Virus record (IMG/VR): IMGVR_UViG_3300021185_003723
DNA: 64,000 bases
Reading direction: 5' to 3' (one strand)
From: an uncultured virus (IMG/VR IMGVR_UViG_3300021185_003723)
Taxonomy: Duplodnaviria > Heunggongvirae > Uroviricota > Caudoviricetes
Shown: piece by piece, positions 1-64,000 of the stretch
Layout: the number at the start of each line of letters is the position of its first letter
Position numbering within the stretch: the stretch's first letter is position 1
Made by a program: the position numbers and the translations under genes
The notes under the pieces: model-generated
Seen by the model: only the letters and a program-made list of their open reading frames with translations
Told to the model about the DNA's origin: nothing
The model's database searches: none

Positions 1-304
1 TTTTAATATATCTTAGAAATATAAGAAACGGTTTAATGACTGGCCAATGTCTTTGATCTAATTTTAACTCTAATATTTTACATCCAGCTTCAATACCAAA
101 CATATTAAAAATAACAATAAGATGATTAAGAATCAATCGTTCTGATAATTCGTTAGTAGCTAAGTAACGATTTACTAATCTTTTAATATATTTAAATCTT
201 TTCAAGTCTTCGTAAAAATCCTCTGAGCTTGCGACCAGAGGATTATGATAGTTTTGTGCCGCATACAAAAGCAGGTTGCTCTCGGTTACATTATCAAATT
301 TCAT
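1..304 (-). CDS. conserved T4-like marine phage hypothetical protein (partial, runs off window)
   Basis: Hand translation MKFDNVTESNLLLYAAQNYHNP...FYEDLKRFKYIKRL...RLILNHLIVIFNMFG; not in ORF track because truncated; TAAATA late-promoter-like motif upstream at about 332-338. Confidence 0.75.
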   Translation of the reverse strand, partial: MKFDNVTESNLLLYAAQNYHNPLVASSEDFYEDLKRFKYIKRLVNRYLATNELSERLILNHLIVIFNMFGIEAGCKILELKLDQRHWPVIKPFLIFLRYIK

Positions 305-338
305 TATATTTCCAATAATAAGTACTTTGACTTATTTA

Positions 339-692
339 TCAGTTATCTACAACTTCCTTTAATTCTTCAATTAAGGCATCTTTACCTTTTCTGCGATCTA
401 ACTCAACACCCAGGCCGCGGCCATGAGCTTCAAGTTCCATCTTAGTCATCTCTTCTAAGCTTTTGTGGTTGGCCGGCGCTTCGTTAAGTTGAAAGGCGAC
501 AGGCTTTTTAACTTCTTCCCTTGGAGCTTTAAACGGCCTAGTAGATTTTTTTTCCGTTACACCCATATATGAATCGATGTCCTCTTGTGCTATTGCTTGA
601 GATTTTAGTAATTCGTTCGATCTAGGATCCCTCCAACCGGTAAGTGTAGGGACTGCATTCTTCGCCCAACTAGGCGGGTTAATTGCTGCCAT
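339..692 (-). CDS. hypothetical protein with C-terminal HeH/Rho-N-like helical motif
   Basis: C-terminal LEEMTKMELEAHGRGLGVELDRRKGKDALIEEL; overlaps the upstream gene end. Confidence 0.65.
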   Translation of the reverse strand: MAAINPPSWAKNAVPTLTGWRDPRSNELLKSQAIAQEDIDSYMGVTEKKSTRPFKAPREEVKKPVAFQLNEAPANHKSLEEMTKMELEAHGRGLGVELDRRKGKDALIEELKEVVDN

Positions 693-1731
693 TTGTGACT
701 GCTCCTTTTACTGGATTAACAACATTCTTATCGCCCTTCATGTTATCATTGGGGCGCGCCTTTGCTGAAGGACCTTTACGACCAGCTTCTGCTGCATCGA
801 CGTGGCCTTTAGCTTCAGTATCATTTACTTCAGGCTTATGATCTTTTTTCATTTTCTTTGCAGAAGGTGAATCCTTAGAATCCATTTCTTCAGGAGCTGT
901 AGCACCTGCAGTATGAGATTGCTTTTCCATGATGCGAGCGTATACAGGCCATTTAGGTGACTCAGTTGCTTCGTGGTAGTGCCCTTTGATTGATTTCCCA
1001 ACCAGCTTTTTAGCGTCAGCGTGATCCATAGGTTTTTTTAGTTTTACAGCTTTTGTTGTTATAACTGAGCCCCCGCGGTTTTTTGCCATCTTTTTTGCAA
1101 AGGCGTGATCATCTGATGTTGCAACACGCATTCCAGCCCTATTTGTTACAAGATGATGGCTGCCATCATACAGTTTCCAAGGTGCAAATCCATGAGCGGT
1201 GCCTTTTTTATCAACTAAAGCATGAGTATGAGGTCTGTCATCATCATCGTCGTCAACAGCTTCTATTCTTAAAAGGTTTTCAGCTGTTGCTTCGCCTTTA
1301 TCCGTATCAGTCTCTTGGCGTGGTTTGACTTCAGACTTCTCGCCTTTTTTCTTATTGCGTAATTTCTTAAAGTCAGCTGCATCGATGTCGCCATCTTTAT
1401 CGTGATCTAGTTTATGCTGATCACCTTTCAATGCTTCTTTTTTCATTGGTGAACCGTCAGCGTTTTTGCCTTTTGCTTTAAGTGCTGCTGTATTAGCGGC
1501 TACTCGAGCATCAATAGCTTTTTTAGCGGCTGGAGATACCATAGAACCATAGCCTTCGTCTTTAGTATCTTTCTTTGGAATATCGAAGGGTGCTTTAGGC
1601 AGAGTTACTGCTGCTTTACCCTTTTCGGATGACGCTGATGCTTTAGCAAGTTTCTTTGCTAAAGCTGCTTTTGCTGATTCCTGGACCTGTTGCAGAGCTT
1701 GGCCCATGTCTTTAATGTCTTGTGTTTTCAT
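679..1731 (-). CDS. Lys/Ala-rich hypothetical protein, possible internal head protein
   Basis: RBS AAAGGAAA before ATG at 1731; EF-hand-like DHDKDGDIDAADF; charged low-complexity modules. Confidence 0.65.
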   Translation of the reverse strand: MKTQDIKDMGQALQQVQESAKAALAKKLAKASASSEKGKAAVTLPKAPFDIPKKDTKDEGYGSMVSPAAKKAIDARVAANTAALKAKGKNADGSPMKKEALKGDQHKLDHDKDGDIDAADFKKLRNKKKGEKSEVKPRQETDTDKGEATAENLLRIEAVDDDDDDRPHTHALVDKKGTAHGFAPWKLYDGSHHLVTNRAGMRVATSDDHAFAKKMAKNRGGSVITTKAVKLKKPMDHADAKKLVGKSIKGHYHEATESPKWPVYARIMEKQSHTAGATAPEEMDSKDSPSAKKMKKDHKPEVNDTEAKGHVDAAEAGRKGPSAKARPNDNMKGDKNVVNPVKGAVTNGSN

Positions 1732-1742
1732 TTTAGTTTCCT

Positions 1743-2015
1743 TTACATCCACATTTGGGCTGCGATTGATCCAGAGATAGCTACTACGGCTACCCAGAAT
1801 AATTTATTTATTATACTAACAGTGTTAGCGTTATCTCTTACTTGTTCTTCAATACTATCAAGTTTTTTGCTAAAGTGGTTCATACGTTCCCAACCACTAT
1901 CTTGGGCCTGCTTAATACCGGCAATCTTTTCTTCAGCACGGGCCAATGCAATCATTGCTTCGGTAAGGCTGTCGAGTTTTTCTTCGATTCGGTCCAGGCG
2001 AGCATTCGTTGTCAT
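1743..2015 (-). CDS. coiled-coil protein with C-terminal transmembrane helix (holin/XhlA-like architecture)
   Basis: RLDRIEEKLDSL coiled coil; LFWVAVVAISGSIAAQMWM TM; likely start MTTNARL. Confidence 0.6.
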   Translation of the reverse strand: MTTNARLDRIEEKLDSLTEAMIALARAEEKIAGIKQAQDSGWERMNHFSKKLDSIEEQVRDNANTVSIINKLFWVAVVAISGSIAAQMWM

Positions 2016-2052
2016 GGTAATTTCCGGTGTTATTTCTAAAGAAGGTTTCATA

Positions 2053-2343
2053 TTAGCAGTTCCATCTCCGTCGAGCTTGACGAAGTCGGCTGTCAGGATC
2101 TTTGGCTGCAGCCGGAAACTTTTTCATTTGTCCTGCGCTGCGAGCGCAATAAGATTTTCGCCTATTGGCAGACTTAGATCCTTTTTTCAATTTGCTAGGC
2201 TTAGTAGTCACAGCAGTTTTTAAGTTACCGCCTGTCTTTCTATTAACTGCGTCAACGCCTTTTTGCGTCATGCCAGCGCCTTTGTCAGTTGCACGAAAAT
2301 GACCCTTAGAATCTTTTTCTAAAAAAGTTTTAAATCTATCCAC
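2053..2343 (-). CDS. basic hypothetical protein (DUF6321-like)
   Basis: RRKSYCARSAG...SRLRQARRRWNC motif; probable GTG start giving MDRFKTFLE. Confidence 0.65.
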   Translation of the reverse strand: MDRFKTFLEKDSKGHFRATDKGAGMTQKGVDAVNRKTGGNLKTAVTTKPSKLKKGSKSANRRKSYCARSAGQMKKFPAAAKDPDSRLRQARRRWNC

Positions 2344-2569
2344 CGAACTCGTGCCCCGCAACTCGCTTCATTTGCTTATTAAATTCAGCCTGATCAGGCT
2401 TGCTCTTATATAATTTGATAGAAATCTCAGGACGTTCTTTTCCTTTGATTCTCCAATTGTAACCATCAGCCTTATGTTCAGCGCTTGTAGTCTTTACAAC
2501 TCTGCGTTTATATCCTGCTTCCCAGGACTCTGATTTCTTTTCAGATATAAACGCTTTAAACTTTATCAT
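2336..2569 (-). CDS. hypothetical protein with capsid-targeting-like N-terminus
   Basis: Starts MIKFKAFISE; ATGA overlap with upstream gene. Confidence 0.7.
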   Translation of the reverse strand: MIKFKAFISEKKSESWEAGYKRRVVKTTSAEHKADGYNWRIKGKERPEISIKLYKSKPDQAEFNKQMKRVAGHEFGG

Positions 2570-2880
2570 GATGACATACCATGTTTCTTTCTAAAATCAG
2601 CTAAGTCCTTGTCAGCAGTTTTACGCCGTTCAGCAGCTTTTTTCGCATCAGCCTCACGATCGGCCTGTGTTCTACCACTAGCTTTATCCATTTGCTTTAG
2701 AAGACGATCTCTTGCCGGGCCTTCTGTTACTTCATCTTCAGCAGTATCGCATTCACCACAACAATCTGGGGTTCCGCAGTTAGGGTGATCTTTTTTTAAA
2801 TCTTCTGAATAAGCAGCATGCGTATCGGCGTGCTGCTCTAAACCCCATATTTGCATAAGATGTTCTCGCGTAGTTGTCAT
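2566..2880 (-). CDS. hypothetical protein with Cys-rich motif
   Basis: HPNCGTPDCCGEC; ATGA overlap. Confidence 0.65.
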   Translation of the reverse strand: MTTTREHLMQIWGLEQHADTHAAYSEDLKKDHPNCGTPDCCGECDTAEDEVTEGPARDRLLKQMDKASGRTQADREADAKKAAERRKTADKDLADFRKKHGMSS

Positions 2881-3821
2881 TCGTTTTTCATTTTCTTACG
2901 GTCGGCTGCTTCAGCATCAGCTTTAGCATTACCAGCCTTCTTCATTGCGTCAATGCCTTTACCTTCTTTTGCAGGTACTTTAGCTTTACCAGTTAATTTA
3001 TCAACAGCAGTAGATGTACCTTTATTACGATTAATAAATGTCTTAATACCTTTTTTAGCTTGATCTTTTCCTGCTTTAGAAATATCACGATCGCCTGATC
3101 GTGAGTCAGTGTATCCACGCTCAGTACTCTTTGCAGCATCTGCTGTACTTACTTGTGCCTTTTTGATATAACGGCCGGCCATACCTTTTGAGATCTCGGC
3201 AAATGTTTTAACGCCTTCGTTCTTAGGTTTGTCGTGAGTGTATCCCATCTTCTTCATTCGAAGGTGATCGGCTTCTTTTTCAGCTTTATAGCCCTTGCCT
3301 GTTTTAGGATCATACATCATGTGAGGTTCGAACGTTTCTTTTTTAGGCATACGCGCAGCAAGATCCGCTGTTGATACACTTTTCTTCCCAGCTTCACGTT
3401 CTTTTTCTTGACGTTTCTTTGCCATCGCGGTGGCCTTTTGGACATCAGCGATTGTTAGCTCTTTGACGTCTTCTTTACGAGACTTACATTTAGACTGTTC
3501 AGAGGTGCACTGAGCATCTGTTAGCTTAGCGTTATCATTTGGACATGTACAATTAGGATCAGGATTACCTTTTTCACAGCCACAATCTTTACAATACATG
3601 GTAGCTTCGGTCTGCTCTTCCATATCATCTTGGCGTGGCTTAGTAGCTTTAGCTTCTCTAGCCAATGCAGACTTAAGCCATTCAAGAGTTTTCTCTTGCT
3701 TGATAACTTCTCTATCCACAGGGACCATACGTGTACCCTTTTTACCATCAGGTTTTGTATAGATCTCTGGTTTTTTGTCAGCACTTCTTATGTTTTCTAA
3801 TAGTTCGAAAAATGTTTTCAT
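2877..3821 (-). CDS. hypothetical protein, possible internal head (poly)protein
   Basis: Starts MKTFFELLE; CxxC module; modules separated by K/V-x-E sites. Confidence 0.7.
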   Translation of the reverse strand: MKTFFELLENIRSADKKPEIYTKPDGKKGTRMVPVDREVIKQEKTLEWLKSALAREAKATKPRQDDMEEQTEATMYCKDCGCEKGNPDPNCTCPNDNAKLTDAQCTSEQSKCKSRKEDVKELTIADVQKATAMAKKRQEKEREAGKKSVSTADLAARMPKKETFEPHMMYDPKTGKGYKAEKEADHLRMKKMGYTHDKPKNEGVKTFAEISKGMAGRYIKKAQVSTADAAKSTERGYTDSRSGDRDISKAGKDQAKKGIKTFINRNKGTSTAVDKLTGKAKVPAKEGKGIDAMKKAGNAKADAEAADRKKMKNE

Positions 3822-4060
3822 TACGCTAGATCCTTATCGTGGTTAAGACCACCTTTTTTCTTTTTAACAATAAACGCATTAACTCGTGCATGTCCCCACT
3901 GAGATGGCGTGGTGCCAGGTCTGTGACCGGTTTTCCATGCAGCAACACCGCGGTTATATACTTTACGCAGCGTTCCCGTTGATATGCCAGATTTTTTAGA
4001 CTTATCAGCAAACGAAGTGCCGGCTTTATCTTCTGCTATGTACTGTTTAAAGTTAATCAT
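3821..4060 (-). CDS. hypothetical protein (DUF5824-like)
   Basis: MINFKQYIAE start; VYNRGVAAWKTGHRPG...QWGHARVNAF motif. Confidence 0.7.
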   Translation of the reverse strand: MINFKQYIAEDKAGTSFADKSKKSGISTGTLRKVYNRGVAAWKTGHRPGTTPSQWGHARVNAFIVKKKKGGLNHDKDLA

Positions 4061-5316
4061 TTGGTAGCCTTATTTTTTACTTTAGTGTCTAATGTTCTTG
4101 CCTTGTCCATCATACTATCATGGCGTTTAGCATCAGATTTTTTTTCTCTATCAATCTTAGCTTTTGCAATATCAGCGGCTGTGGGATCTGATTCTTCGCC
4201 ATACATCTTTTTAAACTTCTTAGTCCATGTAGATGTTTTAGTTTTACCCTTTGCATCACCAGGAGCTGGCTTATAAGCACTAGAATCGTTATCTGCCTTT
4301 TTACCGTGTTTCTTAAAGTGACGATCTCTTGCTACCTTTGTAGCTTTTTTTAAACCTTTATGATATGCCTTAGGTTGTGATCCTTCACGGTCTTTAATAT
4401 CAGAATCTTGAGGTGTACTCTCATTCTGTCCAGGTGTGGTCTTTTTCATATATTTTACTGAAGCATCAGTGCCATAGTCGTATTTTGCCTCTTCTACGAT
4501 CTTCTCAACAGCGTCTAGCCATTGTCTCGTAGTCTTATCAGAAGTTTCTACGATTACGTAGTTAGATCCGATGAGTGTGATTTTACCAACCTCAGATGTT
4601 TTCTTAACAATGACTTGTTCTCCGAGTTCAAAAAGTTCACCTTTAACAAAAGCTTCTCTAGTTTCTGACACGGTCTTGAGTTGGACATGTCTTTTAAATT
4701 CTTGCTCTTCCTTTAATCCCATACCATTACGTACAGCATTGAACATTTTCTTTGCATCAGGATTTGATATAGCTTTAGACAATCCTTGAGAGAAAGCAGT
4801 AAAGTCGTTGCTTTGTGCATAGCCTCTTTGTTTGGTGCCAGATGCGCCTTCAGCGCCTTTGCCGTCAGGATCTCTCTGTCCTGCACTAACTATCTTAACG
4901 CCACCATCAAAGTTATAAAAACCATGATTACCCTTTTTGCCATTGTACTTATTTAAACGTAGATCGTATTCTTTTACACGATCTGAACCGGCAATCATGA
5001 TAACCTTTTTGAATCCGGCATCGTACATCGCAGATAAGGCATGAAAAGGAGTTATAACCTTTTTATCGATGATAATAGATCTTGCATGTCTGGGGAACAT
5101 CTTACGAGCAAACTTTACTTTGTCTGAATACGTAAGAGGATTATCTTTTTTATCATTAGATTGTGACAAATAGATACGATAAGGTGCTCGTCCAGCAACC
5201 GCGGCGAGCTTGTCTAATAGCTTACCATGTCCAATAGTAGGAGGATTCATTCGGCCAAAGACCAAATAACCAACTTTTTCTTCTTCTACTAAATATTCAC
5301 TAAACCTATTGATCAT
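4057..5316 (-). CDS. HIGH-family nucleotidyltransferase (cytidyltransferase-like) with C-terminal extensions
   Basis: FGRMNPPTIGHGKL HIGH-type motif, AGSDR, SAGQRDPD...GASGTK; MINRFSEYLVEE start. Confidence 0.8.
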   Translation of the reverse strand: MINRFSEYLVEEEKVGYLVFGRMNPPTIGHGKLLDKLAAVAGRAPYRIYLSQSNDKKDNPLTYSDKVKFARKMFPRHARSIIIDKKVITPFHALSAMYDAGFKKVIMIAGSDRVKEYDLRLNKYNGKKGNHGFYNFDGGVKIVSAGQRDPDGKGAEGASGTKQRGYAQSNDFTAFSQGLSKAISNPDAKKMFNAVRNGMGLKEEQEFKRHVQLKTVSETREAFVKGELFELGEQVIVKKTSEVGKITLIGSNYVIVETSDKTTRQWLDAVEKIVEEAKYDYGTDASVKYMKKTTPGQNESTPQDSDIKDREGSQPKAYHKGLKKATKVARDRHFKKHGKKADNDSSAYKPAPGDAKGKTKTSTWTKKFKKMYGEESDPTAADIAKAKIDREKKSDAKRHDSMMDKARTLDTKVKNKATK

Positions 5317-5849
5317 TTACCGTGAGCTCTCTGTCTTACTTTTGGCATGATTTTGCGTGTAAGTCTATTTACTCTTGGCTTCATTTTATCAATTCTTTTT
5401 TCAAGTTCACGTTTTTTAGCCGGCGTAAGATCTGAGCGAGGTATACCTTTTGTCAGCTTTTTATATATCATATCCCTAGCCTGCTTCCGTGCACGCTTCT
5501 TAATGCGTTCAGGGTTAGCAACGCGTTTTGACATGCGCTTTCTAGCTATAGCTAATTTGTTTTTATTTTTTCGCATATCACGTGAACGTTTCATTCGTGA
5601 CTGCATTGACAATGCTTCATCCGTAGATTCATCGTTGTCTTCATTAGCGCGCTTCATGAGATCAGCGATCTTGCCCATAGTTTTCTTATCTTTATTGGTA
5701 AGATCAGGCTTCTTTGTCATGACTGTTTGGCCATCAGGAATCGTAGCTTCATACATATGCTTACGACGCTTCATAGCACGGTACTTTAGGTACTCGTCTT
5801 CTCCTGATTCAACAGGTGTAATCATTAGCTCTTTAAAACTATACATCAA
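5313..5849 (-). CDS. highly basic hypothetical protein, possible internal head/DNA-binding protein
   Basis: TDEALSMQSRMKR...Arg/Lys-rich C-terminal half. Confidence 0.7.
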   Translation of the reverse strand: MMYSFKELMITPVESGEDEYLKYRAMKRRKHMYEATIPDGQTVMTKKPDLTNKDKKTMGKIADLMKRANEDNDESTDEALSMQSRMKRSRDMRKNKNKLAIARKRMSKRVANPERIKKRARKQARDMIYKKLTKGIPRSDLTPAKKRELEKRIDKMKPRVNRLTRKIMPKVRQRAHGK

Positions 5850-7075
5850 TTTCTTCCCGGTTTATCCCATCCCTTTAATATATCTTTGCTAAAGTTGTTG
5901 TACGAAAATTCCATCCGATCAACAATCTTAACAGCATCACCACCAAGTTTATCAATTGCAACGTAACCTTCTTCTCCAGTTACCTTGTATCCATTTTGTG
6001 TTTTTACGAAGGTCTTTATCTTCGCAAGCTTGTTTAGTATATTTATAAGTTTTAATTTCGCTAAAACCATTACTTTTTGAAGTTCAAACATTTGTTCTAA
6101 ACTTTTTCTATTTTGTGTACTAAAAAATACTAATATTGCATCTAGCTTTTTTTGTTGGGCGTCTTTACCTTTTTCGGTTTTGCGCTTATCGATTTCTTTT
6201 TGATAGCGTTGACCGATCCACTTAATGAGCCCAGATACATGTCCTCTTGTATTTCCAATGACTGTACCTGATCTAACAAAGGAGTTGTTGTATGTCTCAA
6301 TGAGGCTCGATAGCTCTTTGTTGGCTTCGAGTTGTTTGAGCGTTGTTCCTGAGATCTTGTTAAAGATTTTACCAGCTTGCGATAGATATTCATTCACTTC
6401 TTCCGTTTCACGTTTTGTCATAGTTGCATTGGTTAAATCCCTGAGCATTGCGTCTTGCGACCACACAGCTCTGGTTGACTTAAACTTGGAGACTTGTACT
6501 CCGTACGAAGCTCGCATAGTACTGAAGGTGTTACCCTTGTAGGTTGTATGCCAGACGATTCCAATTTTAGATTTCTTAATAGATGCAGCTCCAGCCGAGC
6601 TGCTTGGCACCGCATAGACGATAGTATTAGGATGAAATGTAACATATGACTCTCCGTCGATTTTTGTGGTTTTTACATCGCCTGGTCCATACAAAAAATC
6701 ACCTTGAACTACACCTTTAATACCTAAAGCTGGTAATTCCTTTAACGCTACCTTAAGTTTATCAGCAAGATCTCCCTTTGTATCAGCATCAACATCTGCT
6801 GGAGTCTTGTAGACTTTAGGATTCTTATTAAAGATACCTTTCTTTGCTACAAAAAACTTTCCATCGCTGGGATCTATGCCGGCAAATATAGCAGGAGCTC
6901 CATCCCATTTAACTGATACGCTACCGTTATGTTCACCTTTAAGCATATCTCTTAAAGAACGTAAGGCCATGATAGCCTCTCGTGTTCCTTTTACGCCACC
7001 ATATATAACCTTATCTTCGATATGGGTCATATGTGTATTTTTGTTTTCGGTTATGTGTGTTTTAAAATTTTCCAT
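5846..7075 (-). CDS. DUF6267-like protein with ligase/nucleotidyltransferase-type motifs
   Basis: THMTHIED, SVKWDGAPA (KxDG), QGDFLY, GEEGYVA, VKIVDRMEFS. Confidence 0.75.
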   Translation of the reverse strand: MENFKTHITENKNTHMTHIEDKVIYGGVKGTREAIMALRSLRDMLKGEHNGSVSVKWDGAPAIFAGIDPSDGKFFVAKKGIFNKNPKVYKTPADVDADTKGDLADKLKVALKELPALGIKGVVQGDFLYGPGDVKTTKIDGESYVTFHPNTIVYAVPSSSAGAASIKKSKIGIVWHTTYKGNTFSTMRASYGVQVSKFKSTRAVWSQDAMLRDLTNATMTKRETEEVNEYLSQAGKIFNKISGTTLKQLEANKELSSLIETYNNSFVRSGTVIGNTRGHVSGLIKWIGQRYQKEIDKRKTEKGKDAQQKKLDAILVFFSTQNRKSLEQMFELQKVMVLAKLKLINILNKLAKIKTFVKTQNGYKVTGEEGYVAIDKLGGDAVKIVDRMEFSYNNFSKDILKGWDKPGRN

Positions 7076-7081
7076 ATGACC

Positions 7082-7110
7082 CTTATACCATGTTTCTTAT
7101 CGGATGTACA
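7082..7110 (-). promoter_or_regulatory. sigma70-like early promoter, probably giving a leaderless transcript
   Basis: TGTACA-17 nt-TATAAG with extended TG; ATG 6 nt downstream. Confidence 0.7.
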
Positions 7111-7113
7111 CAG

Positions 7114-7701
7114 TTATTCTAATAAAGTTGCAACTAAATGCACTCGGTTTTCTTCTCCACCATTAAAAAAGTTATGGTAAACCGTATTATCAGTAATGAA
7201 TACAGTACCATCTGCACGCATATAATACGCTCCATCTTCAATAATCATTCTACAACCTTTGTTTGTAACAAGCGGAATATGAATCCTGCGTTCAGGATCT
7301 CTGTGCCATGATAGACACGATCTTGGTGGCTTCATTAGAAATCGAAGTCTACCTATATCCCACTTTAAACTTAACAAACTAAATACTTCTTCAGTATATG
7401 TGTCCTCAAATTCTGGACAAATTTCTGTATATGCAGCTTCATCTACGTATGGTAGACGTTCTTCTTCTTTGTCTTCGTCGGTTGGATAAGTCCAATACTT
7501 ACCTCTGACATTTCCACCAGTGACCGAGTTAGGATCACCAGGTATTCTATTGACGCATACGGCATTGAAATCAATATTGCGAGCGTCGTCTGTTGCGTGT
7601 TCGTTTTCTTTTATAAATCTAACGTAATCCATATATAGAAGATCGACATCTATATTTAAATCATGTTCCTCGATGGGATCATGCTCACTTATCCATTTCA
7701 C
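7114..7701 (-). CDS. Asp/Asn beta-hydroxylase-like Fe(II)/2OG oxygenase
   Basis: WHRDPERRIHIPLVTN...YHNFFNGGEENRVHLV (HxD...H...RxH). Confidence 0.75.
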   Translation of the reverse strand: MKWISEHDPIEEHDLNIDVDLLYMDYVRFIKENEHATDDARNIDFNAVCVNRIPGDPNSVTGGNVRGKYWTYPTDEDKEEERLPYVDEAAYTEICPEFEDTYTEEVFSLLSLKWDIGRLRFLMKPPRSCLSWHRDPERRIHIPLVTNKGCRMIIEDGAYYMRADGTVFITDNTVYHNFFNGGEENRVHLVATLLE

Positions 7702-7711
7702 TATCTTATCC

Positions 7712-9079
7712 TTATGCTTGCTCAGCTTTTACATATGCTGAGGAATCGTTTGTTTTCGCAGCCATAACATTCACTACTTCAGATGTGAATGCGTCTCTTT
7801 GTGTTTGACTAGCACTCATAATAGCTGCACCTATATGAGCTGCCGCAAGTAATGTATGAACAAAACCTGCATTTTTTTGTTTCATTTCAGATTCGAATTG
7901 TAATCTGTCAGTTTTAGGATGAATTTTTTTGACAAGATTAAAGAAGTCTGTTACTAATTTTTCAGGAGGTCTATTACTAACTAGTAATTTTGCCTGTGTT
8001 ACAAGCTCTTTGTTTGTTGGTAAAATCTTTTTTAAATGTATACCAGAAGAATACATTAATTGGCCATAACCAGTTCTACCTGCTCTAGCACCTGTACCTT
8101 TTAGTTCAAAGTTTAATGCACCAAATACACTGGGAGATCTGACTTCAGCCTTTTTATTATTGTCATAAATGAAAAAACCGTATTTAGACGACCAAATGCT
8201 TTTACCTGCTGCTGTTTCTAATGTGAATCTAGAAAACTTATGAGTGTCTAATATTGAGTCTTCAATATTATAATCACCCAATTTTACTCTTTTATTTTTT
8301 CCAACCTTTTTAAGTGAAATACCAACTATAGTCTTATTTTGAAAATGCTTTAATATTAATATATTTAGCTCAGCTAATGTTTTAGCCTTTGCAAATAGGG
8401 CTTTAGGATCTATTCCTCTTTTTACTGCCCAGATATCGCCTGGATTCCACTTGTCACTATTAAGGCTCGGTTTACTTTCTAATTTTCTTACTCTATCTTT
8501 TGCTTTATAAATTGCTTCCATGACAGAATCACCTCTATGAAGAGTATGATTTTTTGTTACATATTTTTTCTTAATTAAAGCTTGAGCTATTTGATATGCA
8601 GATGCATGCCAATCGCCATCAATATTAACATATGTCTCAAATGCTTCACTTACGTTGACTTTACCCTGATACTTTTTAAGAGTTTCATAAGTAAAATGGG
8701 AAAATTCGTTTCGTGTTCCTTCTCCTAATATTGCAACAATATATAAACAATGTAATGATTCAAACCTTGCCGTGTCTCCTGTAGCACCGCCACCTGCCCC
8801 TTGGCCGCCAAATAATGGAGATTTGCCAATCATATTAGATTGGATAGTACCACCGTTTTTTAAATCTAAACTAACTGACACAGCACTATTGTCAGCTATA
8901 TAGTCCTTCATTGCCTTAATGTTTCTAGAAGTATTAGCAATAAATACGTCTTTCCCGTCAATATCGCTTACGGGATCTCCTGCCTTTATTGCATTAATAA
9001 AGACTTCAACTCTTTCTTGATTAGATCCGCGTACAGGTTTATTCCACTCTGCACGAGCCATTTTAGCAAACGTAGCCAT
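7712..9079 (-). CDS. putative PD-(D/E)xK nuclease-fold protein
   Basis: ESLHCLY, DKWNPGDIWAV, GISLKK motifs; late promoter upstream. Confidence 0.6.
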   Translation of the reverse strand: MATFAKMARAEWNKPVRGSNQERVEVFINAIKAGDPVSDIDGKDVFIANTSRNIKAMKDYIADNSAVSVSLDLKNGGTIQSNMIGKSPLFGGQGAGGGATGDTARFESLHCLYIVAILGEGTRNEFSHFTYETLKKYQGKVNVSEAFETYVNIDGDWHASAYQIAQALIKKKYVTKNHTLHRGDSVMEAIYKAKDRVRKLESKPSLNSDKWNPGDIWAVKRGIDPKALFAKAKTLAELNILILKHFQNKTIVGISLKKVGKNKRVKLGDYNIEDSILDTHKFSRFTLETAAGKSIWSSKYGFFIYDNNKKAEVRSPSVFGALNFELKGTGARAGRTGYGQLMYSSGIHLKKILPTNKELVTQAKLLVSNRPPEKLVTDFFNLVKKIHPKTDRLQFESEMKQKNAGFVHTLLAAAHIGAAIMSASQTQRDAFTSEVVNVMAAKTNDSSAYVKAEQA

Positions 9080-9103
9080 ATCTTCTCCATAGAAACTTAT
9101 CTC

Positions 9104-9111
9104 TATTTATA
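9104..9111 (-). promoter_or_regulatory. T4-type late promoter
   Basis: TATAAATA on minus strand 25 nt upstream of the ATG. Confidence 0.7.
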
Positions 9112-9112
9112 T

Positions 9113-9137
9113 AAAAAGAAAGCAGCCGAAGCTGCTT
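9113..9137 (-). terminator. intrinsic terminator
   Basis: AAGCAGC-TTCG-GCTGCTT then TCTTTTT. Confidence 0.8.
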
Positions 9138-9140
9138 AAG

Positions 9141-9216
9141 TTGGGGAGAAAAAGGTGCCAGTGAGATGCCATGACTGTCCATGAGTCCACTCACTAGCTC
9201 GGCGGGCGTCCCCGAG
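9141..9216 (-). ncRNA. candidate structured small RNA
   Basis: GGGGA/TCCCC closing stem, GCTAGTGAG/CTCACTGGC stem, apical CATG stem; GC-rich intergenic segment before a terminator. Confidence 0.35.
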
Positions 9217-9219
9217 AAC

Positions 9220-9468
9220 CTAGTCACGTCTTTCATAAATGTATGCATCGACTCTGTCGGCATACTTTAGAGGTAGTGACTGGTTGTACCGGCGAACGCC
9301 TCGCCGATGACCACGTGCTTGAAGTTTGATATAGTACCGCTGGTACTTACCATCCTCTTTCAACATTCTGTTGCACTTAGATACAAAGGATCTAAGATCA
9401 GCAATTTGAGGATCTTGACGATCACTAAAAGTTGCTATATACGAATCAGATGTCCGGGTCGTGTACAT
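9220..9468 (-). CDS. hypothetical early protein
   Basis: GGAGG RBS and TAATG overlap give start MYTTRTSD. Confidence 0.7.
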   Translation of the reverse strand: MYTTRTSDSYIATFSDRQDPQIADLRSFVSKCNRMLKEDGKYQRYYIKLQARGHRRGVRRYNQSLPLKYADRVDAYIYERRD

Positions 9469-9668
9469 TACGCTGCCTCCTGCATGTTGCATTCGGCTTG
9501 CATCTCTTGCTCAATGCGAGCTTCATTTATCATAAGGTCTGTGATAATCATATCCAACTCAATTTGAATGTCGTGGCGTGACATGCCAAATGTGTTTGAG
9601 CGACGAAGCAAACCAGATAGTTTGTTCTTCATTGTGATTGTATCTTGAATGTCATTCACTATAAGCAT
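9468..9668 (-). CDS. hypothetical early protein
   Basis: AAGGAG RBS; directly under an early promoter. Confidence 0.7.
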   Translation of the reverse strand: MLIVNDIQDTITMKNKLSGLLRRSNTFGMSRHDIQIELDMIITDLMINEARIEQEMQAECNMQEAA

Positions 9669-9693
9669 TTTTTGATCTCCTTATCATGTAACC

Positions 9694-9749
9694 ATACTAC
9701 CACAGTTAGATGGTAATGTACATAAAAAAATGCGGCGTTAACCGCATTA
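9694..9749 (-). promoter_or_regulatory. terminator plus early promoter cassette
   Basis: Hairpin AATGCGG-TTAACG-CCGCATT plus T-run fused to TGTACA-17-TAGTAT. Confidence 0.75.
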
Positions 9750-9770
9750 ATTTAAAGTGTGTTATTTATA

Positions 9771-9986
9771 TTACAATAGTTCGTTTGGATTGTTTTTGTA
9801 AATTTTAATAAGTTGTGAAAGTGTTAGATTAAAAAAGATAGTGGTTTGAGTGTTATGAGGAGGGAAGATTAGAAAATCGGTAGTAGATGGAAGTTTAAGT
9901 GATTTGATATATTTAATGATTTGAGGAATAGTATTGAAAGATAGAGGTTGATTGTAGTTGGATGGGTTAATAAGTGTATAGGTCAT
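9771..9986 (-). CDS. hypothetical protein encoded by an almost G-free mRNA
   Basis: Own promoter, AAGGA RBS and terminator; 4 G versus 59 C on the coding strand by hand count. Confidence 0.6.
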   Translation of the reverse strand: MTYTLINPSNYNQPLSFNTIPQIIKYIKSLKLPSTTDFLIFPPHNTQTTIFFNLTLSQLIKIYKNNPNELL

Positions 9987-10014
9987 ATATTTTTCCTTTT
10001 TGACTGATATAGCC

Positions 10015-10069
10015 TTTCTACCATACTTTTAAGGAGATGTACATAAAAAAATGCAGCCAAAGCTGCATT
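10015..10069 (-). promoter_or_regulatory. terminator plus early promoter cassette
   Basis: Hairpin AATGCAGC-TTTG-GCTGCATT plus T-run fused to TGTACA-17-TAGAAA. Confidence 0.7.
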
Positions 10070-10094
10070 AATTTATAGTGTATTATTTATGTCA

Positions 10095-11045
10095 CTAGGC
10101 AGCAGTGGCATACGCCACTGCTTTTTCTGCCGCAGTTACTTTTTTAGATTGGTTATAACCAAACCACTGATTGTGAAGACGATTCTCTGAGTTCCGTCCT
10201 TGTAGGTGGTCAGTGTAGTAAGTCACACTGTTAAATGCCTGCCACCATGTACCAGCGGCAAACTGAGCACCTGGCTGAACCTCAAGAGCGTCGTAACACA
10301 TCTTTGCAGCCTTTGACATGTCGTCATAGCTTACAACCGGAGTTTTTTCTTCTTTACGAGATGTAGTTGGAAACACATCGTTGTAATATTGGATAAGAGA
10401 CTCTGCGGTAATTTTACGAGAACCTAAGAACTGAGCCATCTCTTTGTACTTAGCAAACTTTTCAGAAGCAATACCAAGAGTTTCTTTCACAGTATCAGCA
10501 TCAAATGCTGTACGATGTCCAACTTTAACAGAACGCTTTGCATCCTGCTGAAGAGAGAAAGTCAATGTGTTATTACATACAACACGAATTGGAGTAAACC
10601 GTACGTCTACTGCTTTTCCATACTGATGCGGATTTGAGAAGAGAAGGAAAGACTCAATAGTATCTTCTCCAAACACATCAAAAGACTCTTTGACTTTTGC
10701 CAAAGCCCACACATTACGACCTTCTTTCAAAGATCCTGCTGTATGCATTTCCATATCACCAGCAGCAACAAACTCTGAGAAGAAAGTAAATGCTTCTTCG
10801 TTTTGTACTGGCTTCCAATCTTTGCCAGTCACGTCAAGCAAAGTATTATCTGATGTACGGACAAGAGCAACCTTGTCATTGATTTCAAGACCAGATTCAG
10901 TAACGATTTTTTGCTGTTCGACTTCCCAGTCGACTCCAGCTTTTTGCATCATTTGAATTGGTGTTAAGTCATTGCTAACTTCTGTTCCAAGACCGTGCCA
11001 TGGAAGCTCACCTGCGTAAGCCATTGTTTCTACTTCATGAGACAT
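10095..11045 (-). CDS. DUF932/DUF945 family phage/plasmid protein (TIGR03299-like)
   Basis: MSHEVETMAYAGELPWHGLG, PVQNEEAF, TAGSLKEGR, TPIRVVCNNTL, GTWWQAFNSVT. Confidence 0.85.
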   Translation of the reverse strand: MSHEVETMAYAGELPWHGLGTEVSNDLTPIQMMQKAGVDWEVEQQKIVTESGLEINDKVALVRTSDNTLLDVTGKDWKPVQNEEAFTFFSEFVAAGDMEMHTAGSLKEGRNVWALAKVKESFDVFGEDTIESFLLFSNPHQYGKAVDVRFTPIRVVCNNTLTFSLQQDAKRSVKVGHRTAFDADTVKETLGIASEKFAKYKEMAQFLGSRKITAESLIQYYNDVFPTTSRKEEKTPVVSYDDMSKAAKMCYDALEVQPGAQFAAGTWWQAFNSVTYYTDHLQGRNSENRLHNQWFGYNQSKKVTAAEKAVAYATAA

Positions 11046-11206
11046 TATATAACTCCTTGTTCAATTAGTTCGTTAACCATCTTTACTTCGGCATTAAACT
11101 GTCTTGTAGTTGACTGCGAAAAGTCAAGCGCCATATTGTCAAATACTTTTTCTGCTTTTTCCATATCGCAGTTTAACAGCTTCATGATGTCTTTTAGATA
11201 TAACAT
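11045..11206 (-). CDS. small hypothetical early protein (53 aa)
   Basis: Hand translation MLYLKDIMKLLNCDMEKAEKVFDNMALDFSQ...; AAGGA RBS; TAATG overlap with next gene. Confidence 0.6.
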   Translation of the reverse strand: MLYLKDIMKLLNCDMEKAEKVFDNMALDFSQSTTRQFNAEVKMVNELIEQGVI

Positions 11207-11258
11207 TAACATTCCTTTTGTTCATCTGGTATAACATTATCATTCATTTGATAAGACT

Positions 11259-11287
11259 ATTATAGCATATTACTTATCGGATGTACA
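11259..11287 (-). promoter_or_regulatory. sigma70-like early promoter
   Basis: TGTACA-17-TATAAT; shares a 21-bp exact repeat with 7096-7116. Confidence 0.75.
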
Positions 11288-11371
11288 CAGTTAATTTGCA
11301 TTTTTTTAAACTTTTTTTCATTTTGTTAGCACTAACATTTTATAGATATCTTAAACAAAAGGTGTGACAAA

Positions 11372-11626
11372 ATGTGCAGCCCATGGAAACGTAAAGAAGC
11401 TAATCGCTTGTTTTGGATGGTTAAAGGTCATCTTATTCCTAAAACCGAACCGGACGATATCGTTGAAGGTTACTATGAAAGCTATTTTAAAAGATTATGG
11501 AACAATGAATCGCAGTGTTTAACCGAATACGAAGACGGATTTGAACAAGCTTACAAATTAAGAGAAATAGAAATGCTCAGTGAAGAGGTCTCACGTGTAG
11601 CAGTGCTAGGCGGGCACTTTGATTAA
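11372..11626 (+). CDS. hypothetical protein
   Basis: AAAGGTG RBS; convergent with the next gene; natural-looking composition. Confidence 0.6.
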   Translation: MCSPWKRKEANRLFWMVKGHLIPKTEPDDIVEGYYESYFKRLWNNESQCLTEYEDGFEQAYKLREIEMLSEEVSRVAVLGGHFD

Positions 11627-11820
11627 ACCCGCCTAGAAACATCGTCGACGTAATCAACGAAATGGTATTTAGGACCAAAGATGACTACGTCGTCTTCACC
11701 AACTTCGGTGAATACTCGCGCATCGTAATGAAGGTGGATGTAGATAGGTCCACCGAAGATCCTACGAGCTCTTACATATTCGTCACCCCTGAACCCCACG
11801 TAGTGTACTGTTCGTGTCAT
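11623..11820 (-). CDS. hypothetical protein
   Basis: AGGA RBS; VHYVGFRGDEYVRARRIFG...HYDAR. Confidence 0.65.
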   Translation of the reverse strand: MTRTVHYVGFRGDEYVRARRIFGGPIYIHLHYDARVFTEVGEDDVVIFGPKYHFVDYVDDVSRRV

Positions 11821-12070
11821 AATAATTCCTATAGATGTAATCCAACTTGTTTTTTTCTGGATGACGTCGTACCCACATGCCAGTATCAGGTTGGAAATGT
11901 TTTTTAAAGAAGTTGTCTAACTTACGATTGCCGGTCTTCTCAGTCGGATTAATCTTCTGAGATAGCTCATCAAACTCAGCATCGGACATTACAGGATCGT
12001 CTTTGTACTCGTAAGCGTAAGCTGCGACTGACAAGCGAATCCTATTTTTTATTTCTTCATTAACCATCAT
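11783..12070 (-). CDS. stand-alone protein resembling the N-terminal (Ia) domain of NAD-dependent DNA ligase
   Basis: AAYAYEYKDDPVMSDAEFDEL motif; GAGG RBS before ATGATG at 12070/12067. Confidence 0.65.
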   Translation of the reverse strand: MMVNEEIKNRIRLSVAAYAYEYKDDPVMSDAEFDELSQKINPTEKTGNRKLDNFFKKHFQPDTGMWVRRHPEKNKLDYIYRNYYDTNSTLRGVQG

Positions 12071-12072
12071 AA

Positions 12073-12300
12073 CCTCAAAACTATTTTGATCAGCGCCCCT
12101 AGTTATTAAAACTAGTAAAATGCTTTCAGGCCCGGTCCCCTCTACATGGACGCTGATCAAAATAGTTTTCGAAGGAGGGGCTTTCTGCAGTGCCCCTCCC
12201 CTTATTTGCATTTCACGTATGCAACAACCGACTGGGTTATCCGGTACCAGTGCTTATACCGACCTAGACGCCCCGTACGGGATTAAAACGACTAGGGTTT
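12073..12300 (-). ncRNA. candidate structured RNA(s) downstream of the tRNAs
   Basis: Several hairpins plus a perfect 19-bp inverted repeat (12077-12095/12151-12169). Confidence 0.45.
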
Positions 12301-12302
12301 TC

Positions 12303-12379
12303 TGGTACTCCCCACAGGACTCGAACCTGTAACCAAAGCGTTATGAGCGCTCTGCTCTAACCAGTTGAGCTAGAGGAGT
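12303..12379 (-). tRNA. tRNA with CAT anticodon, probably tRNA-Ile2 (alternatively Met)
   Basis: Cloverleaf ACTCCTCTAGCTCAACTGGTTAGAGC...CTCATAA...GGTTCGAGTCC...ACCA; C4-G69/C5-G68 pairs as in TilS substrates. Confidence 0.9.
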
Positions 12380-12383
12380 GTGT

Positions 12384-12460
12384 TGGCGGTCCCTATAGGA
12401 TTCGAACCTATGACCTACTGCTTAGAAGGCAGTTGCTCTATCCAGCTGAGCTAAGGAACC
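12384..12460 (-). tRNA. tRNA-Arg(TCT)
   Basis: GGTTCCTTAGCTCAGCTGGATAGAGC...CTTCTAA...GGTTCGAATCC...GCCA. Confidence 0.95.
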
Positions 12461-12466
12461 AAACTA

Positions 12467-12730
12467 TTAATCCTCTTGCCAATCCCAAAAAGGATCATAA
12501 ACTTCCATTCCCGTAAAACCTTCTTGAGTCCAACCACGAGCCTTAGCATGGGCGCTAACGATATCTTTATACTCAGCGGTTGTTACCATCCCATTTGATA
12601 TAGCCCAAGCTTTCATTTCTTTCCGTACAGTCTCTTCCTGTACACCTTTAACATTCTCGGAATAAAGGCGTTCTACTTCATCTACAGCCATTTCAAATCC
12701 ATTGCGAGTTTCTTGAATACATGATTCCAT
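12467..12730 (-). CDS. hypothetical early protein
   Basis: GGAG RBS; TAATG overlap. Confidence 0.7.
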   Translation of the reverse strand: MESCIQETRNGFEMAVDEVERLYSENVKGVQEETVRKEMKAWAISNGMVTTAEYKDIVSAHAKARGWTQEGFTGMEVYDPFWDWQED

Positions 12731-12945
12731 TATACTGTTTCTCCAAAAAAGTTATCGACTAAAACTTCAAAGCACTCATACAAATATTCTGAAGTGTACC
12801 ACAGCGAAAGTTCTAAGTTTAGGTCAGCGTCAACAAAGTTCCAGTTAATACCACCTGACGAATTAATATTCTCAGGATTCGTAGTAGCTTTGTTAAAAGC
12901 TTCGATTACGTCATTCTTGATCATTGCGCCGTTTGATAATAACAT
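12730..12945 (-). CDS. hypothetical early protein
   Basis: GAGGAG RBS before ATG at 12945; ENINSSGGINWNFVDADL. Confidence 0.7.
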   Translation of the reverse strand: MLLSNGAMIKNDVIEAFNKATTNPENINSSGGINWNFVDADLNLELSLWYTSEYLYECFEVLVDNFFGETV

Positions 12946-12970
12946 GGTTATCTCCTCATTTGATGTATAC

Positions 12971-12999
12971 ACTATACACTATCTAAAAGGTAATGTACA
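12971..12999 (-). promoter_or_regulatory. sigma70-like early promoter for the tRNA-containing unit
   Basis: TGTACA-17-TATAGT; 24-bp exact repeat shared with 9712-9735. Confidence 0.75.
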
Positions 13000-13047
13000 T
13001 AAAAAAATGCGGTTTTTTGAAAAATAGTTTACAATGAAATTAGTATG

Positions 13048-13917
13048 TTATAATTTTTTTACAGGTAACGTCCATGGACTCCATGGAGTATAGTGTCCGG
13101 CTATGCTGTTTTTATAATTAACATCTCTTTTCATGAGATGCAATGTTAGGCCAATCTTACTGTCTTTAAAACCAGTCGGAGCATGCAGCACAGAAGTATC
13201 TTGGACAATAGCGTGACAATGCTGCCACTGAAATATTTCCTCTATAGACAGACCGTCGTATACTGAAACTGGTATATGCTTTGGCATTATTTCTTGTAAA
13301 ATTTTATGATCTTTATTTGACTCATCAATACCTTCAACACCGTAGTCTTTGTACGATTGGTTTTTAATTACGTTATGATAGTTTGCATAACTTGCGATAT
13401 CTCTGCCGTTCATGAACATAGTAGCATGCCCACGATATCTCTGATTAAAAGTTACATATGTGCCAGGGCCATTAATCGATATCGGAATAATAATATCTTT
13501 GTATGGCCTGTATCCATCTAGGTGTGATACTGAATCTGTGTGCAGACCATAGGGTTGTACGGCTTTAAAAAATTGATCACCAACGCTCATAGGATCATTG
13601 ATTGCTATGTCAGAATAGAATATAGTATCTTCACCAAACTCTTCATATATTTTTGGTCTGATTATATCGGATATAATTGGATATGCCATTGGATATGTAA
13701 TTCTATAGATGTGCTCGTTGATAATTTCACCAGCAGTATCAAAATTAGTATTCCAAAAATCTAATAGAGTAAGACGCTCTTCTTCTGATATAAAATTTTT
13801 AATGCAGTACGATTTATCATTTTGGTCCGTAAACAGGCTTGTCTTTGGATTGTGTATGATATCCATAGTTTTTAAATCGGCGTCAGTAAATGGTCTCTCA
13901 GTTTTGTAAGATGGCAT
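13048..13917 (-). CDS. putative Fe(II)/2OG oxygenase-like cupin
   Basis: YGLHTDS...IIIPI...DTSVLHA (HxD...H). Confidence 0.6.
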   Translation of the reverse strand: MPSYKTERPFTDADLKTMDIIHNPKTSLFTDQNDKSYCIKNFISEEERLTLLDFWNTNFDTAGEIINEHIYRITYPMAYPIISDIIRPKIYEEFGEDTIFYSDIAINDPMSVGDQFFKAVQPYGLHTDSVSHLDGYRPYKDIIIPISINGPGTYVTFNQRYRGHATMFMNGRDIASYANYHNVIKNQSYKDYGVEGIDESNKDHKILQEIMPKHIPVSVYDGLSIEEIFQWQHCHAIVQDTSVLHAPTGFKDSKIGLTLHLMKRDVNYKNSIAGHYTPWSPWTLPVKKL

Positions 13918-14392
13918 CAGGTATCGCTTCCATTACTGTTTCCCAAGTTTCACGCATAACAAATTTCATTTGTAATCTTTCATAAGGCACTGCTGTAACC
14001 CAATGACGAATGCATCCGTTGTTAATCGCTAATGCTTCATAAGGAACTTCGCCTAAGTTTTCTATCCCAACATTGGGAGTTTGATCTTTTAAATTAATTT
14101 GTATGCTTGTCACATTATCTTCATCATAATGTATCGGTATATCGTGATTAGGTTTTAGCCAATAAAACCTAGGCCTACAATCAAATTGGGATATATTTAG
14201 AGCATCGGCTACTTCATTTATGTCGGCGTCTACCCCTTGGTCAGGGTATGTTTGCCACCATTTGTCCACTTGCTCAAATTGTTTCCATTGATAGTATCTG
14301 CCGCTATCTCTCCATTTTTCAGCTACATTTCTATAACGAGGCTTATCTATTTTAAAATTAAGATGTTTTAAATTCATAATCGACCAATTCAT
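13898..14392 (-). CDS. putative Fe(II)/2OG oxygenase-like cupin
   Basis: IPIHYDED...IRHWV...ERLQMKF; alternative start 14377. Confidence 0.6.
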   Translation of the reverse strand: MNWSIMNLKHLNFKIDKPRYRNVAEKWRDSGRYYQWKQFEQVDKWWQTYPDQGVDADINEVADALNISQFDCRPRFYWLKPNHDIPIHYDEDNVTSIQINLKDQTPNVGIENLGEVPYEALAINNGCIRHWVTAVPYERLQMKFVMRETWETVMEAIPDAILQN

Positions 14393-14801
14393 GCCAAATG
14401 TTTATAGCTTCTTCAATATGCTCTTTAAACGAAATATTGATGCTATAGCGCGTATGCTCGTTATTAAATACTGCGTGTCGTGCCTGTGTGTTTAAAAGCA
14501 TAGGACCAGCAAAGGTCTCATCTTCAAATGAGCAAGGCGCGTAATTATCTGATAGCGGATAACTCAGCGCAGCATTTCGCTTACCGTCAACGTGCCAATC
14601 CATAACATCATAAGGATCAAGTTTAATTAGCGCAACATTGCGGTCGGCAAAAGACATGCCAGTTTGATAATAGTACATGCCCATACGATTACCTGATACT
14701 GTTGATTGATACGGTGTCCACTCTTTAACGCCTTTGGCCAAATCAAAAAAGAAATCGCTTTGGGTTTTTGAGAGAAATTTAGGTAATTCATAGTAGTTCA
14801 T
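14358..14801 (-). CDS. putative Fe(II)/2OG oxygenase-like cupin
   Basis: MDWHVDGKR...LLNTQARHAVFN...RYSINISF. Confidence 0.65.
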   Translation of the reverse strand: MNYYELPKFLSKTQSDFFFDLAKGVKEWTPYQSTVSGNRMGMYYYQTGMSFADRNVALIKLDPYDVMDWHVDGKRNAALSYPLSDNYAPCSFEDETFAGPMLLNTQARHAVFNNEHTRYSINISFKEHIEEAINIWHELVDYEFKTS

Positions 14802-15400
14802 ATTATTAGACATTTTTGCATTCCCATCAAAGTGCGAGAGTTAAATTTAGTATCATACGCTTTGCCGCCAAATGTTTTCTCGGCAAAGTCATCGTTATAA
14901 AAGGTCCAAATGTATTCTTCTGGTTTAAAGACATAAACATCTGATTGCGTTATTTTACTCCAATCAGGTAGTGTGAGCTTTCGAAATCGACATATATTAT
15001 TTAAAGCTTGTTGATTAGTATGAGAGTAAAAAGTAACATATAATGTTTTACAACGTTCTTTTAATTTTCGTATAGTCTCGATTGCTTCGTCTTTTTCCAT
15101 ATGAGTTATAACTGAGAACAAAACTCCAACATCATAATCTCTGTCAAGTGTAAGTTCTTCTGTACCATTAGGATTATACATTTTATTGTATCCATCATAA
15201 TGAATCCATTCACCGCCTGGATATTGCACCTTATTATTTTCTATAATATTCTTATCAATATCAATTCCAGTATAATCGTGGTGGGATTGATACCGTACAA
15301 AGTTTCCGTGATTGCATCCAAAGTCTAAAACAGATTTATTTTCAAAAGAAGTATATTGTTCAAAATATTTTCTTACATCATATTTAAAGTATTTTTCCAT
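14798..15400 (-). CDS. class I SAM-dependent methyltransferase
   Basis: SVLDFGCNHG, YTGIDID, FSVITHM motifs. Confidence 0.85.
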   Translation of the reverse strand: MEKYFKYDVRKYFEQYTSFENKSVLDFGCNHGNFVRYQSHHDYTGIDIDKNIIENNKVQYPGGEWIHYDGYNKMYNPNGTEELTLDRDYDVGVLFSVITHMEKDEAIETIRKLKERCKTLYVTFYSHTNQQALNNICRFRKLTLPDWSKITQSDVYVFKPEEYIWTFYNDDFAEKTFGGKAYDTKFNSRTLMGMQKCLII

Positions 15401-15845
15401 CTATCCATGTCTGTTCGCTTGCTGAAAAATCATTTAGATGGTTAATTGTTAATGCTTTTTGGGTTCCTGTAATTCCTGATGATGAATTTTTTACATGAGA
15501 ATCAATTAGATACCAAGAGTTAGCGGCACAAGTAATTGTTTCAGTAATATTATCGTCTGCGTCGTGTGCATGAAGTACTGTACCAGCCGGATCGATCATG
15601 TATAGAATTCGCCACCGAGATTCCGTGGTAAAGATACGATCATTTTTTGTATTATCTGCTTCTTGATATCTTTGATGAGAGTTAATCATGATTTCATTTA
15701 ATACGTTATCATTAAGCTGAGTAAGAGTATCGCTAGCTAATGCCCAAGCAGTATAATTAATAATGCTACTCGTGTATTCGACCATAAGACTATCATGTGC
15801 TGGATCTGGTAGTGTAAGTGCTGGTAAATTTAATCTTTTAATCAT
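15384..15845 (-). CDS. hypothetical protein, possibly a degenerate cupin
   Basis: ILYMIDPAG...NSWYLIDSHVK beta pattern without clear metal ligands. Confidence 0.55.
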   Translation of the reverse strand: MIKRLNLPALTLPDPAHDSLMVEYTSSIINYTAWALASDTLTQLNDNVLNEIMINSHQRYQEADNTKNDRIFTTESRWRILYMIDPAGTVLHAHDADDNITETITCAANSWYLIDSHVKNSSSGITGTQKALTINHLNDFSASEQTWIDGKIL

Positions 15846-16351
15846 TTTAGTTCTCCGAATTTTATGTCGTGTATTCCCATATGGAATACGATCCGTTCTT
15901 TTGTTGGTGATTGTACGCCATGTGGTTTCTTTGTGTTAAGCACAGTCATAGTATTGTACACAATAGAATCTCGCCCAGTGCCAGATTCAACATATAATTC
16001 GCCTGTATTTTCTGTTACTGGTATTAATACTGAGCATTCACTTTTTACATCAACATGAACAGGCAGCTCACCGCCTTCTAATACTCTAAAAAAATTACAA
16101 CGAAACTCTTTAGGTCTAATGCCAAATTCATTCCATATCGTTTTAATTAGTTTAAGTAACGGCCTATCAAAGTTGTGAATTTCTTGTACAAAGAACTTAT
16201 TCATGTCTTTACCGCCGGTTGCGTCCTTGACATATTCCGAATATAATTTATTACTATCTTGCCATTCACCGGTGAAGTATGGATTCCAAAACGCTGGATC
16301 TACCTCGTAATCTGTTTCAATAAATGAATCATTGCGCCACATTTTAATCAT
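15842..16351 (-). CDS. putative Fe(II)/2OG oxygenase-like cupin
   Basis: LPVHVDV...LNTKKPHGV...ERIVFHM. Confidence 0.65.
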   Translation of the reverse strand: MIKMWRNDSFIETDYEVDPAFWNPYFTGEWQDSNKLYSEYVKDATGGKDMNKFFVQEIHNFDRPLLKLIKTIWNEFGIRPKEFRCNFFRVLEGGELPVHVDVKSECSVLIPVTENTGELYVESGTGRDSIVYNTMTVLNTKKPHGVQSPTKERIVFHMGIHDIKFGELK

Positions 16352-17144
16352 ACAAATCTTCCTGGCCGTTGACTGATAATATAATATGCGATCTTGACGT
16401 AGTGCCTTTATTCCATGCCGAATGCCTTAGTCCTTGATTTAAGAACCAGCAAGATCCTGGCTCCATTGTCTGATACACCTTTTGGCCATCTTCAACGCAG
16501 TAAAATCCACAATCCTTATTAGTAGTAATCGGAATATGGAATCGTATAGAGTAATCAGTATTATAATCAATGTGCTCGGCAACATAAGCACCAGGATCCA
16601 TAATTGCTATTCGTGCACGAGTAACTTCGCCTTTAAACGATTTTATAACTTCTTCCAGATAAGTTCCTTTAACCCAGTCTTTTATGAGATTATAATGGCG
16701 CTCATCAAGTCTGGACTTAGGTATCTTTTTTTCGTACACGCGGTTTTCTTCGGCTGGATTATATTTAGTTAATGCAATTTGTTTGTACGGGGATCCGTTT
16801 ACTTCGTATTTCCCTTGCTCGTCTTGTACAATGTAATCTTCAAACGGTTTGACATAGTTTCTAAAATCCCATGCCATACGCTTGCCGCCAAGACCTTTTC
16901 TAAATTCAGATTCATTTACGTCGTTATCTTGCAAAAACGTGTATGCGTCTTCAATAGTATCAAATTTTAAACCAAACGCCTTCTGGAGTTTTGGCGATTT
17001 GCCACCAACTAATTCACCGTAGCCGTCTTTTTCTTTAAGATCATCAGTTTCATTTGGCATGTTTCTCACAGTTTCAATAATCTTATCTACATCAAATTGA
17101 AGACCTAAATTTTGAAATGGTGGTAGTTCATGTCGCTTTTTCAT
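16344..17144 (-). CDS. Asp/Asn beta-hydroxylase-like oxygenase
   Basis: EHIDYNTDYSIRFHIPITTN...WFLNQGLRHSAWNKGTTSRSHII. Confidence 0.8.
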   Translation of the reverse strand: MKKRHELPPFQNLGLQFDVDKIIETVRNMPNETDDLKEKDGYGELVGGKSPKLQKAFGLKFDTIEDAYTFLQDNDVNESEFRKGLGGKRMAWDFRNYVKPFEDYIVQDEQGKYEVNGSPYKQIALTKYNPAEENRVYEKKIPKSRLDERHYNLIKDWVKGTYLEEVIKSFKGEVTRARIAIMDPGAYVAEHIDYNTDYSIRFHIPITTNKDCGFYCVEDGQKVYQTMEPGSCWFLNQGLRHSAWNKGTTSRSHIILSVNGQEDLYD

Positions 17145-17659
17145 AATTTTGTATATCCTTTATATTGCCAGCATTTAGGACTTTTAGGGCTACATACAGC
17201 AACCTTAGTGTCGTGTATATCCCACATTGTACCTGTGGCCCGCGCTATTTTATTTATCAATTCTGCAAAAACTTTAGGGTTCTTTTCTCTACTTATAAAC
17301 GCCTTTGTGTAACCAACGCGCTTTGCAAAGCTTAATTGTTGCTTTACCATCATTATTAAATGCGGTCGCACCAATTCTCTACCCGGTCTTCTTAGTATAC
17401 GGTCTTCCCAATATCTATTTAATATTCTACACTCACCATCGTCATAAAATTCCTTCCGGCGAAATACTGAGCTAAACCCTACTATACTATCACCGTTAAT
17501 CAATATAGACACACAATCAAACTCGTGCCAATTTATAGTATCATAATTCACATGACCGTAGTTTACTGCGCTTAGGCGTTTAATCAAATCTGGCCGATCG
17601 GCAGGGCAAAATGTTTCAACATTACAATCTGAGTTCCTCAACATAATTCCAGAATTCAT
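17141..17659 (-). CDS. GNAT-like acyltransferase-fold protein
   Basis: IVGFSSV...RILNRYW...QQLSFAKRVGYTKAFISRE pattern. Confidence 0.5.
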   Translation of the reverse strand: MNSGIMLRNSDCNVETFCPADRPDLIKRLSAVNYGHVNYDTINWHEFDCVSILINGDSIVGFSSVFRRKEFYDDGECRILNRYWEDRILRRPGRELVRPHLIMMVKQQLSFAKRVGYTKAFISREKNPKVFAELINKIARATGTMWDIHDTKVAVCSPKSPKCWQYKGYTKL

Positions 17660-18200
17660 TTTTCTTTTTTCCGTGTATTAATAAATGCAATCGATCTTCA
17701 TTTGAATTGTTTTCTACTGAGTGAGGATAGTGGATATTTAAAACAATAGGTACGCCAGGTGCATACGGTATTTCTTCTCCGTCGTGTACAAACTTGCTGC
17801 CTTTAGGATATGTAATAGATATATTTAAAGGATCAAGCCAATTGTGCTCTGGCACATCAACATGCTCAGCTATATAACCACCTGCCTTAATCACTAGATA
17901 TCGTACGTCATCGATGCGCGCGTATGGGAGTGAGCTGACAAATGCCATTGTCTTTGGACATAGTTCTCCGATAGATGTAATTTCTTTTTTGCTGTTACGT
18001 CCATATTCCCAATGGCTATTTGTGCTTTGAGCATTGACGCCATAGAGTGTCATAGCAAACCAGTCTTTATGTCCATCTTCTGGTCTATGAATAACCAGTG
18101 AATCTTTTACTGCGTTATACTCATTTTCAATGTCTAAACATGGAACATCAAATCCCATCTTAACCCATTTAGCGCTGTCGCTTCTTTTCATGATGGTCAT
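17622..18200 (-). CDS. Asp/Asn beta-hydroxylase-like oxygenase
   Basis: GGYIAEHVD...LNISITYP...HSVENNSNEDRLHLLIHG; AAGGA RBS before 18200. Confidence 0.8.
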   Translation of the reverse strand: MTIMKRSDSAKWVKMGFDVPCLDIENEYNAVKDSLVIHRPEDGHKDWFAMTLYGVNAQSTNSHWEYGRNSKKEITSIGELCPKTMAFVSSLPYARIDDVRYLVIKAGGYIAEHVDVPEHNWLDPLNISITYPKGSKFVHDGEEIPYAPGVPIVLNIHYPHSVENNSNEDRLHLLIHGKKKNEFWNYVEELRL

Positions 18201-18732
18201 AGTGATTTCCTTCAAATGGTGCAAATGCATTTATCCACCAACGATTTCTCGCGCCATCATCATCGTGGCCTAATAAATTAAGAAGTCCATAGCAAATGAA
18301 TGATAAAGGAACAAGTGAAATAAAATACAATACAAGCACTGGACTAATGGCAAAGGCTATAGCGTACGTTGCGATAAAAGTGTATAAACGATTTCTATGA
18401 AAGAATACGACGCGAGGATTTTCATACAAATCTTTAACAAACCTGCGAGGTATTTTTTTAATTCTGTATGTAGAAAACAATATTTCTAACCAGCTTTTGT
18501 ATTTAGGAGAATGTGGATCTTTTTCGGTATCAGCGTATGCATGGTGCATACGATGAACGCCTGCCCAACTTAGTGGCGAACAACCGCTAGCTATTGTTCC
18601 TGCCCATATGACAGTTGCTTCGAGCGGAGGAAATAGAATAATTTGTTTATGAGAGATACATCTATGAAATCCGACTGTTAAACCGACAGCAGCCATAATC
18701 CAATAGAAAGCATACATACTAATAAAAATCAT
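18169..18732 (-). CDS. membrane fatty acid desaturase (delta-9/DesC-like, compact)
   Basis: His boxes HRCISH, HRMHH, HYDHH; DTEKDPHSP; TM segments. Confidence 0.85.
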   Translation of the reverse strand: MIFISMYAFYWIMAAVGLTVGFHRCISHKQIILFPPLEATVIWAGTIASGCSPLSWAGVHRMHHAYADTEKDPHSPKYKSWLEILFSTYRIKKIPRRFVKDLYENPRVVFFHRNRLYTFIATYAIAFAISPVLVLYFISLVPLSFICYGLLNLLGHDDDGARNRWWINAFAPFEGNHYDHHEKKRQR

Positions 18733-18745
18733 ATCTCGCCTTTAT

Positions 18746-18772
18746 AAAAAATGGGGGCTAACCATGGCCCCC
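18746..18772 (-). terminator. intrinsic terminator after the porin-like gene
   Basis: GGGGGC-CATGGTTA-GCCCCC then ATTTTTT. Confidence 0.65.
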
Positions 18773-18804
18773 GCGTACTATTTAAGCCGTAACGCTATTA
18801 TATA

Positions 18805-19173
18805 TTAGAATGAAAAGCTAGCACCAACGACGACGTCAGAGCGAGTTTCTTTTTCTAAATCATAACCAGTTTCAACATATACTTCTGCATTATCGAAGAT
18901 ACCATAACCGACTTTAAAGTCAAGTGTTGGATTTGTATCCATGAATACAAACTCGTCGTTGTAAATCATGAGATCAGTTGAAAGCGTAAAGTCCATGCCG
19001 TAAAGACCATAACCCATTTCTGGAGTAAGTTCAACGGTCATGTTTTCAACATCGACATTATATTCAGCAGTTGTTGTGGCACCAAGTGAGATACCTGTAG
19101 TACCAAGCTCGGCGGCTTGAATAGTTGTTGCTGAGGCCAGCAACGCAGCAGCAGTAATAGCAGCAAATTTCAT
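18805..19173 (-). CDS. small outer-membrane beta-barrel/porin-like protein
   Basis: Signal peptide MKFAAITAAALLASATTIQA; amphipathic beta strands; C-terminal VVVGASFSF. Confidence 0.7.
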   Translation of the reverse strand: MKFAAITAAALLASATTIQAAELGTTGISLGATTTAEYNVDVENMTVELTPEMGYGLYGMDFTLSTDLMIYNDEFVFMDTNPTLDFKVGYGIFDNAEVYVETGYDLEKETRSDVVVGASFSF

Positions 19174-19197
19174 TAGTTTATTTCCCTTATAAGAAAG

Positions 19198-19428
19198 TTA
19201 TTTTCGATTCCAGATTTCGTATAGAACCCAAACAGCAAGTAAACCTACAAGGCCTTGTGATCCCAATGCGGCTATCATAGCACTTACATTAGCCACAACG
19301 CTTACAGCAGGAATGAATGGAAGTGTTCCCACACCCAATACTTCAAGTACAATCATGAGAGCGGCGATACTAATACCGACTTCTGCTAATCCAGCAGCCC
19401 ATGTTTTTACTTTGTTTAGAATGTCCAT
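19198..19428 (-). CDS. small membrane protein
   Basis: Two hydrophobic segments; AAGGGGA RBS. Confidence 0.7.
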   Translation of the reverse strand: MDILNKVKTWAAGLAEVGISIAALMIVLEVLGVGTLPFIPAVSVVANVSAMIAALGSQGLVGLLAVWVLYEIWNRK

Positions 19429-19449
19429 AGTTGTCCCCTTAAGAAGTTA

Positions 19450-19703
19450 AAACGCCACACTTCTGTTACTAGGCAGTGACCGCCCTCTTAATTATGCAGC
19501 TAGTGCGTAACCAGATGGTGCAAAGTTATTGTTTGCATTTGTAGTGATTGACCTATTTCGCAGTCAGCCGGTAAACTCCACGTCACTTTCACACCTGTCG
19601 ATCCTATTTCAGCCCCATCAAAAATACACATTATGTACTTATGGTGGAGCTGCCGGGTACCGCCCCCGGGTCCAGTATGTGTCTACGTTGCTTCAACGTT
19701 TAC
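19450..19703 (-). ncRNA. ssrA: circularly permuted two-piece tmRNA
   Basis: Acceptor piece ends GGGGGCGGTACCCGGCAGCTCCACCA (19642); spacer; coding piece starts GGGGCTGAAATAGGATCGAC (19616); tag ANNNFAPSGYALAA* at 19536-19492; outer ends approximate. Confidence 0.9.
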
Positions 19704-19797
19704 AAGATTATTTATGATGTATTCAGCGTAATCTTTAACTATACGTGGGCTGTGTGATATTATTATCACCCTTCCGTCTTCGCCATAAGCTGTGTAT

Positions 19798-20154
19798 TTA
19801 TTCTTCCTCTTGACTATCGTGTACATGTAATTGTAATAGCGCGTAATGAATGACTTTTAAAAGATCTTTGCGCGCATCCTCTCTAGTACCTTTTTTGCCA
19901 TAACGATTTGCATACTTGTCAACATTACCCATACAGAAACCTGTGCCGTGACCTCTAGCAATAATAACCTCTGTTGATTGAAACTTATTTGTAGCGTAGT
20001 GACCTTTATACGTTGAGTCAATATATTCCTTTAGCTCTTGTATATATTCATCTTCGCTAAACTTATAATCGATTAGATTAAGTTCTGGGAAATCAAATGT
20101 AGTATCGCCTAGAGTTATAGTTAAGTTGTCTGTCGTCATGATTGAATCCTTCAT
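19798..20154 (-). CDS. DUF3310-like conserved T4-like phage protein
   Basis: YIDSTYKGHY...GHGTGFCMGNVDKYANRYGKKG...DLLKVIHYA; alternative start 20139. Confidence 0.75.
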   Translation of the reverse strand: MKDSIMTTDNLTITLGDTTFDFPELNLIDYKFSEDEYIQELKEYIDSTYKGHYATNKFQSTEVIIARGHGTGFCMGNVDKYANRYGKKGTREDARKDLLKVIHYALLQLHVHDSQEEE

Positions 20155-20643
20155 TTATTTTTCCCAATAGAAGATATGTGCTCCGATACGAGCAATACGG
20201 TTAAGTTTCTTTGACCAGAATGGTTTAGCATAAGTGGCATGATAATGTGTTGCACCTTCAGTGATTCCACGAAATTCTCCATGAATATACATGTCACGAG
20301 CAAATTTACGTGACTTTTCCCATGCTTCATCATCGTGTGGAGTATCTGATTTACCATCACAATACCAGCTAAATTGGCAATAGCGATTACCTTTTTTATA
20401 TCCTTGATGAACTACCTCGCATGGTGTGTTTGGATAGCGCGTGGTTTCTACACGATTTAAAACAACATCAGTAACTGCCATTGCATCGGCTAAGCTACGA
20501 GCATGTGTCTCGTAATAAACATTAAGAGCTAAGCATTCTAATTGTTTTTCCTGTTCTACCTTTTCTGCTGCGTCTACTCCAATAGCCATAACGCTTGTTG
20601 CAACTATAGTGTTAATCATTACTGATGCGATTAACTTTTTCAT
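20155..20643 (-). CDS. cell wall hydrolase, SleB/Hydrolase_2 family
   Basis: CLALNVYYE, VVLNRV, CQFSWYCDG, GATHYHA, IGAHIFY; N-terminal signal-like segment. Confidence 0.9.
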   Translation of the reverse strand: MKKLIASVMINTIVATSVMAIGVDAAEKVEQEKQLECLALNVYYETHARSLADAMAVTDVVLNRVETTRYPNTPCEVVHQGYKKGNRYCQFSWYCDGKSDTPHDDEAWEKSRKFARDMYIHGEFRGITEGATHYHATYAKPFWSKKLNRIARIGAHIFYWEK

Positions 20644-20673
20644 GGTACTGCCTCATTTTTTTTATATGAGTAT

Positions 20674-20702
20674 ACCTTAACATGTTTTAAAAGCAATGTA
20701 CA
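20674..20702 (-). promoter_or_regulatory. sigma70-like early promoter
   Basis: TGTACA-17-TAAGGT with the upstream TAACTG context shared with other copies. Confidence 0.6.
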
Positions 20703-20705
20703 CAG

Positions 20706-21359
20706 TTAATTTACATAAAATGGAAATATTTTTGTAATTACTTTAGCAATTTCTTCTGCCAATTGCATATGCTCAAGCTGTGTTCCATTTGCTGTACGAA
20801 GTTCGATATAATGAATCCAGCTACGAAGCGTGCCATTAACATAGAGCCGACTAACTGTGTTACCTTCTGGCAAGACTGCTCTGGCTTGTTCTTTGGCTAT
20901 ACCATTTTCTATTGCCCAGTTGTATGCCATCTTAGCCGTTTCAACAACGGCCATCTGTTTGTTTGCCCACTCATCTTCCAAAGCAGCGTCTATATTTTCA
21001 ACACTGTTCTGGCGATTCTTTAGATCTTGTAGACGAGCTTCTCGAATTACAAAATTATTATCAAGATCACGAATATCAGCATAACGCTGACTAAACTCCT
21101 GAAAGGAAAACGACCTGTGTCTGAGGAACTGTCTCGCAATGTCTCTTGTCGTTTCAACTTCGAGCGTGGCTGAGCACATTTCGAATGGCGACCAGTGTTT
21201 GTGCTTGATGAGGTAGTCGAGGAGTTTTCCCGATGTCTCTGAGTTGATTTGGTTGGATGGGTTGGAGACACGGGCGCAATACGCGACGATGTCTTGTAGA
21301 TCGTTGAGACCGACGATATCTTCTGGTGGTTGAGTGTAACCAATTAATCTTACTTTCAC
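20706..21359 (-). CDS. thyX: flavin-dependent thymidylate synthase
   Basis: HWSPFE, RHRSFSFQEFSQRY, AKEQARAVLP, LRSWIHYIELR. Confidence 0.95.
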   Translation of the reverse strand: MKVRLIGYTQPPEDIVGLNDLQDIVAYCARVSNPSNQINSETSGKLLDYLIKHKHWSPFEMCSATLEVETTRDIARQFLRHRSFSFQEFSQRYADIRDLDNNFVIREARLQDLKNRQNSVENIDAALEDEWANKQMAVVETAKMAYNWAIENGIAKEQARAVLPEGNTVSRLYVNGTLRSWIHYIELRTANGTQLEHMQLAEEIAKVITKIFPFYVN

Positions 21360-22723
21360 AGTTTAAAATCCTCAAATCGCTTATTCATTTCTGCCCGATC
21401 AAAGACCGGAGTATCATCACTAAGAGTCTGACTAGTTTCATCAACGTCGTACAATCTCATCTTAGATCTATCGACGCCAACTACAAATTTCTTTTTATAT
21501 GTTGGATCGTTGTATCTGTTCTTTAATTGCTTGACCATAATCTTTCCTTCTTTCTCAAGTTCTTCGGAAGAGATAAGTGCAAACATTAAGTCGGCGGTTG
21601 CGGGTAATCCAAAAGACTCTGACGTATCTTCAAGCCCAATATCCGAGTTAGAAAAACCGCTACGAGTCGTTTGCGTTGCAGAGACGACCGGTACGTCAAA
21701 CTCGACCGCAAGACCACGTAGTTCTTCAGCAATTGCTTTAATGTATGTATAGGAATTGATTGATCCTCCCATTGCTTTCATACGTGAAGATGCACAGATA
21801 TTTAGATAATCAATGAAGATAATATCTGGTTCAAACTTCTTTTTAAGTTTTAATTCATTTAGTAACGCCCTAAAGTGTCCAGAGTGTGCCGAACCAGTAG
21901 GGTACTCTTTTACAATAAGTCGACCATTAGTTTGTTTGGCAAGCTGTGATACTTTCTGCGAGAACATATCTTTTGAAAGCTTATCAAGTTGGTCAATTGG
22001 AATGTTAAGAAGGTTAGCATCAATTCGTTCAGCGATACGTTCTTCTGCCATTTCCATTGTAATGTACAGAACATTCTTTTGATCTGTAAGACAGGCTGCA
22101 GCTTGATGGCACATGAATAATGACTTACCGACACCAGTACCAGCTAAACAAATATTCAAAGATTTATTTGGCAAGCCGCCTTTAGTAATTTTATTAAAAT
22201 AGTCGAGATCAAACGCAACGCGTTCTTCAAGCCTATGATAAAATTCATATCGATCATTGAAGTTACCAAGATAGTCATGGCCGATATTTGCGTCAAAGTT
22301 GACTGCCAGAGCGTCAGAGAGGATCTCTGGTAGTGCATTCTTTGAGAGAGATTGATGTTTACCATCGATAATACTGATAGATTCCATTACAGCATTATGT
22401 AATGCTCTATCCTGACACCACTTCTCAGTTTTATCAATTAGCCAATCGCCGTCAATTTCTTCTGTTTTAAATATCTCAGGTAGGATTTCTACCGCATGAC
22501 GATATTGTTCATCGTTAAAATTGTCAGCATCGTCTAACTCAATTTTAAAAGATTCTTGAGTCGGTAGTTTATTATATTTCTGGACATATAGTCCGACTTG
22601 TTTAAACAGTTGGCGATAGACGCCTTCAAAATAATCATTCTTTATAAAAGGCAAAACCTTCCGCATGAACTTATCATCCACTAGAAGGTTTCGCAATATA
22701 GTCTGTTCAATGTTTGTATTCAA
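21356..22723 (-). CDS. gp41: replicative DNA helicase
   Basis: LAGTGVGKSL, KEYPTGSAH, IDYLNIC, SATQTTRSG, QLKNRYND. Confidence 0.95.
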   Translation of the reverse strand: MNTNIEQTILRNLLVDDKFMRKVLPFIKNDYFEGVYRQLFKQVGLYVQKYNKLPTQESFKIELDDADNFNDEQYRHAVEILPEIFKTEEIDGDWLIDKTEKWCQDRALHNAVMESISIIDGKHQSLSKNALPEILSDALAVNFDANIGHDYLGNFNDRYEFYHRLEERVAFDLDYFNKITKGGLPNKSLNICLAGTGVGKSLFMCHQAAACLTDQKNVLYITMEMAEERIAERIDANLLNIPIDQLDKLSKDMFSQKVSQLAKQTNGRLIVKEYPTGSAHSGHFRALLNELKLKKKFEPDIIFIDYLNICASSRMKAMGGSINSYTYIKAIAEELRGLAVEFDVPVVSATQTTRSGFSNSDIGLEDTSESFGLPATADLMFALISSEELEKEGKIMVKQLKNRYNDPTYKKKFVVGVDRSKMRLYDVDETSQTLSDDTPVFDRAEMNKRFEDFKL

Positions 22724-23133
22724 AGCATTCCACTTTCTCGCATGTTTTTACGGATATTAGTAGCACTAATCTTATGAATCTCTTCACCGAGATCGTGCTC
22801 AGTAAAAGTATACCCGACACCACGACCGTAACTAATGTCAACGATGTTTGGTACCTCCATTATAACATACTCGTTATTGATTGTAAATCCCTCATTTTGC
22901 AAATTAAGAATAATTTGCGCAGATACGAAATTAAAATCAAATGGGTTATCATCTTGCTTTGCGGTACGACCACCGCCAGCATCTAGACCAATAATTCCAC
23001 CAACATCACGAACCATAATAGCAACTTGGCCAGTTTGTTCTAATGCTTTTTTGAATAGAGTCGTATGGCCTTTATGCCACGGTTGCCATCTTCCCAGCAT
23101 TTGTGCTGTAGGTTTTTTCCAATCAAATGCCAT
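22720..23133 (-). CDS. HIGH-family nucleotidyltransferase (small)
   Basis: GRWQPWHKGH, YGRGVGY, ISATNIR; likely start MAFDWKK. Confidence 0.75.
   Translation of the reverse strand: MAFDWKKPTAQMLGRWQPWHKGHTTLFKKALEQTGQVAIMVRDVGGIIGLDAGGGRTAKQDDNPFDFNFVSAQIILNLQNEGFTINNEYVIMEVPNIVDISYGRGVGYTFTEHDLGEEIHKISATNIRKNMRESGML
22859..22887 (-). promoter_or_regulatory. intragenic early promoter upstream of gp41
   Basis: TTTACA-17-TATAAT with extended TG. Confidence 0.6.
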
Positions 23134-23545
23134 GAGATTTCTTAAGCTCCTTTGCAAAAAGTTGTATTTCTTCGTCAGACTTAAATCCGTTCACGACATA
23201 TGTGGCGTCATTAGGTTTTTCAAACATTTTGTTTGTATCCTCAAATCTACCTTCTTCTATCGTGTTCATCCATATCATGATTTCATGACTAAACAGTTTT
23301 CGAGTTTCATTAGTAGGACATACAAAATCACATATCACAGTTCTGCCACGAGCACCTTCAAACATTGCGATACTATTCATTCGTTCGGCCTGCCTTCTTC
23401 GGCCCACATCTGAGAAGTCCCAATCGTTAGCCATTTTACGAACAGCATCGGCATTGAACCAGGCGCAATCATCTAGCCAGCCTTGTAATCGCAATGCTAA
23501 ATGTGTCTTACCAGAACCTGGTAAACCCATAATTAATATTCTCAT
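23123..23545 (-). CDS. adenylylsulfate kinase-like P-loop kinase
   Basis: GLPGSGKT, NADAVR, DWDFSDVGRRRQAERM, ICDFVCP, FEKP. Confidence 0.75.
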   Translation of the reverse strand: MRILIMGLPGSGKTHLALRLQGWLDDCAWFNADAVRKMANDWDFSDVGRRRQAERMNSIAMFEGARGRTVICDFVCPTNETRKLFSHEIMIWMNTIEEGRFEDTNKMFEKPNDATYVVNGFKSDEEIQLFAKELKKSHGI

Positions 23546-23850
23546 TTTTGCTCCGTTATCTGCACTTCATCACGGGTGATACCCATCTCAATCACGTCAT
23601 GAAGGATCATCCCGCAGTATTGCTGTAGGGCTTCGTTATCTGTTGTTAAATCTGGGTCGGGTGACTCAACAATAGTAAAATTAAAATTAATTGATTCGTT
23701 CTCGCCGTCAATGCTAAGGTTACCAAATGATATAACAGTTTCAATAAATGGGCCAGTCAACGCACGAATCCACCATGCCTGCTCATTTGTTTGAGCAGCA
23801 GGGATCAGCTCATAGTCGATCCCTTCTGATAATTTATTTACATCAATCAT
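23542..23850 (-). CDS. hypothetical protein downstream of uvsX
   Basis: Acidic 102 aa ORF coupled to its neighbours. Confidence 0.7.
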   Translation of the reverse strand: MIDVNKLSEGIDYELIPAAQTNEQAWWIRALTGPFIETVISFGNLSIDGENESINFNFTIVESPDPDLTTDNEALQQYCGMILHDVIEMGITRDEVQITEQK

Positions 23851-24889
23851 TTACAATTGCATCCATTGATACTTCTTCTTTATACCCTATTGAATATTGC
23901 TTTTTAACAAACTCTTTGAAGTCTGTATTAGCAAACACTGGCTCCCAAAACGTTTGTAACAATGTGTCCTTTTCACGGACCTTTCTCTCATCAACTTCAC
24001 CCGTAGTTTGATCTACGTAAGAGTACCAGCCGTTTGAAGGCTTAGTAACATATCCACCTGCAAGAGCAACATCAAGCAGACCAGAGTATTTTTCTACGCC
24101 GCCATCCCATGAAACCGTAATAGGTATTTTAGATTTCTCTTTAACAAACCGTGATTTCTCTACGTTAATAACAAAATCATAGCCTGAGATCTCTGTGCCC
24201 TTTTTATTCTGACGGCGGCCTAAGATCCAGATGTTATTGGCAGAGTAATAAATGCCCGTGCCGCCTGAGACGATTGCCTTAGGGAACAAACCAATTTCTT
24301 GGTATGTGTGGTTAATAGCAAGCATACAGATATTTTTCATAGCAAGGTAAGGTGTTGCCATACGGAACAAACCTTTAAGTGCTTTAGCACGAGACATATC
24401 TGCAACAGACTTTTCGTTCATTGTATCTTCCATCTCTTTTTTAGATGCAAGGTTGCCGATCGAATCGATTACGATGATTACTTCGTCTTTCTTGTCAAGC
24501 TCTTCAAGCTGCGCAATAAGATCAAACTTAAGTTCTTCGACATTTGTAATAGGTGTGTGAAGCACGCGTGCCGGATCTACATCAAACTGTTCAAAGTACG
24601 ACTGTGGCGAGCCAAACTCTGAATCATAAAACAACATAACTGCATTTGGATTTTTTTCCATATATGCGCCGGCCATAAGCAAGGCGAACGATGTTTTAAA
24701 GTGTTTTGATGGGCCAGCAAGAACTGTTAGCCCAGGTGTCAGCCCACCATCAATAGAACCTGACAGGGCAACATTAACCATTGGTACTGCTGTAGATGTC
24801 ATTTCTTTTTCATTAAAAAACTTACTCTCAGATAAAACAGCAGTATGTTTTAGCTTAGACGTTTTCTTTAGTTTGTCCATTACGCTCAT
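23843..24889 (-). CDS. uvsX: RecA-like recombinase
   Basis: LAGPSKHFKT, FYDSEFG, DSIGNLASKKE, INHTY. Confidence 0.95.
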   Translation of the reverse strand: MSVMDKLKKTSKLKHTAVLSESKFFNEKEMTSTAVPMVNVALSGSIDGGLTPGLTVLAGPSKHFKTSFALLMAGAYMEKNPNAVMLFYDSEFGSPQSYFEQFDVDPARVLHTPITNVEELKFDLIAQLEELDKKDEVIIVIDSIGNLASKKEMEDTMNEKSVADMSRAKALKGLFRMATPYLAMKNICMLAINHTYQEIGLFPKAIVSGGTGIYYSANNIWILGRRQNKKGTEISGYDFVINVEKSRFVKEKSKIPITVSWDGGVEKYSGLLDVALAGGYVTKPSNGWYSYVDQTTGEVDERKVREKDTLLQTFWEPVFANTDFKEFVKKQYSIGYKEEVSMDAIVND

Positions 24890-24900
24890 TATAAGCTCCT

Positions 24901-25821
24901 CTAAAAATAGGATTTATACCAGGAAATAAATTTAGTTATCCCGGCTTCAACTGTAGTCTTCGGCTCATAGCCTAGTCTTTTGATTTTAGTAATATCTGCT
25001 AAGGTATGCTGCACGTCTGCTGGATGCATCGGTGCAAATTCTTTAATAGCTTCAATACCTAAATTCTCTTCAATAAGTTCGACAAAGCGCATGAGCGGAG
25101 TTGACTTGCCCCCGCCAATGTTGTATATGTCATGGCCTTCGCTTTTTGTAACTTTGTCTATAAGTAATTGTACACCATTTATGATGTCTTGTACATAGGT
25201 AAAATCACGCGACATATCACCATTGTTGTAAATAGTTATAGGCTGATTATTTACAATCGAGTCCGCAAAGCTATACAATGCCATGTCAGGTCGTCCGAGA
25301 GGGCCATAAACTGTAAAAAATCTAAAACCGATCGACGCAGGAATTTTACTATGTTTAAACTGGCACTCATTTGCGTATTTGCTCCATGCGTACGGATTAC
25401 TTAAATGTGGGACAAGCGTGTCTTCAGTAAAGTTGTTGCCACCATAAACAGAAGACGAAGATGCATAAACTACAGGTATTTGATATTTCTCAGCGATATT
25501 GATAACTTGCTGAGTTCCTGTAACGTTATTATCTATATAGGTTTGCGGATTTTCAAGCGAATATCTTACGCCTGCGTAACCTGCCAGATGTAGAATAACA
25601 TCAGCGTCTTTAACTATATCGCTCATATGCAGTGTAGACAAAGATCCATGATCTACACGGATCTGTCTTTCCTTTAATAACTTGGCGCGCCAGTTCTTGA
25701 GGTGGACGTCATAGTACGAATTAAAGTCATCAATGCCAGCCACCTGATGCCCGGCTTCTTGTAAGTTCCAAGCAGCGTGATATCCTATAAAGCCTGCGAT
25801 ACCTGTTATAACAATTTTCAT
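24901..25821 (-). CDS. NAD-dependent epimerase (UDP-glucuronate 4-epimerase-like)
   Basis: TGIAGFIG, HLAGYAGVRYS, YASSSSVYG, YAWSK, RFFTVYGPLGRPDMA. Confidence 0.9.
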   Translation of the reverse strand: MKIVITGIAGFIGYHAAWNLQEAGHQVAGIDDFNSYYDVHLKNWRAKLLKERQIRVDHGSLSTLHMSDIVKDADVILHLAGYAGVRYSLENPQTYIDNNVTGTQQVINIAEKYQIPVVYASSSSVYGGNNFTEDTLVPHLSNPYAWSKYANECQFKHSKIPASIGFRFFTVYGPLGRPDMALYSFADSIVNNQPITIYNNGDMSRDFTYVQDIINGVQLLIDKVTKSEGHDIYNIGGGKSTPLMRFVELIEENLGIEAIKEFAPMHPADVQHTLADITKIKRLGYEPKTTVEAGITKFISWYKSYF

Positions 25822-26702
25822 CTTTCGTTAACTGGAGCAACTTCTCCACTCATATTGTACTGCACGTTCTGAGCCTTTTCACGATCATCTAATTCATAGA
25901 GCGATCTATATATGTCGTTTTCTTCTATAACAAAATCAAGAATTGGAAACTGTTGTCTGCCGGGTTTGCTCTGAGCATAAGAATTAAATGCTCTTGTATC
26001 TTTAGGAAAGCACGCACCTCCAAACCCTAGTTTGCCATCATAGCCTGGTGTGCGTGTATGTGAAGAATTAATTCGTTCGTCAGTTGACATAATGCTAATG
26101 ACCTTATCAGCATTGCCACCACGATCATTGACTAGTTCTTTAAACTGATTGAACCATAACACTTTTGATGCAAGATAACAATTAAGACCATACTTAATAA
26201 AGCTTGCATCTGCCACAGTCATATGATAAACTGGCACATTGACGTTAACCATGCTATATTCATAATAAATGCGCGCTAATTCATCTGTAGCTTCTTTATT
26301 ACCTCCAAAGACATGCATGCGTGGATTGACGATGTCTTGATTTGCATTTTTCTCAGTAAGAAATTCTGGTGCGTATACAATGCGGCGTTTAAGATTATCT
26401 GTAATAATCTCGTCTAAGATGTCTGGTGTAACAGTTGATTTAATAACGATCAAGCCAGTCATCCGCCGCTTAATTTTTTTCATAGTGTCTATCAAGATAG
26501 ACGCATCAATTTTACCATCTTCGCCCATAGGCGTAGGAACACACACAAACGTAACATCTTCTTCTAATTTTTTAGTCGAATCAATACAGCTGCCATAGAT
26601 CGGATCAATGATTTTCTTTTCAACATTGTGTTGGAAAGCGTAGTCAATAGCTTTGCCTACAAAACCATGGCCAACAATAGTCATGCGCAGTTTATTATTC
26701 AT
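25818..26702 (-). CDS. UDP-glucose/GDP-mannose 6-dehydrogenase family protein
   Basis: GHGFVG, FVCVPTP, IKSTVTP, PEFLTE, GFGGACFPKD. Confidence 0.9.
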   Translation of the reverse strand: MNNKLRMTIVGHGFVGKAIDYAFQHNVEKKIIDPIYGSCIDSTKKLEEDVTFVCVPTPMGEDGKIDASILIDTMKKIKRRMTGLIVIKSTVTPDILDEIITDNLKRRIVYAPEFLTEKNANQDIVNPRMHVFGGNKEATDELARIYYEYSMVNVNVPVYHMTVADASFIKYGLNCYLASKVLWFNQFKELVNDRGGNADKVISIMSTDERINSSHTRTPGYDGKLGFGGACFPKDTRAFNSYAQSKPGRQQFPILDFVIEENDIYRSLYELDDREKAQNVQYNMSGEVAPVNER

Positions 26703-27151
26703 ACATCTTTTCCCATAAATTGATATTTTACACCGGCTTCGTCAAACATCTGTGCAGAGAGCAGCCAAGAATCTCTCCACTTAGGATTACTAAAGTCGGC
26801 CAATTCCATGACCACACGTTTGACGCCAACTTGTACAATGCCCTTAGCACATTCAGAACAGCATGGCAGCCCTGTCACGTACAATGTAGATCCTTCAAGT
26901 GACACACCACTAAAAGCTGCATTGAATATAGCGTTCATTTCAGCGTGAACAATAAATTTATACTTCTTGTCTCTATCGCTTAAGCGATCTTCAGTATCGT
27001 CTACGCCACGCGCAAAGCCGTTATAACCTTGTGCTAGCACTTGACCTTTATTGCCAACAGCTACTGCTCCAACTTTACTTGATGGATCTTTAGACCATGT
27101 CGCAACAACATTTGCTAGTTCTAAGTAGCGCTCATCCCATTTATTTGACAA
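26699..27151 (-). CDS. cd: dCMP deaminase
   Basis: SKDPSSKVGAV, GYNG, HAEMNA, PCCSECAK; probable TTG start (ORF extends to 27205). Confidence 0.9.
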   Translation of the reverse strand: MSNKWDERYLELANVVATWSKDPSSKVGAVAVGNKGQVLAQGYNGFARGVDDTEDRLSDRDKKYKFIVHAEMNAIFNAAFSGVSLEGSTLYVTGLPCCSECAKGIVQVGVKRVVMELADFSNPKWRDSWLLSAQMFDEAGVKYQFMGKDV

Positions 27152-27812
27152 GGTTGAAGTGCCTTTCATACACATGTAAGTTTTGTACTTGCCACTGAAT
27201 AGCACCTGGTTCGATACCTAAATCGCTTGCAAGAGTTTTAAGAACGTATTGCTGCCAAGCATAATCATTTTTATAGCCAAACACAACGTCATTAGATCGC
27301 ATCTGTACGACTGCCTGTAGTTCACCATTGCGAATATAATATGTTACTGCGTTAGTACAAATAAAATCGTTCTTGCTATTTTCCTGAAACTCGACTTGAA
27401 TAGATGGGCGGTTGTAAATCATACAAGCTCGTCTACTATCAGGATTTTCAGTTAGCTCAATAAGCGCTTGCTCATATTGCCGGAAGTACTTATCGTCAAA
27501 TATCAGATGGCCATAGTTCGAGTTAATCTCACCGTGGCGGTTTGCAGAGTATTTCCATGCTTGTGGAGGTTCGCGTTCATCGCCATATATGTCATTAATA
27601 TTTGTAGATCCGCTCATATACCAATCAATTTCTTTATCAACATATTCTTGATTTACCTCACCAAAAATAGAAGGCTCGGTGGCCAGAAAACTAGCACCGA
27701 GCATTTCGATAGTCTTTGAACCTAAGCGATCAGTCGTAAACGCTTCGTCTTTAAGTTCGTTTATAAAATACTGACGTACATCAGCTACTGTCTGCTCTCG
27801 CACGAGTCGCAT
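27141..27812 (-). CDS. gp42: T4 gp42-like dCMP hydroxymethylase/hydroxylase (thymidylate synthase fold)
   Basis: INSNYG, DFICTNAVTY, MRSNDVVFGYKNDYAWQ, LHVYERHF closely match T4 gp42 motifs; Asp at the base-specificity position. Confidence 0.85.
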   Translation of the reverse strand: MRLVREQTVADVRQYFINELKDEAFTTDRLGSKTIEMLGASFLATEPSIFGEVNQEYVDKEIDWYMSGSTNINDIYGDEREPPQAWKYSANRHGEINSNYGHLIFDDKYFRQYEQALIELTENPDSRRACMIYNRPSIQVEFQENSKNDFICTNAVTYYIRNGELQAVVQMRSNDVVFGYKNDYAWQQYVLKTLASDLGIEPGAIQWQVQNLHVYERHFNLVK

Positions 27813-28221
27813 GTTCTGCCTCCATCACACGTTGACGTAGATCGCTAGTGCTAAATCTATGGTCACGCTTGTTAAAATATATTTGTATGCCACGGTTGCG
27901 GCACTCATCTCGGCCTGTGAAATCTTTGTCTTTGTATTCTACGCCTAAGATACGCACATCAATGTCATACATGTTTATTATATCACATAAATCATCCTCT
28001 GTACAGTAAATAATGACCTCGTCTACATATTTTATTGCGCTCAGTTGGGCTTGTCGTTCGACTATAGACTGGACCGGTTTATTCTTGCTAGGCCTATCTA
28101 TGGAAGGGTCTACTTGCAAAGCACAAATGAGATAATCGCATTGTGCCTTAGCTTCACGTAACATTGATATGTGGCCGGCGTGTAACAAATCAAATGTAGA
28201 TGCCGTAAATCCGGTAATCAT
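27781..28221 (-). CDS. TagD-like cytidylyltransferase
   Basis: TFDLLHAGH, QSIVER, YVDEV, RDHRFSTSDLR. Confidence 0.85.
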   Translation of the reverse strand: MITGFTASTFDLLHAGHISMLREAKAQCDYLICALQVDPSIDRPSKNKPVQSIVERQAQLSAIKYVDEVIIYCTEDDLCDIINMYDIDVRILGVEYKDKDFTGRDECRNRGIQIYFNKRDHRFSTSDLRQRVMEAEHATRARADSS

Positions 28222-28412
28222 GGCTTATTTGCATCAGCAATAACTGAGCGGCGGCCTTCAGGCCCAAGTTGATTATCTAGCATATTTTTAACTTTTTGAA
28301 GTAACACACACGCAAGCATTAAAATATCTTCGCGATCATCGCACAACATAATTTGACGATCAATCGGTTCAGATAATTCGAGCATCCGTTTTGTGATAGG
28401 ATTTATCGCCAT
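28218..28412 (-). CDS. hypothetical protein
   Basis: 64 aa, overlaps both neighbours. Confidence 0.6.
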   Translation of the reverse strand: MAINPITKRMLELSEPIDRQIMLCDDREDILMLACVLLQKVKNMLDNQLGPEGRRSVIADANKP

Positions 28413-29200
28413 GATGCTGCCGCCTTAATTTTCTGAATGTTGTCTGCTAATTTTATGTTAAATTGATTATCTGTTTGATCTGCATACAAGCCTTCTGATA
28501 AAGCTCGACTGAAACTTGCACCCATGTTTTGGTGCTTTAATTTAGTACATGCATCGTCTGTAGAATAACCACCACTCAACGCAACGATCTTAGCAACATT
28601 ATTATACAAATATAAGCTGGAATACAAATACGGCTTTTCAGGGATCGTCAATTTAAGTATTAAGCTCTTTTTAAATTCTGACAAATATGTAGGCAGTGCT
28701 TTTGCTAATGCGTCTTCTAGGTGTGGCTTGTCTTTAGAATCAATTGGTATCTCAGGTTCTACAATAGGAATTAATCCTTTGTCAGCAATAAAACTGGCAA
28801 ATCTAAACTGTTGCTCTAAGATATGGTGCAGCCACCGTTCTGTTTTTATAATAGATCGCATCTTAGTGCCAATCATATTATGTGCTCTAGCATAGTTGCA
28901 CATATCTTCAACACCAAACGGTTTTAACATACCGGCATCATCACAACCACTATCAATTTTGAGATAGGGTGAAATGCCTTTTTTTCTTAGAATAGGAACC
29001 ATGCCGCGATCAACAGTGTCTTTATATAAGATAGCTCCTGAGATGTTGTTATTAGTAAATGCCGGACAGTCTACCATACGAAGGCGCATGCTGTGTACTT
29101 TATCCATTTTATTGTCTTCAGTGTATTTCTCGCCATAACGTTCGAGAACACCTCCGGTCGAACCACCACTGTGATCCATGGCTGCAATAAACTTGCCCAT
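28403..29200 (-). CDS. fructose-bisphosphate aldolase class I
   Basis: FIAAMDHSGGST, LKIDSG, GTKMRS, PIVEPEI, LKLTIP, VALSGGYS, ASFSRALSEGL. Confidence 0.9.
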   Translation of the reverse strand: MGKFIAAMDHSGGSTGGVLERYGEKYTEDNKMDKVHSMRLRMVDCPAFTNNNISGAILYKDTVDRGMVPILRKKGISPYLKIDSGCDDAGMLKPFGVEDMCNYARAHNMIGTKMRSIIKTERWLHHILEQQFRFASFIADKGLIPIVEPEIPIDSKDKPHLEDALAKALPTYLSEFKKSLILKLTIPEKPYLYSSLYLYNNVAKIVALSGGYSTDDACTKLKHQNMGASFSRALSEGLYADQTDNQFNIKLADNIQKIKAAASWR

Positions 29201-29418
29201 TATTCTAGCCCTAGGCAGGGAATCAAAATAGACTGAGCACAGTTATCTGGATAAGCAATTGCCGAACCGAGAATAGGTAAACCTACCATCCCAATAATGA
29301 TAATCAAAAATGCCCAACCTAGGCCTTTAGTAGTGCAATAATTATGATGAGGTTCTTCAGACATTTTCATATAATCTCCTGCCGTAGTAAATTTTAAGTC
29401 TTGCATTTCATTATTCAT
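29200..29418 (-). CDS. small membrane protein
   Basis: GGAGGAG RBS; TM LGWAFLIIIIGMVGLPILG. Confidence 0.6.
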   Translation of the reverse strand: MNNEMQDLKFTTAGDYMKMSEEPHHNYCTTKGLGWAFLIIIIGMVGLPILGSAIAYPDNCAQSILIPCLGLE

Positions 29419-29854
29419 GCTCTCCTCCGTTACCGCGGCCGTTGTATCCGCCAAATATACTTGGTTTACGTTTGGCGGTTTCAAATGTTACTACGGTTAT
29501 TGCGATCGCCGCTAACAGTAATGCGTGCAGCATCATGCTAACAATACCTGCCCACATACTACCTACTACAATAGCAAACACAATACACCACATCCATGCA
29601 AGAACCTGCATAATCATATGGCGTGTACTAAAATCAGGAATATTGCTTAGTGGATTTTTCTCATGATCCATCACAACATTCCAACAATTATATACCCATT
29701 CTTTCATTGATATTATCCTTTTAAAAATCACCTTTGTTGGATAGTGAGCATCAATATCGTCACGGTACTCTATTGCATCGTGGACGTTATCAAACTCTTG
29801 TGATACTTTTCGATCTTTAAAGTGAGCTGTCACTCTATAAATTAGTTTGTCCAT
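29411..29854 (-). CDS. membrane hypothetical protein
   Basis: NPLSNIPD...QVLAWMWCIVF; internal AAGGA/ATG at 29707 may be a second start. Confidence 0.65.
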   Translation of the reverse strand: MDKLIYRVTAHFKDRKVSQEFDNVHDAIEYRDDIDAHYPTKVIFKRIISMKEWVYNCWNVVMDHEKNPLSNIPDFSTRHMIMQVLAWMWCIVFAIVVGSMWAGIVSMMLHALLLAAIAITVVTFETAKRKPSIFGGYNGRGNGGEHE

Positions 29855-30192
29855 TACTCATAACTTTCACCGGTTGCGCGAAAGAAGTTTTCACTCCAGA
29901 ACGCTTTGTCGTCAATCCAAATATCGTAGTTTTCTTTTTCGCCGACACTCAGCTCATTATACTTACACCCCCATTCGTCTAATTGCTTCTTAGTTAAATC
30001 AAAATAGTCAATACCACTTACGCATCCTCGAGCTGTCATATATTTAATAGTGTGGCCAGCATCGAACAACGCATTTACTTTTGCAATGCGTTCTGTCATA
30101 GGAATGTGGTTAGCATAATCTTTCTTGCCGCCACTATCAGGAATAATTACTTCCTTGCATATAGTGCCATCGATGTCAATTACGTATTTCAT
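29854..30192 (-). CDS. capless HAD phosphatase
   Basis: DIDGT, TARG, K...DIWIDDKA. Confidence 0.8.
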   Translation of the reverse strand: MKYVIDIDGTICKEVIIPDSGGKKDYANHIPMTERIAKVNALFDAGHTIKYMTARGCVSGIDYFDLTKKQLDEWGCKYNELSVGEKENYDIWIDDKAFWSENFFRATGESYE

Positions 30193-30530
30193 GCGTGCCC
30201 TACAGTTTCACGCTTGATATCGTTGTGGTTAAACTCGGCCCAATACAATTCAAACGCAACACCTGATTGTACGCATTCAAATTGATGGTATACGCCTGGT
30301 GGCACTTTGTGATATTGACCTGGGCCAATAATAGTTTCATCAACTAAATCATAAGAGTTTTGCCAAACGCGAACTTTCATAATACCTTCTTCAACGTAAA
30401 ACCCGTTCCATTTAAATTCGTGCATATGCTTAGAACACGTGCCACCCTCATTCATCTCAATACGATGAAACTCTAAAGCTCCGTTTGCTTCTACGAGTTC
30501 TGTTTGTCCCCATACTTTACCAGCAATCAT
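30189..30530 (-). CDS. cupin, sugar isomerase/epimerase-like
   Basis: GKVWG, CSKHMHEFKWNGFYV, PPGVYHQF. Confidence 0.75.
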   Translation of the reverse strand: MIAGKVWGQTELVEANGALEFHRIEMNEGGTCSKHMHEFKWNGFYVEEGIMKVRVWQNSYDLVDETIIGPGQYHKVPPGVYHQFECVQSGVAFELYWAEFNHNDIKRETVGHA

Positions 30531-31191
30531 TCCATTTCCTTGCATCTTTTGGTGTGTTAATTTCTATTCCGCTAAAGGTCACTGGAAGAACACCAATGTC
30601 CCAACCATTTTTTAACCAGCGCAATTGTTCTAATTGTTCAATTCGTTCTTCGCGGGTGCCGATTAGGTTTGGATACAATTCTAACGCTTCACGTTGATAA
30701 CCGTATATTCCTAAATGCCAATCGCCATAACCAGTCATCCCTCTGCCAAACCACAGGCACTTACCATTACCTCTTACTAATTTAACAGAATTAGGATTGT
30801 TTTGTTCTTCTTCAGGCATCATGGTACATACTGTTGATACCTTATATTGATTTAGTTGTATCTGAGTTTTTTCAATCATCTCAACAGTTACATCTGGCAT
30901 ATCACCTTGGACATTAATAAATTGATCGTATTGTTTTAAAGCTCTCCATTTTAATGCGCCAGCACATCGCTCAGTTCCGTTTGCATATTCTGCTTCCTCA
31001 ATCCAGCAATTACGATCGCTGAATAAATTAAAGATCCGCATATCATCAGTAAGAATGTAAGTGTCTAATCCTGTTTTGATACATGTATTATATACACGCT
31101 CAATCATGGTCATGCCAGCAAGGTAGACAAGCGGCTTACCAGGAAATCTGCTTGACTCATAACGAGCTGGAATAAGAATAGCGGTTTTCAT
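30517..31191 (-). CDS. kdsB: CMP-Kdo synthetase
   Basis: IPARYESSRFPGKPL, NGTER, INVQGDMP, HLGIYGY, EQLEQLRWL. Confidence 0.9.
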   Translation of the reverse strand: MKTAILIPARYESSRFPGKPLVYLAGMTMIERVYNTCIKTGLDTYILTDDMRIFNLFSDRNCWIEEAEYANGTERCAGALKWRALKQYDQFINVQGDMPDVTVEMIEKTQIQLNQYKVSTVCTMMPEEEQNNPNSVKLVRGNGKCLWFGRGMTGYGDWHLGIYGYQREALELYPNLIGTREERIEQLEQLRWLKNGWDIGVLPVTFSGIEINTPKDARKWNDCW

Positions 31192-31204
31192 TTTATGGTC
31201 AGCC

Positions 31205-31972
31205 TTAGTGTTTTTTTAAAGAATAAGCCATTATGTCAATTATGACGCTTTCAAAATCGTCTAGTCTTAGCATATTAGGTCCATCGCTTGGTGCGTTATC
31301 TGGGTCAGGATGAACTTCTAAGAAAAAGTTGCTAACTCCCAAAGCAGCCGCAGCACGAGTAAGACCTGGAACGTAGTCACGATTACCACCAGACGAGTTG
31401 CCGAGGCCGCCAGGCTGCTGACACGAGTGGGTCGCATCAAATACGATCGATACATCATAGTTATTAAGCATGTACTGAAGGCCATTAAAATCGACCACAA
31501 GATTGTTATATCCAAAGCTAGTTCCTCTTTCGGTAATCCATACTTCCTCAGCATTTTCGCACTTACTTAATATTCCTGCGACATCCCATGCTGCTAGAAA
31601 CTGGCCCTTCTTAATATTAACAATACAGTCTGTTTTGCAAGCTGTTTGTATAAGATCAGTTTGCCTAGATAAAAAGGCTGGAATTTGCAAAACATCCACA
31701 ACATCTCGGCATCTACTAATTTGACCTTCAGTATGAACATCTGTTAGGATCTTAACTCCGAGTTTTTCTTTTATATCGATGAAGTCAATAAGCGTGTTGT
31801 CTATTCCGACGCCTCGCTTTCCATCAATAGAACTGCGGTTAGCTTTATCAAAGCTTGCCTTAAAGTAATAATTAATATTGTATCTATGACAAACTTCTTG
31901 GCAATGTTTAGCAATTGCTAACGATTGTTCTAATGACTCATGTTGGCAAGGGCCAGCAATAACTGTAAGCAT
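31205..31972 (-). CDS. kdsA: Kdo-8-phosphate synthase
   Basis: IAGPC, KASFDKANRSS, LQIPAFLSRQTDL, NIKKGQF, ERGTSFGY, DATHS, SDGPN. Confidence 0.95.
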   Translation of the reverse strand: MLTVIAGPCQHESLEQSLAIAKHCQEVCHRYNINYYFKASFDKANRSSIDGKRGVGIDNTLIDFIDIKEKLGVKILTDVHTEGQISRCRDVVDVLQIPAFLSRQTDLIQTACKTDCIVNIKKGQFLAAWDVAGILSKCENAEEVWITERGTSFGYNNLVVDFNGLQYMLNNYDVSIVFDATHSCQQPGGLGNSSGGNRDYVPGLTRAAAALGVSNFFLEVHPDPDNAPSDGPNMLRLDDFESVIIDIMAYSLKKH

Positions 31973-32337
31973 TACGACGCGCCTTTGCCAAAGGTAATTG
32001 GCCAACCGGCTCGTTCAAGATCAACAGGCGTAAGTTCTTCGCGAAAGCGATCATCTTGATTTACATGCTTAGCATGATTCATTAGAATAATAATTTGCGT
32101 AGCAGCATGAGCTAAGTGCGTGAAGCCTGATTCAGGATCGACATCTTCACAGTCATTCCATGCAGTAAGGTGGCGTTGGATAGACGCATATGTTTCAGAC
32201 CAACTAGTGGTAGAACCATCATGGCGCCAGTTGTTGCGGCCATACTTATCTGCGCCAAAGCCAAATACTTCTGCAATTTGTGTAAGTTGCTCAGTCGGAA
32301 TAAGGTCTAGCTGTGGTTTACCGGCATTATATTTCAT
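31972..32337 (-). CDS. dATP/dGTP diphosphohydrolase N-terminal domain protein (DUF5664-like)
   Basis: KYNAGKPQLDLIP, GADKYGRNNW, RHL...DPESGFTHLAHA. Confidence 0.85.
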   Translation of the reverse strand: MKYNAGKPQLDLIPTEQLTQIAEVFGFGADKYGRNNWRHDGSTTSWSETYASIQRHLTAWNDCEDVDPESGFTHLAHAATQIIILMNHAKHVNQDDRFREELTPVDLERAGWPITFGKGAS

Positions 32338-32836
32338 AGGCTTGACGCTCCTTGAGTGCTTGTTTGATTGTGTCTATCATATCATAATTTGCCTTAATTG
32401 TAAACCCCCGACACGTAGTTTTTTCTACTATGGCTTGTAGTATCTCAGGCACAGGAATATGCTCAAGTATTTTGTATTTAATCATATCACCAGCCTCTAA
32501 GTTTCTAGTCCATGGTGGGCGATTAATATATTTCCAAGCAACAACAAAGTTAGTCGTGCCTTCAATAAAACGTTGAAGTATCCATGACGATATGTGGATT
32601 TCGTTAAAGCGATTGACATGTTTATAATCACAATTATTGAAAAACTTGTGTGTCGTATCGTATTCAGCTCCTTCATATAACGTTTGCATTGGGTCAATCA
32701 CGCACTGATGCATTTCAGCAAACTCAAAGTCCCACTGCCTTTCGGCCGTGTGTTTCTCTCTTTTGTCTAGTTCTACCTTAATATCGCGTTGGGCTATAAA
32801 CTCAGCCGTCACTTTTGCATTATATAATGTCATCAA
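32327..32836 (-). CDS. hypothetical protein, possible PD-(D/E)xK nuclease
   Basis: E...YD...CDYK spacing; weak. Confidence 0.55.
   Translation of the reverse strand: MMTLYNAKVTAEFIAQRDIKVELDKREKHTAERQWDFEFAEMHQCVIDPMQTLYEGAEYDTTHKFFNNCDYKHVNRFNEIHISSWILQRFIEGTTNFVVAWKYINRPPWTRNLEAGDMIKYKILEHIPVPEILQAIVEKTTCRGFTIKANYDMIDTIKQALKERQAYEI
32376..32404 (-). promoter_or_regulatory. intragenic early promoter upstream of the DUF5664-kdsA-kdsB unit
   Basis: GGGGG-TTTACA-17-TATGAT. Confidence 0.6.
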
Positions 32837-33762
32837 CCATTCCTATAAACATATTCTAAAGCTCTATCCGCTTCGACTTGTAGCGGCCGGTTCTCATACC
32901 AGTTGCCGTTTTCACAATCAAACTCACGACATAGCTGTGCTATTTCATTTGCCGTAATTGGATATTGTTTTCTGATAGCACCAGAGGCAATAGCAACCAT
33001 CATCTGATACATTTTAGAATACCAGCCAGTGCCTGATATAATTACATATTCGCTGGCTAACTTGCGTGGCCAAAACGGACAATCACGATAACCATTCCAG
33101 TGAATATCTGTATTATCTAATTTGTTTTTACGATAATCAATCACCTGCTTTTGTAGTGCCTCAGGCAGGCGATCTAAAAAACTATTGGCATGCTTACGGT
33201 CGTCATAAGGATGCTTTGCAATAAGAGCTGCCACGCCAATAGGATCACCGTCAACATCAAAATAAAAGTTGTTAGCACCGCTATATAATGCAGGGATGTA
33301 ATACATGCGGCTAAGATCTTTAGTTTGCTTATCTCCCATTTCGCCAAGTTCGGTGTTGAGTGCGTGCCAGAAGTGTCTGATGTTTTCTGCTGATAGTGTT
33401 TCATCAAGTCTGAACACCAGTCTAAACTTAGGTTGATCTTCCGTAGAGCTAGCAGTTGAATAACAGATATAGCCCCAATTAGGAATAGCACGATCCAAAG
33501 CATCTTTTAAAACTCCTTTAAACTGCCAATCATCAACATCAACAGCACACCAGCCTGACCAAGATAATACATTTTTATTGGCTCGTGTAGTTCCAGATTT
33601 ATAAGTAGCCGGTGAAATGAGCTCTGCATCTTTTTTACCTTTTCTTGGTTGTTGTGATAACTCACGCAAAAGGCCCGAGAATTGTTTCCAACTCTCGAGT
33701 TCCATTGTTTTGTGTGTTTGATTGTCAAACTGGCTTTTAAATAGAGTTAATGATAATGCCAT
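32833..33762 (-). CDS. archaeo-eukaryotic primase (AEP/PrimPol) superfamily protein
   Basis: AVDVDD, YSTASS...PKFRLVF, DKQTKDLSRMYYIP, helical C-terminal domain. Confidence 0.75.
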   Translation of the reverse strand: MALSLTLFKSQFDNQTHKTMELESWKQFSGLLRELSQQPRKGKKDAELISPATYKSGTTRANKNVLSWSGWCAVDVDDWQFKGVLKDALDRAIPNWGYICYSTASSTEDQPKFRLVFRLDETLSAENIRHFWHALNTELGEMGDKQTKDLSRMYYIPALYSGANNFYFDVDGDPIGVAALIAKHPYDDRKHANSFLDRLPEALQKQVIDYRKNKLDNTDIHWNGYRDCPFWPRKLASEYVIISGTGWYSKMYQMMVAIASGAIRKQYPITANEIAQLCREFDCENGNWYENRPLQVEADRALEYVYRNG

Positions 33763-33766
33763 AATA

Positions 33767-34213
33767 TTACCAGGTGCTGTTGACGACAATTTCCGGTGGC
33801 GTGCCTATAGCTAGATCTAGATCGCCGTGGTTATTTGTATGCTCAGGTGGTTTCCATCCACTAGGCTTTAGCAGATCTGGTAGACCAAATCGGTTAGGCC
33901 TACCAGGTTTTGCGCCAGTTTGTTTAGCCATATTAGCTTGATATACTTTATCCCATGCTTGATTAGCGTCTACTCCCATAACGTCAAGAGTACCAATAGC
34001 AAAAACGCACATATCAATCAAACCATCAACAACTTCTTCAGCGTCTGAGTTGTTAATAGCAGATAGTGTTTCTTGATATTCTTCGCCAATCATAAGCATA
34101 CGAAACATAATATATTTTCGCATGAGATCTTTATCACCTTTATTTTTTTCAAACCATTCTTTGACGCCAAACTTATTATGCATCATATAAATGTCATTAG
34201 CCCAATCGCTCAT
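33767..34213 (-). CDS. MazG-like/PRA-PH nucleotide pyrophosphohydrolase
   Basis: EEYQE...EEVVDGLID, ANMAK, LLKPSGWKPP; AAGGA RBS. Confidence 0.8.
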   Translation of the reverse strand: MSDWANDIYMMHNKFGVKEWFEKNKGDKDLMRKYIMFRMLMIGEEYQETLSAINNSDAEEVVDGLIDMCVFAIGTLDVMGVDANQAWDKVYQANMAKQTGAKPGRPNRFGLPDLLKPSGWKPPEHTNNHGDLDLAIGTPPEIVVNSTW

Positions 34214-34223
34214 ATCATATCCT

Positions 34224-36803
34224 TTATCCGAAGAATTCATCTAGTGTTCCATGGTTATCGTAGTTGATATACCATCCGGTTGCATCGATCACTGGTTTAA
34301 GTGGATCGATAAAAGTCTTTTCAAACTGAATATTGTAGTTAACATATCCGCCAAGACCCAGCTCATTTGGTAAGAAATCAGGAAACGCGATAACATTTTC
34401 CTGCATACGATTTGGTGTACGCAAATAGCAGAATTTAACTTTCTCGCCATCATTGATTTTAGCATATTTCTTACCTAAGTTTAATTTATCAATAAGGTCA
34501 TTATACAACAAAGCGCCGCGAATGTGGATAGGTGTTCCTTGATTATATATCTTTTTACTACGCGTATCTTTGTTAATCCACTTTTGCATTGTACTATTGC
34601 CAAAACCTACGCCGCGCGGAAATGATACAGATTCGGCCGGCAATGATCTGAATGTATTATAAAAGTCAGATATAAAGTCTTGAGTCTTTTTCTCATCGCC
34701 GCTGATAATAACTTTAAATACTTGACGGAACTTTTCGCGCACAACTTCAGGTGTCGAAGACTTGATAGCTTCAATACCCATGATTTTAAGTTTGGGCTCA
34801 GCGTATTGTACACCTTCATTGTTATGTACGTTTAATATGTAGCGCTTTTTAGCAGTCCAGATGCCCTTGTCAGAGATGCCTTCGCGTTCCATGACCATAC
34901 GATTTTTGTAAGCGTTCATGTGAGTAAACAATTCATCATAAGCCGCGTTAAGGTTATCTTGAAAATGTCCACCACAAATTTTATCAAGAAACTTTACAGG
35001 ATCTTTTGGATTTAGTTTTTTTATGAGCGGACCAAAATTGACATAAAGCGAATCAGTATCAATAGCAATAACATAGTCAAAGTTATCAGTGTTCATGATT
35101 TTGTTAAGCTCTTCGTTGATACACCGCTCAGACCATTTAATAGCAAGCTGGCCAGACAGTGTAATACCTTCAGCCATAGCGTGTTCGTAGTATCTAAACC
35201 ATTTATTGCCAAGTGCGCCATAAAGTGAGTTAAGCAAAATCTTAACTGCCATTTGGCGGTTGTTTAATCGGTTTATTTGTTTTTCTATCTCAGGAGTTTT
35301 ATTCTTCTGGTAAGCGCGCTCGGCTGTGAGCATTTCTTGTTTAATTTCTTTACGCTCAGCATAATAACTTTCAATGATAAGTGGAACAATACCCTGAAAA
35401 TCCTTACGGTATGAAGAGCCATTGGCTGCCACAGCTACGTCGTCATCACAGTCGGCAGCGGTATTCATATAATGCTCTACGCCGTTTCTATGTTCTTTGC
35501 CTTGTTTAACTAAGGTTTCTGGTGACATATTATATTGAACAATAAGATTAGGATACAGCGAGTTTAAATCAAACGATACAACCCAATCATGGAGACCTAC
35601 TTGAGGCTCTTTCACATAACCGCCGTCATACTTCTCTTTGATTACGCTAGTATCATTTGGCACTAGTGCTATCTTCTTTTTGTTGAGCTCGCGATATATG
35701 ATTGAATCCCATATAGCCGTAACGCCAAACGTGTCACTGATATTAACGCCGCCTTTGTATGCCATAGTTTGACATAGTTCGATCAAACCCATTTTATCTT
35801 CAATGCGCTGCACAAGCTGAACATCTTTAATGTTATAGTCAATAAACTTTTGGTGATCGTTTTTGTATAGATTAAACAAATCGCCATGTTCTTCATAAGA
35901 AAGCTTACGCTCGTTAAGAACAGTGTAGGCAATTTGATCTAGTTTGTAAGATTCTTGTGGCCCATACGAGTAGCCAAACTTCTTAAACAACTCAAGATAA
36001 TCTGCTTGTTGTATGCCATAGATTTCATAGCCGTGTTGTACTTGTGAGCCTTTCATACCACGAGAAGTATCAAATGGATTTATGATACCAAATGGCGAAA
36101 GCTTAGTCTCATCCATGCCAAGTCGTTTAATACGATTAATTAGATACGGTATATCAAAGAAACGTATATTCCAGCCAGTAAGAATATCCGGCCAGTTGTT
36201 TGTCCAGTACGTTCCAAAGGCGTGAAGTAGATCTTCTTCGCGATCAAACTTGCGATAGCTAATCATATCGCGGCCCATATCTAATTCAGTTTTTGTGTAA
36301 TCATAATCGCCCAAGCCCCAGACTTCGTATACCGAAGACTTAGAAGATTTAAGTGCAATAGAGATAATAGGATGCAGCGCTTCTTCAGGCTTTGGAAATC
36401 CCTGGTCAGACGCAACCTCAATATCAAAGTTAACTACATTAACAAACGAAGGATTAAATTTAATTTCATTTGGGAAGCGCTTCGTGATATATTGCAGATG
36501 ATAGCTTTTGTTGCCATAGACATCTATATACTGTCTCTCTAAATCGCTTGCTGCTATTCTCATCTGAGACATAGTTTTAATGGGCTCACGTTTGCCATTA
36601 TTGTTAGGATTTTTGTATGTAGTAATAGGTGTAACTTGTACGCCGTCACCACCGATCCAACCAGTTTTAGGTTCATCTTTACCAACCTTTTTATAGAGCG
36701 TTGGCGTGAAATATATTTTATCTTGTATTGCCGCGCCTGTATCGTTGTATCCACGATACAAGATTTGGTTTTTACTGCGCTGGACAGATGTATAAAATGA
36801 CAT
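34224..36803 (-). CDS. gp43: family B DNA polymerase
   Basis: FDIEV, GWNIRFFDIPY, SFDLNSLYP, KILLNSLYGALG, IDTDS, AKKRY. Confidence 0.97.
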   Translation of the reverse strand: MSFYTSVQRSKNQILYRGYNDTGAAIQDKIYFTPTLYKKVGKDEPKTGWIGGDGVQVTPITTYKNPNNNGKREPIKTMSQMRIAASDLERQYIDVYGNKSYHLQYITKRFPNEIKFNPSFVNVVNFDIEVASDQGFPKPEEALHPIISIALKSSKSSVYEVWGLGDYDYTKTELDMGRDMISYRKFDREEDLLHAFGTYWTNNWPDILTGWNIRFFDIPYLINRIKRLGMDETKLSPFGIINPFDTSRGMKGSQVQHGYEIYGIQQADYLELFKKFGYSYGPQESYKLDQIAYTVLNERKLSYEEHGDLFNLYKNDHQKFIDYNIKDVQLVQRIEDKMGLIELCQTMAYKGGVNISDTFGVTAIWDSIIYRELNKKKIALVPNDTSVIKEKYDGGYVKEPQVGLHDWVVSFDLNSLYPNLIVQYNMSPETLVKQGKEHRNGVEHYMNTAADCDDDVAVAANGSSYRKDFQGIVPLIIESYYAERKEIKQEMLTAERAYQKNKTPEIEKQINRLNNRQMAVKILLNSLYGALGNKWFRYYEHAMAEGITLSGQLAIKWSERCINEELNKIMNTDNFDYVIAIDTDSLYVNFGPLIKKLNPKDPVKFLDKICGGHFQDNLNAAYDELFTHMNAYKNRMVMEREGISDKGIWTAKKRYILNVHNNEGVQYAEPKLKIMGIEAIKSSTPEVVREKFRQVFKVIISGDEKKTQDFISDFYNTFRSLPAESVSFPRGVGFGNSTMQKWINKDTRSKKIYNQGTPIHIRGALLYNDLIDKLNLGKKYAKINDGEKVKFCYLRTPNRMQENVIAFPDFLPNELGLGGYVNYNIQFEKTFIDPLKPVIDATGWYINYDNHGTLDEFFG

Positions 36804-36827
36804 GTAATACTCCAATGATATAGACTA

Positions 36828-36882
36828 ATTATACCACACAAACATGGTCATGTAAACAAAAAAGAGCGCCGAAGCGCTCTTT
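36828..36882 (-). promoter_or_regulatory. terminator plus early promoter for gp43
   Basis: AAAGAGCGC-TTCG-GCGCTCTTT plus T-run, then TTTACA-17-TATAAT. Confidence 0.8.
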
Positions 36883-36906
36883 AATTATGCTGTCATACTT
36901 AGAACA

Positions 36907-37086
36907 TCACCGTTCACTACGCAGCTTCGCGATTTGCATCATACAGCTCTTCGCTTCCTCTTGATAACCATAACGTGCTAGCTCGGCCGCTGCCCTCGAA
37001 TATCCCACTACTTGGAAAAAACGATCGAATGACGACCACAAACCCGACAATGGTGAGAATACATAGTTGCTTACTAAAACCGTCAT
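36907..37086 (-). CDS. small hypothetical protein
   Basis: TAATG overlap; GYSRAAAELARYGYQEEAK. Confidence 0.65.
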   Translation of the reverse strand: MTVLVSNYVFSPLSGLWSSFDRFFQVVGYSRAAAELARYGYQEEAKSCMMQIAKLRSER

Positions 37087-37340
37087 TAAACCCATCCTTG
37101 CAAATTTTTGTTTACTTTGACGTGTTCAATAGTTGCTTTAGCTCGAGCGATTTCATAGATTTCGCCGCGACTAATACCAATGTCTGCTAAGTCTTTATTA
37201 GATAGTTTGCTTAGAGCCTTTTCAGTTTCACGAATAGCTTTACGTTCTACCCGTGCGTTGTATACGCTTTTCAGCGCTTCGATGATTAGTTCAATTGCCC
37301 GTGTTGAATAACTATGGGCGGTTAGTATCGCTTGTGTCAT
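37086..37340 (-). CDS. DUF1127 (YjiS-like) protein
   Basis: TEKALSKLSNKDLADIGISRGEI; GAGG RBS. Confidence 0.85.
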   Translation of the reverse strand: MTQAILTAHSYSTRAIELIIEALKSVYNARVERKAIRETEKALSKLSNKDLADIGISRGEIYEIARAKATIEHVKVNKNLQGWV

Positions 37341-37761
37341 TTTGTTTCCTCGTTTGACCAATGTTGATTTTACGAGGACGCATTTCTTCTGGTACTTCAT
37401 ACTTCAATTTAATTGCAAGTACGCCGTCCTGAATATCTGCTCCATGCACTGCTACGTGCTCGGACAGCCTAAAGGTTCGTTTAAATTTCTTTGTTGAAAT
37501 GCCACGATGGATAAATTCTCTCCCTTTAGACACGTGTTCACCTTTAACAGTCAAAGTGCGATCCTTGACTTCCACATTGATTTCATCCTGAGAGAAGCCT
37601 GCAATTGCAAGTTCAATTAGGTAATCGTTCTCATCTTCTTTAATAATATTGTGAGGGGGATAGTGGTCATTTGAATGTTTAGCTGTATATTCTAGCTCAT
37701 TAAACAAATGGTCAAACCCAACAAAAGATGATCGTGGGAATAGTGAGTGTAAGCCTGTCAT
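37312..37761 (-). CDS. hsp20: small heat shock protein (Hsp20/IbpA-like)
   Basis: VGFDHLF, YPPHNI, IELAIAGF, HRGISTKKFKRTFRL, DGVL. Confidence 0.95.
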   Translation of the reverse strand: MTGLHSLFPRSSFVGFDHLFNELEYTAKHSNDHYPPHNIIKEDENDYLIELAIAGFSQDEINVEVKDRTLTVKGEHVSKGREFIHRGISTKKFKRTFRLSEHVAVHGADIQDGVLAIKLKYEVPEEMRPRKINIGQTRKQNDTSDTNRP

Positions 37762-37765
37762 GTTT

Positions 37766-37817
37766 ATCTCCTTATGCAAGCAAGATTATAGTGTCGAGCC
37801 GGATTATTCCGCGCTCG
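37766..37817 (-). promoter_or_regulatory. ROSE-like RNA thermometer
   Basis: AUCUUGCUU-GCAU-AAGGAGAU hairpin with bulged G pairs with the SD; second hairpin upstream. Confidence 0.7.
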
Positions 37818-37820
37818 TAC

Positions 37821-37853
37821 TATTTATATAGTAGCTGCTATGTCAAATGTACA
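37821..37853 (-). promoter_or_regulatory. overlapping early and late promoters for hsp20
   Basis: TGTACA-17-TATATA overlapping TATAAATA; inverted repeat GCTATGT-N7-ACATAGC over the -35. Confidence 0.6.
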
Positions 37854-37864
37854 TAGCCGCTATG

Positions 37865-38380
37865 CTATTTATTTTCTGGATTGAGGGATCTTTTCCACTC
37901 GATTCCATAATCTTTCTGATACTGTTCATGCTGCCCAATGGCTTTCTTAAAATTCAGCCAGCGGTCGTCGATTGATATCATTCGGTAATTATCTAAGTCT
38001 ACATTATATATTTTGGATGTATCTCTTTCAGTGATATAATTATTTTGGTTATAATCAGCAAACGAGTATTCATTGTCAGGATCATTGATACGATCTACAA
38101 CATATTGTCTAATTACAATTAATTCTTCGCGATTGACATATCTGCCTTTAATATATTCTGTAGTCAGTAGCAGCGTAACATCGTCAATCTGCTCAACGCT
38201 ATAGTTTGGAATAAAAACACGACCAAAGTCTTCGTCACGCAATTTATTAAGTAATCCTAAAGCCCAATTTGCGCTTTGGGCGTCAACATATCGCATTTCC
38301 TTAGATAATGTAAACTTTGTCCATTTAGTTGTCACATCAATTGTGTTTTTTGGTTTATTGCCATATTCACGCACGTTCAT
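37865..38380 (-). CDS. hypothetical protein with kinase-like motifs
   Basis: TEYIKG...ADYNQNNY...IYNVDLD resembles a kinase hinge, catalytic loop and metal-binding Asp. Confidence 0.55.
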   Translation of the reverse strand: MNVREYGNKPKNTIDVTTKWTKFTLSKEMRYVDAQSANWALGLLNKLRDEDFGRVFIPNYSVEQIDDVTLLLTTEYIKGRYVNREELIVIRQYVVDRINDPDNEYSFADYNQNNYITERDTSKIYNVDLDNYRMISIDDRWLNFKKAIGQHEQYQKDYGIEWKRSLNPENK

Positions 38381-38790
38381 TATTTGTTTCCTATGTTATA
38401 CTTTGGACAAAGCTCCCATTGTTCCTTTTCTTTAAATGGGATAATTTTAATTTGGCGCAAAGGGGCAAGCGGTTTAGCCTGCTCTAAATTCTGGATTTCA
38501 ATTAAGCCCCAGTCTGACATAAGAGTAGAAATAGTATTTCTTCGAGCAACATCATTTTCTTCTAAGTTTGCTTTCTTTCCGTCAAGCAGAAATAGCTCTT
38601 TAAAATGTACAATGAAATATCGCCCTTGCTTATGCAAGATATGACATGATTGAAATAGTTTGCGTTCTTTGCGGGATGCAACGCCTATACGTGTAAGCGT
38701 TTCTCGAACCTTAAGAAAATCATCTGGTTCGCTAAGAGTTACTTCCAGCATAGTCGCTGGGGTCCACTCTACTATATTACTTTCTTCCAC
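38380..38790 (-). CDS. regA: translational repressor RegA
   Basis: PDDFLKVRETLTRIGVAS, QSCHILHKQGRYFIVHFKELF. Confidence 0.97.
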   Translation of the reverse strand: MEESNIVEWTPATMLEVTLSEPDDFLKVRETLTRIGVASRKERKLFQSCHILHKQGRYFIVHFKELFLLDGKKANLEENDVARRNTISTLMSDWGLIEIQNLEQAKPLAPLRQIKIIPFKEKEQWELCPKYNIGNK

Positions 38791-39157
38791 CTGTGTTAAC
38801 CTTCTTCTTTAACCCATCGATTTGCTCGGGCGACAGAAGAGATAATACTTGGCGGGCTTTTTCATTGCTGTACCCATAGTATAGTTTAATCACTTCAATG
38901 TCACTCTCAATATGAGGTTTTAACCATTTAGAGAAACGCTTTCGTTTCCTAACCATATTTATAAGAAAGTCATTTTGCAGTTTATTATCGAGGTGGTGGT
39001 ACCTGTTCATTTCATTTGCAATAACCACAGTGTCCTGAAAATAAGATAGACCACGATTTACCATAAATGAGTTGTATTGCTTTTCAGTTATATCGTCAAC
39101 AATCAAGTCTTTTTTTGAAGTGTTGATAGCAGTTAAGAAATCAAACGGCGACATCAT
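38777..39157 (-). CDS. gp62: clamp loader small subunit
   Basis: FMVNRGLS, ANEMN, KRKRFSKW, YYGYSNEKA. Confidence 0.93.
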   Translation of the reverse strand: MMSPFDFLTAINTSKKDLIVDDITEKQYNSFMVNRGLSYFQDTVVIANEMNRYHHLDNKLQNDFLINMVRKRKRFSKWLKPHIESDIEVIKLYYGYSNEKARQVLSLLSPEQIDGLKKKVNTGGRK

Positions 39158-39899
39158 TAAGCCTTTCTAATATTTCATACGTGCGTGAAGGGCTTGAAAC
39201 GTGCCAATAGTTATCCTGGACACGCCCCTGAGCTTCCATAGCTTGAACAAACGGATAATCGTTTTCACCAGGCAAGCAATGGTCTCCAAAGTATATAATA
39301 CTATTATACACTGGTAATAGCTTTCTGTACACCTGAGATTTGTCCATATCTAACATTGTTATGTCTAAGCCAGTTTCACCAGCAACAGCTGATTTAAAAT
39401 CAAAGACACCAAACTGTTCATTGAACAACGCAGATAGATGTTCGCGATCTTTGTTTGCTTTGTCAAACTCCACATACTCACGCCGCTGAGCATTAGTGCA
39501 ATTGCGGCCAGGAATAGAAAAGTTTATAAGACCAGATCGTATTTCAACATGGTTTCCAGTTTTTATAGGGCACTGGCTACGATGTAGCATATCATTAAAC
39601 CAGTCAAACATCTGTGAAGTCTGCTGAATATTGTTTGAATATATTTTTTTACCTTGGACCCATAATTCATTGCCACTACACTGATAACTGCCCATACACA
39701 ATTCGTCGTCCTGCAGGCCGTTAAGTTGCTCGTCAGTCTTTTCGTAGTCAGAGCCTGTAACAATATAGACGTCATGTGCTGCCATAAACTGATATAGAAT
39801 ATTAGCATGATCTTCATCTATTTTTTGTCTGGCATCAGTCAGCGTGCCGTCAACATCAAACACGTATGCAACATCAGAGGTCAAAGTCAATTCCACCAT
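39141..39899 (-). CDS. HAD IIB phosphomannomutase-like protein
   Basis: FDVDGTLT, VTGSDY, EIRSGLINFS, YFGD...GENDY. Confidence 0.8.
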   Translation of the reverse strand: MVELTLTSDVAYVFDVDGTLTDARQKIDEDHANILYQFMAAHDVYIVTGSDYEKTDEQLNGLQDDELCMGSYQCSGNELWVQGKKIYSNNIQQTSQMFDWFNDMLHRSQCPIKTGNHVEIRSGLINFSIPGRNCTNAQRREYVEFDKANKDREHLSALFNEQFGVFDFKSAVAGETGLDITMLDMDKSQVYRKLLPVYNSIIYFGDHCLPGENDYPFVQAMEAQGRVQDNYWHVSSPSRTYEILERLNDVAV

Positions 39900-40131
39900 C
39901 TACTCCTGTCCACTCTACTTCTGATACACGTTCGACAAGTTGAGCCTTAGTAAGATCAGTGCTGTGACCACGTTGGATATCAAAACTATAATAATATAAT
40001 TGAGGATACGTTTTGTGATTATGTGGTAGTGGCTCGTTATTTTTTTTAACGTACTCTACGTTCCACTCAATAAGCTTTTCTTCAAGCATATGACAGTAAA
40101 CGCAGTTATCTTTTGTATATAAAGTTAGCAT
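39874..40131 (-). CDS. glutaredoxin-like protein
   Basis: YTKDNCVYC, TYPQL. Confidence 0.75.
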   Translation of the reverse strand: MLTLYTKDNCVYCHMLEEKLIEWNVEYVKKNNEPLPHNHKTYPQLYYYSFDIQRGHSTDLTKAQLVERVSEVEWTGVDGGIDFDL

Positions 40132-41066
40132 TAATTAAACTCCACGTTTGACATAATTTCGGTCATGCACGCTACGACGTTCAACTCATGATCTGCAACA
40201 AAGGCATTTTTATATTGATAATCTGCTAAGATTAGCACTACTCCTGGAATACAGTGAGGCGCAATATGCTCGCCCATGGCGTCATAGACGTTACGGAAAA
40301 TAGCAGATGCATCAACATCCATATGGTTAGCAACCCAAGATCGCATCTTCTTAAAGTCTTTTGCCTTAAGCGTATTTATTAGATCAGAAATGTTTCCTGA
40401 ATCATCAATAGAAGTATGCATAATGTTGTTGCCATGAACAGATTGCCGTTGCGCCTCATTTAAAACTCTCCTCCAGTCAGGTGCAAATTTCAATACTAAA
40501 TCGGCCGCGGCTTTTTCATCAGCTGCGATGCCTTCGCTTTTAAGAACACCAAGTAAACGTTGATGAAAAAGGCCAGCTAGTTGTGGCATGTTTTTCTTGG
40601 ATGTGTTAAACTCATATACGCCACAACGTGAATGTAGTGGTTCAATGATACGATTCTTAAAATTACAAGTAAGAATAAACCGGCAATTGCTGCTAAACTC
40701 TTCTATAAAGCCACGCAGTGCAGGTTGTGTTGATTGTGGATTTAGATAATCGGCTTCATCAAGTATCACTACTTTATAACCACCTTGCAAAGAAACAGTC
40801 GATGCAAATTGTTTTATCTTACCACGAAGTGTGTCAATGTTTCCGTCTTCAGAACCATTGATTATAATGTAATCAAGCTCAAGCTCTTTGCACAGAGCCT
40901 TTGCAACAGTTGTTTTACCTAAGCCTGCTGTACCAGTGAGAAGCATATTAGGCAGCTCACCAGTATCAACAATAGCTTGGAAGGTTGTTTTAATATCTTT
41001 GGGTAAGATACATTGAGATATTTTTGTGGGCCGATACTTTTCGACCCAGAGATATTCATTAGACAT
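40131..41066 (-). CDS. gp44: clamp loader large subunit
   Basis: LWVEKYRP, GTAGLGKTT, ILDEADY, PLHSRC. Confidence 0.95.
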   Translation of the reverse strand: MSNEYLWVEKYRPTKISQCILPKDIKTTFQAIVDTGELPNMLLTGTAGLGKTTVAKALCKELELDYIIINGSEDGNIDTLRGKIKQFASTVSLQGGYKVVILDEADYLNPQSTQPALRGFIEEFSSNCRFILTCNFKNRIIEPLHSRCGVYEFNTSKKNMPQLAGLFHQRLLGVLKSEGIAADEKAAADLVLKFAPDWRRVLNEAQRQSVHGNNIMHTSIDDSGNISDLINTLKAKDFKKMRSWVANHMDVDASAIFRNVYDAMGEHIAPHCIPGVVLILADYQYKNAFVADHELNVVACMTEIMSNVEFN

Positions 41067-41091
41067 AGTTTAACCCTCATTATATAAAGTA

Positions 41092-41120
41092 ATTGTATCA
41101 CGGTTGGGTGGGTTTGTAAA
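41092..41120 (-). promoter_or_regulatory. early promoter for gp44
   Basis: TTTACA-17-TACAAT. Confidence 0.7.
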
Positions 41121-41351
41121 CTATGCTTGAGCCTGCTCTTGCTGGTAATTTTCGGCCATTTGGATAATAGACACACATTGGTCGCGTAGCTGACCAATAG
41201 TTGAAAGCTCTTCGCCTTTGAAGGCACCGCGTTGTGTCATAGTATCAATGACTGCAATCATGCTTCGAGAGGCTCGATTGCTTGTTTCATAAATTTCGGC
41301 GTTAGGATCTTCTACTGCCTCGGTTTCAGTTGCTGCTGGTGCATCGACCAT
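41121..41351 (-). CDS. hypothetical protein
   Basis: IDTMTQRGAFKGEEL; GGAG RBS. Confidence 0.7.
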   Translation of the reverse strand: MVDAPAATETEAVEDPNAEIYETSNRASRSMIAVIDTMTQRGAFKGEELSTIGQLRDQCVSIIQMAENYQQEQAQA

Positions 41352-41354
41352 TAT

Positions 41355-42029
41355 TTAAGCTCCGTATGTTGATGTTTTTTCAAGAGCAATCCAGTATTGG
41401 ATGCCTGATTCTTTGTTAACAAAATGTGAAATAAGTTTAGACGAAATACTTACATTATAATCACCTGGTACCATTTTTAGATTACCAATGTTCATAATAA
41501 AATTAAATTTTTCATCGGCGAAGTCCCCATCTAAATCAATAGAGAAGGCGTTAGAGGTTGCGTTCTGACTATCTATAACAGTCATTGAAAGCTTACCTCC
41601 ATTTCCAGTGATGGAAAGTTCTGTGTGGCCTAATGTTGATGCCGCTCGTTTAATTCGGTTTAATGTATCATTGTCGAGCGAGAAATTAACATCTGCCGAC
41701 GGCATGACTACCTCTTTCTTTGGCGTAGTTAGCATTTCAGTATCTGAGAAGAAATACTTAATGCGCGATGTAGCTTGATTATTACTCACTAAAACATAGT
41801 CTTCAGTGAAGGTAAGCGTTGGATCATTCACAAGCGAAACTACACCAAGAAACTCATTGAGGTCATAGATGCCAAACCGCTGTGGAAAATCATTATCAAG
41901 AGTAGCTGAAGACATGACATTGCGTGCTTCAGTCATAGTCTTAATTTTATTACCTGCCTCAATTACGATGTTAGGATTAATGCCTGCGTAATTTTTTAGG
42001 ACAGAAATAGTTGACTCTTTCAGTTCCAT
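41355..42029 (-). CDS. gp45: sliding clamp
   Basis: LKNYAGIN, FGIYDLNEFL, YWIALE. Confidence 0.95.
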   Translation of the reverse strand: MELKESTISVLKNYAGINPNIVIEAGNKIKTMTEARNVMSSATLDNDFPQRFGIYDLNEFLGVVSLVNDPTLTFTEDYVLVSNNQATSRIKYFFSDTEMLTTPKKEVVMPSADVNFSLDNDTLNRIKRAASTLGHTELSITGNGGKLSMTVIDSQNATSNAFSIDLDGDFADEKFNFIMNIGNLKMVPGDYNVSISSKLISHFVNKESGIQYWIALEKTSTYGA

Positions 42030-42054
42030 AATATACTCCGTTGTTATATGGTCT

Positions 42055-42083
42055 ATTATACCATAGCTGTTTCAAGTTGTACA
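42055..42083 (-). promoter_or_regulatory. early promoter for gp45
   Basis: TGTACA-17-TATAAT. Confidence 0.75.
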
Positions 42084-43798
42084 CTGCTAATTTTGCTAAA
42101 GTTCTTTTCTTTTGCAAACTCAATTTTCTCTTTAAATTTGCCGTCTAAAATCTCACCTTTGTGTGAAATGATAAATGTATTAGTTGCTTCATCCAATGTG
42201 TACAAGATTTTAGTCAGATTATCTACACCATCATGATCTAAACTAGAATCAAACGTCTCGTCCAATATTAATAGATTTGTTGCAACTGAATTCTTCATCT
42301 TAGCAATCATCCGCCAAGTAAATAAAAGTGCCAAATCGATGCGTTGCTTTTCGCCTTCAGAAAACGAGTCATACGAGAAAGTATCACGATGACGAGATTT
42401 AATTGTTTCTTTAAAACTCTCGTCAAGATCAAAGCTCACATAAAAGTCTAACACTTGTAAGTATTGATTTACTAATTGATTGATAACCGGAATATATTGC
42501 TTGATTATCTTAGTCTTAATTCCAGTGTCCTTTAACATTTCAGACATAACGGTATTGTATGCCCAGTCGTCACTAATAGATGCTTTGGTTTCTACTAACT
42601 CTTCTTTTTTAGAGTGCATGTCAATCAAGTCTGCATTAGCACCGCTAAGATCACCTTCGCGACCCTGCAGCCTTAATATGTCATTAGTCAGTGACTTAAT
42701 TTGATTTTGCAAGGTTTTTATTGCTTGGTTGTTGCCATTAATTTTGCTCTGATTTGTTCTAAGCTCTTCGGCTATTGCGCCTGTAGCATCTAACATATCT
42801 TGTACTACTTGTGCCTTAGACGAAAGTGTTTCACCGTCTGCTGCTAAAAGCCGCGCTTGCTCTTTGAGGTCGGCGACCTTTTTTTCTTTAAAGTTAACTT
42901 CGATTTTTTGAGTGCACGTCGGGCATTCATCGTTGTCGGCATAGAATTTTGAATCTTTAACAATAGCTTTAATGCGCTGCGACTGTTCAGCCTGAGTGTG
43001 CAAAATGACCTGCTTTTCGTTGTTGCCGATTCTGAGCTGCTTTTTGACCTCTTCGGCATTTGCTTGAATAAACTCTGACAATTCTTGATTACTATGCTGT
43101 AATGCACCGATCTCTTTTTGTACAGATTCGATTTTGGTTTTCTTTTCATTGATCTCTGTTTCATTGATCTGCGCAATATCGCGAATATATTTTTGCTGGG
43201 CTTCAATTTTATTTTTTAATATATCAAGATTATAACCATTATCTTTTAATCTGTCTTTGAGTATAGAAGTCTTCTCTTTTACAATGCTGCTCATTTTAGA
43301 GAATACATTAATATCCAATAAGTCTTCAATTACCTCACGGCGGTTACCACCAGCCAACTGCATAAACGGCACAAATGAGCTACTACCAAGAACTACAATC
43401 TGATGAAAAGATTTATGATTTAACTTAATGATGTTCTGCTCAAGTATCTTTTGATACTCAGTGGCATGTGCATTTTCATTAATCATCACACCGTTTTTCC
43501 ATATTTCGAATACAGCTGGTTTAATACCACGCACGACTTTATAGTTAGCAGAACCATTGCCAAATTGCAACTCTACACGACAGTCTTTGTTATTAATCGT
43601 ATTAACTAGTTGTGGCTTATTAATGTTGCGATGTGGTTTACCAAACAATGCAAAAGATAGCGCATCTAATATAGTAGATTTGCCAGCTCCGTTCGCACCG
43701 ACAATAAGAGTAGATTTAGATTTATCTAGCTGAATTGTTGTCCAGCTGTTACCAGTGGACAAAAAGTTCTTATATTTTATTTGTTTAAAAACAATCAT
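42056..43798 (-). CDS. gp46: Rad50-like recombination ATPase
   Basis: GANGAGKST, CPTC zinc hook, FSEGEKQRI, LILDETFD. Confidence 0.95.
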   Translation of the reverse strand: MIVFKQIKYKNFLSTGNSWTTIQLDKSKSTLIVGANGAGKSTILDALSFALFGKPHRNINKPQLVNTINNKDCRVELQFGNGSANYKVVRGIKPAVFEIWKNGVMINENAHATEYQKILEQNIIKLNHKSFHQIVVLGSSSFVPFMQLAGGNRREVIEDLLDINVFSKMSSIVKEKTSILKDRLKDNGYNLDILKNKIEAQQKYIRDIAQINETEINEKKTKIESVQKEIGALQHSNQELSEFIQANAEEVKKQLRIGNNEKQVILHTQAEQSQRIKAIVKDSKFYADNDECPTCTQKIEVNFKEKKVADLKEQARLLAADGETLSSKAQVVQDMLDATGAIAEELRTNQSKINGNNQAIKTLQNQIKSLTNDILRLQGREGDLSGANADLIDMHSKKEELVETKASISDDWAYNTVMSEMLKDTGIKTKIIKQYIPVINQLVNQYLQVLDFYVSFDLDESFKETIKSRHRDTFSYDSFSEGEKQRIDLALLFTWRMIAKMKNSVATNLLILDETFDSSLDHDGVDNLTKILYTLDEATNTFIISHKGEILDGKFKEKIEFAKEKNFSKISSVQLETAMV

Positions 43799-44856
43799 GC
43801 AGTTTCCATAGCCTGTGCTTCAATGAGTAGGTTACGCATGTTTAGCTTTAACCGCTCTTTGTCTAAATTTGTATCGACGCCTTCAACATATGCGTCTAGC
43901 AAAGCTGTAGTATCTTCTACATCAATGCCAGTATCTTCTACATTGTCACCCATAAACTCTTTGAAGTCTTCAGCAATTTTCAGTTCGTGAATAGGCCTTT
44001 CTTGTATTCTATCAACAAATGAGTCAAATGTAAATAGGTCAGACTTGTTTATTACAACTATTTTTACAAATTTATTATCAACACAACTTAGGTCAAAATC
44101 ATTATAATCTGTTTCACGATCATCATATCTAATACGTTGGAATAATGTATCAGTGTTCGGCACCGCTGTGAGCTCGCGCGACTCTGTATCTAATATGTGA
44201 AAGTGTTTTGGATCATGGGCGTCAGACCAAGTAAACTCCATCTGTGTGCCTAAGTAGGTGATATTATCTTTATGTGATTTTGTGTGAAAATGACCAGAGT
44301 AAACATGTTCAAATCTTGAAAATAATTTATGATCCATACCTACATGAGACGCCACACCTTTTAAAACGTCAAAGCCTTGTAGCTCTAAGTGGCCGCCAAG
44401 TATATCTGCTTTACAGTTTTTAATAAAGTTTACGCTAGTGTCATAATTTTCTTTATTGATCCATGGAACAAGTGCCATTTTAAGTGAACCATATTCCATA
44501 ACGGTAGGTTCCATAATAATATGGACTTCGTTCATATAGTGGCCAAGTAGCTCTTTGAGTGAATTGAGTTCGTTTGTGTTCTTATAAAATACGTCATGAT
44601 TGCCTGGAATAATATCCATAGTAATCTTATGCTCACGTAACTTTGATAAAAACATATCACGTGTGCGATTTAGCACTTTAAAATTAACGAACTTTCTTAC
44701 ATCATAGAAGTCACCAAGATGTACGATATGGCTAATGCCATTGCGCAAGAGATAAGGAAAAAAAGTGTTCCCATAAAAATTCTCGGCATTATCAAGAAAA
44801 ATATCAGAGCTGTTACGAACGCCTGCATGAGTGTCATTGATTATCGCTATCTTCAT
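43795..44856 (-). CDS. gp47: Mre11-like recombination nuclease
   Basis: DTH, HLGD, GNHD, SGHFH. Confidence 0.95.
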   Translation of the reverse strand: MKIAIINDTHAGVRNSSDIFLDNAENFYGNTFFPYLLRNGISHIVHLGDFYDVRKFVNFKVLNRTRDMFLSKLREHKITMDIIPGNHDVFYKNTNELNSLKELLGHYMNEVHIIMEPTVMEYGSLKMALVPWINKENYDTSVNFIKNCKADILGGHLELQGFDVLKGVASHVGMDHKLFSRFEHVYSGHFHTKSHKDNITYLGTQMEFTWSDAHDPKHFHILDTESRELTAVPNTDTLFQRIRYDDRETDYNDFDLSCVDNKFVKIVVINKSDLFTFDSFVDRIQERPIHELKIAEDFKEFMGDNVEDTGIDVEDTTALLDAYVEGVDTNLDKERLKLNMRNLLIEAQAMETA

Positions 44857-45431
44857 TTAAAGAAACCAGTCAAATCCGAGTCTACTTTTTGTATAGGTCG
44901 TTTGCGCTTTTTCTCTTTTTTAGCAAACACTTTAATCTCTGTGTCATACTCTTTTACTTTATCAATACGATCTTTGAGTGTATCGACAAAATGAGCTGCT
45001 ACTGAGTTATCAGTATCATCTAATAAGAAAGCTTCGACACCAGACTGAGACAGGTATTTAAACTTGATTTCTTGTTGTTTCTTTTCTTTAGCAATACGAC
45101 GTAGAAATGCGTACCATGAGATCTGCGTGAAATACGCAAATGCGTTTGGTCGACCTGTACGCGTAGCTGCTTCTAAGTTATAATTCTCAATAGCTTTAAG
45201 ACAGTTCTCAACAGCATCCATCACCATTTCTTCACGGTAAGTGTACCTGATGAAATTAGATTTGTGAGATAATCCTTCTGCAATTTTGAGAAAGCATGTT
45301 GCAATATAGTTAGTCACAACAGGCAATTTTGCTTCGGCCGATCGGGCCTCGTTGAGTGTAGTGACATATTCAACTACCGCGTTTGAAAACATAGCGTTGT
45401 TGACGTAGTGTGGTTTGTCCTGAGGTTTCAT
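44853..45431 (-). CDS. gp55: late transcription sigma factor
   Basis: HYVNN, NFIRYTYREEM, NAFAYFTQI...AFLRRIAKEK. Confidence 0.95.
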   Translation of the reverse strand: MKPQDKPHYVNNAMFSNAVVEYVTTLNEARSAEAKLPVVTNYIATCFLKIAEGLSHKSNFIRYTYREEMVMDAVENCLKAIENYNLEAATRTGRPNAFAYFTQISWYAFLRRIAKEKKQQEIKFKYLSQSGVEAFLLDDTDNSVAAHFVDTLKDRIDKVKEYDTEIKVFAKKEKKRKRPIQKVDSDLTGFFK

Positions 45432-45456
45432 AATATATTCCTTAACATATGGTTAT

Positions 45457-45485
45457 ATTATACCGCGTATTTACTCAAATGTAAA
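45457..45485 (-). promoter_or_regulatory. early promoter for gp55
   Basis: TTTACA-17-TATAAT. Confidence 0.75.
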
Positions 45486-45523
45486 CACTAAAAATTAATT
45501 ACGGTATTCTTTATATTAGGGGG

Positions 45524-45552
45524 TTTGCAATATGTGCAAACCATGTTATAAT
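45524..45552 (+). promoter_or_regulatory. divergent sigma70-like promoter with no sizeable gene downstream
   Basis: AGGGGG-TTTGCA-17-TATAAT, same context as the 48796 promoter. Confidence 0.55.
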
Positions 45553-45582
45553 AAAAGAGTTACTTCTGAGGGTAGATAGATC

Positions 45583-46026
45583 CTAATGAATCGTCGACTT
45601 AGGTTTGAATTTTAGAATATTACTTAATTGGTCGCCTGAATCTTTTCCAATATACTCTACGCTTTCTTGTAGGCTATTCATATGAGCTTTCATCTCAGCT
45701 CTCATTTCGTCAACAGATACATTATCTATATCGTCTTCTTCTTTCATGAATTGTTCTAGTGATTTAAAATATTCGTTTATCATTTCGTCGTGTGGCTCAC
45801 ACTCGGCCACAATATGAGCACCACTCAATACTTGAAATGAACCAGGTTTCATTTGAAACATCATAAACGGCCGAAATGCGTAATAGCGAGTACCTTGAGC
45901 AAGATTATCCATGCTAACTAATCTGAGCGATTTTCGAATAACTATAGCATCGCCTTCGTCGTGATACTCGACGATTTCGCAAATGATCTCTTCATCATTA
46001 GCTAGTTTGAATTGTCTGATGTCCAT
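45583..46026 (-). CDS. conserved hypothetical protein downstream of uvsW
   Basis: FKLANDEEIICEI Sm-like N-terminus. Confidence 0.75.
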   Translation of the reverse strand: MDIRQFKLANDEEIICEIVEYHDEGDAIVIRKSLRLVSMDNLAQGTRYYAFRPFMMFQMKPGSFQVLSGAHIVAECEPHDEMINEYFKSLEQFMKEEDDIDNVSVDEMRAEMKAHMNSLQESVEYIGKDSGDQLSNILKFKPKSTIH

Positions 46027-47530
46027 TAATCGCTACCTCAATAATTTTAAATTTAAAGTTTTCTTTTTTGTAAATTTTAACTCGTTCAATAGAGTGTAAC
46101 ATAGCATAATTCTGGTGACTCTTCCAATGAAGATCATCAGATATATCGTACAGAGTAGTCGTTCTTCCGTCATCTGATTGTCGCAACCCGCGACCGATTG
46201 ATTGCAATACTTTTATTTGGGACTTCGATGGCGAAGCAAATATAATATTATGCAAATTTCGAATGTTGATACCAGTACTAAAGGTACCAAGAGATGCAAC
46301 AATAATGGCATTATCTTCTCCTTCTGTTATTTGCCGAATGTCTTCTCGATCTGACGTCTCAACCTCACCCGAAACATAGAATACCTTTCGGCTATTGTCG
46401 GCTTTATCTTTTATCATATCATATAACGGCTTACCGTGTTTCTCTACGTAATTAAACAGCACTAACGTATTACCTGTTTGATCTACTGCAAGATTTCTTA
46501 TAAAGTTATTACGCGCTGAGCTACTGACAATCCAATCAATTTCATCCCTGTAGTCAGGCTTGCCAAATTTCTTGCGTGTGTGTTCATCATATTTCAGTAC
46601 TAATATATTTATATCAAGTGCAGCTAACGTTTTATTGTCTTGAAGTTTCTTGGTTGTTGTAACCCTATGTATCTTACCAAATAAACCTTGCAACACTAAA
46701 TGGTGGACCTGCGCATTATCTAGTGTGCCTGTTGTACCATATCTATACTTAGCGTTCACGCACTTATTCATTATGTCAGTTAACGACTTAGATTTAAATC
46801 CATGGCACTCATCGCCAATAACCATACCAAATTGTTCAAACCACTCGACATCTAGCTTATATATTGACTGCCATGTTGATATTACTATACCACCGCGAAT
46901 ATTATCCTTATCCTTACCGCTGTAAATCTTATGCACACCATTTTCTACTAGCATGCCATAGTTTTCAAAATCTTTATACATCTGCTCTACCAGACTAGTA
47001 GTAGGAACAACGATAAGAACTTTATCCTCACCACGATGGCTGTTGAGTAAGTTTAAAAAATACTTGGCTAAGATATAGATTATAAGTGATTTACCTGAGC
47101 CTGTAGGACTTAGCAGCACACATCTATGCATGGACAAGGCTCTAGCAATTGCATCAAACTGATAATCTCGAACATCAATAGGATTACCGTTGTTGCGTAT
47201 ATTAAGCGACTTTATATAGTTTAGCAAATCCTGTGGATTAATCTCAGTAGCATCTTCTGGTGAACCATAATCACTGTCACTAGTTTCTATTGTATAGTTA
47301 TTTCGTTTACAAAACTCTTCAACAAATGGATACAAACCGGCAGGCAGTTCTCTTGTCTGCAAATTAAATAATCTAATTTTACCATCCCAGACCTTTATCT
47401 TATACATTTTCATGTATTTGTATCCAGGAACAAAAAACGAAAAATATTCGCTTAGCGCATGAGCGATGCCATCATCAGTATCTACTTGTGCTATGCTTTC
47501 GTTCTTCTTCCATAATGTAACATCAGCCAC
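45998..47530 (-). CDS. uvsW: SF2 DNA helicase UvsW
   Basis: SPTGSGKS, VPTTSLVEQM, GDECH, QSIGRGLR. Confidence 0.95.
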   Translation of the reverse strand: MADVTLWKKNESIAQVDTDDGIAHALSEYFSFFVPGYKYMKMYKIKVWDGKIRLFNLQTRELPAGLYPFVEEFCKRNNYTIETSDSDYGSPEDATEINPQDLLNYIKSLNIRNNGNPIDVRDYQFDAIARALSMHRCVLLSPTGSGKSLIIYILAKYFLNLLNSHRGEDKVLIVVPTTSLVEQMYKDFENYGMLVENGVHKIYSGKDKDNIRGGIVISTWQSIYKLDVEWFEQFGMVIGDECHGFKSKSLTDIMNKCVNAKYRYGTTGTLDNAQVHHLVLQGLFGKIHRVTTTKKLQDNKTLAALDINILVLKYDEHTRKKFGKPDYRDEIDWIVSSSARNNFIRNLAVDQTGNTLVLFNYVEKHGKPLYDMIKDKADNSRKVFYVSGEVETSDREDIRQITEGEDNAIIVASLGTFSTGINIRNLHNIIFASPSKSQIKVLQSIGRGLRQSDDGRTTTLYDISDDLHWKSHQNYAMLHSIERVKIYKKENFKFKIIEVAINGHQTIQTS

Positions 47531-47744
47531 TTACAAATTTTCCCTTTGGCCTAAACCATACTTTTTGGTTATGTATTCTTCCCATCAGATCATTAATTTC
47601 AAGCATCTCGGCTTTGAGCTTTTCACTTGTTTCGCCCTGAGCTATCGCTAATCCCCTACGGCCAGCCTTAGCTCTTAATGCAGATTCAATAATTTCTATA
47701 TCTCTGATATCTAGTTCAAATTTTGTATTCGGTTTAACCGCCAC
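47523..47744 (-). CDS. hypothetical protein
   Basis: KPNTKFELDIRDIEIIE...HNQKVWFRPK. Confidence 0.7.
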   Translation of the reverse strand: MAVKPNTKFELDIRDIEIIESALRAKAGRRGLAIAQGETSEKLKAEMLEINDLMGRIHNQKVWFRPKGKFVSG

Positions 47745-48177
47745 TTTGAAACACTCTCCACTTAATCATATTGCCAATAGTCTGGTGCCGCCATTTGACA
47801 TTATCTATAATTTCTTTCAGTGTATCCATTATTGTTTTAAGATACTCAATACGCTCTACTGACTGTTGGATTTCTGGATCAGCGTCATAATAATATTCCA
47901 TGTCACCCTTCATAACTTTTAATCCGTCAAAAGGATCTGGATCCCAGCCAAAAGCAATAATTGAATCTTTATCCATCTTGCCATTGTAATACAGCCATTT
48001 GTTTTTTAGTAAAACTTTCTGGCTCTGTTCTGCCTTTTTTAAACGCAATTTAGTTAGCGAATGAAGTTCAAGATATTTTGCGTGAAGGATAGGGGTTTGC
48101 CGTGAGGCTTCGTCAAGGCTTGTTTCAGAAATAACTGAGTCAGCCGACCACATGTCGAGTATAGTTTTTAAATCCAT
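47734..48177 (-). CDS. uvsY: recombination mediator UvsY
   Basis: LHAKYL, WLYYNGK, position between gp3 and uvsW. Confidence 0.85.
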   Translation of the reverse strand: MDLKTILDMWSADSVISETSLDEASRQTPILHAKYLELHSLTKLRLKKAEQSQKVLLKNKWLYYNGKMDKDSIIAFGWDPDPFDGLKVMKGDMEYYYDADPEIQQSVERIEYLKTIMDTLKEIIDNVKWRHQTIGNMIKWRVFQSGG

Positions 48178-48194
48178 AATATAACCTTTAGTTG

Positions 48195-48734
48195 TTAAAC
48201 TAAATCAAAATACGAAAACCTAAATGATATTGGAAATGTCATATATTGTACATCACCGGTCGCCGCTTCGAAATTAATATCGCCTAGTAACGTTGGGATA
48301 GCATCTCTATATATAAGCTTCTTCTTGACTACGTTCGAGCTTGTAAGTATTGATACAGTTATGTCAGCAACTGACGGTCCAAGCTTACTTCCCCCATCTG
48401 CCGATTTAACATCGGGCCTATCAACAAAACTGTTAATCCAATTATACATTTCAGTATATGTGCTCATATCTTCGTCAAGAACAATCATAGCACTAGCTTC
48501 ACCAAATACCATTGTTCCACCAGTAAACGGTAAAGATCCAATGCGTTTGTACGGCACTTCAATAGTATTGATTGACGCGCCAGGATGTTGCACTGATTGT
48601 GCAAAGTATTCTAGGTTTGGTAAATACTTACGACTAATAGACAACTTAAAACCGGTTGGCTGTAAGAAATTAGTATTAGTTGTCAGTGATGACTCAAGTA
48701 AACCTGTTGAAATAGTTGCTGATTCAGTTGCCAT
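48195..48734 (-). CDS. gp3: tail completion/tube terminator protein
   Basis: NFLQPTGFKL, DEDMSTYTEMYNW; late promoter upstream. Confidence 0.85.
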   Translation of the reverse strand: MATESATISTGLLESSLTTNTNFLQPTGFKLSISRKYLPNLEYFAQSVQHPGASINTIEVPYKRIGSLPFTGGTMVFGEASAMIVLDEDMSTYTEMYNWINSFVDRPDVKSADGGSKLGPSVADITVSILTSSNVVKKKLIYRDAIPTLLGDINFEAATGDVQYMTFPISFRFSYFDLV

Positions 48735-48754
48735 TTAGTATCTCCTCATGTCTC

Positions 48755-48762
48755 TATTTATA
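48755..48762 (-). promoter_or_regulatory. T4-type late promoter
   Basis: TATAAATA upstream of gp3. Confidence 0.75.
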
Positions 48763-48795
48763 TGAAAAAAAATGTAAAAAAATGCATTTAGGGGG

Positions 48796-48824
48796 TTTAC
48801 AAAGCCTTTTAGTTATGGTACAAA
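48796..48824 (+). promoter_or_regulatory. early promoter of the plus-strand island
   Basis: GGGGG-TTTACA-17-TACAAA. Confidence 0.65.
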
Positions 48825-48851
48825 GGATCATAAGCTAATTAAGGAGACATC

Positions 48852-49106
48852 ATGATTAATTTCGTCGCAGCAGCAAACAAGGGCCTTGAGCTTTTGACCA
48901 GCAATGATGAAGTCATTGCTATTCACAGTGTAGAACAAGGTGTACGAGTTTTTGCTGAACAAGACTTTGCACAGTCACTGATGCTTTCATCATCGATGGA
49001 CTTTGCTATCGAAGAAGGTTTTGACACCGAAGACGGCGCTAAAATGATGTTAGGCGAAATACTTGACGCCGTTAACTTTGCAACTAACGCAGGAGATTAT
49101 GCTTAA
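48852..49106 (+). CDS. hypothetical early protein
   Basis: AAGGAG RBS; SSSMDFAIEEGF. Confidence 0.75.
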   Translation: MINFVAAANKGLELLTSNDEVIAIHSVEQGVRVFAEQDFAQSLMLSSSMDFAIEEGFDTEDGAKMMLGEILDAVNFATNAGDYA

Positions 49107-49270
49107 TGTTAGAAATGTATGAAATGATTAAAACGCTTCGCGACATGCAACGTGACTATAATGAAGGCGAGCTTCGCAATTGGCAGTTTGAAGCTCAGAT
49201 TCAGTCACTTCACAATAAGCTTGACAATATGGAACAAGCTATGATGGCAGATCAAGGAGTTTCGCAATGA
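49106..49270 (+). CDS. small hypothetical protein (54 aa)
   Basis: Hand translation MLEMYEMIKTLRDMQRD...; AGGAG RBS; overlaps both neighbours. Confidence 0.65.
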   Translation: MLEMYEMIKTLRDMQRDYNEGELRNWQFEAQIQSLHNKLDNMEQAMMADQGVSQ

Positions 49271-49470
49271 TTAGAATTTTTAACTCAGGAACGTGGTCTC
49301 ACGATAAAAACCGCGCAGTTCGTGAAATTGAAGTAAGTGATGTTACTGTAGAATCGCTTAGCATGGATTACACAGGCGCGCCATATATTATATTTTCCCA
49401 CCCAGATTTTCCGCTCGGTTCGCTTAAAGCTCTATATGATGGCCATAACTGGAATTGTGATATGGATTAA
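49267..49470 (+). CDS. hypothetical protein
   Basis: AAGGAG RBS; ATGA overlap. Confidence 0.7.
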   Translation: MIRIFNSGTWSHDKNRAVREIEVSDVTVESLSMDYTGAPYIIFSHPDFPLGSLKALYDGHNWNCDMD

Positions 49471-49530
49471 AAAAAGGTCCGCCAAAGCGAACCTTTTAGT
49501 TGGGACCGGCAAAAGCCGGTCCTTTTTTTT
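49469..49530. terminator. paired convergent intrinsic terminators
   Basis: Minus strand AAGGTTCGC-TTTG-GCGGACCTT plus T-run; plus strand GGACCGGC-AAAA-GCCGGTCC plus T-run. Confidence 0.85.
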
Positions 49531-49539
49531 ATGAGTAAC

Positions 49540-50868
49540 TTATGTGAGGATGTTGTCCACACGGAAGATACGGTAGTATTGGTTTGTTTTGACCGCAGCA
49601 AGACCATTAGCAGGTGTAGCACCAACAAATGGGTTTGAAGCCATGCCGTAACGGGTTTTGAAACCAATTTTTGGCTGGAAGGTGTCTTCACCAACCGCGC
49701 GCACCATTGTGAGCGGTACGTATGGACAATAGAAGAGACCTGCGTCATATGGGTTTGTACCCTTATAACCAACAGTGATATAGTCAACAGTTGCATACGG
49801 ATCGATGTATACTTTTGTACGACCATTAAGAACACCAGCAAATGTTGAACCTGTGTCGTCAACGTTCAAGCTAGTAGACATCGCAGGAGTGTAATCCAAC
49901 ATGCCTGAAGCGGACAGAGCAGATGCTACGTCTGAGCTACAGATGATGAAGTTACCTTTACCACGACGAGTTTCTTTGGCGATTACGTTTGCTTCACGCT
50001 CGATCTGAATTACCAGACCTTTGAACTTTTCAGCAGACCAACGACCATCAGCATCAGAAGACAAGTTAAAGATACCGTTTACAGCTGTGTTAGCTTGTAG
50101 TGCACCAGTTTTGGCTTGTGAGTTGATTGTACGAATTACTTCGCGGTTGATTTCAGCAAGAATCTCAGTTGACAAGATATTTGCCAATTCAGTTTCTGCG
50201 TCAAGACCATGAATCGCTTTCAAGTCTTGTGCAAGCTCTAAGCTGTATTCAGCTTTCAGTGCACGTGACTTGGCGGTCACAGTTGCTTTTTCAATGGTGA
50301 AACCCATTTCAGCAAACGCAGCGTTGTTTGCAGAACCAAGAGCTTCAGCTGAGTCAGTGTCCATTGGGTTACCAAAGAGAGCAGTTGTACGCTCATCGTC
50401 GATACCGTTAGCAGTACCGGCTGAATCGTTAAGGCCAGAACCATCTGCTGGTTGAGAGAAACCATTAGCGGCTTGTGAACCAGAGAATTCTGTGTTAGCT
50501 TCGCTGAAGAGAGCTTCGGCAGAGCTAGTTGCACCAGCGCCGTAACGTGCTTTCATCGCAAAGATCAAACCAGTTGGACCAGTCATTGGCTGAACGCCAG
50601 CAACATCATAGGCCATCAGGTTTGGCATTGAACGACGTACGAGGGAAATAAGTACTGGATCCCATGTGCCAATTGATGACGTTGCGTTGCCGGGTGCGGC
50701 TTCTGTGAGGAAACCGTTGTTTTGTGCGCGCTCTTCGCGAAGAGCTGCTTCTTGGTTTTCAAGAACCATAGCTGTTACGCTACGCTTGTGGTTGTCAGCA
50801 ATAGTACCGGCAGATTCTTCGTTCAGAACCGGTGCCCACTTTTCAACCAATTTATCGTATGATTGCAT
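49540..50868 (-). CDS. gp23: major capsid protein
   Basis: GVQPMTGPTGLIFAM, AKSRALKAEY, FQPKIGFKTRYG. Confidence 0.98.
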   Translation of the reverse strand: MQSYDKLVEKWAPVLNEESAGTIADNHKRSVTAMVLENQEAALREERAQNNGFLTEAAPGNATSSIGTWDPVLISLVRRSMPNLMAYDVAGVQPMTGPTGLIFAMKARYGAGATSSAEALFSEANTEFSGSQAANGFSQPADGSGLNDSAGTANGIDDERTTALFGNPMDTDSAEALGSANNAAFAEMGFTIEKATVTAKSRALKAEYSLELAQDLKAIHGLDAETELANILSTEILAEINREVIRTINSQAKTGALQANTAVNGIFNLSSDADGRWSAEKFKGLVIQIEREANVIAKETRRGKGNFIICSSDVASALSASGMLDYTPAMSTSLNVDDTGSTFAGVLNGRTKVYIDPYATVDYITVGYKGTNPYDAGLFYCPYVPLTMVRAVGEDTFQPKIGFKTRYGMASNPFVGATPANGLAAVKTNQYYRIFRVDNILT

Positions 50869-50886
50869 TTTAATAACTCCTAGGTA

Positions 50887-51924
50887 TTAATTTTTAGACG
50901 ACTGTCTAATAGCTGTGATGTACTGAGCCATTGTGTCTGAAGGTGCAGCGACTTCATCGTCGGTATCTACTTCTTCGTCAATGTTGGACTCAACAATTGT
51001 TTTTGTGAAATATGATTCTTTGATCGTATTAACTTTCGCAAGGAAAGTCGCATCGTCTTCAAAGTCTACATCTTCACATAGCTTTACAAGTTTCTCTGCT
51101 TGGGTATCAGCAAGGTCACGTGATGCTTCGTAAAGTACCGCGGTACGCTTCATGATTTCTAGCTCTTCTGAAACTTCGATAGCTTTAGCAGTTGTTTCGT
51201 TTAGGGCTGCTTCCAGCTCTTCAACTTCTTCTGCCAATTCGTCAACAAGGTTAACTTTAGATTCTGGAACTTCGATGTAAGATTCAGTAAACAGATCTTT
51301 CAGGCTGTTCATGAATTTTTCAGCGATTTCAGTGCGCAGACCATTTTGTACTGCTAACTGATTGTCGGTCATCCAGTTCTCAACAACATAGTTAAGATAG
51401 CTGTCAACTTTTTCTACCAGCTCGGCTTTAGTAGTGGATACTTCCTCTTCTAACTCCTCACGGTATTGTGCTTCCAAACGTGTAGTTTCTTCAGCAAGCT
51501 TCGATTTGATAGCTGCTTCAAAAATAACGGCTGTTTTGGCTTTAAACTCTTCAGAAAGAGTTGCCTCAGACTCGACTAATGCGTTCAGGTCGTCCGAGAA
51601 ATCAATATCAGCGCTGGCTTCTGCCATTACTTCAATATCATCAAGGTCAACATCTTCGCCCATTAATTGTGTTAGCGCACCGGCTAGTTCTTCTTTTTTC
51701 ATGCCAGCCATTTTGGTGTACGCTGCATTAATCATACCAGCTTTTGTTTTAGGCATTTTTTCTGAATTAGACTTGTCACCCTTGCGAGCTTTCGCTTTAG
51801 GTCCCTTGTCTTCTGCAGAAGATACAGACGCGATTGACTGCGCTTCTGCATTCTTCGGATCGTGAGCTTCTTCGATTTCATTCTCGTCGAGCTCAACATC
51901 CTGATCTTGGATTTGGTCAGTCAT
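50887..51924 (-). CDS. gp22: prohead core scaffold protein
   Basis: IFEAAI, VDSYLNYVVENW; synteny. Confidence 0.92.
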   Translation of the reverse strand: MTDQIQDQDVELDENEIEEAHDPKNAEAQSIASVSSAEDKGPKAKARKGDKSNSEKMPKTKAGMINAAYTKMAGMKKEELAGALTQLMGEDVDLDDIEVMAEASADIDFSDDLNALVESEATLSEEFKAKTAVIFEAAIKSKLAEETTRLEAQYREELEEEVSTTKAELVEKVDSYLNYVVENWMTDNQLAVQNGLRTEIAEKFMNSLKDLFTESYIEVPESKVNLVDELAEEVEELEAALNETTAKAIEVSEELEIMKRTAVLYEASRDLADTQAEKLVKLCEDVDFEDDATFLAKVNTIKESYFTKTIVESNIDEEVDTDDEVAAPSDTMAQYITAIRQSSKN

Positions 51925-51939
51925 GTTTTGACTCCTATA

Positions 51940-52599
51940 TTATATTTGGTTTTTCATTAACGAGAGGAAATTTTTAAACTCACGTGTCTGCGTCTCATAA
52001 AGATCAGCACGTGGAGCTGTTTTAATTTCAGTCTCCATTTTTTCAATATCTTGAGCTTCCAGGATTCCGTTATTCCAGATCCAGTCTACACCTTCCATAA
52101 TTCCATTAACAAATGCATTTGGTGCAGATGGGTCTTGTACGATGTCAATCGTATTAAGAAGAAAGTCATCCTTTACATACATGGTTCCACCACGTTGCTC
52201 AATGCTACCCATACCACGAGTTGACACACCTAGTTGAACACCACCATCAAGCAAGCCTTTAACAACTTTACCCATCGGAGTATCTAATATTTGTGCCTTA
52301 CCTACCACATCATTGTTCTCGATTTTAAGATCTGTGATGAGGTGGGATACTTTATCTAAGTTTACAGTGGGACCATCTGGATGGTTTAACTCACCAACTG
52401 CACGCTTAGTATTTACTTGATCCGTAACATATTTGTTTACAGCCTTTTCCATAATTGCTTTTGGATAAATGCGCCCGTTACGGTTTTTTGATTCAGCCTG
52501 TGCAAATACGCCTTCGATAGCGTAATTCTTGCCTCCGCCTTCTTTGGCTTCAACAATCATTGCAATATCGTTTTCAACGTATTCTGTGATTAGCTTCAT
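51940..52599 (-). CDS. gp21: prohead protease
   Basis: NRNGRIY, GELNHP, GVSTRGMGS, DPSAPNAFV. Confidence 0.96.
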   Translation of the reverse strand: MKLITEYVENDIAMIVEAKEGGGKNYAIEGVFAQAESKNRNGRIYPKAIMEKAVNKYVTDQVNTKRAVGELNHPDGPTVNLDKVSHLITDLKIENNDVVGKAQILDTPMGKVVKGLLDGGVQLGVSTRGMGSIEQRGGTMYVKDDFLLNTIDIVQDPSAPNAFVNGIMEGVDWIWNNGILEAQDIEKMETEIKTAPRADLYETQTREFKNFLSLMKNQI

Positions 52600-52603
52600 C
52601 TAA

Positions 52604-52819
52604 TTAGTCCAGTTCTCTTATAAACTGCATGAGCATTTTCTGCGCATGAGCTTTTGTGTCATATGTATCTAGTTTATCACCGTCGACATAAGTCGTAAAT
52701 TTATCATGATTCTGTATAATTTGAACTTTATAGCCGTTTAGTTTACGATTATACACTGTGCGCTGCTTTTTGATTGCTTCGCCCAAATCACGTGTAAGTT
52801 CTTTATACGTCGTCTTCAT
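52604..52819 (-). CDS. small prohead core protein (gp68 position)
   Basis: Likely start MKTTYKEL; synteny. Confidence 0.6.
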   Translation of the reverse strand: MKTTYKELTRDLGEAIKKQRTVYNRKLNGYKVQIIQNHDKFTTYVDGDKLDTYDTKAHAQKMLMQFIRELD

Positions 52820-53057
52820 CTTCCGGTTCTTCATCTTCAACAAAATCTTCATCAGCCACTTCTTCGGCGTCATCATCGCCAAGATCGAGCTCTAACTGCT
52901 CAGGATCTACATCGTTATATATGGTGGCTGAAATTTTAACTCTTTCTTGGTCAAGCGCAGTTTCCATTTTATCGGCCATGATCTGAGCAAATGTCTGATT
53001 GGCAGCATTAAAATCTTGCTCACTTGATTGTTGAATTAATGTTTCAATTTCTTCCAT
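52803..53057 (-). CDS. acidic prohead core protein (gp67 position)
   Basis: Acidic C-terminus; GGAG RBS; synteny. Confidence 0.65.
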   Translation of the reverse strand: MEEIETLIQQSSEQDFNAANQTFAQIMADKMETALDQERVKISATIYNDVDPEQLELDLGDDDAEEVADEDFVEDEEPEDEDDV

Positions 53058-53082
53058 AATAAATTTCTCCATAATTTTCTAT

Positions 53083-53090
53083 TATTTATA
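53083..53090 (-). promoter_or_regulatory. T4-type late promoter
   Basis: TATAAATA upstream of the prohead core genes. Confidence 0.75.
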
Positions 53091-53107
53091 TGTTTTAAAG
53101 TTTTCGT

Positions 53108-54604
53108 TTATTCTTCTTCTTGGCCTTCTGGAGGTCCTTCTTCACCTTGTTGCTTCTGAATATCTTTAATGTCATCGTCAGTCATCATAAGAATTTTCTT
53201 CATCACATACTCTTTTGAGAAATAGTCACCAACGTACTGAGATGCTTGGTCAAGCGTTGTTAGTCGTTCTCTAAGTAACTCTGCATCTTTTAACTCAGTG
53301 AAGTGATTGTCCCGTGAATAGTCGATAACAATATCGTTTTTCCACGTATCCCAATCTTCCTCTGTGATGAGGCCTTTCATTATCAATTGTTTTTTGAGAA
53401 TACCCTGGAACAAGTGTCCAAACCGCTTGCGCAGTCTATCAATAAACTTTTGAAATTTAAGTTCGTCTCTTGATATTTCGGTAGATCGACCAAGCGAAAA
53501 TTGTGCTTCCTGTTCCAGCCTACTTATAGGAACGTTAAGCGATTTATATAGACGCTTCTGGAAATATAAGATATCATCTATTTGTCCGAGGTTTTCACCA
53601 CCTGGTAAAGTTGAGATCTCTGTACCACGACCACCTTCGCGACGTGGCAGCCAAAAATCTTCAAGCATTGACATATGTTTGCGATCATCTTTAACTGCTC
53701 CTGTGTCTGCATCATAAACTAACTTGTTTCGATACCGAGCCATAATATCTTTCATATACTGTTCAGACTTACCCCGCGGCAAGTTACCTACATCGATATA
53801 GAATATTCTACGCTCAGGCGCTCGTGCAAGTCGATAGATGACCAGAGAATCTTCCATCATGCGAAGCTGATTGATTGGCTTCAGTGCCTTATGCAAATGC
53901 GATACAATTTTTTTACGGCTAGCATCAAGCAGCCCTGATGTCACATAACTGACTGAGTCGTTAGACAACTTAATACCTGATGTTTGGCTACCAGGTTTTT
54001 CTTGATAAAGGTAATACTCGTCTACCTTTTCAACTATCTGCGCGCCTGTGACAGGATCTTTTTTCTTTTTAACTTGTTTGATTTTGCGAATCTTAGAAGC
54101 ATCGATAGGACGAATTTCTTGTACGCCAGCTTTAAGATTAGATTCATTTACGACAAGGTGATGGTATAGACGTCCGTCAATATACCAGCGTTTAAATAGA
54201 TCGTGCCCAACTTCATTGAAGTTTAACATCGATACAATATTTTCGAATTCTTCGGTAATGCCTTTTTTAATCTGGTCTGACACTTCGACCTTATCAAGGG
54301 TCAGCGTTAATGCTGATTCTCCCTCTGAAGCTGATATAGCTTCGTTGGTAATATCTTCGATAGCTGCATCAACTTCAGGATGACCAGATACGCCGCGGTA
54401 CTTCATAATTAGTTGCGCGTTATCTTTTGACTCATCGCCATCCATATTGATGTATTGGCCATAGTGCATACCTGACGCAGTAACATAACCAGCGCCATCG
54501 TCGTCTTGTGCAGGTACAATAGAAGGAAGTTTTTTATCTTCTTCTTTTTGTCTCTTGCGACGAATCTCAAATCCGAATATTTTTAAGCTATCATTTTCTG
54601 CCAT
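53108..54604 (-). CDS. gp20: portal protein
   Basis: YRLARAPERRIFYIDVGNLP, EDFWLPRREGGRGTEISTLPGG. Confidence 0.98.
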   Translation of the reverse strand: MAENDSLKIFGFEIRRKRQKEEDKKLPSIVPAQDDDGAGYVTASGMHYGQYINMDGDESKDNAQLIMKYRGVSGHPEVDAAIEDITNEAISASEGESALTLTLDKVEVSDQIKKGITEEFENIVSMLNFNEVGHDLFKRWYIDGRLYHHLVVNESNLKAGVQEIRPIDASKIRKIKQVKKKKDPVTGAQIVEKVDEYYLYQEKPGSQTSGIKLSNDSVSYVTSGLLDASRKKIVSHLHKALKPINQLRMMEDSLVIYRLARAPERRIFYIDVGNLPRGKSEQYMKDIMARYRNKLVYDADTGAVKDDRKHMSMLEDFWLPRREGGRGTEISTLPGGENLGQIDDILYFQKRLYKSLNVPISRLEQEAQFSLGRSTEISRDELKFQKFIDRLRKRFGHLFQGILKKQLIMKGLITEEDWDTWKNDIVIDYSRDNHFTELKDAELLRERLTTLDQASQYVGDYFSKEYVMKKILMMTDDDIKDIQKQQGEEGPPEGQEEE

Positions 54605-54619
54605 GATTACGTCCTATTT

Positions 54620-54659
54620 AAAATAGGTCGGCGGAACAACCGCCGACCCACTATTTATG
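54620..54659 (-). terminator. hairpin/terminator between gp19 and gp20 flanked by TAAATA motifs
   Basis: GGTCGGCGG-TTGTT-CCGCCGACC then TATTTT. Confidence 0.6.
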
Positions 54660-54666
54660 CCAATAC

Positions 54667-55194
54667 TTAGGAAGTGGTATTAGATGTCCAGTATTGGTAT
54701 GTAAACTCAGTAGTAAATTCTTCGAGCTGATCGTTAGCATCATATGCTAGCTCGATAGGAGACACTGCTGTTGGAAACGCAGCCACAAAGTTGTAGGTTT
54801 TTAAGACTGTTTCGTCTTTATCCAATTGGTCAACTTTTAGATCTGCTTGATAGTCTGTCGGGTTTACAAGACCGGTATTTGCAGCGTGCGCATTAATACC
54901 GTTCATCCAACGTTCCATTGAGTCACGAACCGTAAAGTTCGTGTCATTGATAATTGTTACAGCCCAGGGCTCAAATGTACGATCGCCTGCAATTTGCAAT
55001 TGGCGTCCGCGGAAAGCAACTGGCACGGCCGGTACGGTCGATCCAGGTAACTGACCTGTTCTGCACATGAATGATGTTAATTCAACATCACCGCCAGCAT
55101 ATGCTGGAAAGTTTAGCGTTACTTTAAACAGATTTGGGCGCGCGCCGCCACCTGCTAGTTTTGCTTTAAAATCGTCTACGCCTAAAATAGCCAT
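54667..55194 (-). CDS. gp19: tail tube protein
   Basis: GGGARPNLF, FRGRQLQIAGDRTFEPW, YQYW. Confidence 0.95.
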   Translation of the reverse strand: MAILGVDDFKAKLAGGGARPNLFKVTLNFPAYAGGDVELTSFMCRTGQLPGSTVPAVPVAFRGRQLQIAGDRTFEPWAVTIINDTNFTVRDSMERWMNGINAHAANTGLVNPTDYQADLKVDQLDKDETVLKTYNFVAAFPTAVSPIELAYDANDQLEEFTTEFTYQYWTSNTTS

Positions 55195-55207
55195 TTGTAT
55201 CTCCTCC

Positions 55208-56947
55208 TTATACCGCGCCAGCGACTTCTGAGAAGTCTACGCCAGTACGTACAGCAACAAAGTTAAGGGTAACAAAGTTGATGGAACGAGCAGGTTTGAC
55301 TAAGACAGTAGCGACGAATTCATTTCTATCTATCACAGCACCAGTGTTGTTTGTTTCGTCACAAATAACGCGGAAGTCTGTAATACCACGACGACCTTTA
55401 ATATCACGCAAGAACGGTTCGACGACGCCTGTAAATTCTGCTCGGGTAAATTCATCATTGAATTCGAACATAACGTTACGGGCAGCCAAAGCAATCGCGC
55501 GCTCAATGACCAAGAACAAACGACGTACGTTAATACGATCAAATGCCGAAGGTCGGGCCAGTTTAGTTTTATCGCCAAAGAGCAATAGACCTTGACCAGG
55601 AATATTAGCAATTGGGTTAACACCGTTGCGATATAGTACGTCACGCTCTGCTTTGTTTGGAGAGTATGCAATACCTGTCACACCAAGATACTGACCACGA
55701 CGTGGACCAGCAGGTGAGTACCAAGCAGCTGCACTTACGTCAGTTGCTGCCATAATACCAGCAGTCGAAGACGCAGCCGGAATATGAATAAACTCATCGT
55801 TGTATTTGTCATACACTTTAAGGTAGTTATTATCCATGACAAGGTATGAAGACGATGTGAAAGTCGCAGATGTGTCGGTTGTGTTAGTGACCGGCGTTGT
55901 TGCGCCAACAACGTCTGTACGCGCAGGCGAAGTAACTACGACGCAATCTTTACGAGTGCCTTGTGCAATACTCACTAGATCGTTAACAATTGTTGTTGTA
56001 TCTGTACGTGAAGCCATTTGAGGAGCAATCAACAAATCTACTTGTATATTGTCTTTATCTTCAAACTTATCGTAACCATTGATGTAATCACCAACATCCA
56101 TGTTTTCTGACTCGTCGCCTTGGGTCAAAGAATATTCTTTAACAACCTGAGCGCTTGAAGATTTTTGGAAGTCGCGAGATGATACAGCATCTTGACCAGC
56201 AAGAGCAACGCTATAATCAGAATCAAATCCGCCACACCAAATGTAGTTTGATGTCCGGTTGATTACGTCTTTAACGAAGTTTGTAGATCCGTCAGATGTT
56301 TTTGCGTTTTTAGCAACTGATACAAACGGGAAAGTTTCAAGAACAGTACCACGTGTGCCTGTGAAGGCTCCGTCTTCGTCGACAACTGCGACGTGCAATT
56401 CATCGTTAGTTGCGTTTAGGCCTTCAGCAAAGTTAGATGTGCCAGGGGCAGCATCAAAGTTATTTGCGTATGTCCATCCAGTAAAGACACTGGCACTTGA
56501 TGCTTGTGGGCATACAGAAATTTTAAGGCTGTTGCCTAGTGTTCCTGGCCACTTAGCAATAAATGTATGCTTATCGCTGTCAAGTCCAGCTTTAGCAGCG
56601 TCAAACTGGTTCACATCTGTGATGCGTACATTTTTACCAGCTACTGCTTCGCCTGATTCGACGCTATAAGCATTAAAGCCGTCGGAGTCACCTAAGACAC
56701 GGACAACTTGTAATGCGTTAGTGTACTTAAGAAAGTACGCTGCCGAATGGAAATCGACAGTAGATGTTGCGTTGGGCGCGCCAAAGGTTGTAACTAGACC
56801 TGCTTCATTTGAAATGAGTGTAGGTGTATTTACTGGACCCCAACGAAAGTTACCGACAAAGCCACCGGTCGAGGAAGATACTGCAGGCACTGTGCCAGAC
56901 GCGTCGACTTCTCTAACGGTAATTGCCGGAGATTCTGAAAATGCCAT
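55208..56947 (-). CDS. gp18: tail sheath protein
   Basis: FRWGPV, SPAGPRRG, FDRINVRRLF, KPARSINF. Confidence 0.97.
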   Translation of the reverse strand: MAFSESPAITVREVDASGTVPAVSSSTGGFVGNFRWGPVNTPTLISNEAGLVTTFGAPNATSTVDFHSAAYFLKYTNALQVVRVLGDSDGFNAYSVESGEAVAGKNVRITDVNQFDAAKAGLDSDKHTFIAKWPGTLGNSLKISVCPQASSASVFTGWTYANNFDAAPGTSNFAEGLNATNDELHVAVVDEDGAFTGTRGTVLETFPFVSVAKNAKTSDGSTNFVKDVINRTSNYIWCGGFDSDYSVALAGQDAVSSRDFQKSSSAQVVKEYSLTQGDESENMDVGDYINGYDKFEDKDNIQVDLLIAPQMASRTDTTTIVNDLVSIAQGTRKDCVVVTSPARTDVVGATTPVTNTTDTSATFTSSSYLVMDNNYLKVYDKYNDEFIHIPAASSTAGIMAATDVSAAAWYSPAGPRRGQYLGVTGIAYSPNKAERDVLYRNGVNPIANIPGQGLLLFGDKTKLARPSAFDRINVRRLFLVIERAIALAARNVMFEFNDEFTRAEFTGVVEPFLRDIKGRRGITDFRVICDETNNTGAVIDRNEFVATVLVKPARSINFVTLNFVAVRTGVDFSEVAGAV

Positions 56948-57012
56948 TTTTCGTTCCTCTCGAAAATTAAATTATATGCGGGTTCATAATACGATTATTT
57001 TTCACTTATGAC

Positions 57013-57020
57013 TATTTATA
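57013..57020 (-). promoter_or_regulatory. T4-type late promoter
   Basis: TATAAATA upstream of gp18. Confidence 0.75.
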
Positions 57021-57025
57021 ATTTT

Positions 57026-58630
57026 TTAAAAGTCTGTAGTAGAGTACTCTATAGCCCATGGCTGATCTGCTTCAGCCTCTTCGTGGTCAGGCAGACCATT
57101 ATCAACGTAGCCAAATCCAGGCAAATCGTTTTCGATTTCTTGCATTTTCTTTTTAAACATCATTTCTTTTATGTTGATGTCAGTCATATCTGCGAAATAT
57201 GATGTCGACATGAAATATCCAAACAACACTAAATTCATAACTAAATCGTCATGATTACCAGGAGAAGCTTCGTATGACTGTCCTTTGGCGACAAAGGTAG
57301 AGCATTCAATAATTGTCTGATCGTCAACTAACTCTAATTTGTTTTCTTCAAGCACGTCTTTAAATGCCGAGCATCCTAGACGTTTAACCTTTCGTGTCAT
57401 TTCTACGCCTAGTCCGTCAGCCCGTACCGCAGATTCGACATGCATATTTTCATATTCCCAGTCTTGATATAGGCCATTACAAACTAAAGTGCCTTGATCG
57501 TTTGATTCAATTACGACATATGCTGTATTGTAGGAATTCGCCCATTTATAAATAATATCGGGGAAGAGTAATGGAGAAATAATATTATTGCGATATACAG
57601 CAACCTGTTTAAACGGGCGTCCGCTAATGTCGATTACATTAAAAGTGCTATAGTCCTGTCCTCTTCCCTTACTAACATCTACTAGCATAATATACTCGTG
57701 CGCTTTCTTAGGCTCTTCGTATATTTTCAAATCTCCGTTTTCTCTTAAACCTAAATGTGGCTTGGCTCTCAGGCCTAAGAGTGTTTCGCCATTAATAAGT
57801 GTATCACCTGTTCCTAAAAATGTATTACCAAATTCCTGATCAAACTGCAGTTGAGATGTATTACCTATAGTTTGTTGCTTCCACGCTTCGTCTCTGCCAG
57901 GAACATCCCACCAATCAACTCGCATAGGTTTAAACTCGCTGACGCCTTGCAGAGCCGACTCCCATATTTTTTGAAATACGTTGCCAATGCCATTTGCAGT
58001 CGAAGTAATAATAACTTTAGTGTTCTTACCAGATGAAATAACAGGATATGTCGACGTGTAAAACTGAGCATCATTTTCGACAAATGCAAACTCGTCTAAA
58101 TAAAGTAGTGAAACTGACATACCCCGAATTGAAGATCCTGATGTCGCTGCAGCAATTATTCGTGAGTTGTTTGAAAATTCAATCGATCCTTTATTTAAAG
58201 CCTTACAACCCGGCTGTAAAAAGAAAGGTAGATTTTCTAGCATGAGTGTAATGCGTCCAAGCATCTCACGCGCGGTCGCACCCTTATTTGCCATAACGGC
58301 AATAACTTTTTCTGAGTGAAATAAAGCGTACCAGAGCAGATATGCAACTGAGCTAATTGATTTGCCAGACTGTCTGCATGCTAAAACGATATTGAAACGA
58401 TGATCGTTAAAATGTCGAAACATTTTTTCTTGATATGGGTATAAATTAAAATCCACTAGGCCGTCGTCTAATGAAATAACTTTACAATATGTCTTAGTAA
58501 AATATGCCGGATCTTTCATGCATTTAGCATACTCTGCTACTTGCTCATTGGCCCATTGCTGGACTACTCCATCACGTTTAACATTTACATTACCAAGATA
58601 TGTTTCATTGCTCTTCGGTTGGAGATACAT
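57026..58630 (-). CDS. gp17: terminase large subunit
   Basis: RQSGKS, LYLDEFAFV, TSTANG, DVSKGRGQDYS, HDDLVM. Confidence 0.97.
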   Translation of the reverse strand: MYLQPKSNETYLGNVNVKRDGVVQQWANEQVAEYAKCMKDPAYFTKTYCKVISLDDGLVDFNLYPYQEKMFRHFNDHRFNIVLACRQSGKSISSVAYLLWYALFHSEKVIAVMANKGATAREMLGRITLMLENLPFFLQPGCKALNKGSIEFSNNSRIIAAATSGSSIRGMSVSLLYLDEFAFVENDAQFYTSTYPVISSGKNTKVIITSTANGIGNVFQKIWESALQGVSEFKPMRVDWWDVPGRDEAWKQQTIGNTSQLQFDQEFGNTFLGTGDTLINGETLLGLRAKPHLGLRENGDLKIYEEPKKAHEYIMLVDVSKGRGQDYSTFNVIDISGRPFKQVAVYRNNIISPLLFPDIIYKWANSYNTAYVVIESNDQGTLVCNGLYQDWEYENMHVESAVRADGLGVEMTRKVKRLGCSAFKDVLEENKLELVDDQTIIECSTFVAKGQSYEASPGNHDDLVMNLVLFGYFMSTSYFADMTDINIKEMMFKKKMQEIENDLPGFGYVDNGLPDHEEAEADQPWAIEYSTTDF

Positions 58631-58958
58631 CTATCATTTTCTCACTTGCGTCTTGTAGCATACGCTGTAGTTCTGTAGTAGATCCTACAAATACATTATT
58701 ATTTGTTGTGCCAGCAATAGCTGCAGGTTTATCAGTGGTGTGAAATTCTTTACGTTTCTTATGCATGTCCATAAGGTTGCCACTAATATCTGCCATATTT
58801 TTCATCATGCCAGATAAAACTTCAAAAGCCCTAGGGTGTTCGGTAGCTCGAGCTACTTCCATCATATCTTCAAGTGATGATCCACCCTTGGCTAACAAAT
58901 CATGATAAGTTTGTCGAACCATTTCAAAATCATCTTCTGCATTATTTGAATCCATCAC
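58605..58958 (-). CDS. gp16: terminase small subunit
   Basis: EHPRAFEV, NNNVFVGSTTELQ. Confidence 0.93.
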   Translation of the reverse strand: MMDSNNAEDDFEMVRQTYHDLLAKGGSSLEDMMEVARATEHPRAFEVLSGMMKNMADISGNLMDMHKKRKEFHTTDKPAAIAGTTNNNVFVGSTTELQRMLQDASEKMIDVSPTEEQ

Positions 58959-59737
58959 GCACTATCTATCTCTTCTATTACTTCAAGGAAACCAAAATCA
59001 CTATCAGCACCTACACCGGCAGGTGTTGGAGTTACTGTTATTCTTTCAAGTGGATTATCACTATCATTTAGTCCGGCACCAATATCAAGAATATTTGTGA
59101 TAGACTTAGTGATTATGCCACTGGACGAGGTCGGACCGTGGAATGTTATATGCATATCAAAATCTAGTGTGTAGATGATAGTGCGGCGACCTTCCATTGG
59201 TCCTTCGTAATCGTCATTTAACACGACGCCAGTCAAAATAATAGGGACGTCTTCTTTTATATCTTCAAAATCTTCGAACGGCTTAATCGACAATGTATAT
59301 TGTGGATTGAAGTAAGGAATTATTTGTTCGACTAACTGTAAAGCATCATCTTGATTCTTGGCATAACAGCTTAACTGAAAGCTAACAATATAAGGAGCTC
59401 CGGCATATATTTTCTGCCGGCTTAAAATTGAACCTGATACTGCTTTTGCATAATTATTAGTTTTAGGCAGCTGGCGAGAAGGATCGTACGAGACATTAGT
59501 AATTTCAAACGACATGCGCGGCAGTTTAATAGCAACTTTTGTATCTGTCTGCAGATCTGGCATTTCACGAATACGATCAAGAAACTTAGCTCTTGGGCCA
59601 TAGGCTAACGGTACTTTTTGTGTGCTAATAACACCGCCGCCAGAATCTTTTCGAAGAACATACAAATTATTAAACATTGCACCAAAAGTGGCAACAGCCT
59701 TACGTATACGTTGATGATAAAAATAAGTGCCAAACAT
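58955..59737 (-). CDS. gp15: tail sheath stabilizer
   Basis: YFYHQRIRK, VPLAYGP, LPRMSFE, EQIIPYFNP. Confidence 0.95.
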   Translation of the reverse strand: MFGTYFYHQRIRKAVATFGAMFNNLYVLRKDSGGGVISTQKVPLAYGPRAKFLDRIREMPDLQTDTKVAIKLPRMSFEITNVSYDPSRQLPKTNNYAKAVSGSILSRQKIYAGAPYIVSFQLSCYAKNQDDALQLVEQIIPYFNPQYTLSIKPFEDFEDIKEDVPIILTGVVLNDDYEGPMEGRRTIIYTLDFDMHITFHGPTSSSGIITKSITNILDIGAGLNDSDNPLERITVTPTPAGVGADSDFGFLEVIEEIDSA

Positions 59738-60615
59738 TAGCTAGGATCTCCAAACGGATTACTTTCACTAAAGTCTAAGAAATCAGCACCAATGGTATCA
59801 AACGTAGTGTTTTGCTCATTGTCAGATAATTTATTGTCTTCAGTATATGATGCAAGCGTGCCTGTTGCATTTGACTCGGCACCAGTGACGACAAGCGATG
59901 TAACAGGCAAATGAAATTTGCCGTCGCTTCCGCCAAAATGAATAATCGATAACGTATTAGTACTTGATACCCAACTTGATACTTCGCCGCCTAACACCAC
60001 GCCGCTAGGAGTTGTCTGAGTTACTCGTTCACCGACAATGTAATCGCCGCTTGTGCCTGATAGCATTAGATCAAACTCATAGGCGTGATCTTGTTCTATG
60101 CCGTCAATCGTACCAAGACCTGTATCAAGATCTTCGTCTGCGTATTCAAACAGCTGACAACGCATCTTAAATGTAGGCAGATTGGCCAACTGATAAAACG
60201 GCGATTCATGCTCAACGTGTGTAATTTCAAACATGGAATTAGACATAGGTAAATAGATTAAATCGCCTTCACGTGGACGTTCGCCTTGAATTTCATTGTT
60301 AGTGCGACCCACTGTTTGATTCCACCGCTTCTTTGCAACAGTGAATGTAGCTTCATCTCTGATCTCTACACCAAACTTTGTAAACAGATCGCCTTCGCCG
60401 TCAAAGCCTTCGGCGTTATCAATGTACATTTCGATTTTATAGCTGTTGTTAAATTGAGAAGATACATCCTCACCGAAAACTTTATTTTCATTAACAATAG
60501 TCCGTGGCAGATAGTACAGGTCCTGCCCATACATTTTAAGTGATTCAATTATTATGTCTTCGTAAAGTCTCTGCTCGGATCTAACCGCGTCAGAAAAATA
60601 AAGATTTCTTGCCAT
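59737..60615 (-). CDS. gp14: neck protein
   Basis: YYLPR, KFGVEIRD, RPREGDLIY, DFSESNPFG. Confidence 0.95.
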   Translation of the reverse strand: MARNLYFSDAVRSEQRLYEDIIIESLKMYGQDLYYLPRTIVNENKVFGEDVSSQFNNSYKIEMYIDNAEGFDGEGDLFTKFGVEIRDEATFTVAKKRWNQTVGRTNNEIQGERPREGDLIYLPMSNSMFEITHVEHESPFYQLANLPTFKMRCQLFEYADEDLDTGLGTIDGIEQDHAYEFDLMLSGTSGDYIVGERVTQTTPSGVVLGGEVSSWVSSTNTLSIIHFGGSDGKFHLPVTSLVVTGAESNATGTLASYTEDNKLSDNEQNTTFDTIGADFLDFSESNPFGDPS

Positions 60616-60618
60616 GGT

Positions 60619-61371
60619 TTAACCTACATAAAAGCTGGGTGGTAGTTCTTGCTCAAGTCTCAAATTCTCTTTGAGTTGTTGTATTTCCTGGGTAGCATCA
60701 GAATAAATTTCCCGACCATTTAACGTAACGCCACCTGGTAGTTGCATGCCTTCAAACTTAATAAGGTTTGCACCCCACTGTTGTTTTATAAGTGCAGTAG
60801 TATAATCTTTTATGAATATATCGTTGTATATACTCGTGTGTGTATCAGGGTCTAATGTCTGGTATACCTCGGCCACAATGTAATCACCGGCCTTAATATC
60901 TTTATCAGCAAAATCACCGTGTATATACAGTCGATTTTGTTTACGTGCAAATGACACTTGAGGTGTGCCGTTGAGTTTCATATCTAGCATTGACAAGTAT
61001 TGTTGTGTTTGCTCATAGTAAGCAATTCCGCCAACAACCGAGTTAAGATCCCACATGTCGTTGAGCATCAACTGATATTTTACATCAAAGAAATTTCTTG
61101 ACGCCGATGATGTAAAAAACGGGAATAACCTAGATACATATATAATATCAGACGTTATAGGTATATATTCGTTAGTCACATCGTCAGCTGTTACTAAATG
61201 TTTAAAATAAGTTTTAATTGTCGCGTCTGAGTGATATTCTTGATATAACTGAAGTGCTTCATCAAGTCTATCTTCTGCCTGATCTTCGTCGACATTGATT
61301 TCTATTACCGGATCGCCCAACTTGCGCTTGGCATATTCGATCAAGGTATCTCTACTATTAGGTGATGCCAT
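60619..61371 (-). CDS. gp13: neck protein
   Basis: LGDPVIEINV, KQQWGANLIKFEGMQLPGGVTLNG. Confidence 0.95.
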   Translation of the reverse strand: MASPNSRDTLIEYAKRKLGDPVIEINVDEDQAEDRLDEALQLYQEYHSDATIKTYFKHLVTADDVTNEYIPITSDIIYVSRLFPFFTSSASRNFFDVKYQLMLNDMWDLNSVVGGIAYYEQTQQYLSMLDMKLNGTPQVSFARKQNRLYIHGDFADKDIKAGDYIVAEVYQTLDPDTHTSIYNDIFIKDYTTALIKQQWGANLIKFEGMQLPGGVTLNGREIYSDATQEIQQLKENLRLEQELPPSFYVG

Positions 61372-61402
61372 GTTTAATCCTCAAATTCATCGGGTTTAAC
61401 TC

Positions 61403-61441
61403 TATTTATACGTTTACAACTGCTCCAAATTATGGTATAAT
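61403..61441. promoter_or_regulatory. back-to-back late (minus) and early (plus) promoters
   Basis: TATAAATA (minus, 61403-61410); TTTACA-17-TATAAT (plus, 61413-61441) 5 nt before the ATG. Confidence 0.75.
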
Positions 61442-61446
61442 AGACT

Positions 61447-61848
61447 ATGAAAACAGTATTTACAAATGGTTGCTTTGATATTCTGCATCGAGGTCATGTC
61501 GATTATTTACAAAGATCGCGTGATCTAGGTGACAGACTTATAGTCGGGATAAATTCAGATGCATCTGTTCGCAGATTAAAAGGAGATTTGCGGCCTATTA
61601 ACAATGAAGAAGACCGCAGATATATGCTACAATCATTGAAGTGCGTAGATCATGTATACATATTCTATGAAGACACTCCGTATGAGTTAATAAAACAACT
61701 ACAACCTGATGTGCTCACTAAGGGCGGCGATTACCAAATTGACCAGATTGTAGGAAGAGACATAGCAAAACTAACTGTTTCACTGAAGCTGTGTGACGGT
61801 TATTCTACTACTAATATTATTAAAAGGATTTGTGATGACAAGACTTGA
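61447..61848 (+). CDS. RfaE domain II-like heptose-1-phosphate adenylyltransferase
   Basis: VFTNGCFDILHRGH, NSDASVRRLKG...RPIN, KGGDY, YSTTNII. Confidence 0.9.
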   Translation: MKTVFTNGCFDILHRGHVDYLQRSRDLGDRLIVGINSDASVRRLKGDLRPINNEEDRRYMLQSLKCVDHVYIFYEDTPYELIKQLQPDVLTKGGDYQIDQIVGRDIAKLTVSLKLCDGYSTTNIIKRICDDKT

Positions 61849-62194
61849 GGGTATGGTTGATAAGGGTTGGGGCCACGAATTAATCTTTGCGACCAATGAT
61901 AAGTATTGCGGTAAGCTTCTTAATTTTAATAAAGGGGCTAAGTTCTCTATGCACTTTCACGCCATTAAGGACGAAACTTGGTTAGTCTTTGAAGGTCTGT
62001 TTGATGTACTGACCATAAACACAGATGACGCATCTGTTAAAAAACGTAGGCTGCAGCCAGGCGATTCACTAAGGATCGAGCCACTTGTCCCACATCAATT
62101 ATTTTGTATTGAAGAAGGTACTATAATTGAAGTGTCATCGCCTGACTCAGTAGAAGATAACTATAGAGTTGCAAAGGGAGACAGTCAAAAATGA
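61835..62194 (+). CDS. cupin, sugar isomerase-like
   Basis: KGWGHE, FSMHFHAIKDETW, PHQL, EVS. Confidence 0.8.
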   Translation: MTRLEGMVDKGWGHELIFATNDKYCGKLLNFNKGAKFSMHFHAIKDETWLVFEGLFDVLTINTDDASVKKRRLQPGDSLRIEPLVPHQLFCIEEGTIIEVSSPDSVEDNYRVAKGDSQK

Positions 62195-62379
62195 AACTAG
62201 ATTCGCAAATACGTGCAGCTCAAATATACGGCACAATTGCGGCGCATACAGACAGCAAACCCAATCAACAACCTGTCAAAACATTACGACGCAGAGTTCA
62301 ACCAATTGTAGCGACGCCAGCAGTAAAGCCTAAACCGCGCTATTTGCGGCTAGGGCAATACGTAGATATTATTGCATGA
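62191..62379 (+). CDS. small hypothetical protein
   Basis: ATGA overlaps on both sides; ends LGQYVDIIA. Confidence 0.6.
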   Translation: MKLDSQIRAAQIYGTIAAHTDSKPNQQPVKTLRRRVQPIVATPAVKPKPRYLRLGQYVDIIA

Positions 62380-63257
62380 TTATATGGGGTATGGTAGGCG
62401 GATGTCACGATGCGACAATAGCAGTATTCTCTGACGACACACTGCTACAATCATTTACATCTACTGATAACGTCCATAGCGTCAGCCTTATACAGAAAGC
62501 AATGAACGTTGCTTGTCCTGAATTGATAGTGTGGTTTGAAAAGCCCTGGGCAAAAGCAATGCGACAATACATTGCAGGCCAGTCTAAACCATTTACACGA
62601 AACAATATCAAAAAATATTTACAAGAGTTTGGCATAAATTGTCAAATAAAAACCGTATGGCATCATCAAGCGCATGCGGCACATTATTACAATGCTGCTA
62701 AAGTGCCAAGTGTTATTGTAGTTATTGATGCAATAGGTGAATTTTCATGCTCATCTATATGGACAGCAGATATAAACGGTAAGCTCAAACAGCGTGTTTC
62801 AATGAAATATCCTGATAGCTTAGGCTTATTTTACTCGGCTATGACACAACGTTGTGGATTTATTCCGTCGAAGCAAGAAGGTTTAATCGAAGAATTTGGT
62901 CGCGGTTATTCTAGCCAAGCTGCGATTGATGCCATATATAATGATTTGGTGTTTTGCCACCAGTGGAGACCTTTAATGAAAAAGAACATGCATCGTGGCA
63001 TTGGCAATTGGCGGCCCTTTTTAAGCAAAGAAGAAATAGCTGGCGCAACACAAATTGTATTCGAACAACGATGCAAAGCATTCATAGATCACGCTGTTAA
63101 TACTTATGACAATAAACAGGTTATTATTACAGGTGGCTGTGCTTTCAATAAGGGTTTACAGCAAATAGTAAAGGATCGATATGCCGCCTATATCCCGCCT
63201 AATCCAGGAGATGCCGGCTCTGCTGAAACGGCAGTGCTCGCGTACTTAAACAAATGA
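62376..63257 (+). CDS. NodU/CmcH carbamoyltransferase N-terminal (Kae1-like) domain only
   Basis: [35 protein letters not shown]; no C-terminal YrdC-like domain. Confidence 0.85.
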
Positions 63258-64000
63258 TTGAATTAGAACCATTTTGGGATATAGTAGATAGCGCAAAGGC
63301 CGAAGGCAAATATCGAGTATTCAATGATATTATTCGTGAACGCGGCAAGTTTCCTAAGGCTATATGGTACGGCAAATATGCTATCAAAGAAGTTGTTAAT
63401 TGGTGCAGTAACGATTATCTAGGCATGGGTCAAAACAAAATCGTCATCGATGCTATGCACACAGCACTTGAACAAACAGGTGCTGGTTCAGGCGGAACAC
63501 GAAATATATCAGGAACTTCTCACTATCACGTAGCGCTTGAGCTAGAGCTTGCAAAGTTGCATCAGAAAAGCGGCGCCTTACTATTCTCAAGCGCGTATGT
63601 GGCTAATGAGTGGACAATAATATCACTAGCTAAAATAATACCTAACATTTGCTTTATCAGCGACTCAAAGAATCATGCTAGTATTATTCAAGGCATAAAA
63701 CACAGTGGCGCACATAAGTCTATATTTCAGCACAATGATATGGAAGATCTTGAAGACAAGTTGAACGATGCTTTGCAGGATGATTTGATTCCGTGTGTAG
63801 TATTTGAATCTGTATATTCTATGGACGGCGATAAATCAGATATCGGAAACATAGTAGAATTAGCTGATAAGTACGAGGCAATGACTTATCTCGATGAGGT
63901 TCACGGCGTTGGTTTATATGGTTATAGCGGAGCCGGAATACTGGAAGATGAAAATTTACAAGATCGAATAGATATCGTTAACGGCACACTTGGTAAAGCG
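63254..64000 (+). CDS. hemA: 5-aminolevulinate synthase (partial, runs off window)
   Basis: Hand translation [62 protein letters not shown]. Confidence 0.9.

Follow-up and report, generated by a model that had tools for sequence, protein, structure and literature searches.

A small early-type gene nearly free of guanine in uncultured marine T4-like phages, with signs of selection against G

The locus, its cassette and its phage

The stretch of DNA analyzed here (64 kb, referred to below as the window) is part of a T4-like myovirus genome, with genes for gp23, gp20, gp18, terminase, UvsX/Y/W, RegA, the clamp, the clamp loader and a family B polymerase, nearly all of them on the minus strand. 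Judged by a DUF932 gene next to the locus of interest, the nearest named phages are Methylophilales phage Melnitz (56%) and the Sinorhizobium phiM12 group. At the locus lies a 71-codon ORF (Table 1) whose coding strand has, by direct count, 81 A, 72 T, 59 C and 4 G. The four G are at nt 3 (the ATG), 109 (GAT, Asp37), 205 (GAA, Glu69) and 213 (TTG, Leu71), and the encoded protein lacks Gly, Ala, Val, Arg, Trp and Cys, with Met only at the start. An earlier note on this DNA had reported 4 G and 59 C in 216 nt with G-free runs of about 95 and 105 nt, had placed the G in the ATG, one Asp, one Glu and the last Leu codon, and had listed the six missing amino acids; direct counting and translation bear out each of these statements. 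Seen from the plus strand, the runs are C-free stretches of 105 nt (9879-9983) and 95 nt (9783-9877), the longest other such run within the window being 38 nt.

The depletion is sharply delimited. G makes up 0.0185 of the ORF, compared with 0.213 ± 0.031 across the 99 window ORFs, where the runner-up has 0.15. Sliding segments of 216 nt contain on average 45.2 C on the plus strand (sd 6.5), and values of 14 or fewer occur only within 9693-10057, where the minimum is 3; no other part of the 64 kb comes near the ORF in this statistic, which the earlier note had suggested computing. Its statement that the skew is limited to the ORF also holds, as the flanks are normal in G (18 per 114 nt upstream and 17 per 110 nt downstream). 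By simple arithmetic, a G-free run of at least 95 nt has p ~2e-10 per start at a G frequency of 0.21, and ~3e-5 such runs would be expected by chance in 128,000 positions. G-free codons account for 49% of window codons, and the probability of finding 67 or more among 71 is 1.5e-16.

Near-identical units lie on both sides of the ORF. In each, a stem-loop and its T-run are followed by TGTACA, a 17-nt spacer whose last three bases are TGG, a -10-like hexamer and finally a Shine-Dalgarno (SD) sequence. The upstream predicted terminator (hairpin 10069-10050) closes the DUF932 gene and fronts the cassette of the G-poor ORF. The putative early promoter that follows has a 17-nt spacer with TGG directly before the -10, and its motif is conserved 5' of the homologues; the form TTTATGTACA occurs in three exact minus-strand copies (9717, 10038 and 12994). 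A consensus promoter scan listed TGTACA-N17-TATAAT at 11287-11259, left the TGTACA-N17-TAGAAA of the G-poor ORF unlisted, and gave no convincing plus-strand promoter. In several homologous cassettes, the SD is AAGGAG. The earlier note had credited the ORF with a promoter, SD and terminator of its own: the SD is present and terminators are predicted on both sides, while the promoter is putative. The neighboring 66-aa ORF, which has a like promoter type, has a normal G content (0.209). Contigs from four RNA runs in four studies, placed on 9300-10500, cover 9300-9672 and 10194-10500 with nothing in 9710-10160, a pattern of contig cover that tells of neither expression nor silence.

Table 1. Features of the G-poor cassette, its borders and the gp42-type gene (all on the minus strand; positions in the window)
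Feature	Position	Strand	Description
Pair CATAAATA / TATAAATT, similar to TATAAATA	10091-10070	minus	Sequence motif
Upstream stem-loop terminator AATGCAGC-TTTG-GCTGCATT with T-run	10045..10069	minus	Predicted; 8 pairs, 4 GC
Putative early promoter	10015..10043	minus	-35-like TGTACA 10043-10038, -10-like TAGAAA 10020-10015; putative
Shine-Dalgarno AAGGA	9994..9998	minus	7 nt before ATG
G-poor ORF	9771..9986	minus	ATG...TAA, 216 nt, 71 aa
TATAAATA directly 3' of stop	9763..9770	minus	Sequence motif
Downstream stem-loop terminator AATGCGG-TTAACG-CCGCATT with T-run	9724..9748	minus	Predicted hairpin 9748-9729, 8 pairs
Promoter-like TGTACA-N17-TAGTAT of next cassette	9694..9722	minus	Sequence; serves 66-aa ORF 9468-9668
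gp42-type dCMP hydroxymethylase	27141..27812	minus	E 2.9e-67 to PDB 1B49/1B5E (T4); Pfam Thymidylat_synt

The motifs TATAAATA, CATAAATA and TATAAATT each lie between a stop codon and the next terminator hairpin. They match the T4 late-promoter consensus, with which TATAAATA is identical, and by this match the cassettes may carry late promoters too.

The arrangement resembles the promoter-early stem-loops (PeSLs) that, in passages of two papers on T4-type phages, are described as shuffling accessory ORFs (Arbiol et al. 2010, PMC2839356; Comeau et al. 2014, PMC4122927). As in the PeSLs of those passages, a stem-loop terminator, here predicted from hairpins 10069-10050 and 9748-9729 with their T-runs, is joined to a sigma-70-like early promoter, putative here, and an SD. 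The unit is repeated among small accessory ORFs of a variable region in which ORFs are inserted, deleted and replaced, and the G-poor gene has been gained, lost and moved between close relatives at such units. One difference is that the hexamers here (TGTACA / TAGAAA) lie farther from the E. coli consensus, in a promoter that is putative. Taken together, these sequence features show the G-poor gene as the sole ORF of a PeSL-type cassette made up of a terminator, an SD and an early promoter, the last of these putative. PeSLs as portrayed in those passages would account for the movement and switching on of the gene, not for its base composition.

The earlier note had also pointed to a gp42 locus elsewhere in the genome, and this is real: the gene matches the T4 dCMP hydroxymethylase (Table 1). 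With such an enzyme encoded, the phage DNA probably contains hydroxymethylcytosine in place of cytosine. Sugar-nucleotide genes are dense near the gp42 homologue and a dCMP deaminase (24901-32005 and 61447-63257); the set includes an epimerase, a UDP-glucose dehydrogenase-like protein, cytidylyltransferases, a KDO-8-P-synthase-like DAHP_synth_1 protein, a CMP-KDO-synthetase-like protein, a phosphomannomutase and a carbamoyltransferase, and its gene content suggests an elaborate hypermodification of hydroxymethylcytosine. Two further minus-strand genes of nucleotide metabolism encode a protein with a dATP/dGTP diphosphohydrolase N-terminal domain (PF18909; 31972-32337) and a MazG-like PRA-PH protein (33767-34240). 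They flank a 318-aa ORF (32833-33789) for which neither Pfam nor the PDB yielded a sequence match. The idea of a Z-genome or of GTP draining was set aside, this ORF being without a PDB sequence match and no PurZ having been found. The window also contains, on the minus strand, a tmRNA-like gene called by ARAGORN (19401-19735; tag peptide ANNNFAPSGYALAA), adjacent phage genes for tRNA-Met (CAT) and tRNA-Arg (TCT) (12303-12460) and three separate Asp/Asn beta-hydroxylase-like (2OG oxygenase) genes (7114-7701, 16344-17144 and 17622-18230), as well as a fatty-acid-desaturase-like gene at 18169-18732.

Coding status and distribution of the G-poor gene

Evidence that the ORF is a genuine gene comes first from its pattern of divergence. 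In a codon alignment of 14 distinct sequences, 40, 24 and 61 of the 71 columns are variable at codon positions 1, 2 and 3, respectively. Nei-Gojobori dN/dS is 0.07-0.31 in 13 pairs, and dS exceeds 1 between the two main clades. Family members are 70, 71 or 75 codons long, every length difference being in frame, and all 23 distinct sequences end in TAA. The codon ATA makes up 2 of the 106 Ile codons of the family versus 26.5% in window genes; this looks like the bias of a well-translated gene, since the capsid, scaffold and tail-tube genes (gp23, scaffold and gp19) also avoid ATA (0%). An AlphaFold2 model built from 17 sequences (pLDDT 85, pTM 0.73) has the order strand-strand-helix-strand-strand-helix, and the product is thus predicted with confidence to adopt a small alpha/beta fold. 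On this evidence, the ORF is a genuine protein-coding gene, an accessory one, carried by an uncultured marine T4-like myovirus.

The protein (70-71 aa) is made almost solely of F, L, I, S, P, T, Y, H, Q, N and K, and residues beyond these eleven G-free amino acids number 64 in 1,600 over 23 sequences. It has no match in Pfam or PHROGs, and a Foldseek search of the PDB and BFVD with the AlphaFold2 model gave nothing at E <= 1e-3. Wide VIA-align searching reached a best Z of 4.5, with weak ERH/GYF-like rows at noise level, and the ESM atlas gave a best score of 0.84 and nothing usable.

Homologues were recovered from environmental sequence. A word-based search found five protein clusters at 67-99% identity, and a profile search of 1.84 billion representative proteins returned the family itself, one truncated copy and a repeat protein that is a spurious match. 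Among those 1.84 billion representatives, the search brought out no homologue of ordinary G content, a finding that the earlier note had said would speak against its idea. Against 50,697 phage records, a set from which near-identical entries may have been left out, neither megablast of 9000-11000 nor tblastn of the 71 aa gave a match. Scans of IMG/VR and of metagenome contigs yielded 18 loci (17 full length) and 24 loci (21 full length), respectively. All full-length copies, 213-228 nt long, are G-poor, with 2-6 G in each of the 17 from IMG/VR and 1-6 in each of the 21 from metagenomes. These copies provide 23 distinct DNA sequences with 54-100% protein identity, whose G counts are 1 and 2 (one sequence each), 3 (six sequences), and 4, 5 and 6 (five sequences each); where the count is 1 (L137), the sole G is that of the ATG. 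At least half of the sampled words of 9300-10500 are contained in 14 DNA runs from 8 studies, one of which may be the source sample. An assembly artefact, another objection raised in the earlier note, can be dismissed because the gene is carried by the full-length loci of both collections and by DNA runs.

The gene comes and goes between close relatives. It is missing from four loci (L005, L007, L008 and L009) whose DUF932 neighbor is 93-95% identical to that of the window, it lies 2.2 kb farther off in L002/L003, and it has other neighbors in L086, L089, L091 and L096. By this distribution, the gene acts as a one-gene cassette within a variable region. One copy (L130:1001-1228) has an in-frame 15-nt tandem duplication near the N-terminus (YTLLN YTLLN), and the duplicated part is G-free. 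The truncated copy from the profile search (P0006) is a 73-aa ORF in which a part of the G-poor gene is fused in frame to a translated terminator-promoter unit (...KCALCAFFYVH...), which looks like a trace of recombination at a cassette border.

Such base composition is exceptional in these genomes. Among 3,834 ORFs of at least 120 nt in the window and the first 80 neighbor loci, any base falls below 6% in three kinds only: the G-poor family, another small ORF (L010) and one chance-looking ORF of 42 codons. In five related records of 135-220 kb, the sole G-free run of at least 80 nt on either strand is the G-poor gene. Runs free of one base in L076, L059, L012, L017 and L028 were rejected as G-less genes, being a tandem repeat, AT-rich spacers and purine-rich coding sequence. 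The other small ORF (L010:2100-2282, identical to L099:1501-1683) encodes a different protein of 60 aa in the same cassette type and has 5 G in 183 nt; its relatives (L100-L105, 61-72% identity) have 10-13 G in 177-180 nt, far under background, and proteins of this second family are 58-60 aa long. No homology between the two families was detected by hhalign (E 0.066, probability 0.8%), and the AlphaFold2 models of both share the order beta-alpha-beta-beta-alpha. From these sequences, it may be that low G content is shared, to varying degrees, by more of the small early genes in such phages. In one clade (L091:2739-2930, L092 and L098:2790-2990), the next gene downstream, of 63-66 aa (MKSFTFQPNPTFQFSLLPIFT...), has its first 50-60 nt past the ATG free of G and a normal G content thereafter.

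Avoidance of G at synonymous and amino-acid positions

Across the family, the share of G is 3.8% at the first codon position, 0.0% at the second and 1.0% at the third, where window genes have 15%. Where an A-ending and a G-ending codon are both available, the choice is one-sided: AAA versus AAG for Lys is 57:0, CAA versus CAG for Gln is 63:0, and GAA versus GAG for Glu is 18:0. In the phage's highly expressed structural genes, AAG and CAG still account for 19-45%. When the expectation was derived from each protein sequence and the codon usage of the phage, 8-11 G-containing codons were expected per sequence at residues with G-free synonyms, and 0-2 were observed (P = 2e-6 to 2e-3 per sequence; the sequences are related, and the P values are not independent); structural-gene usage gave a similar outcome. 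The few synonymous G codons are unevenly placed: they make up 5 of 27 choice codons at the final two positions of the gene and 3 of 900 in the rest of it. C at position 3 stands at 23% versus 17% expected.

Two specific routes to this composition were rejected. G-to-A hypermutation does not describe the change, as all three other bases have gained on the window means (C +20, T +12, A +9) in place of the lost G. Avoidance of GA in particular, as would suit a GA-specific enzyme of the CmdT type, does not describe it either, as the remaining G are mostly in GA (GAT, GAA and GAC).

The depletion exceeds chance, extends to synonymous sites and is found in diverged homologues, as target-site avoidance would have it. 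The earlier note had proposed that selection acts on nucleotide content and had suggested looking at synonymous sites of divergent homologues. Its proposal is supported, since synonymous sites are saturated between the clades and nevertheless avoid G in all homologues, and G is avoided at the amino-acid level too, in a protein under purifying selection. Codon choice across the family shows that selection, not chance or local mutation bias, excludes G from the sense strand, and with it C from the template strand, between codon 2 and about the third-last codon; by the same alignments, the exclusion acts at both the synonymous and the amino-acid level in every homologue found.

Possible reasons for the exclusion of G

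The explanation that we prefer, with a confidence about evenly balanced between belief and disbelief, is that exclusion of G serves "hit avoidance," by which the gene would keep working under an attack that proceeds base by base. Some agent would strike individual bases, each with a given probability; it would meet ~45 targets in an ordinary gene of equal length and 1-6 in the G-poor gene, so that expression of the latter would survive where expression of other genes fails. The target could be G in RNA or in the nucleotide pool, or modified C in the template strand. Three candidate agents appear about equally likely: damage or roadblocks at modified cytosines of the template, for example through excision by glycosylases of the Brig1 type; trouble specific to G while RNA is being made, for instance through the chain-terminating ddhGTP of prokaryotic viperins or a shortage of GTP; and cleavage or modification of the mRNA at G. 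Among the reasons offered in the earlier note, low GTP, G-directed RNases or ADP-ribosylating toxins, and a C-free template in DNA with modified cytosines are all candidates. Passages of the respective publications state that Brig1 makes abasic sites at glucosyl-hmC (PMC11078745) and, in a review, that ddhGTP, which terminates RNA chains, is a product of viperins (PMC13276650). On this explanation, the encoded protein would be an early factor needed under exactly that condition, and possibly the countermeasure itself.

Two details of the codon data favor hit avoidance, though not decisively. Hit avoidance is preferred over an explanation by unstructured or C-rich RNA because even a single synonymous G is purged, although its effect on the fold of the RNA and on binding by Rho would be slight. 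The looser exclusion at the final two codons fits a truncation-type hit, which would cost least at that place. Other observations limit the model. The 5' leader, SD and terminator stem retain ~8-10 G, so protection would be partial. Since an early gene is transcribed before most inducible defenses fire, only constitutive agents or starvation states would fit. The gene for the gp42 homologue is found in the four carrier records that span the replication module and also in two of five relatives that lack the G-poor gene, which makes the link to modified cytosine compatible with the data but unspecific.

A G-free RNA is also structure-free and Rho-friendly, and sequence alone cannot separate these properties from hit avoidance. 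The selected property might accordingly be an RNA that cannot fold for want of G-C and G-U pairs, allowing fast helicase-independent translation (e.g., in the cold), a short mRNA life or recognition by a protein with a preference for C-rich, G-poor single strands; in a variant included in the same judgment, the transcript would be a super rut site or a Rho decoy. The ORF RNA has a minimum free energy of -1.8 kcal/mol; 91 window ORFs, folded over their first 216 nt, gave -45.9 ± 9.4, with -27.1 for the least structured apart from the G-poor one. The ORF RNA contains 27% C, 1.9% G and 35 YC dinucleotides. Rho is described, in passages of PMC6144790, as using its YC clefts to bind single-stranded RNA, rich in C and poor in G, over 60-80 nt, and the ORF RNA is like the rut sites and C>G bubbles of those passages in being C-rich, G-poor and unstructured over more than 60-80 nt with many YC dimers. 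The somewhat raised third-position C and the high-expression type of codon bias point the same way. Unlike those rut sites, however, the G-poor stretch is far more strongly depleted and lies inside an ORF with a strong SD, followed by an intrinsic terminator. With that SD and the coding signature, ribosomes should cover the RNA, so that it does not look like ribosome-free RNA 5' of a Rho-dependent release site, and the predicted intrinsic terminator within ~25 nt downstream leaves no obvious role for Rho termination. One or two added G would barely alter folding or Rho binding, yet they have been purged (3/900), and the highly expressed structural genes of the same phage tolerate AAG and CAG. 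We therefore consider selection for unfoldable or Rho-binding RNA rather unlikely. An improbable alternative is a constraint on codons or tRNAs, under which the mRNA could be read when tRNAs for Gly, Ala, Val, Arg, Trp, Cys, Asp and Glu are cleaved, uncharged or scarce. In its favor, G is excluded over just the span of the ORF, nine amino acids are almost or entirely missing, and ATA, which is read by a special tRNA, is avoided too. Yet the avoidance extends to AAG and GAG and to NNG in Thr, Pro, Ser and Leu, and in E. coli-type decoding G-ending codons share U34 tRNAs with A-ending ones; the suggestion of the earlier note that translation is independent of certain tRNAs therefore fits poorly. 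ATA avoidance is, moreover, common to gp23, scaffold and gp19, and the protein is rich in Lys, Tyr, His and Asn, whose tRNAs known anticodon nucleases attack.

Explanations that dispense with a selected G-poor mRNA fare worse. Animal mitochondria offer a precedent in which mutation bias causes strong strand-specific depletion of G at synonymous sites, and a local strand-specific bias, or descent from a skewed sequence by de novo birth, could in principle leave a similar mark with no selection on base content. Such a bias is highly improbable here: the skew begins at codon 2 and stops at the stop codon, with the leader, the terminator and the adjacent ORF of the same promoter type all normal; it lasts at dS > 1 across differing genomic contexts; nine amino acids have been replaced under dN/dS of 0.07-0.31; and the lost G is shared among C, T and A rather than passing to one base. 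To an equally slight degree, we entertain a DNA or RNA element that is not a protein gene, for example an R-loop or origin element using the G-rich, C-free plus strand, whose GC skew reaches +0.86. Against such an element stand the codon-position pattern of substitution with its low dN/dS and in-frame length differences, the TAA stop and conserved SD in all copies, the confident fold prediction, and the lack of a convincing plus-strand promoter in the promoter scan.

Several known systems resemble the G-poor gene in part. Restriction-site avoidance in phages is a form of target-site avoidance, and synthetic "G-less cassettes" for in vitro transcription, like three-letter alphabets used against secondary structure, are man-made, non-coding sequences. 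The G-poor gene is like the synthetic cassettes in having a sense strand of at least 200 nt without G (apart from its few exceptions), which could be transcribed without GTP and is predicted to be unfoldable, and unlike them in being natural, coding, conserved and diverging in environmental phages. We know of no cognate enzyme for its target avoidance. Passages of one study describe ACA-less mRNAs as being translated in MazF-expressing cells (PMC5408214), which illustrates how an mRNA could evade a sequence-specific nuclease, and the parallel with these is that the recognition target of the attacker is purged, synonymous sites included. Unlike those engineered mRNAs, the G-poor gene is natural, the purged "site" is a whole nucleotide, and the cost is nine amino acids. 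Long natural stretches without one base are called rare in a passage of a methods paper (PMC6526412), and a search of the literature on G-less or guanine-free genes, in a set outside which most subscription journals lie, found no comparable gene described.

A more far-reaching version of hit avoidance, possible but doubtful in our view, is that the cassette is an "immunity-proof" counter-defense unit, with no (hydroxymethyl)cytosine in the template and no G in the mRNA (the residual G aside), and with a 71-aa protein that inhibits defense. It would still be transcribed and translated once a host defense working base by base has crippled all other phage genes; defenses of this sort would be modified-C glycosylases, ddhGTP chain terminators, and G-directed RNases or ADP-ribosyltransferases. 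That the gene has an anti-defense role at all is a guess.

If selection holds a gene nearly free of one base, the infected cell contains an agent acting on that single base strongly enough to reshape a gene and its protein, and the G-poor gene would be a ready-made probe for such an agent through comparison of native and G-restored alleles. It is also a natural example of a G-less mRNA predicted to be structure-free, and of a predicted folded protein built from ~11-14 types of amino acid, which bears on the design of proteins with reduced alphabets. Should hit avoidance be the true explanation, the gene would represent an extreme form of target-site avoidance, and it may point to a counter-defense protein in abundant marine T4-like phages. 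Should the "immunity-proof" reading be true, these phages would exemplify a new design principle, in which an attack is escaped by omitting one letter, with a reduced amino-acid alphabet as the price.
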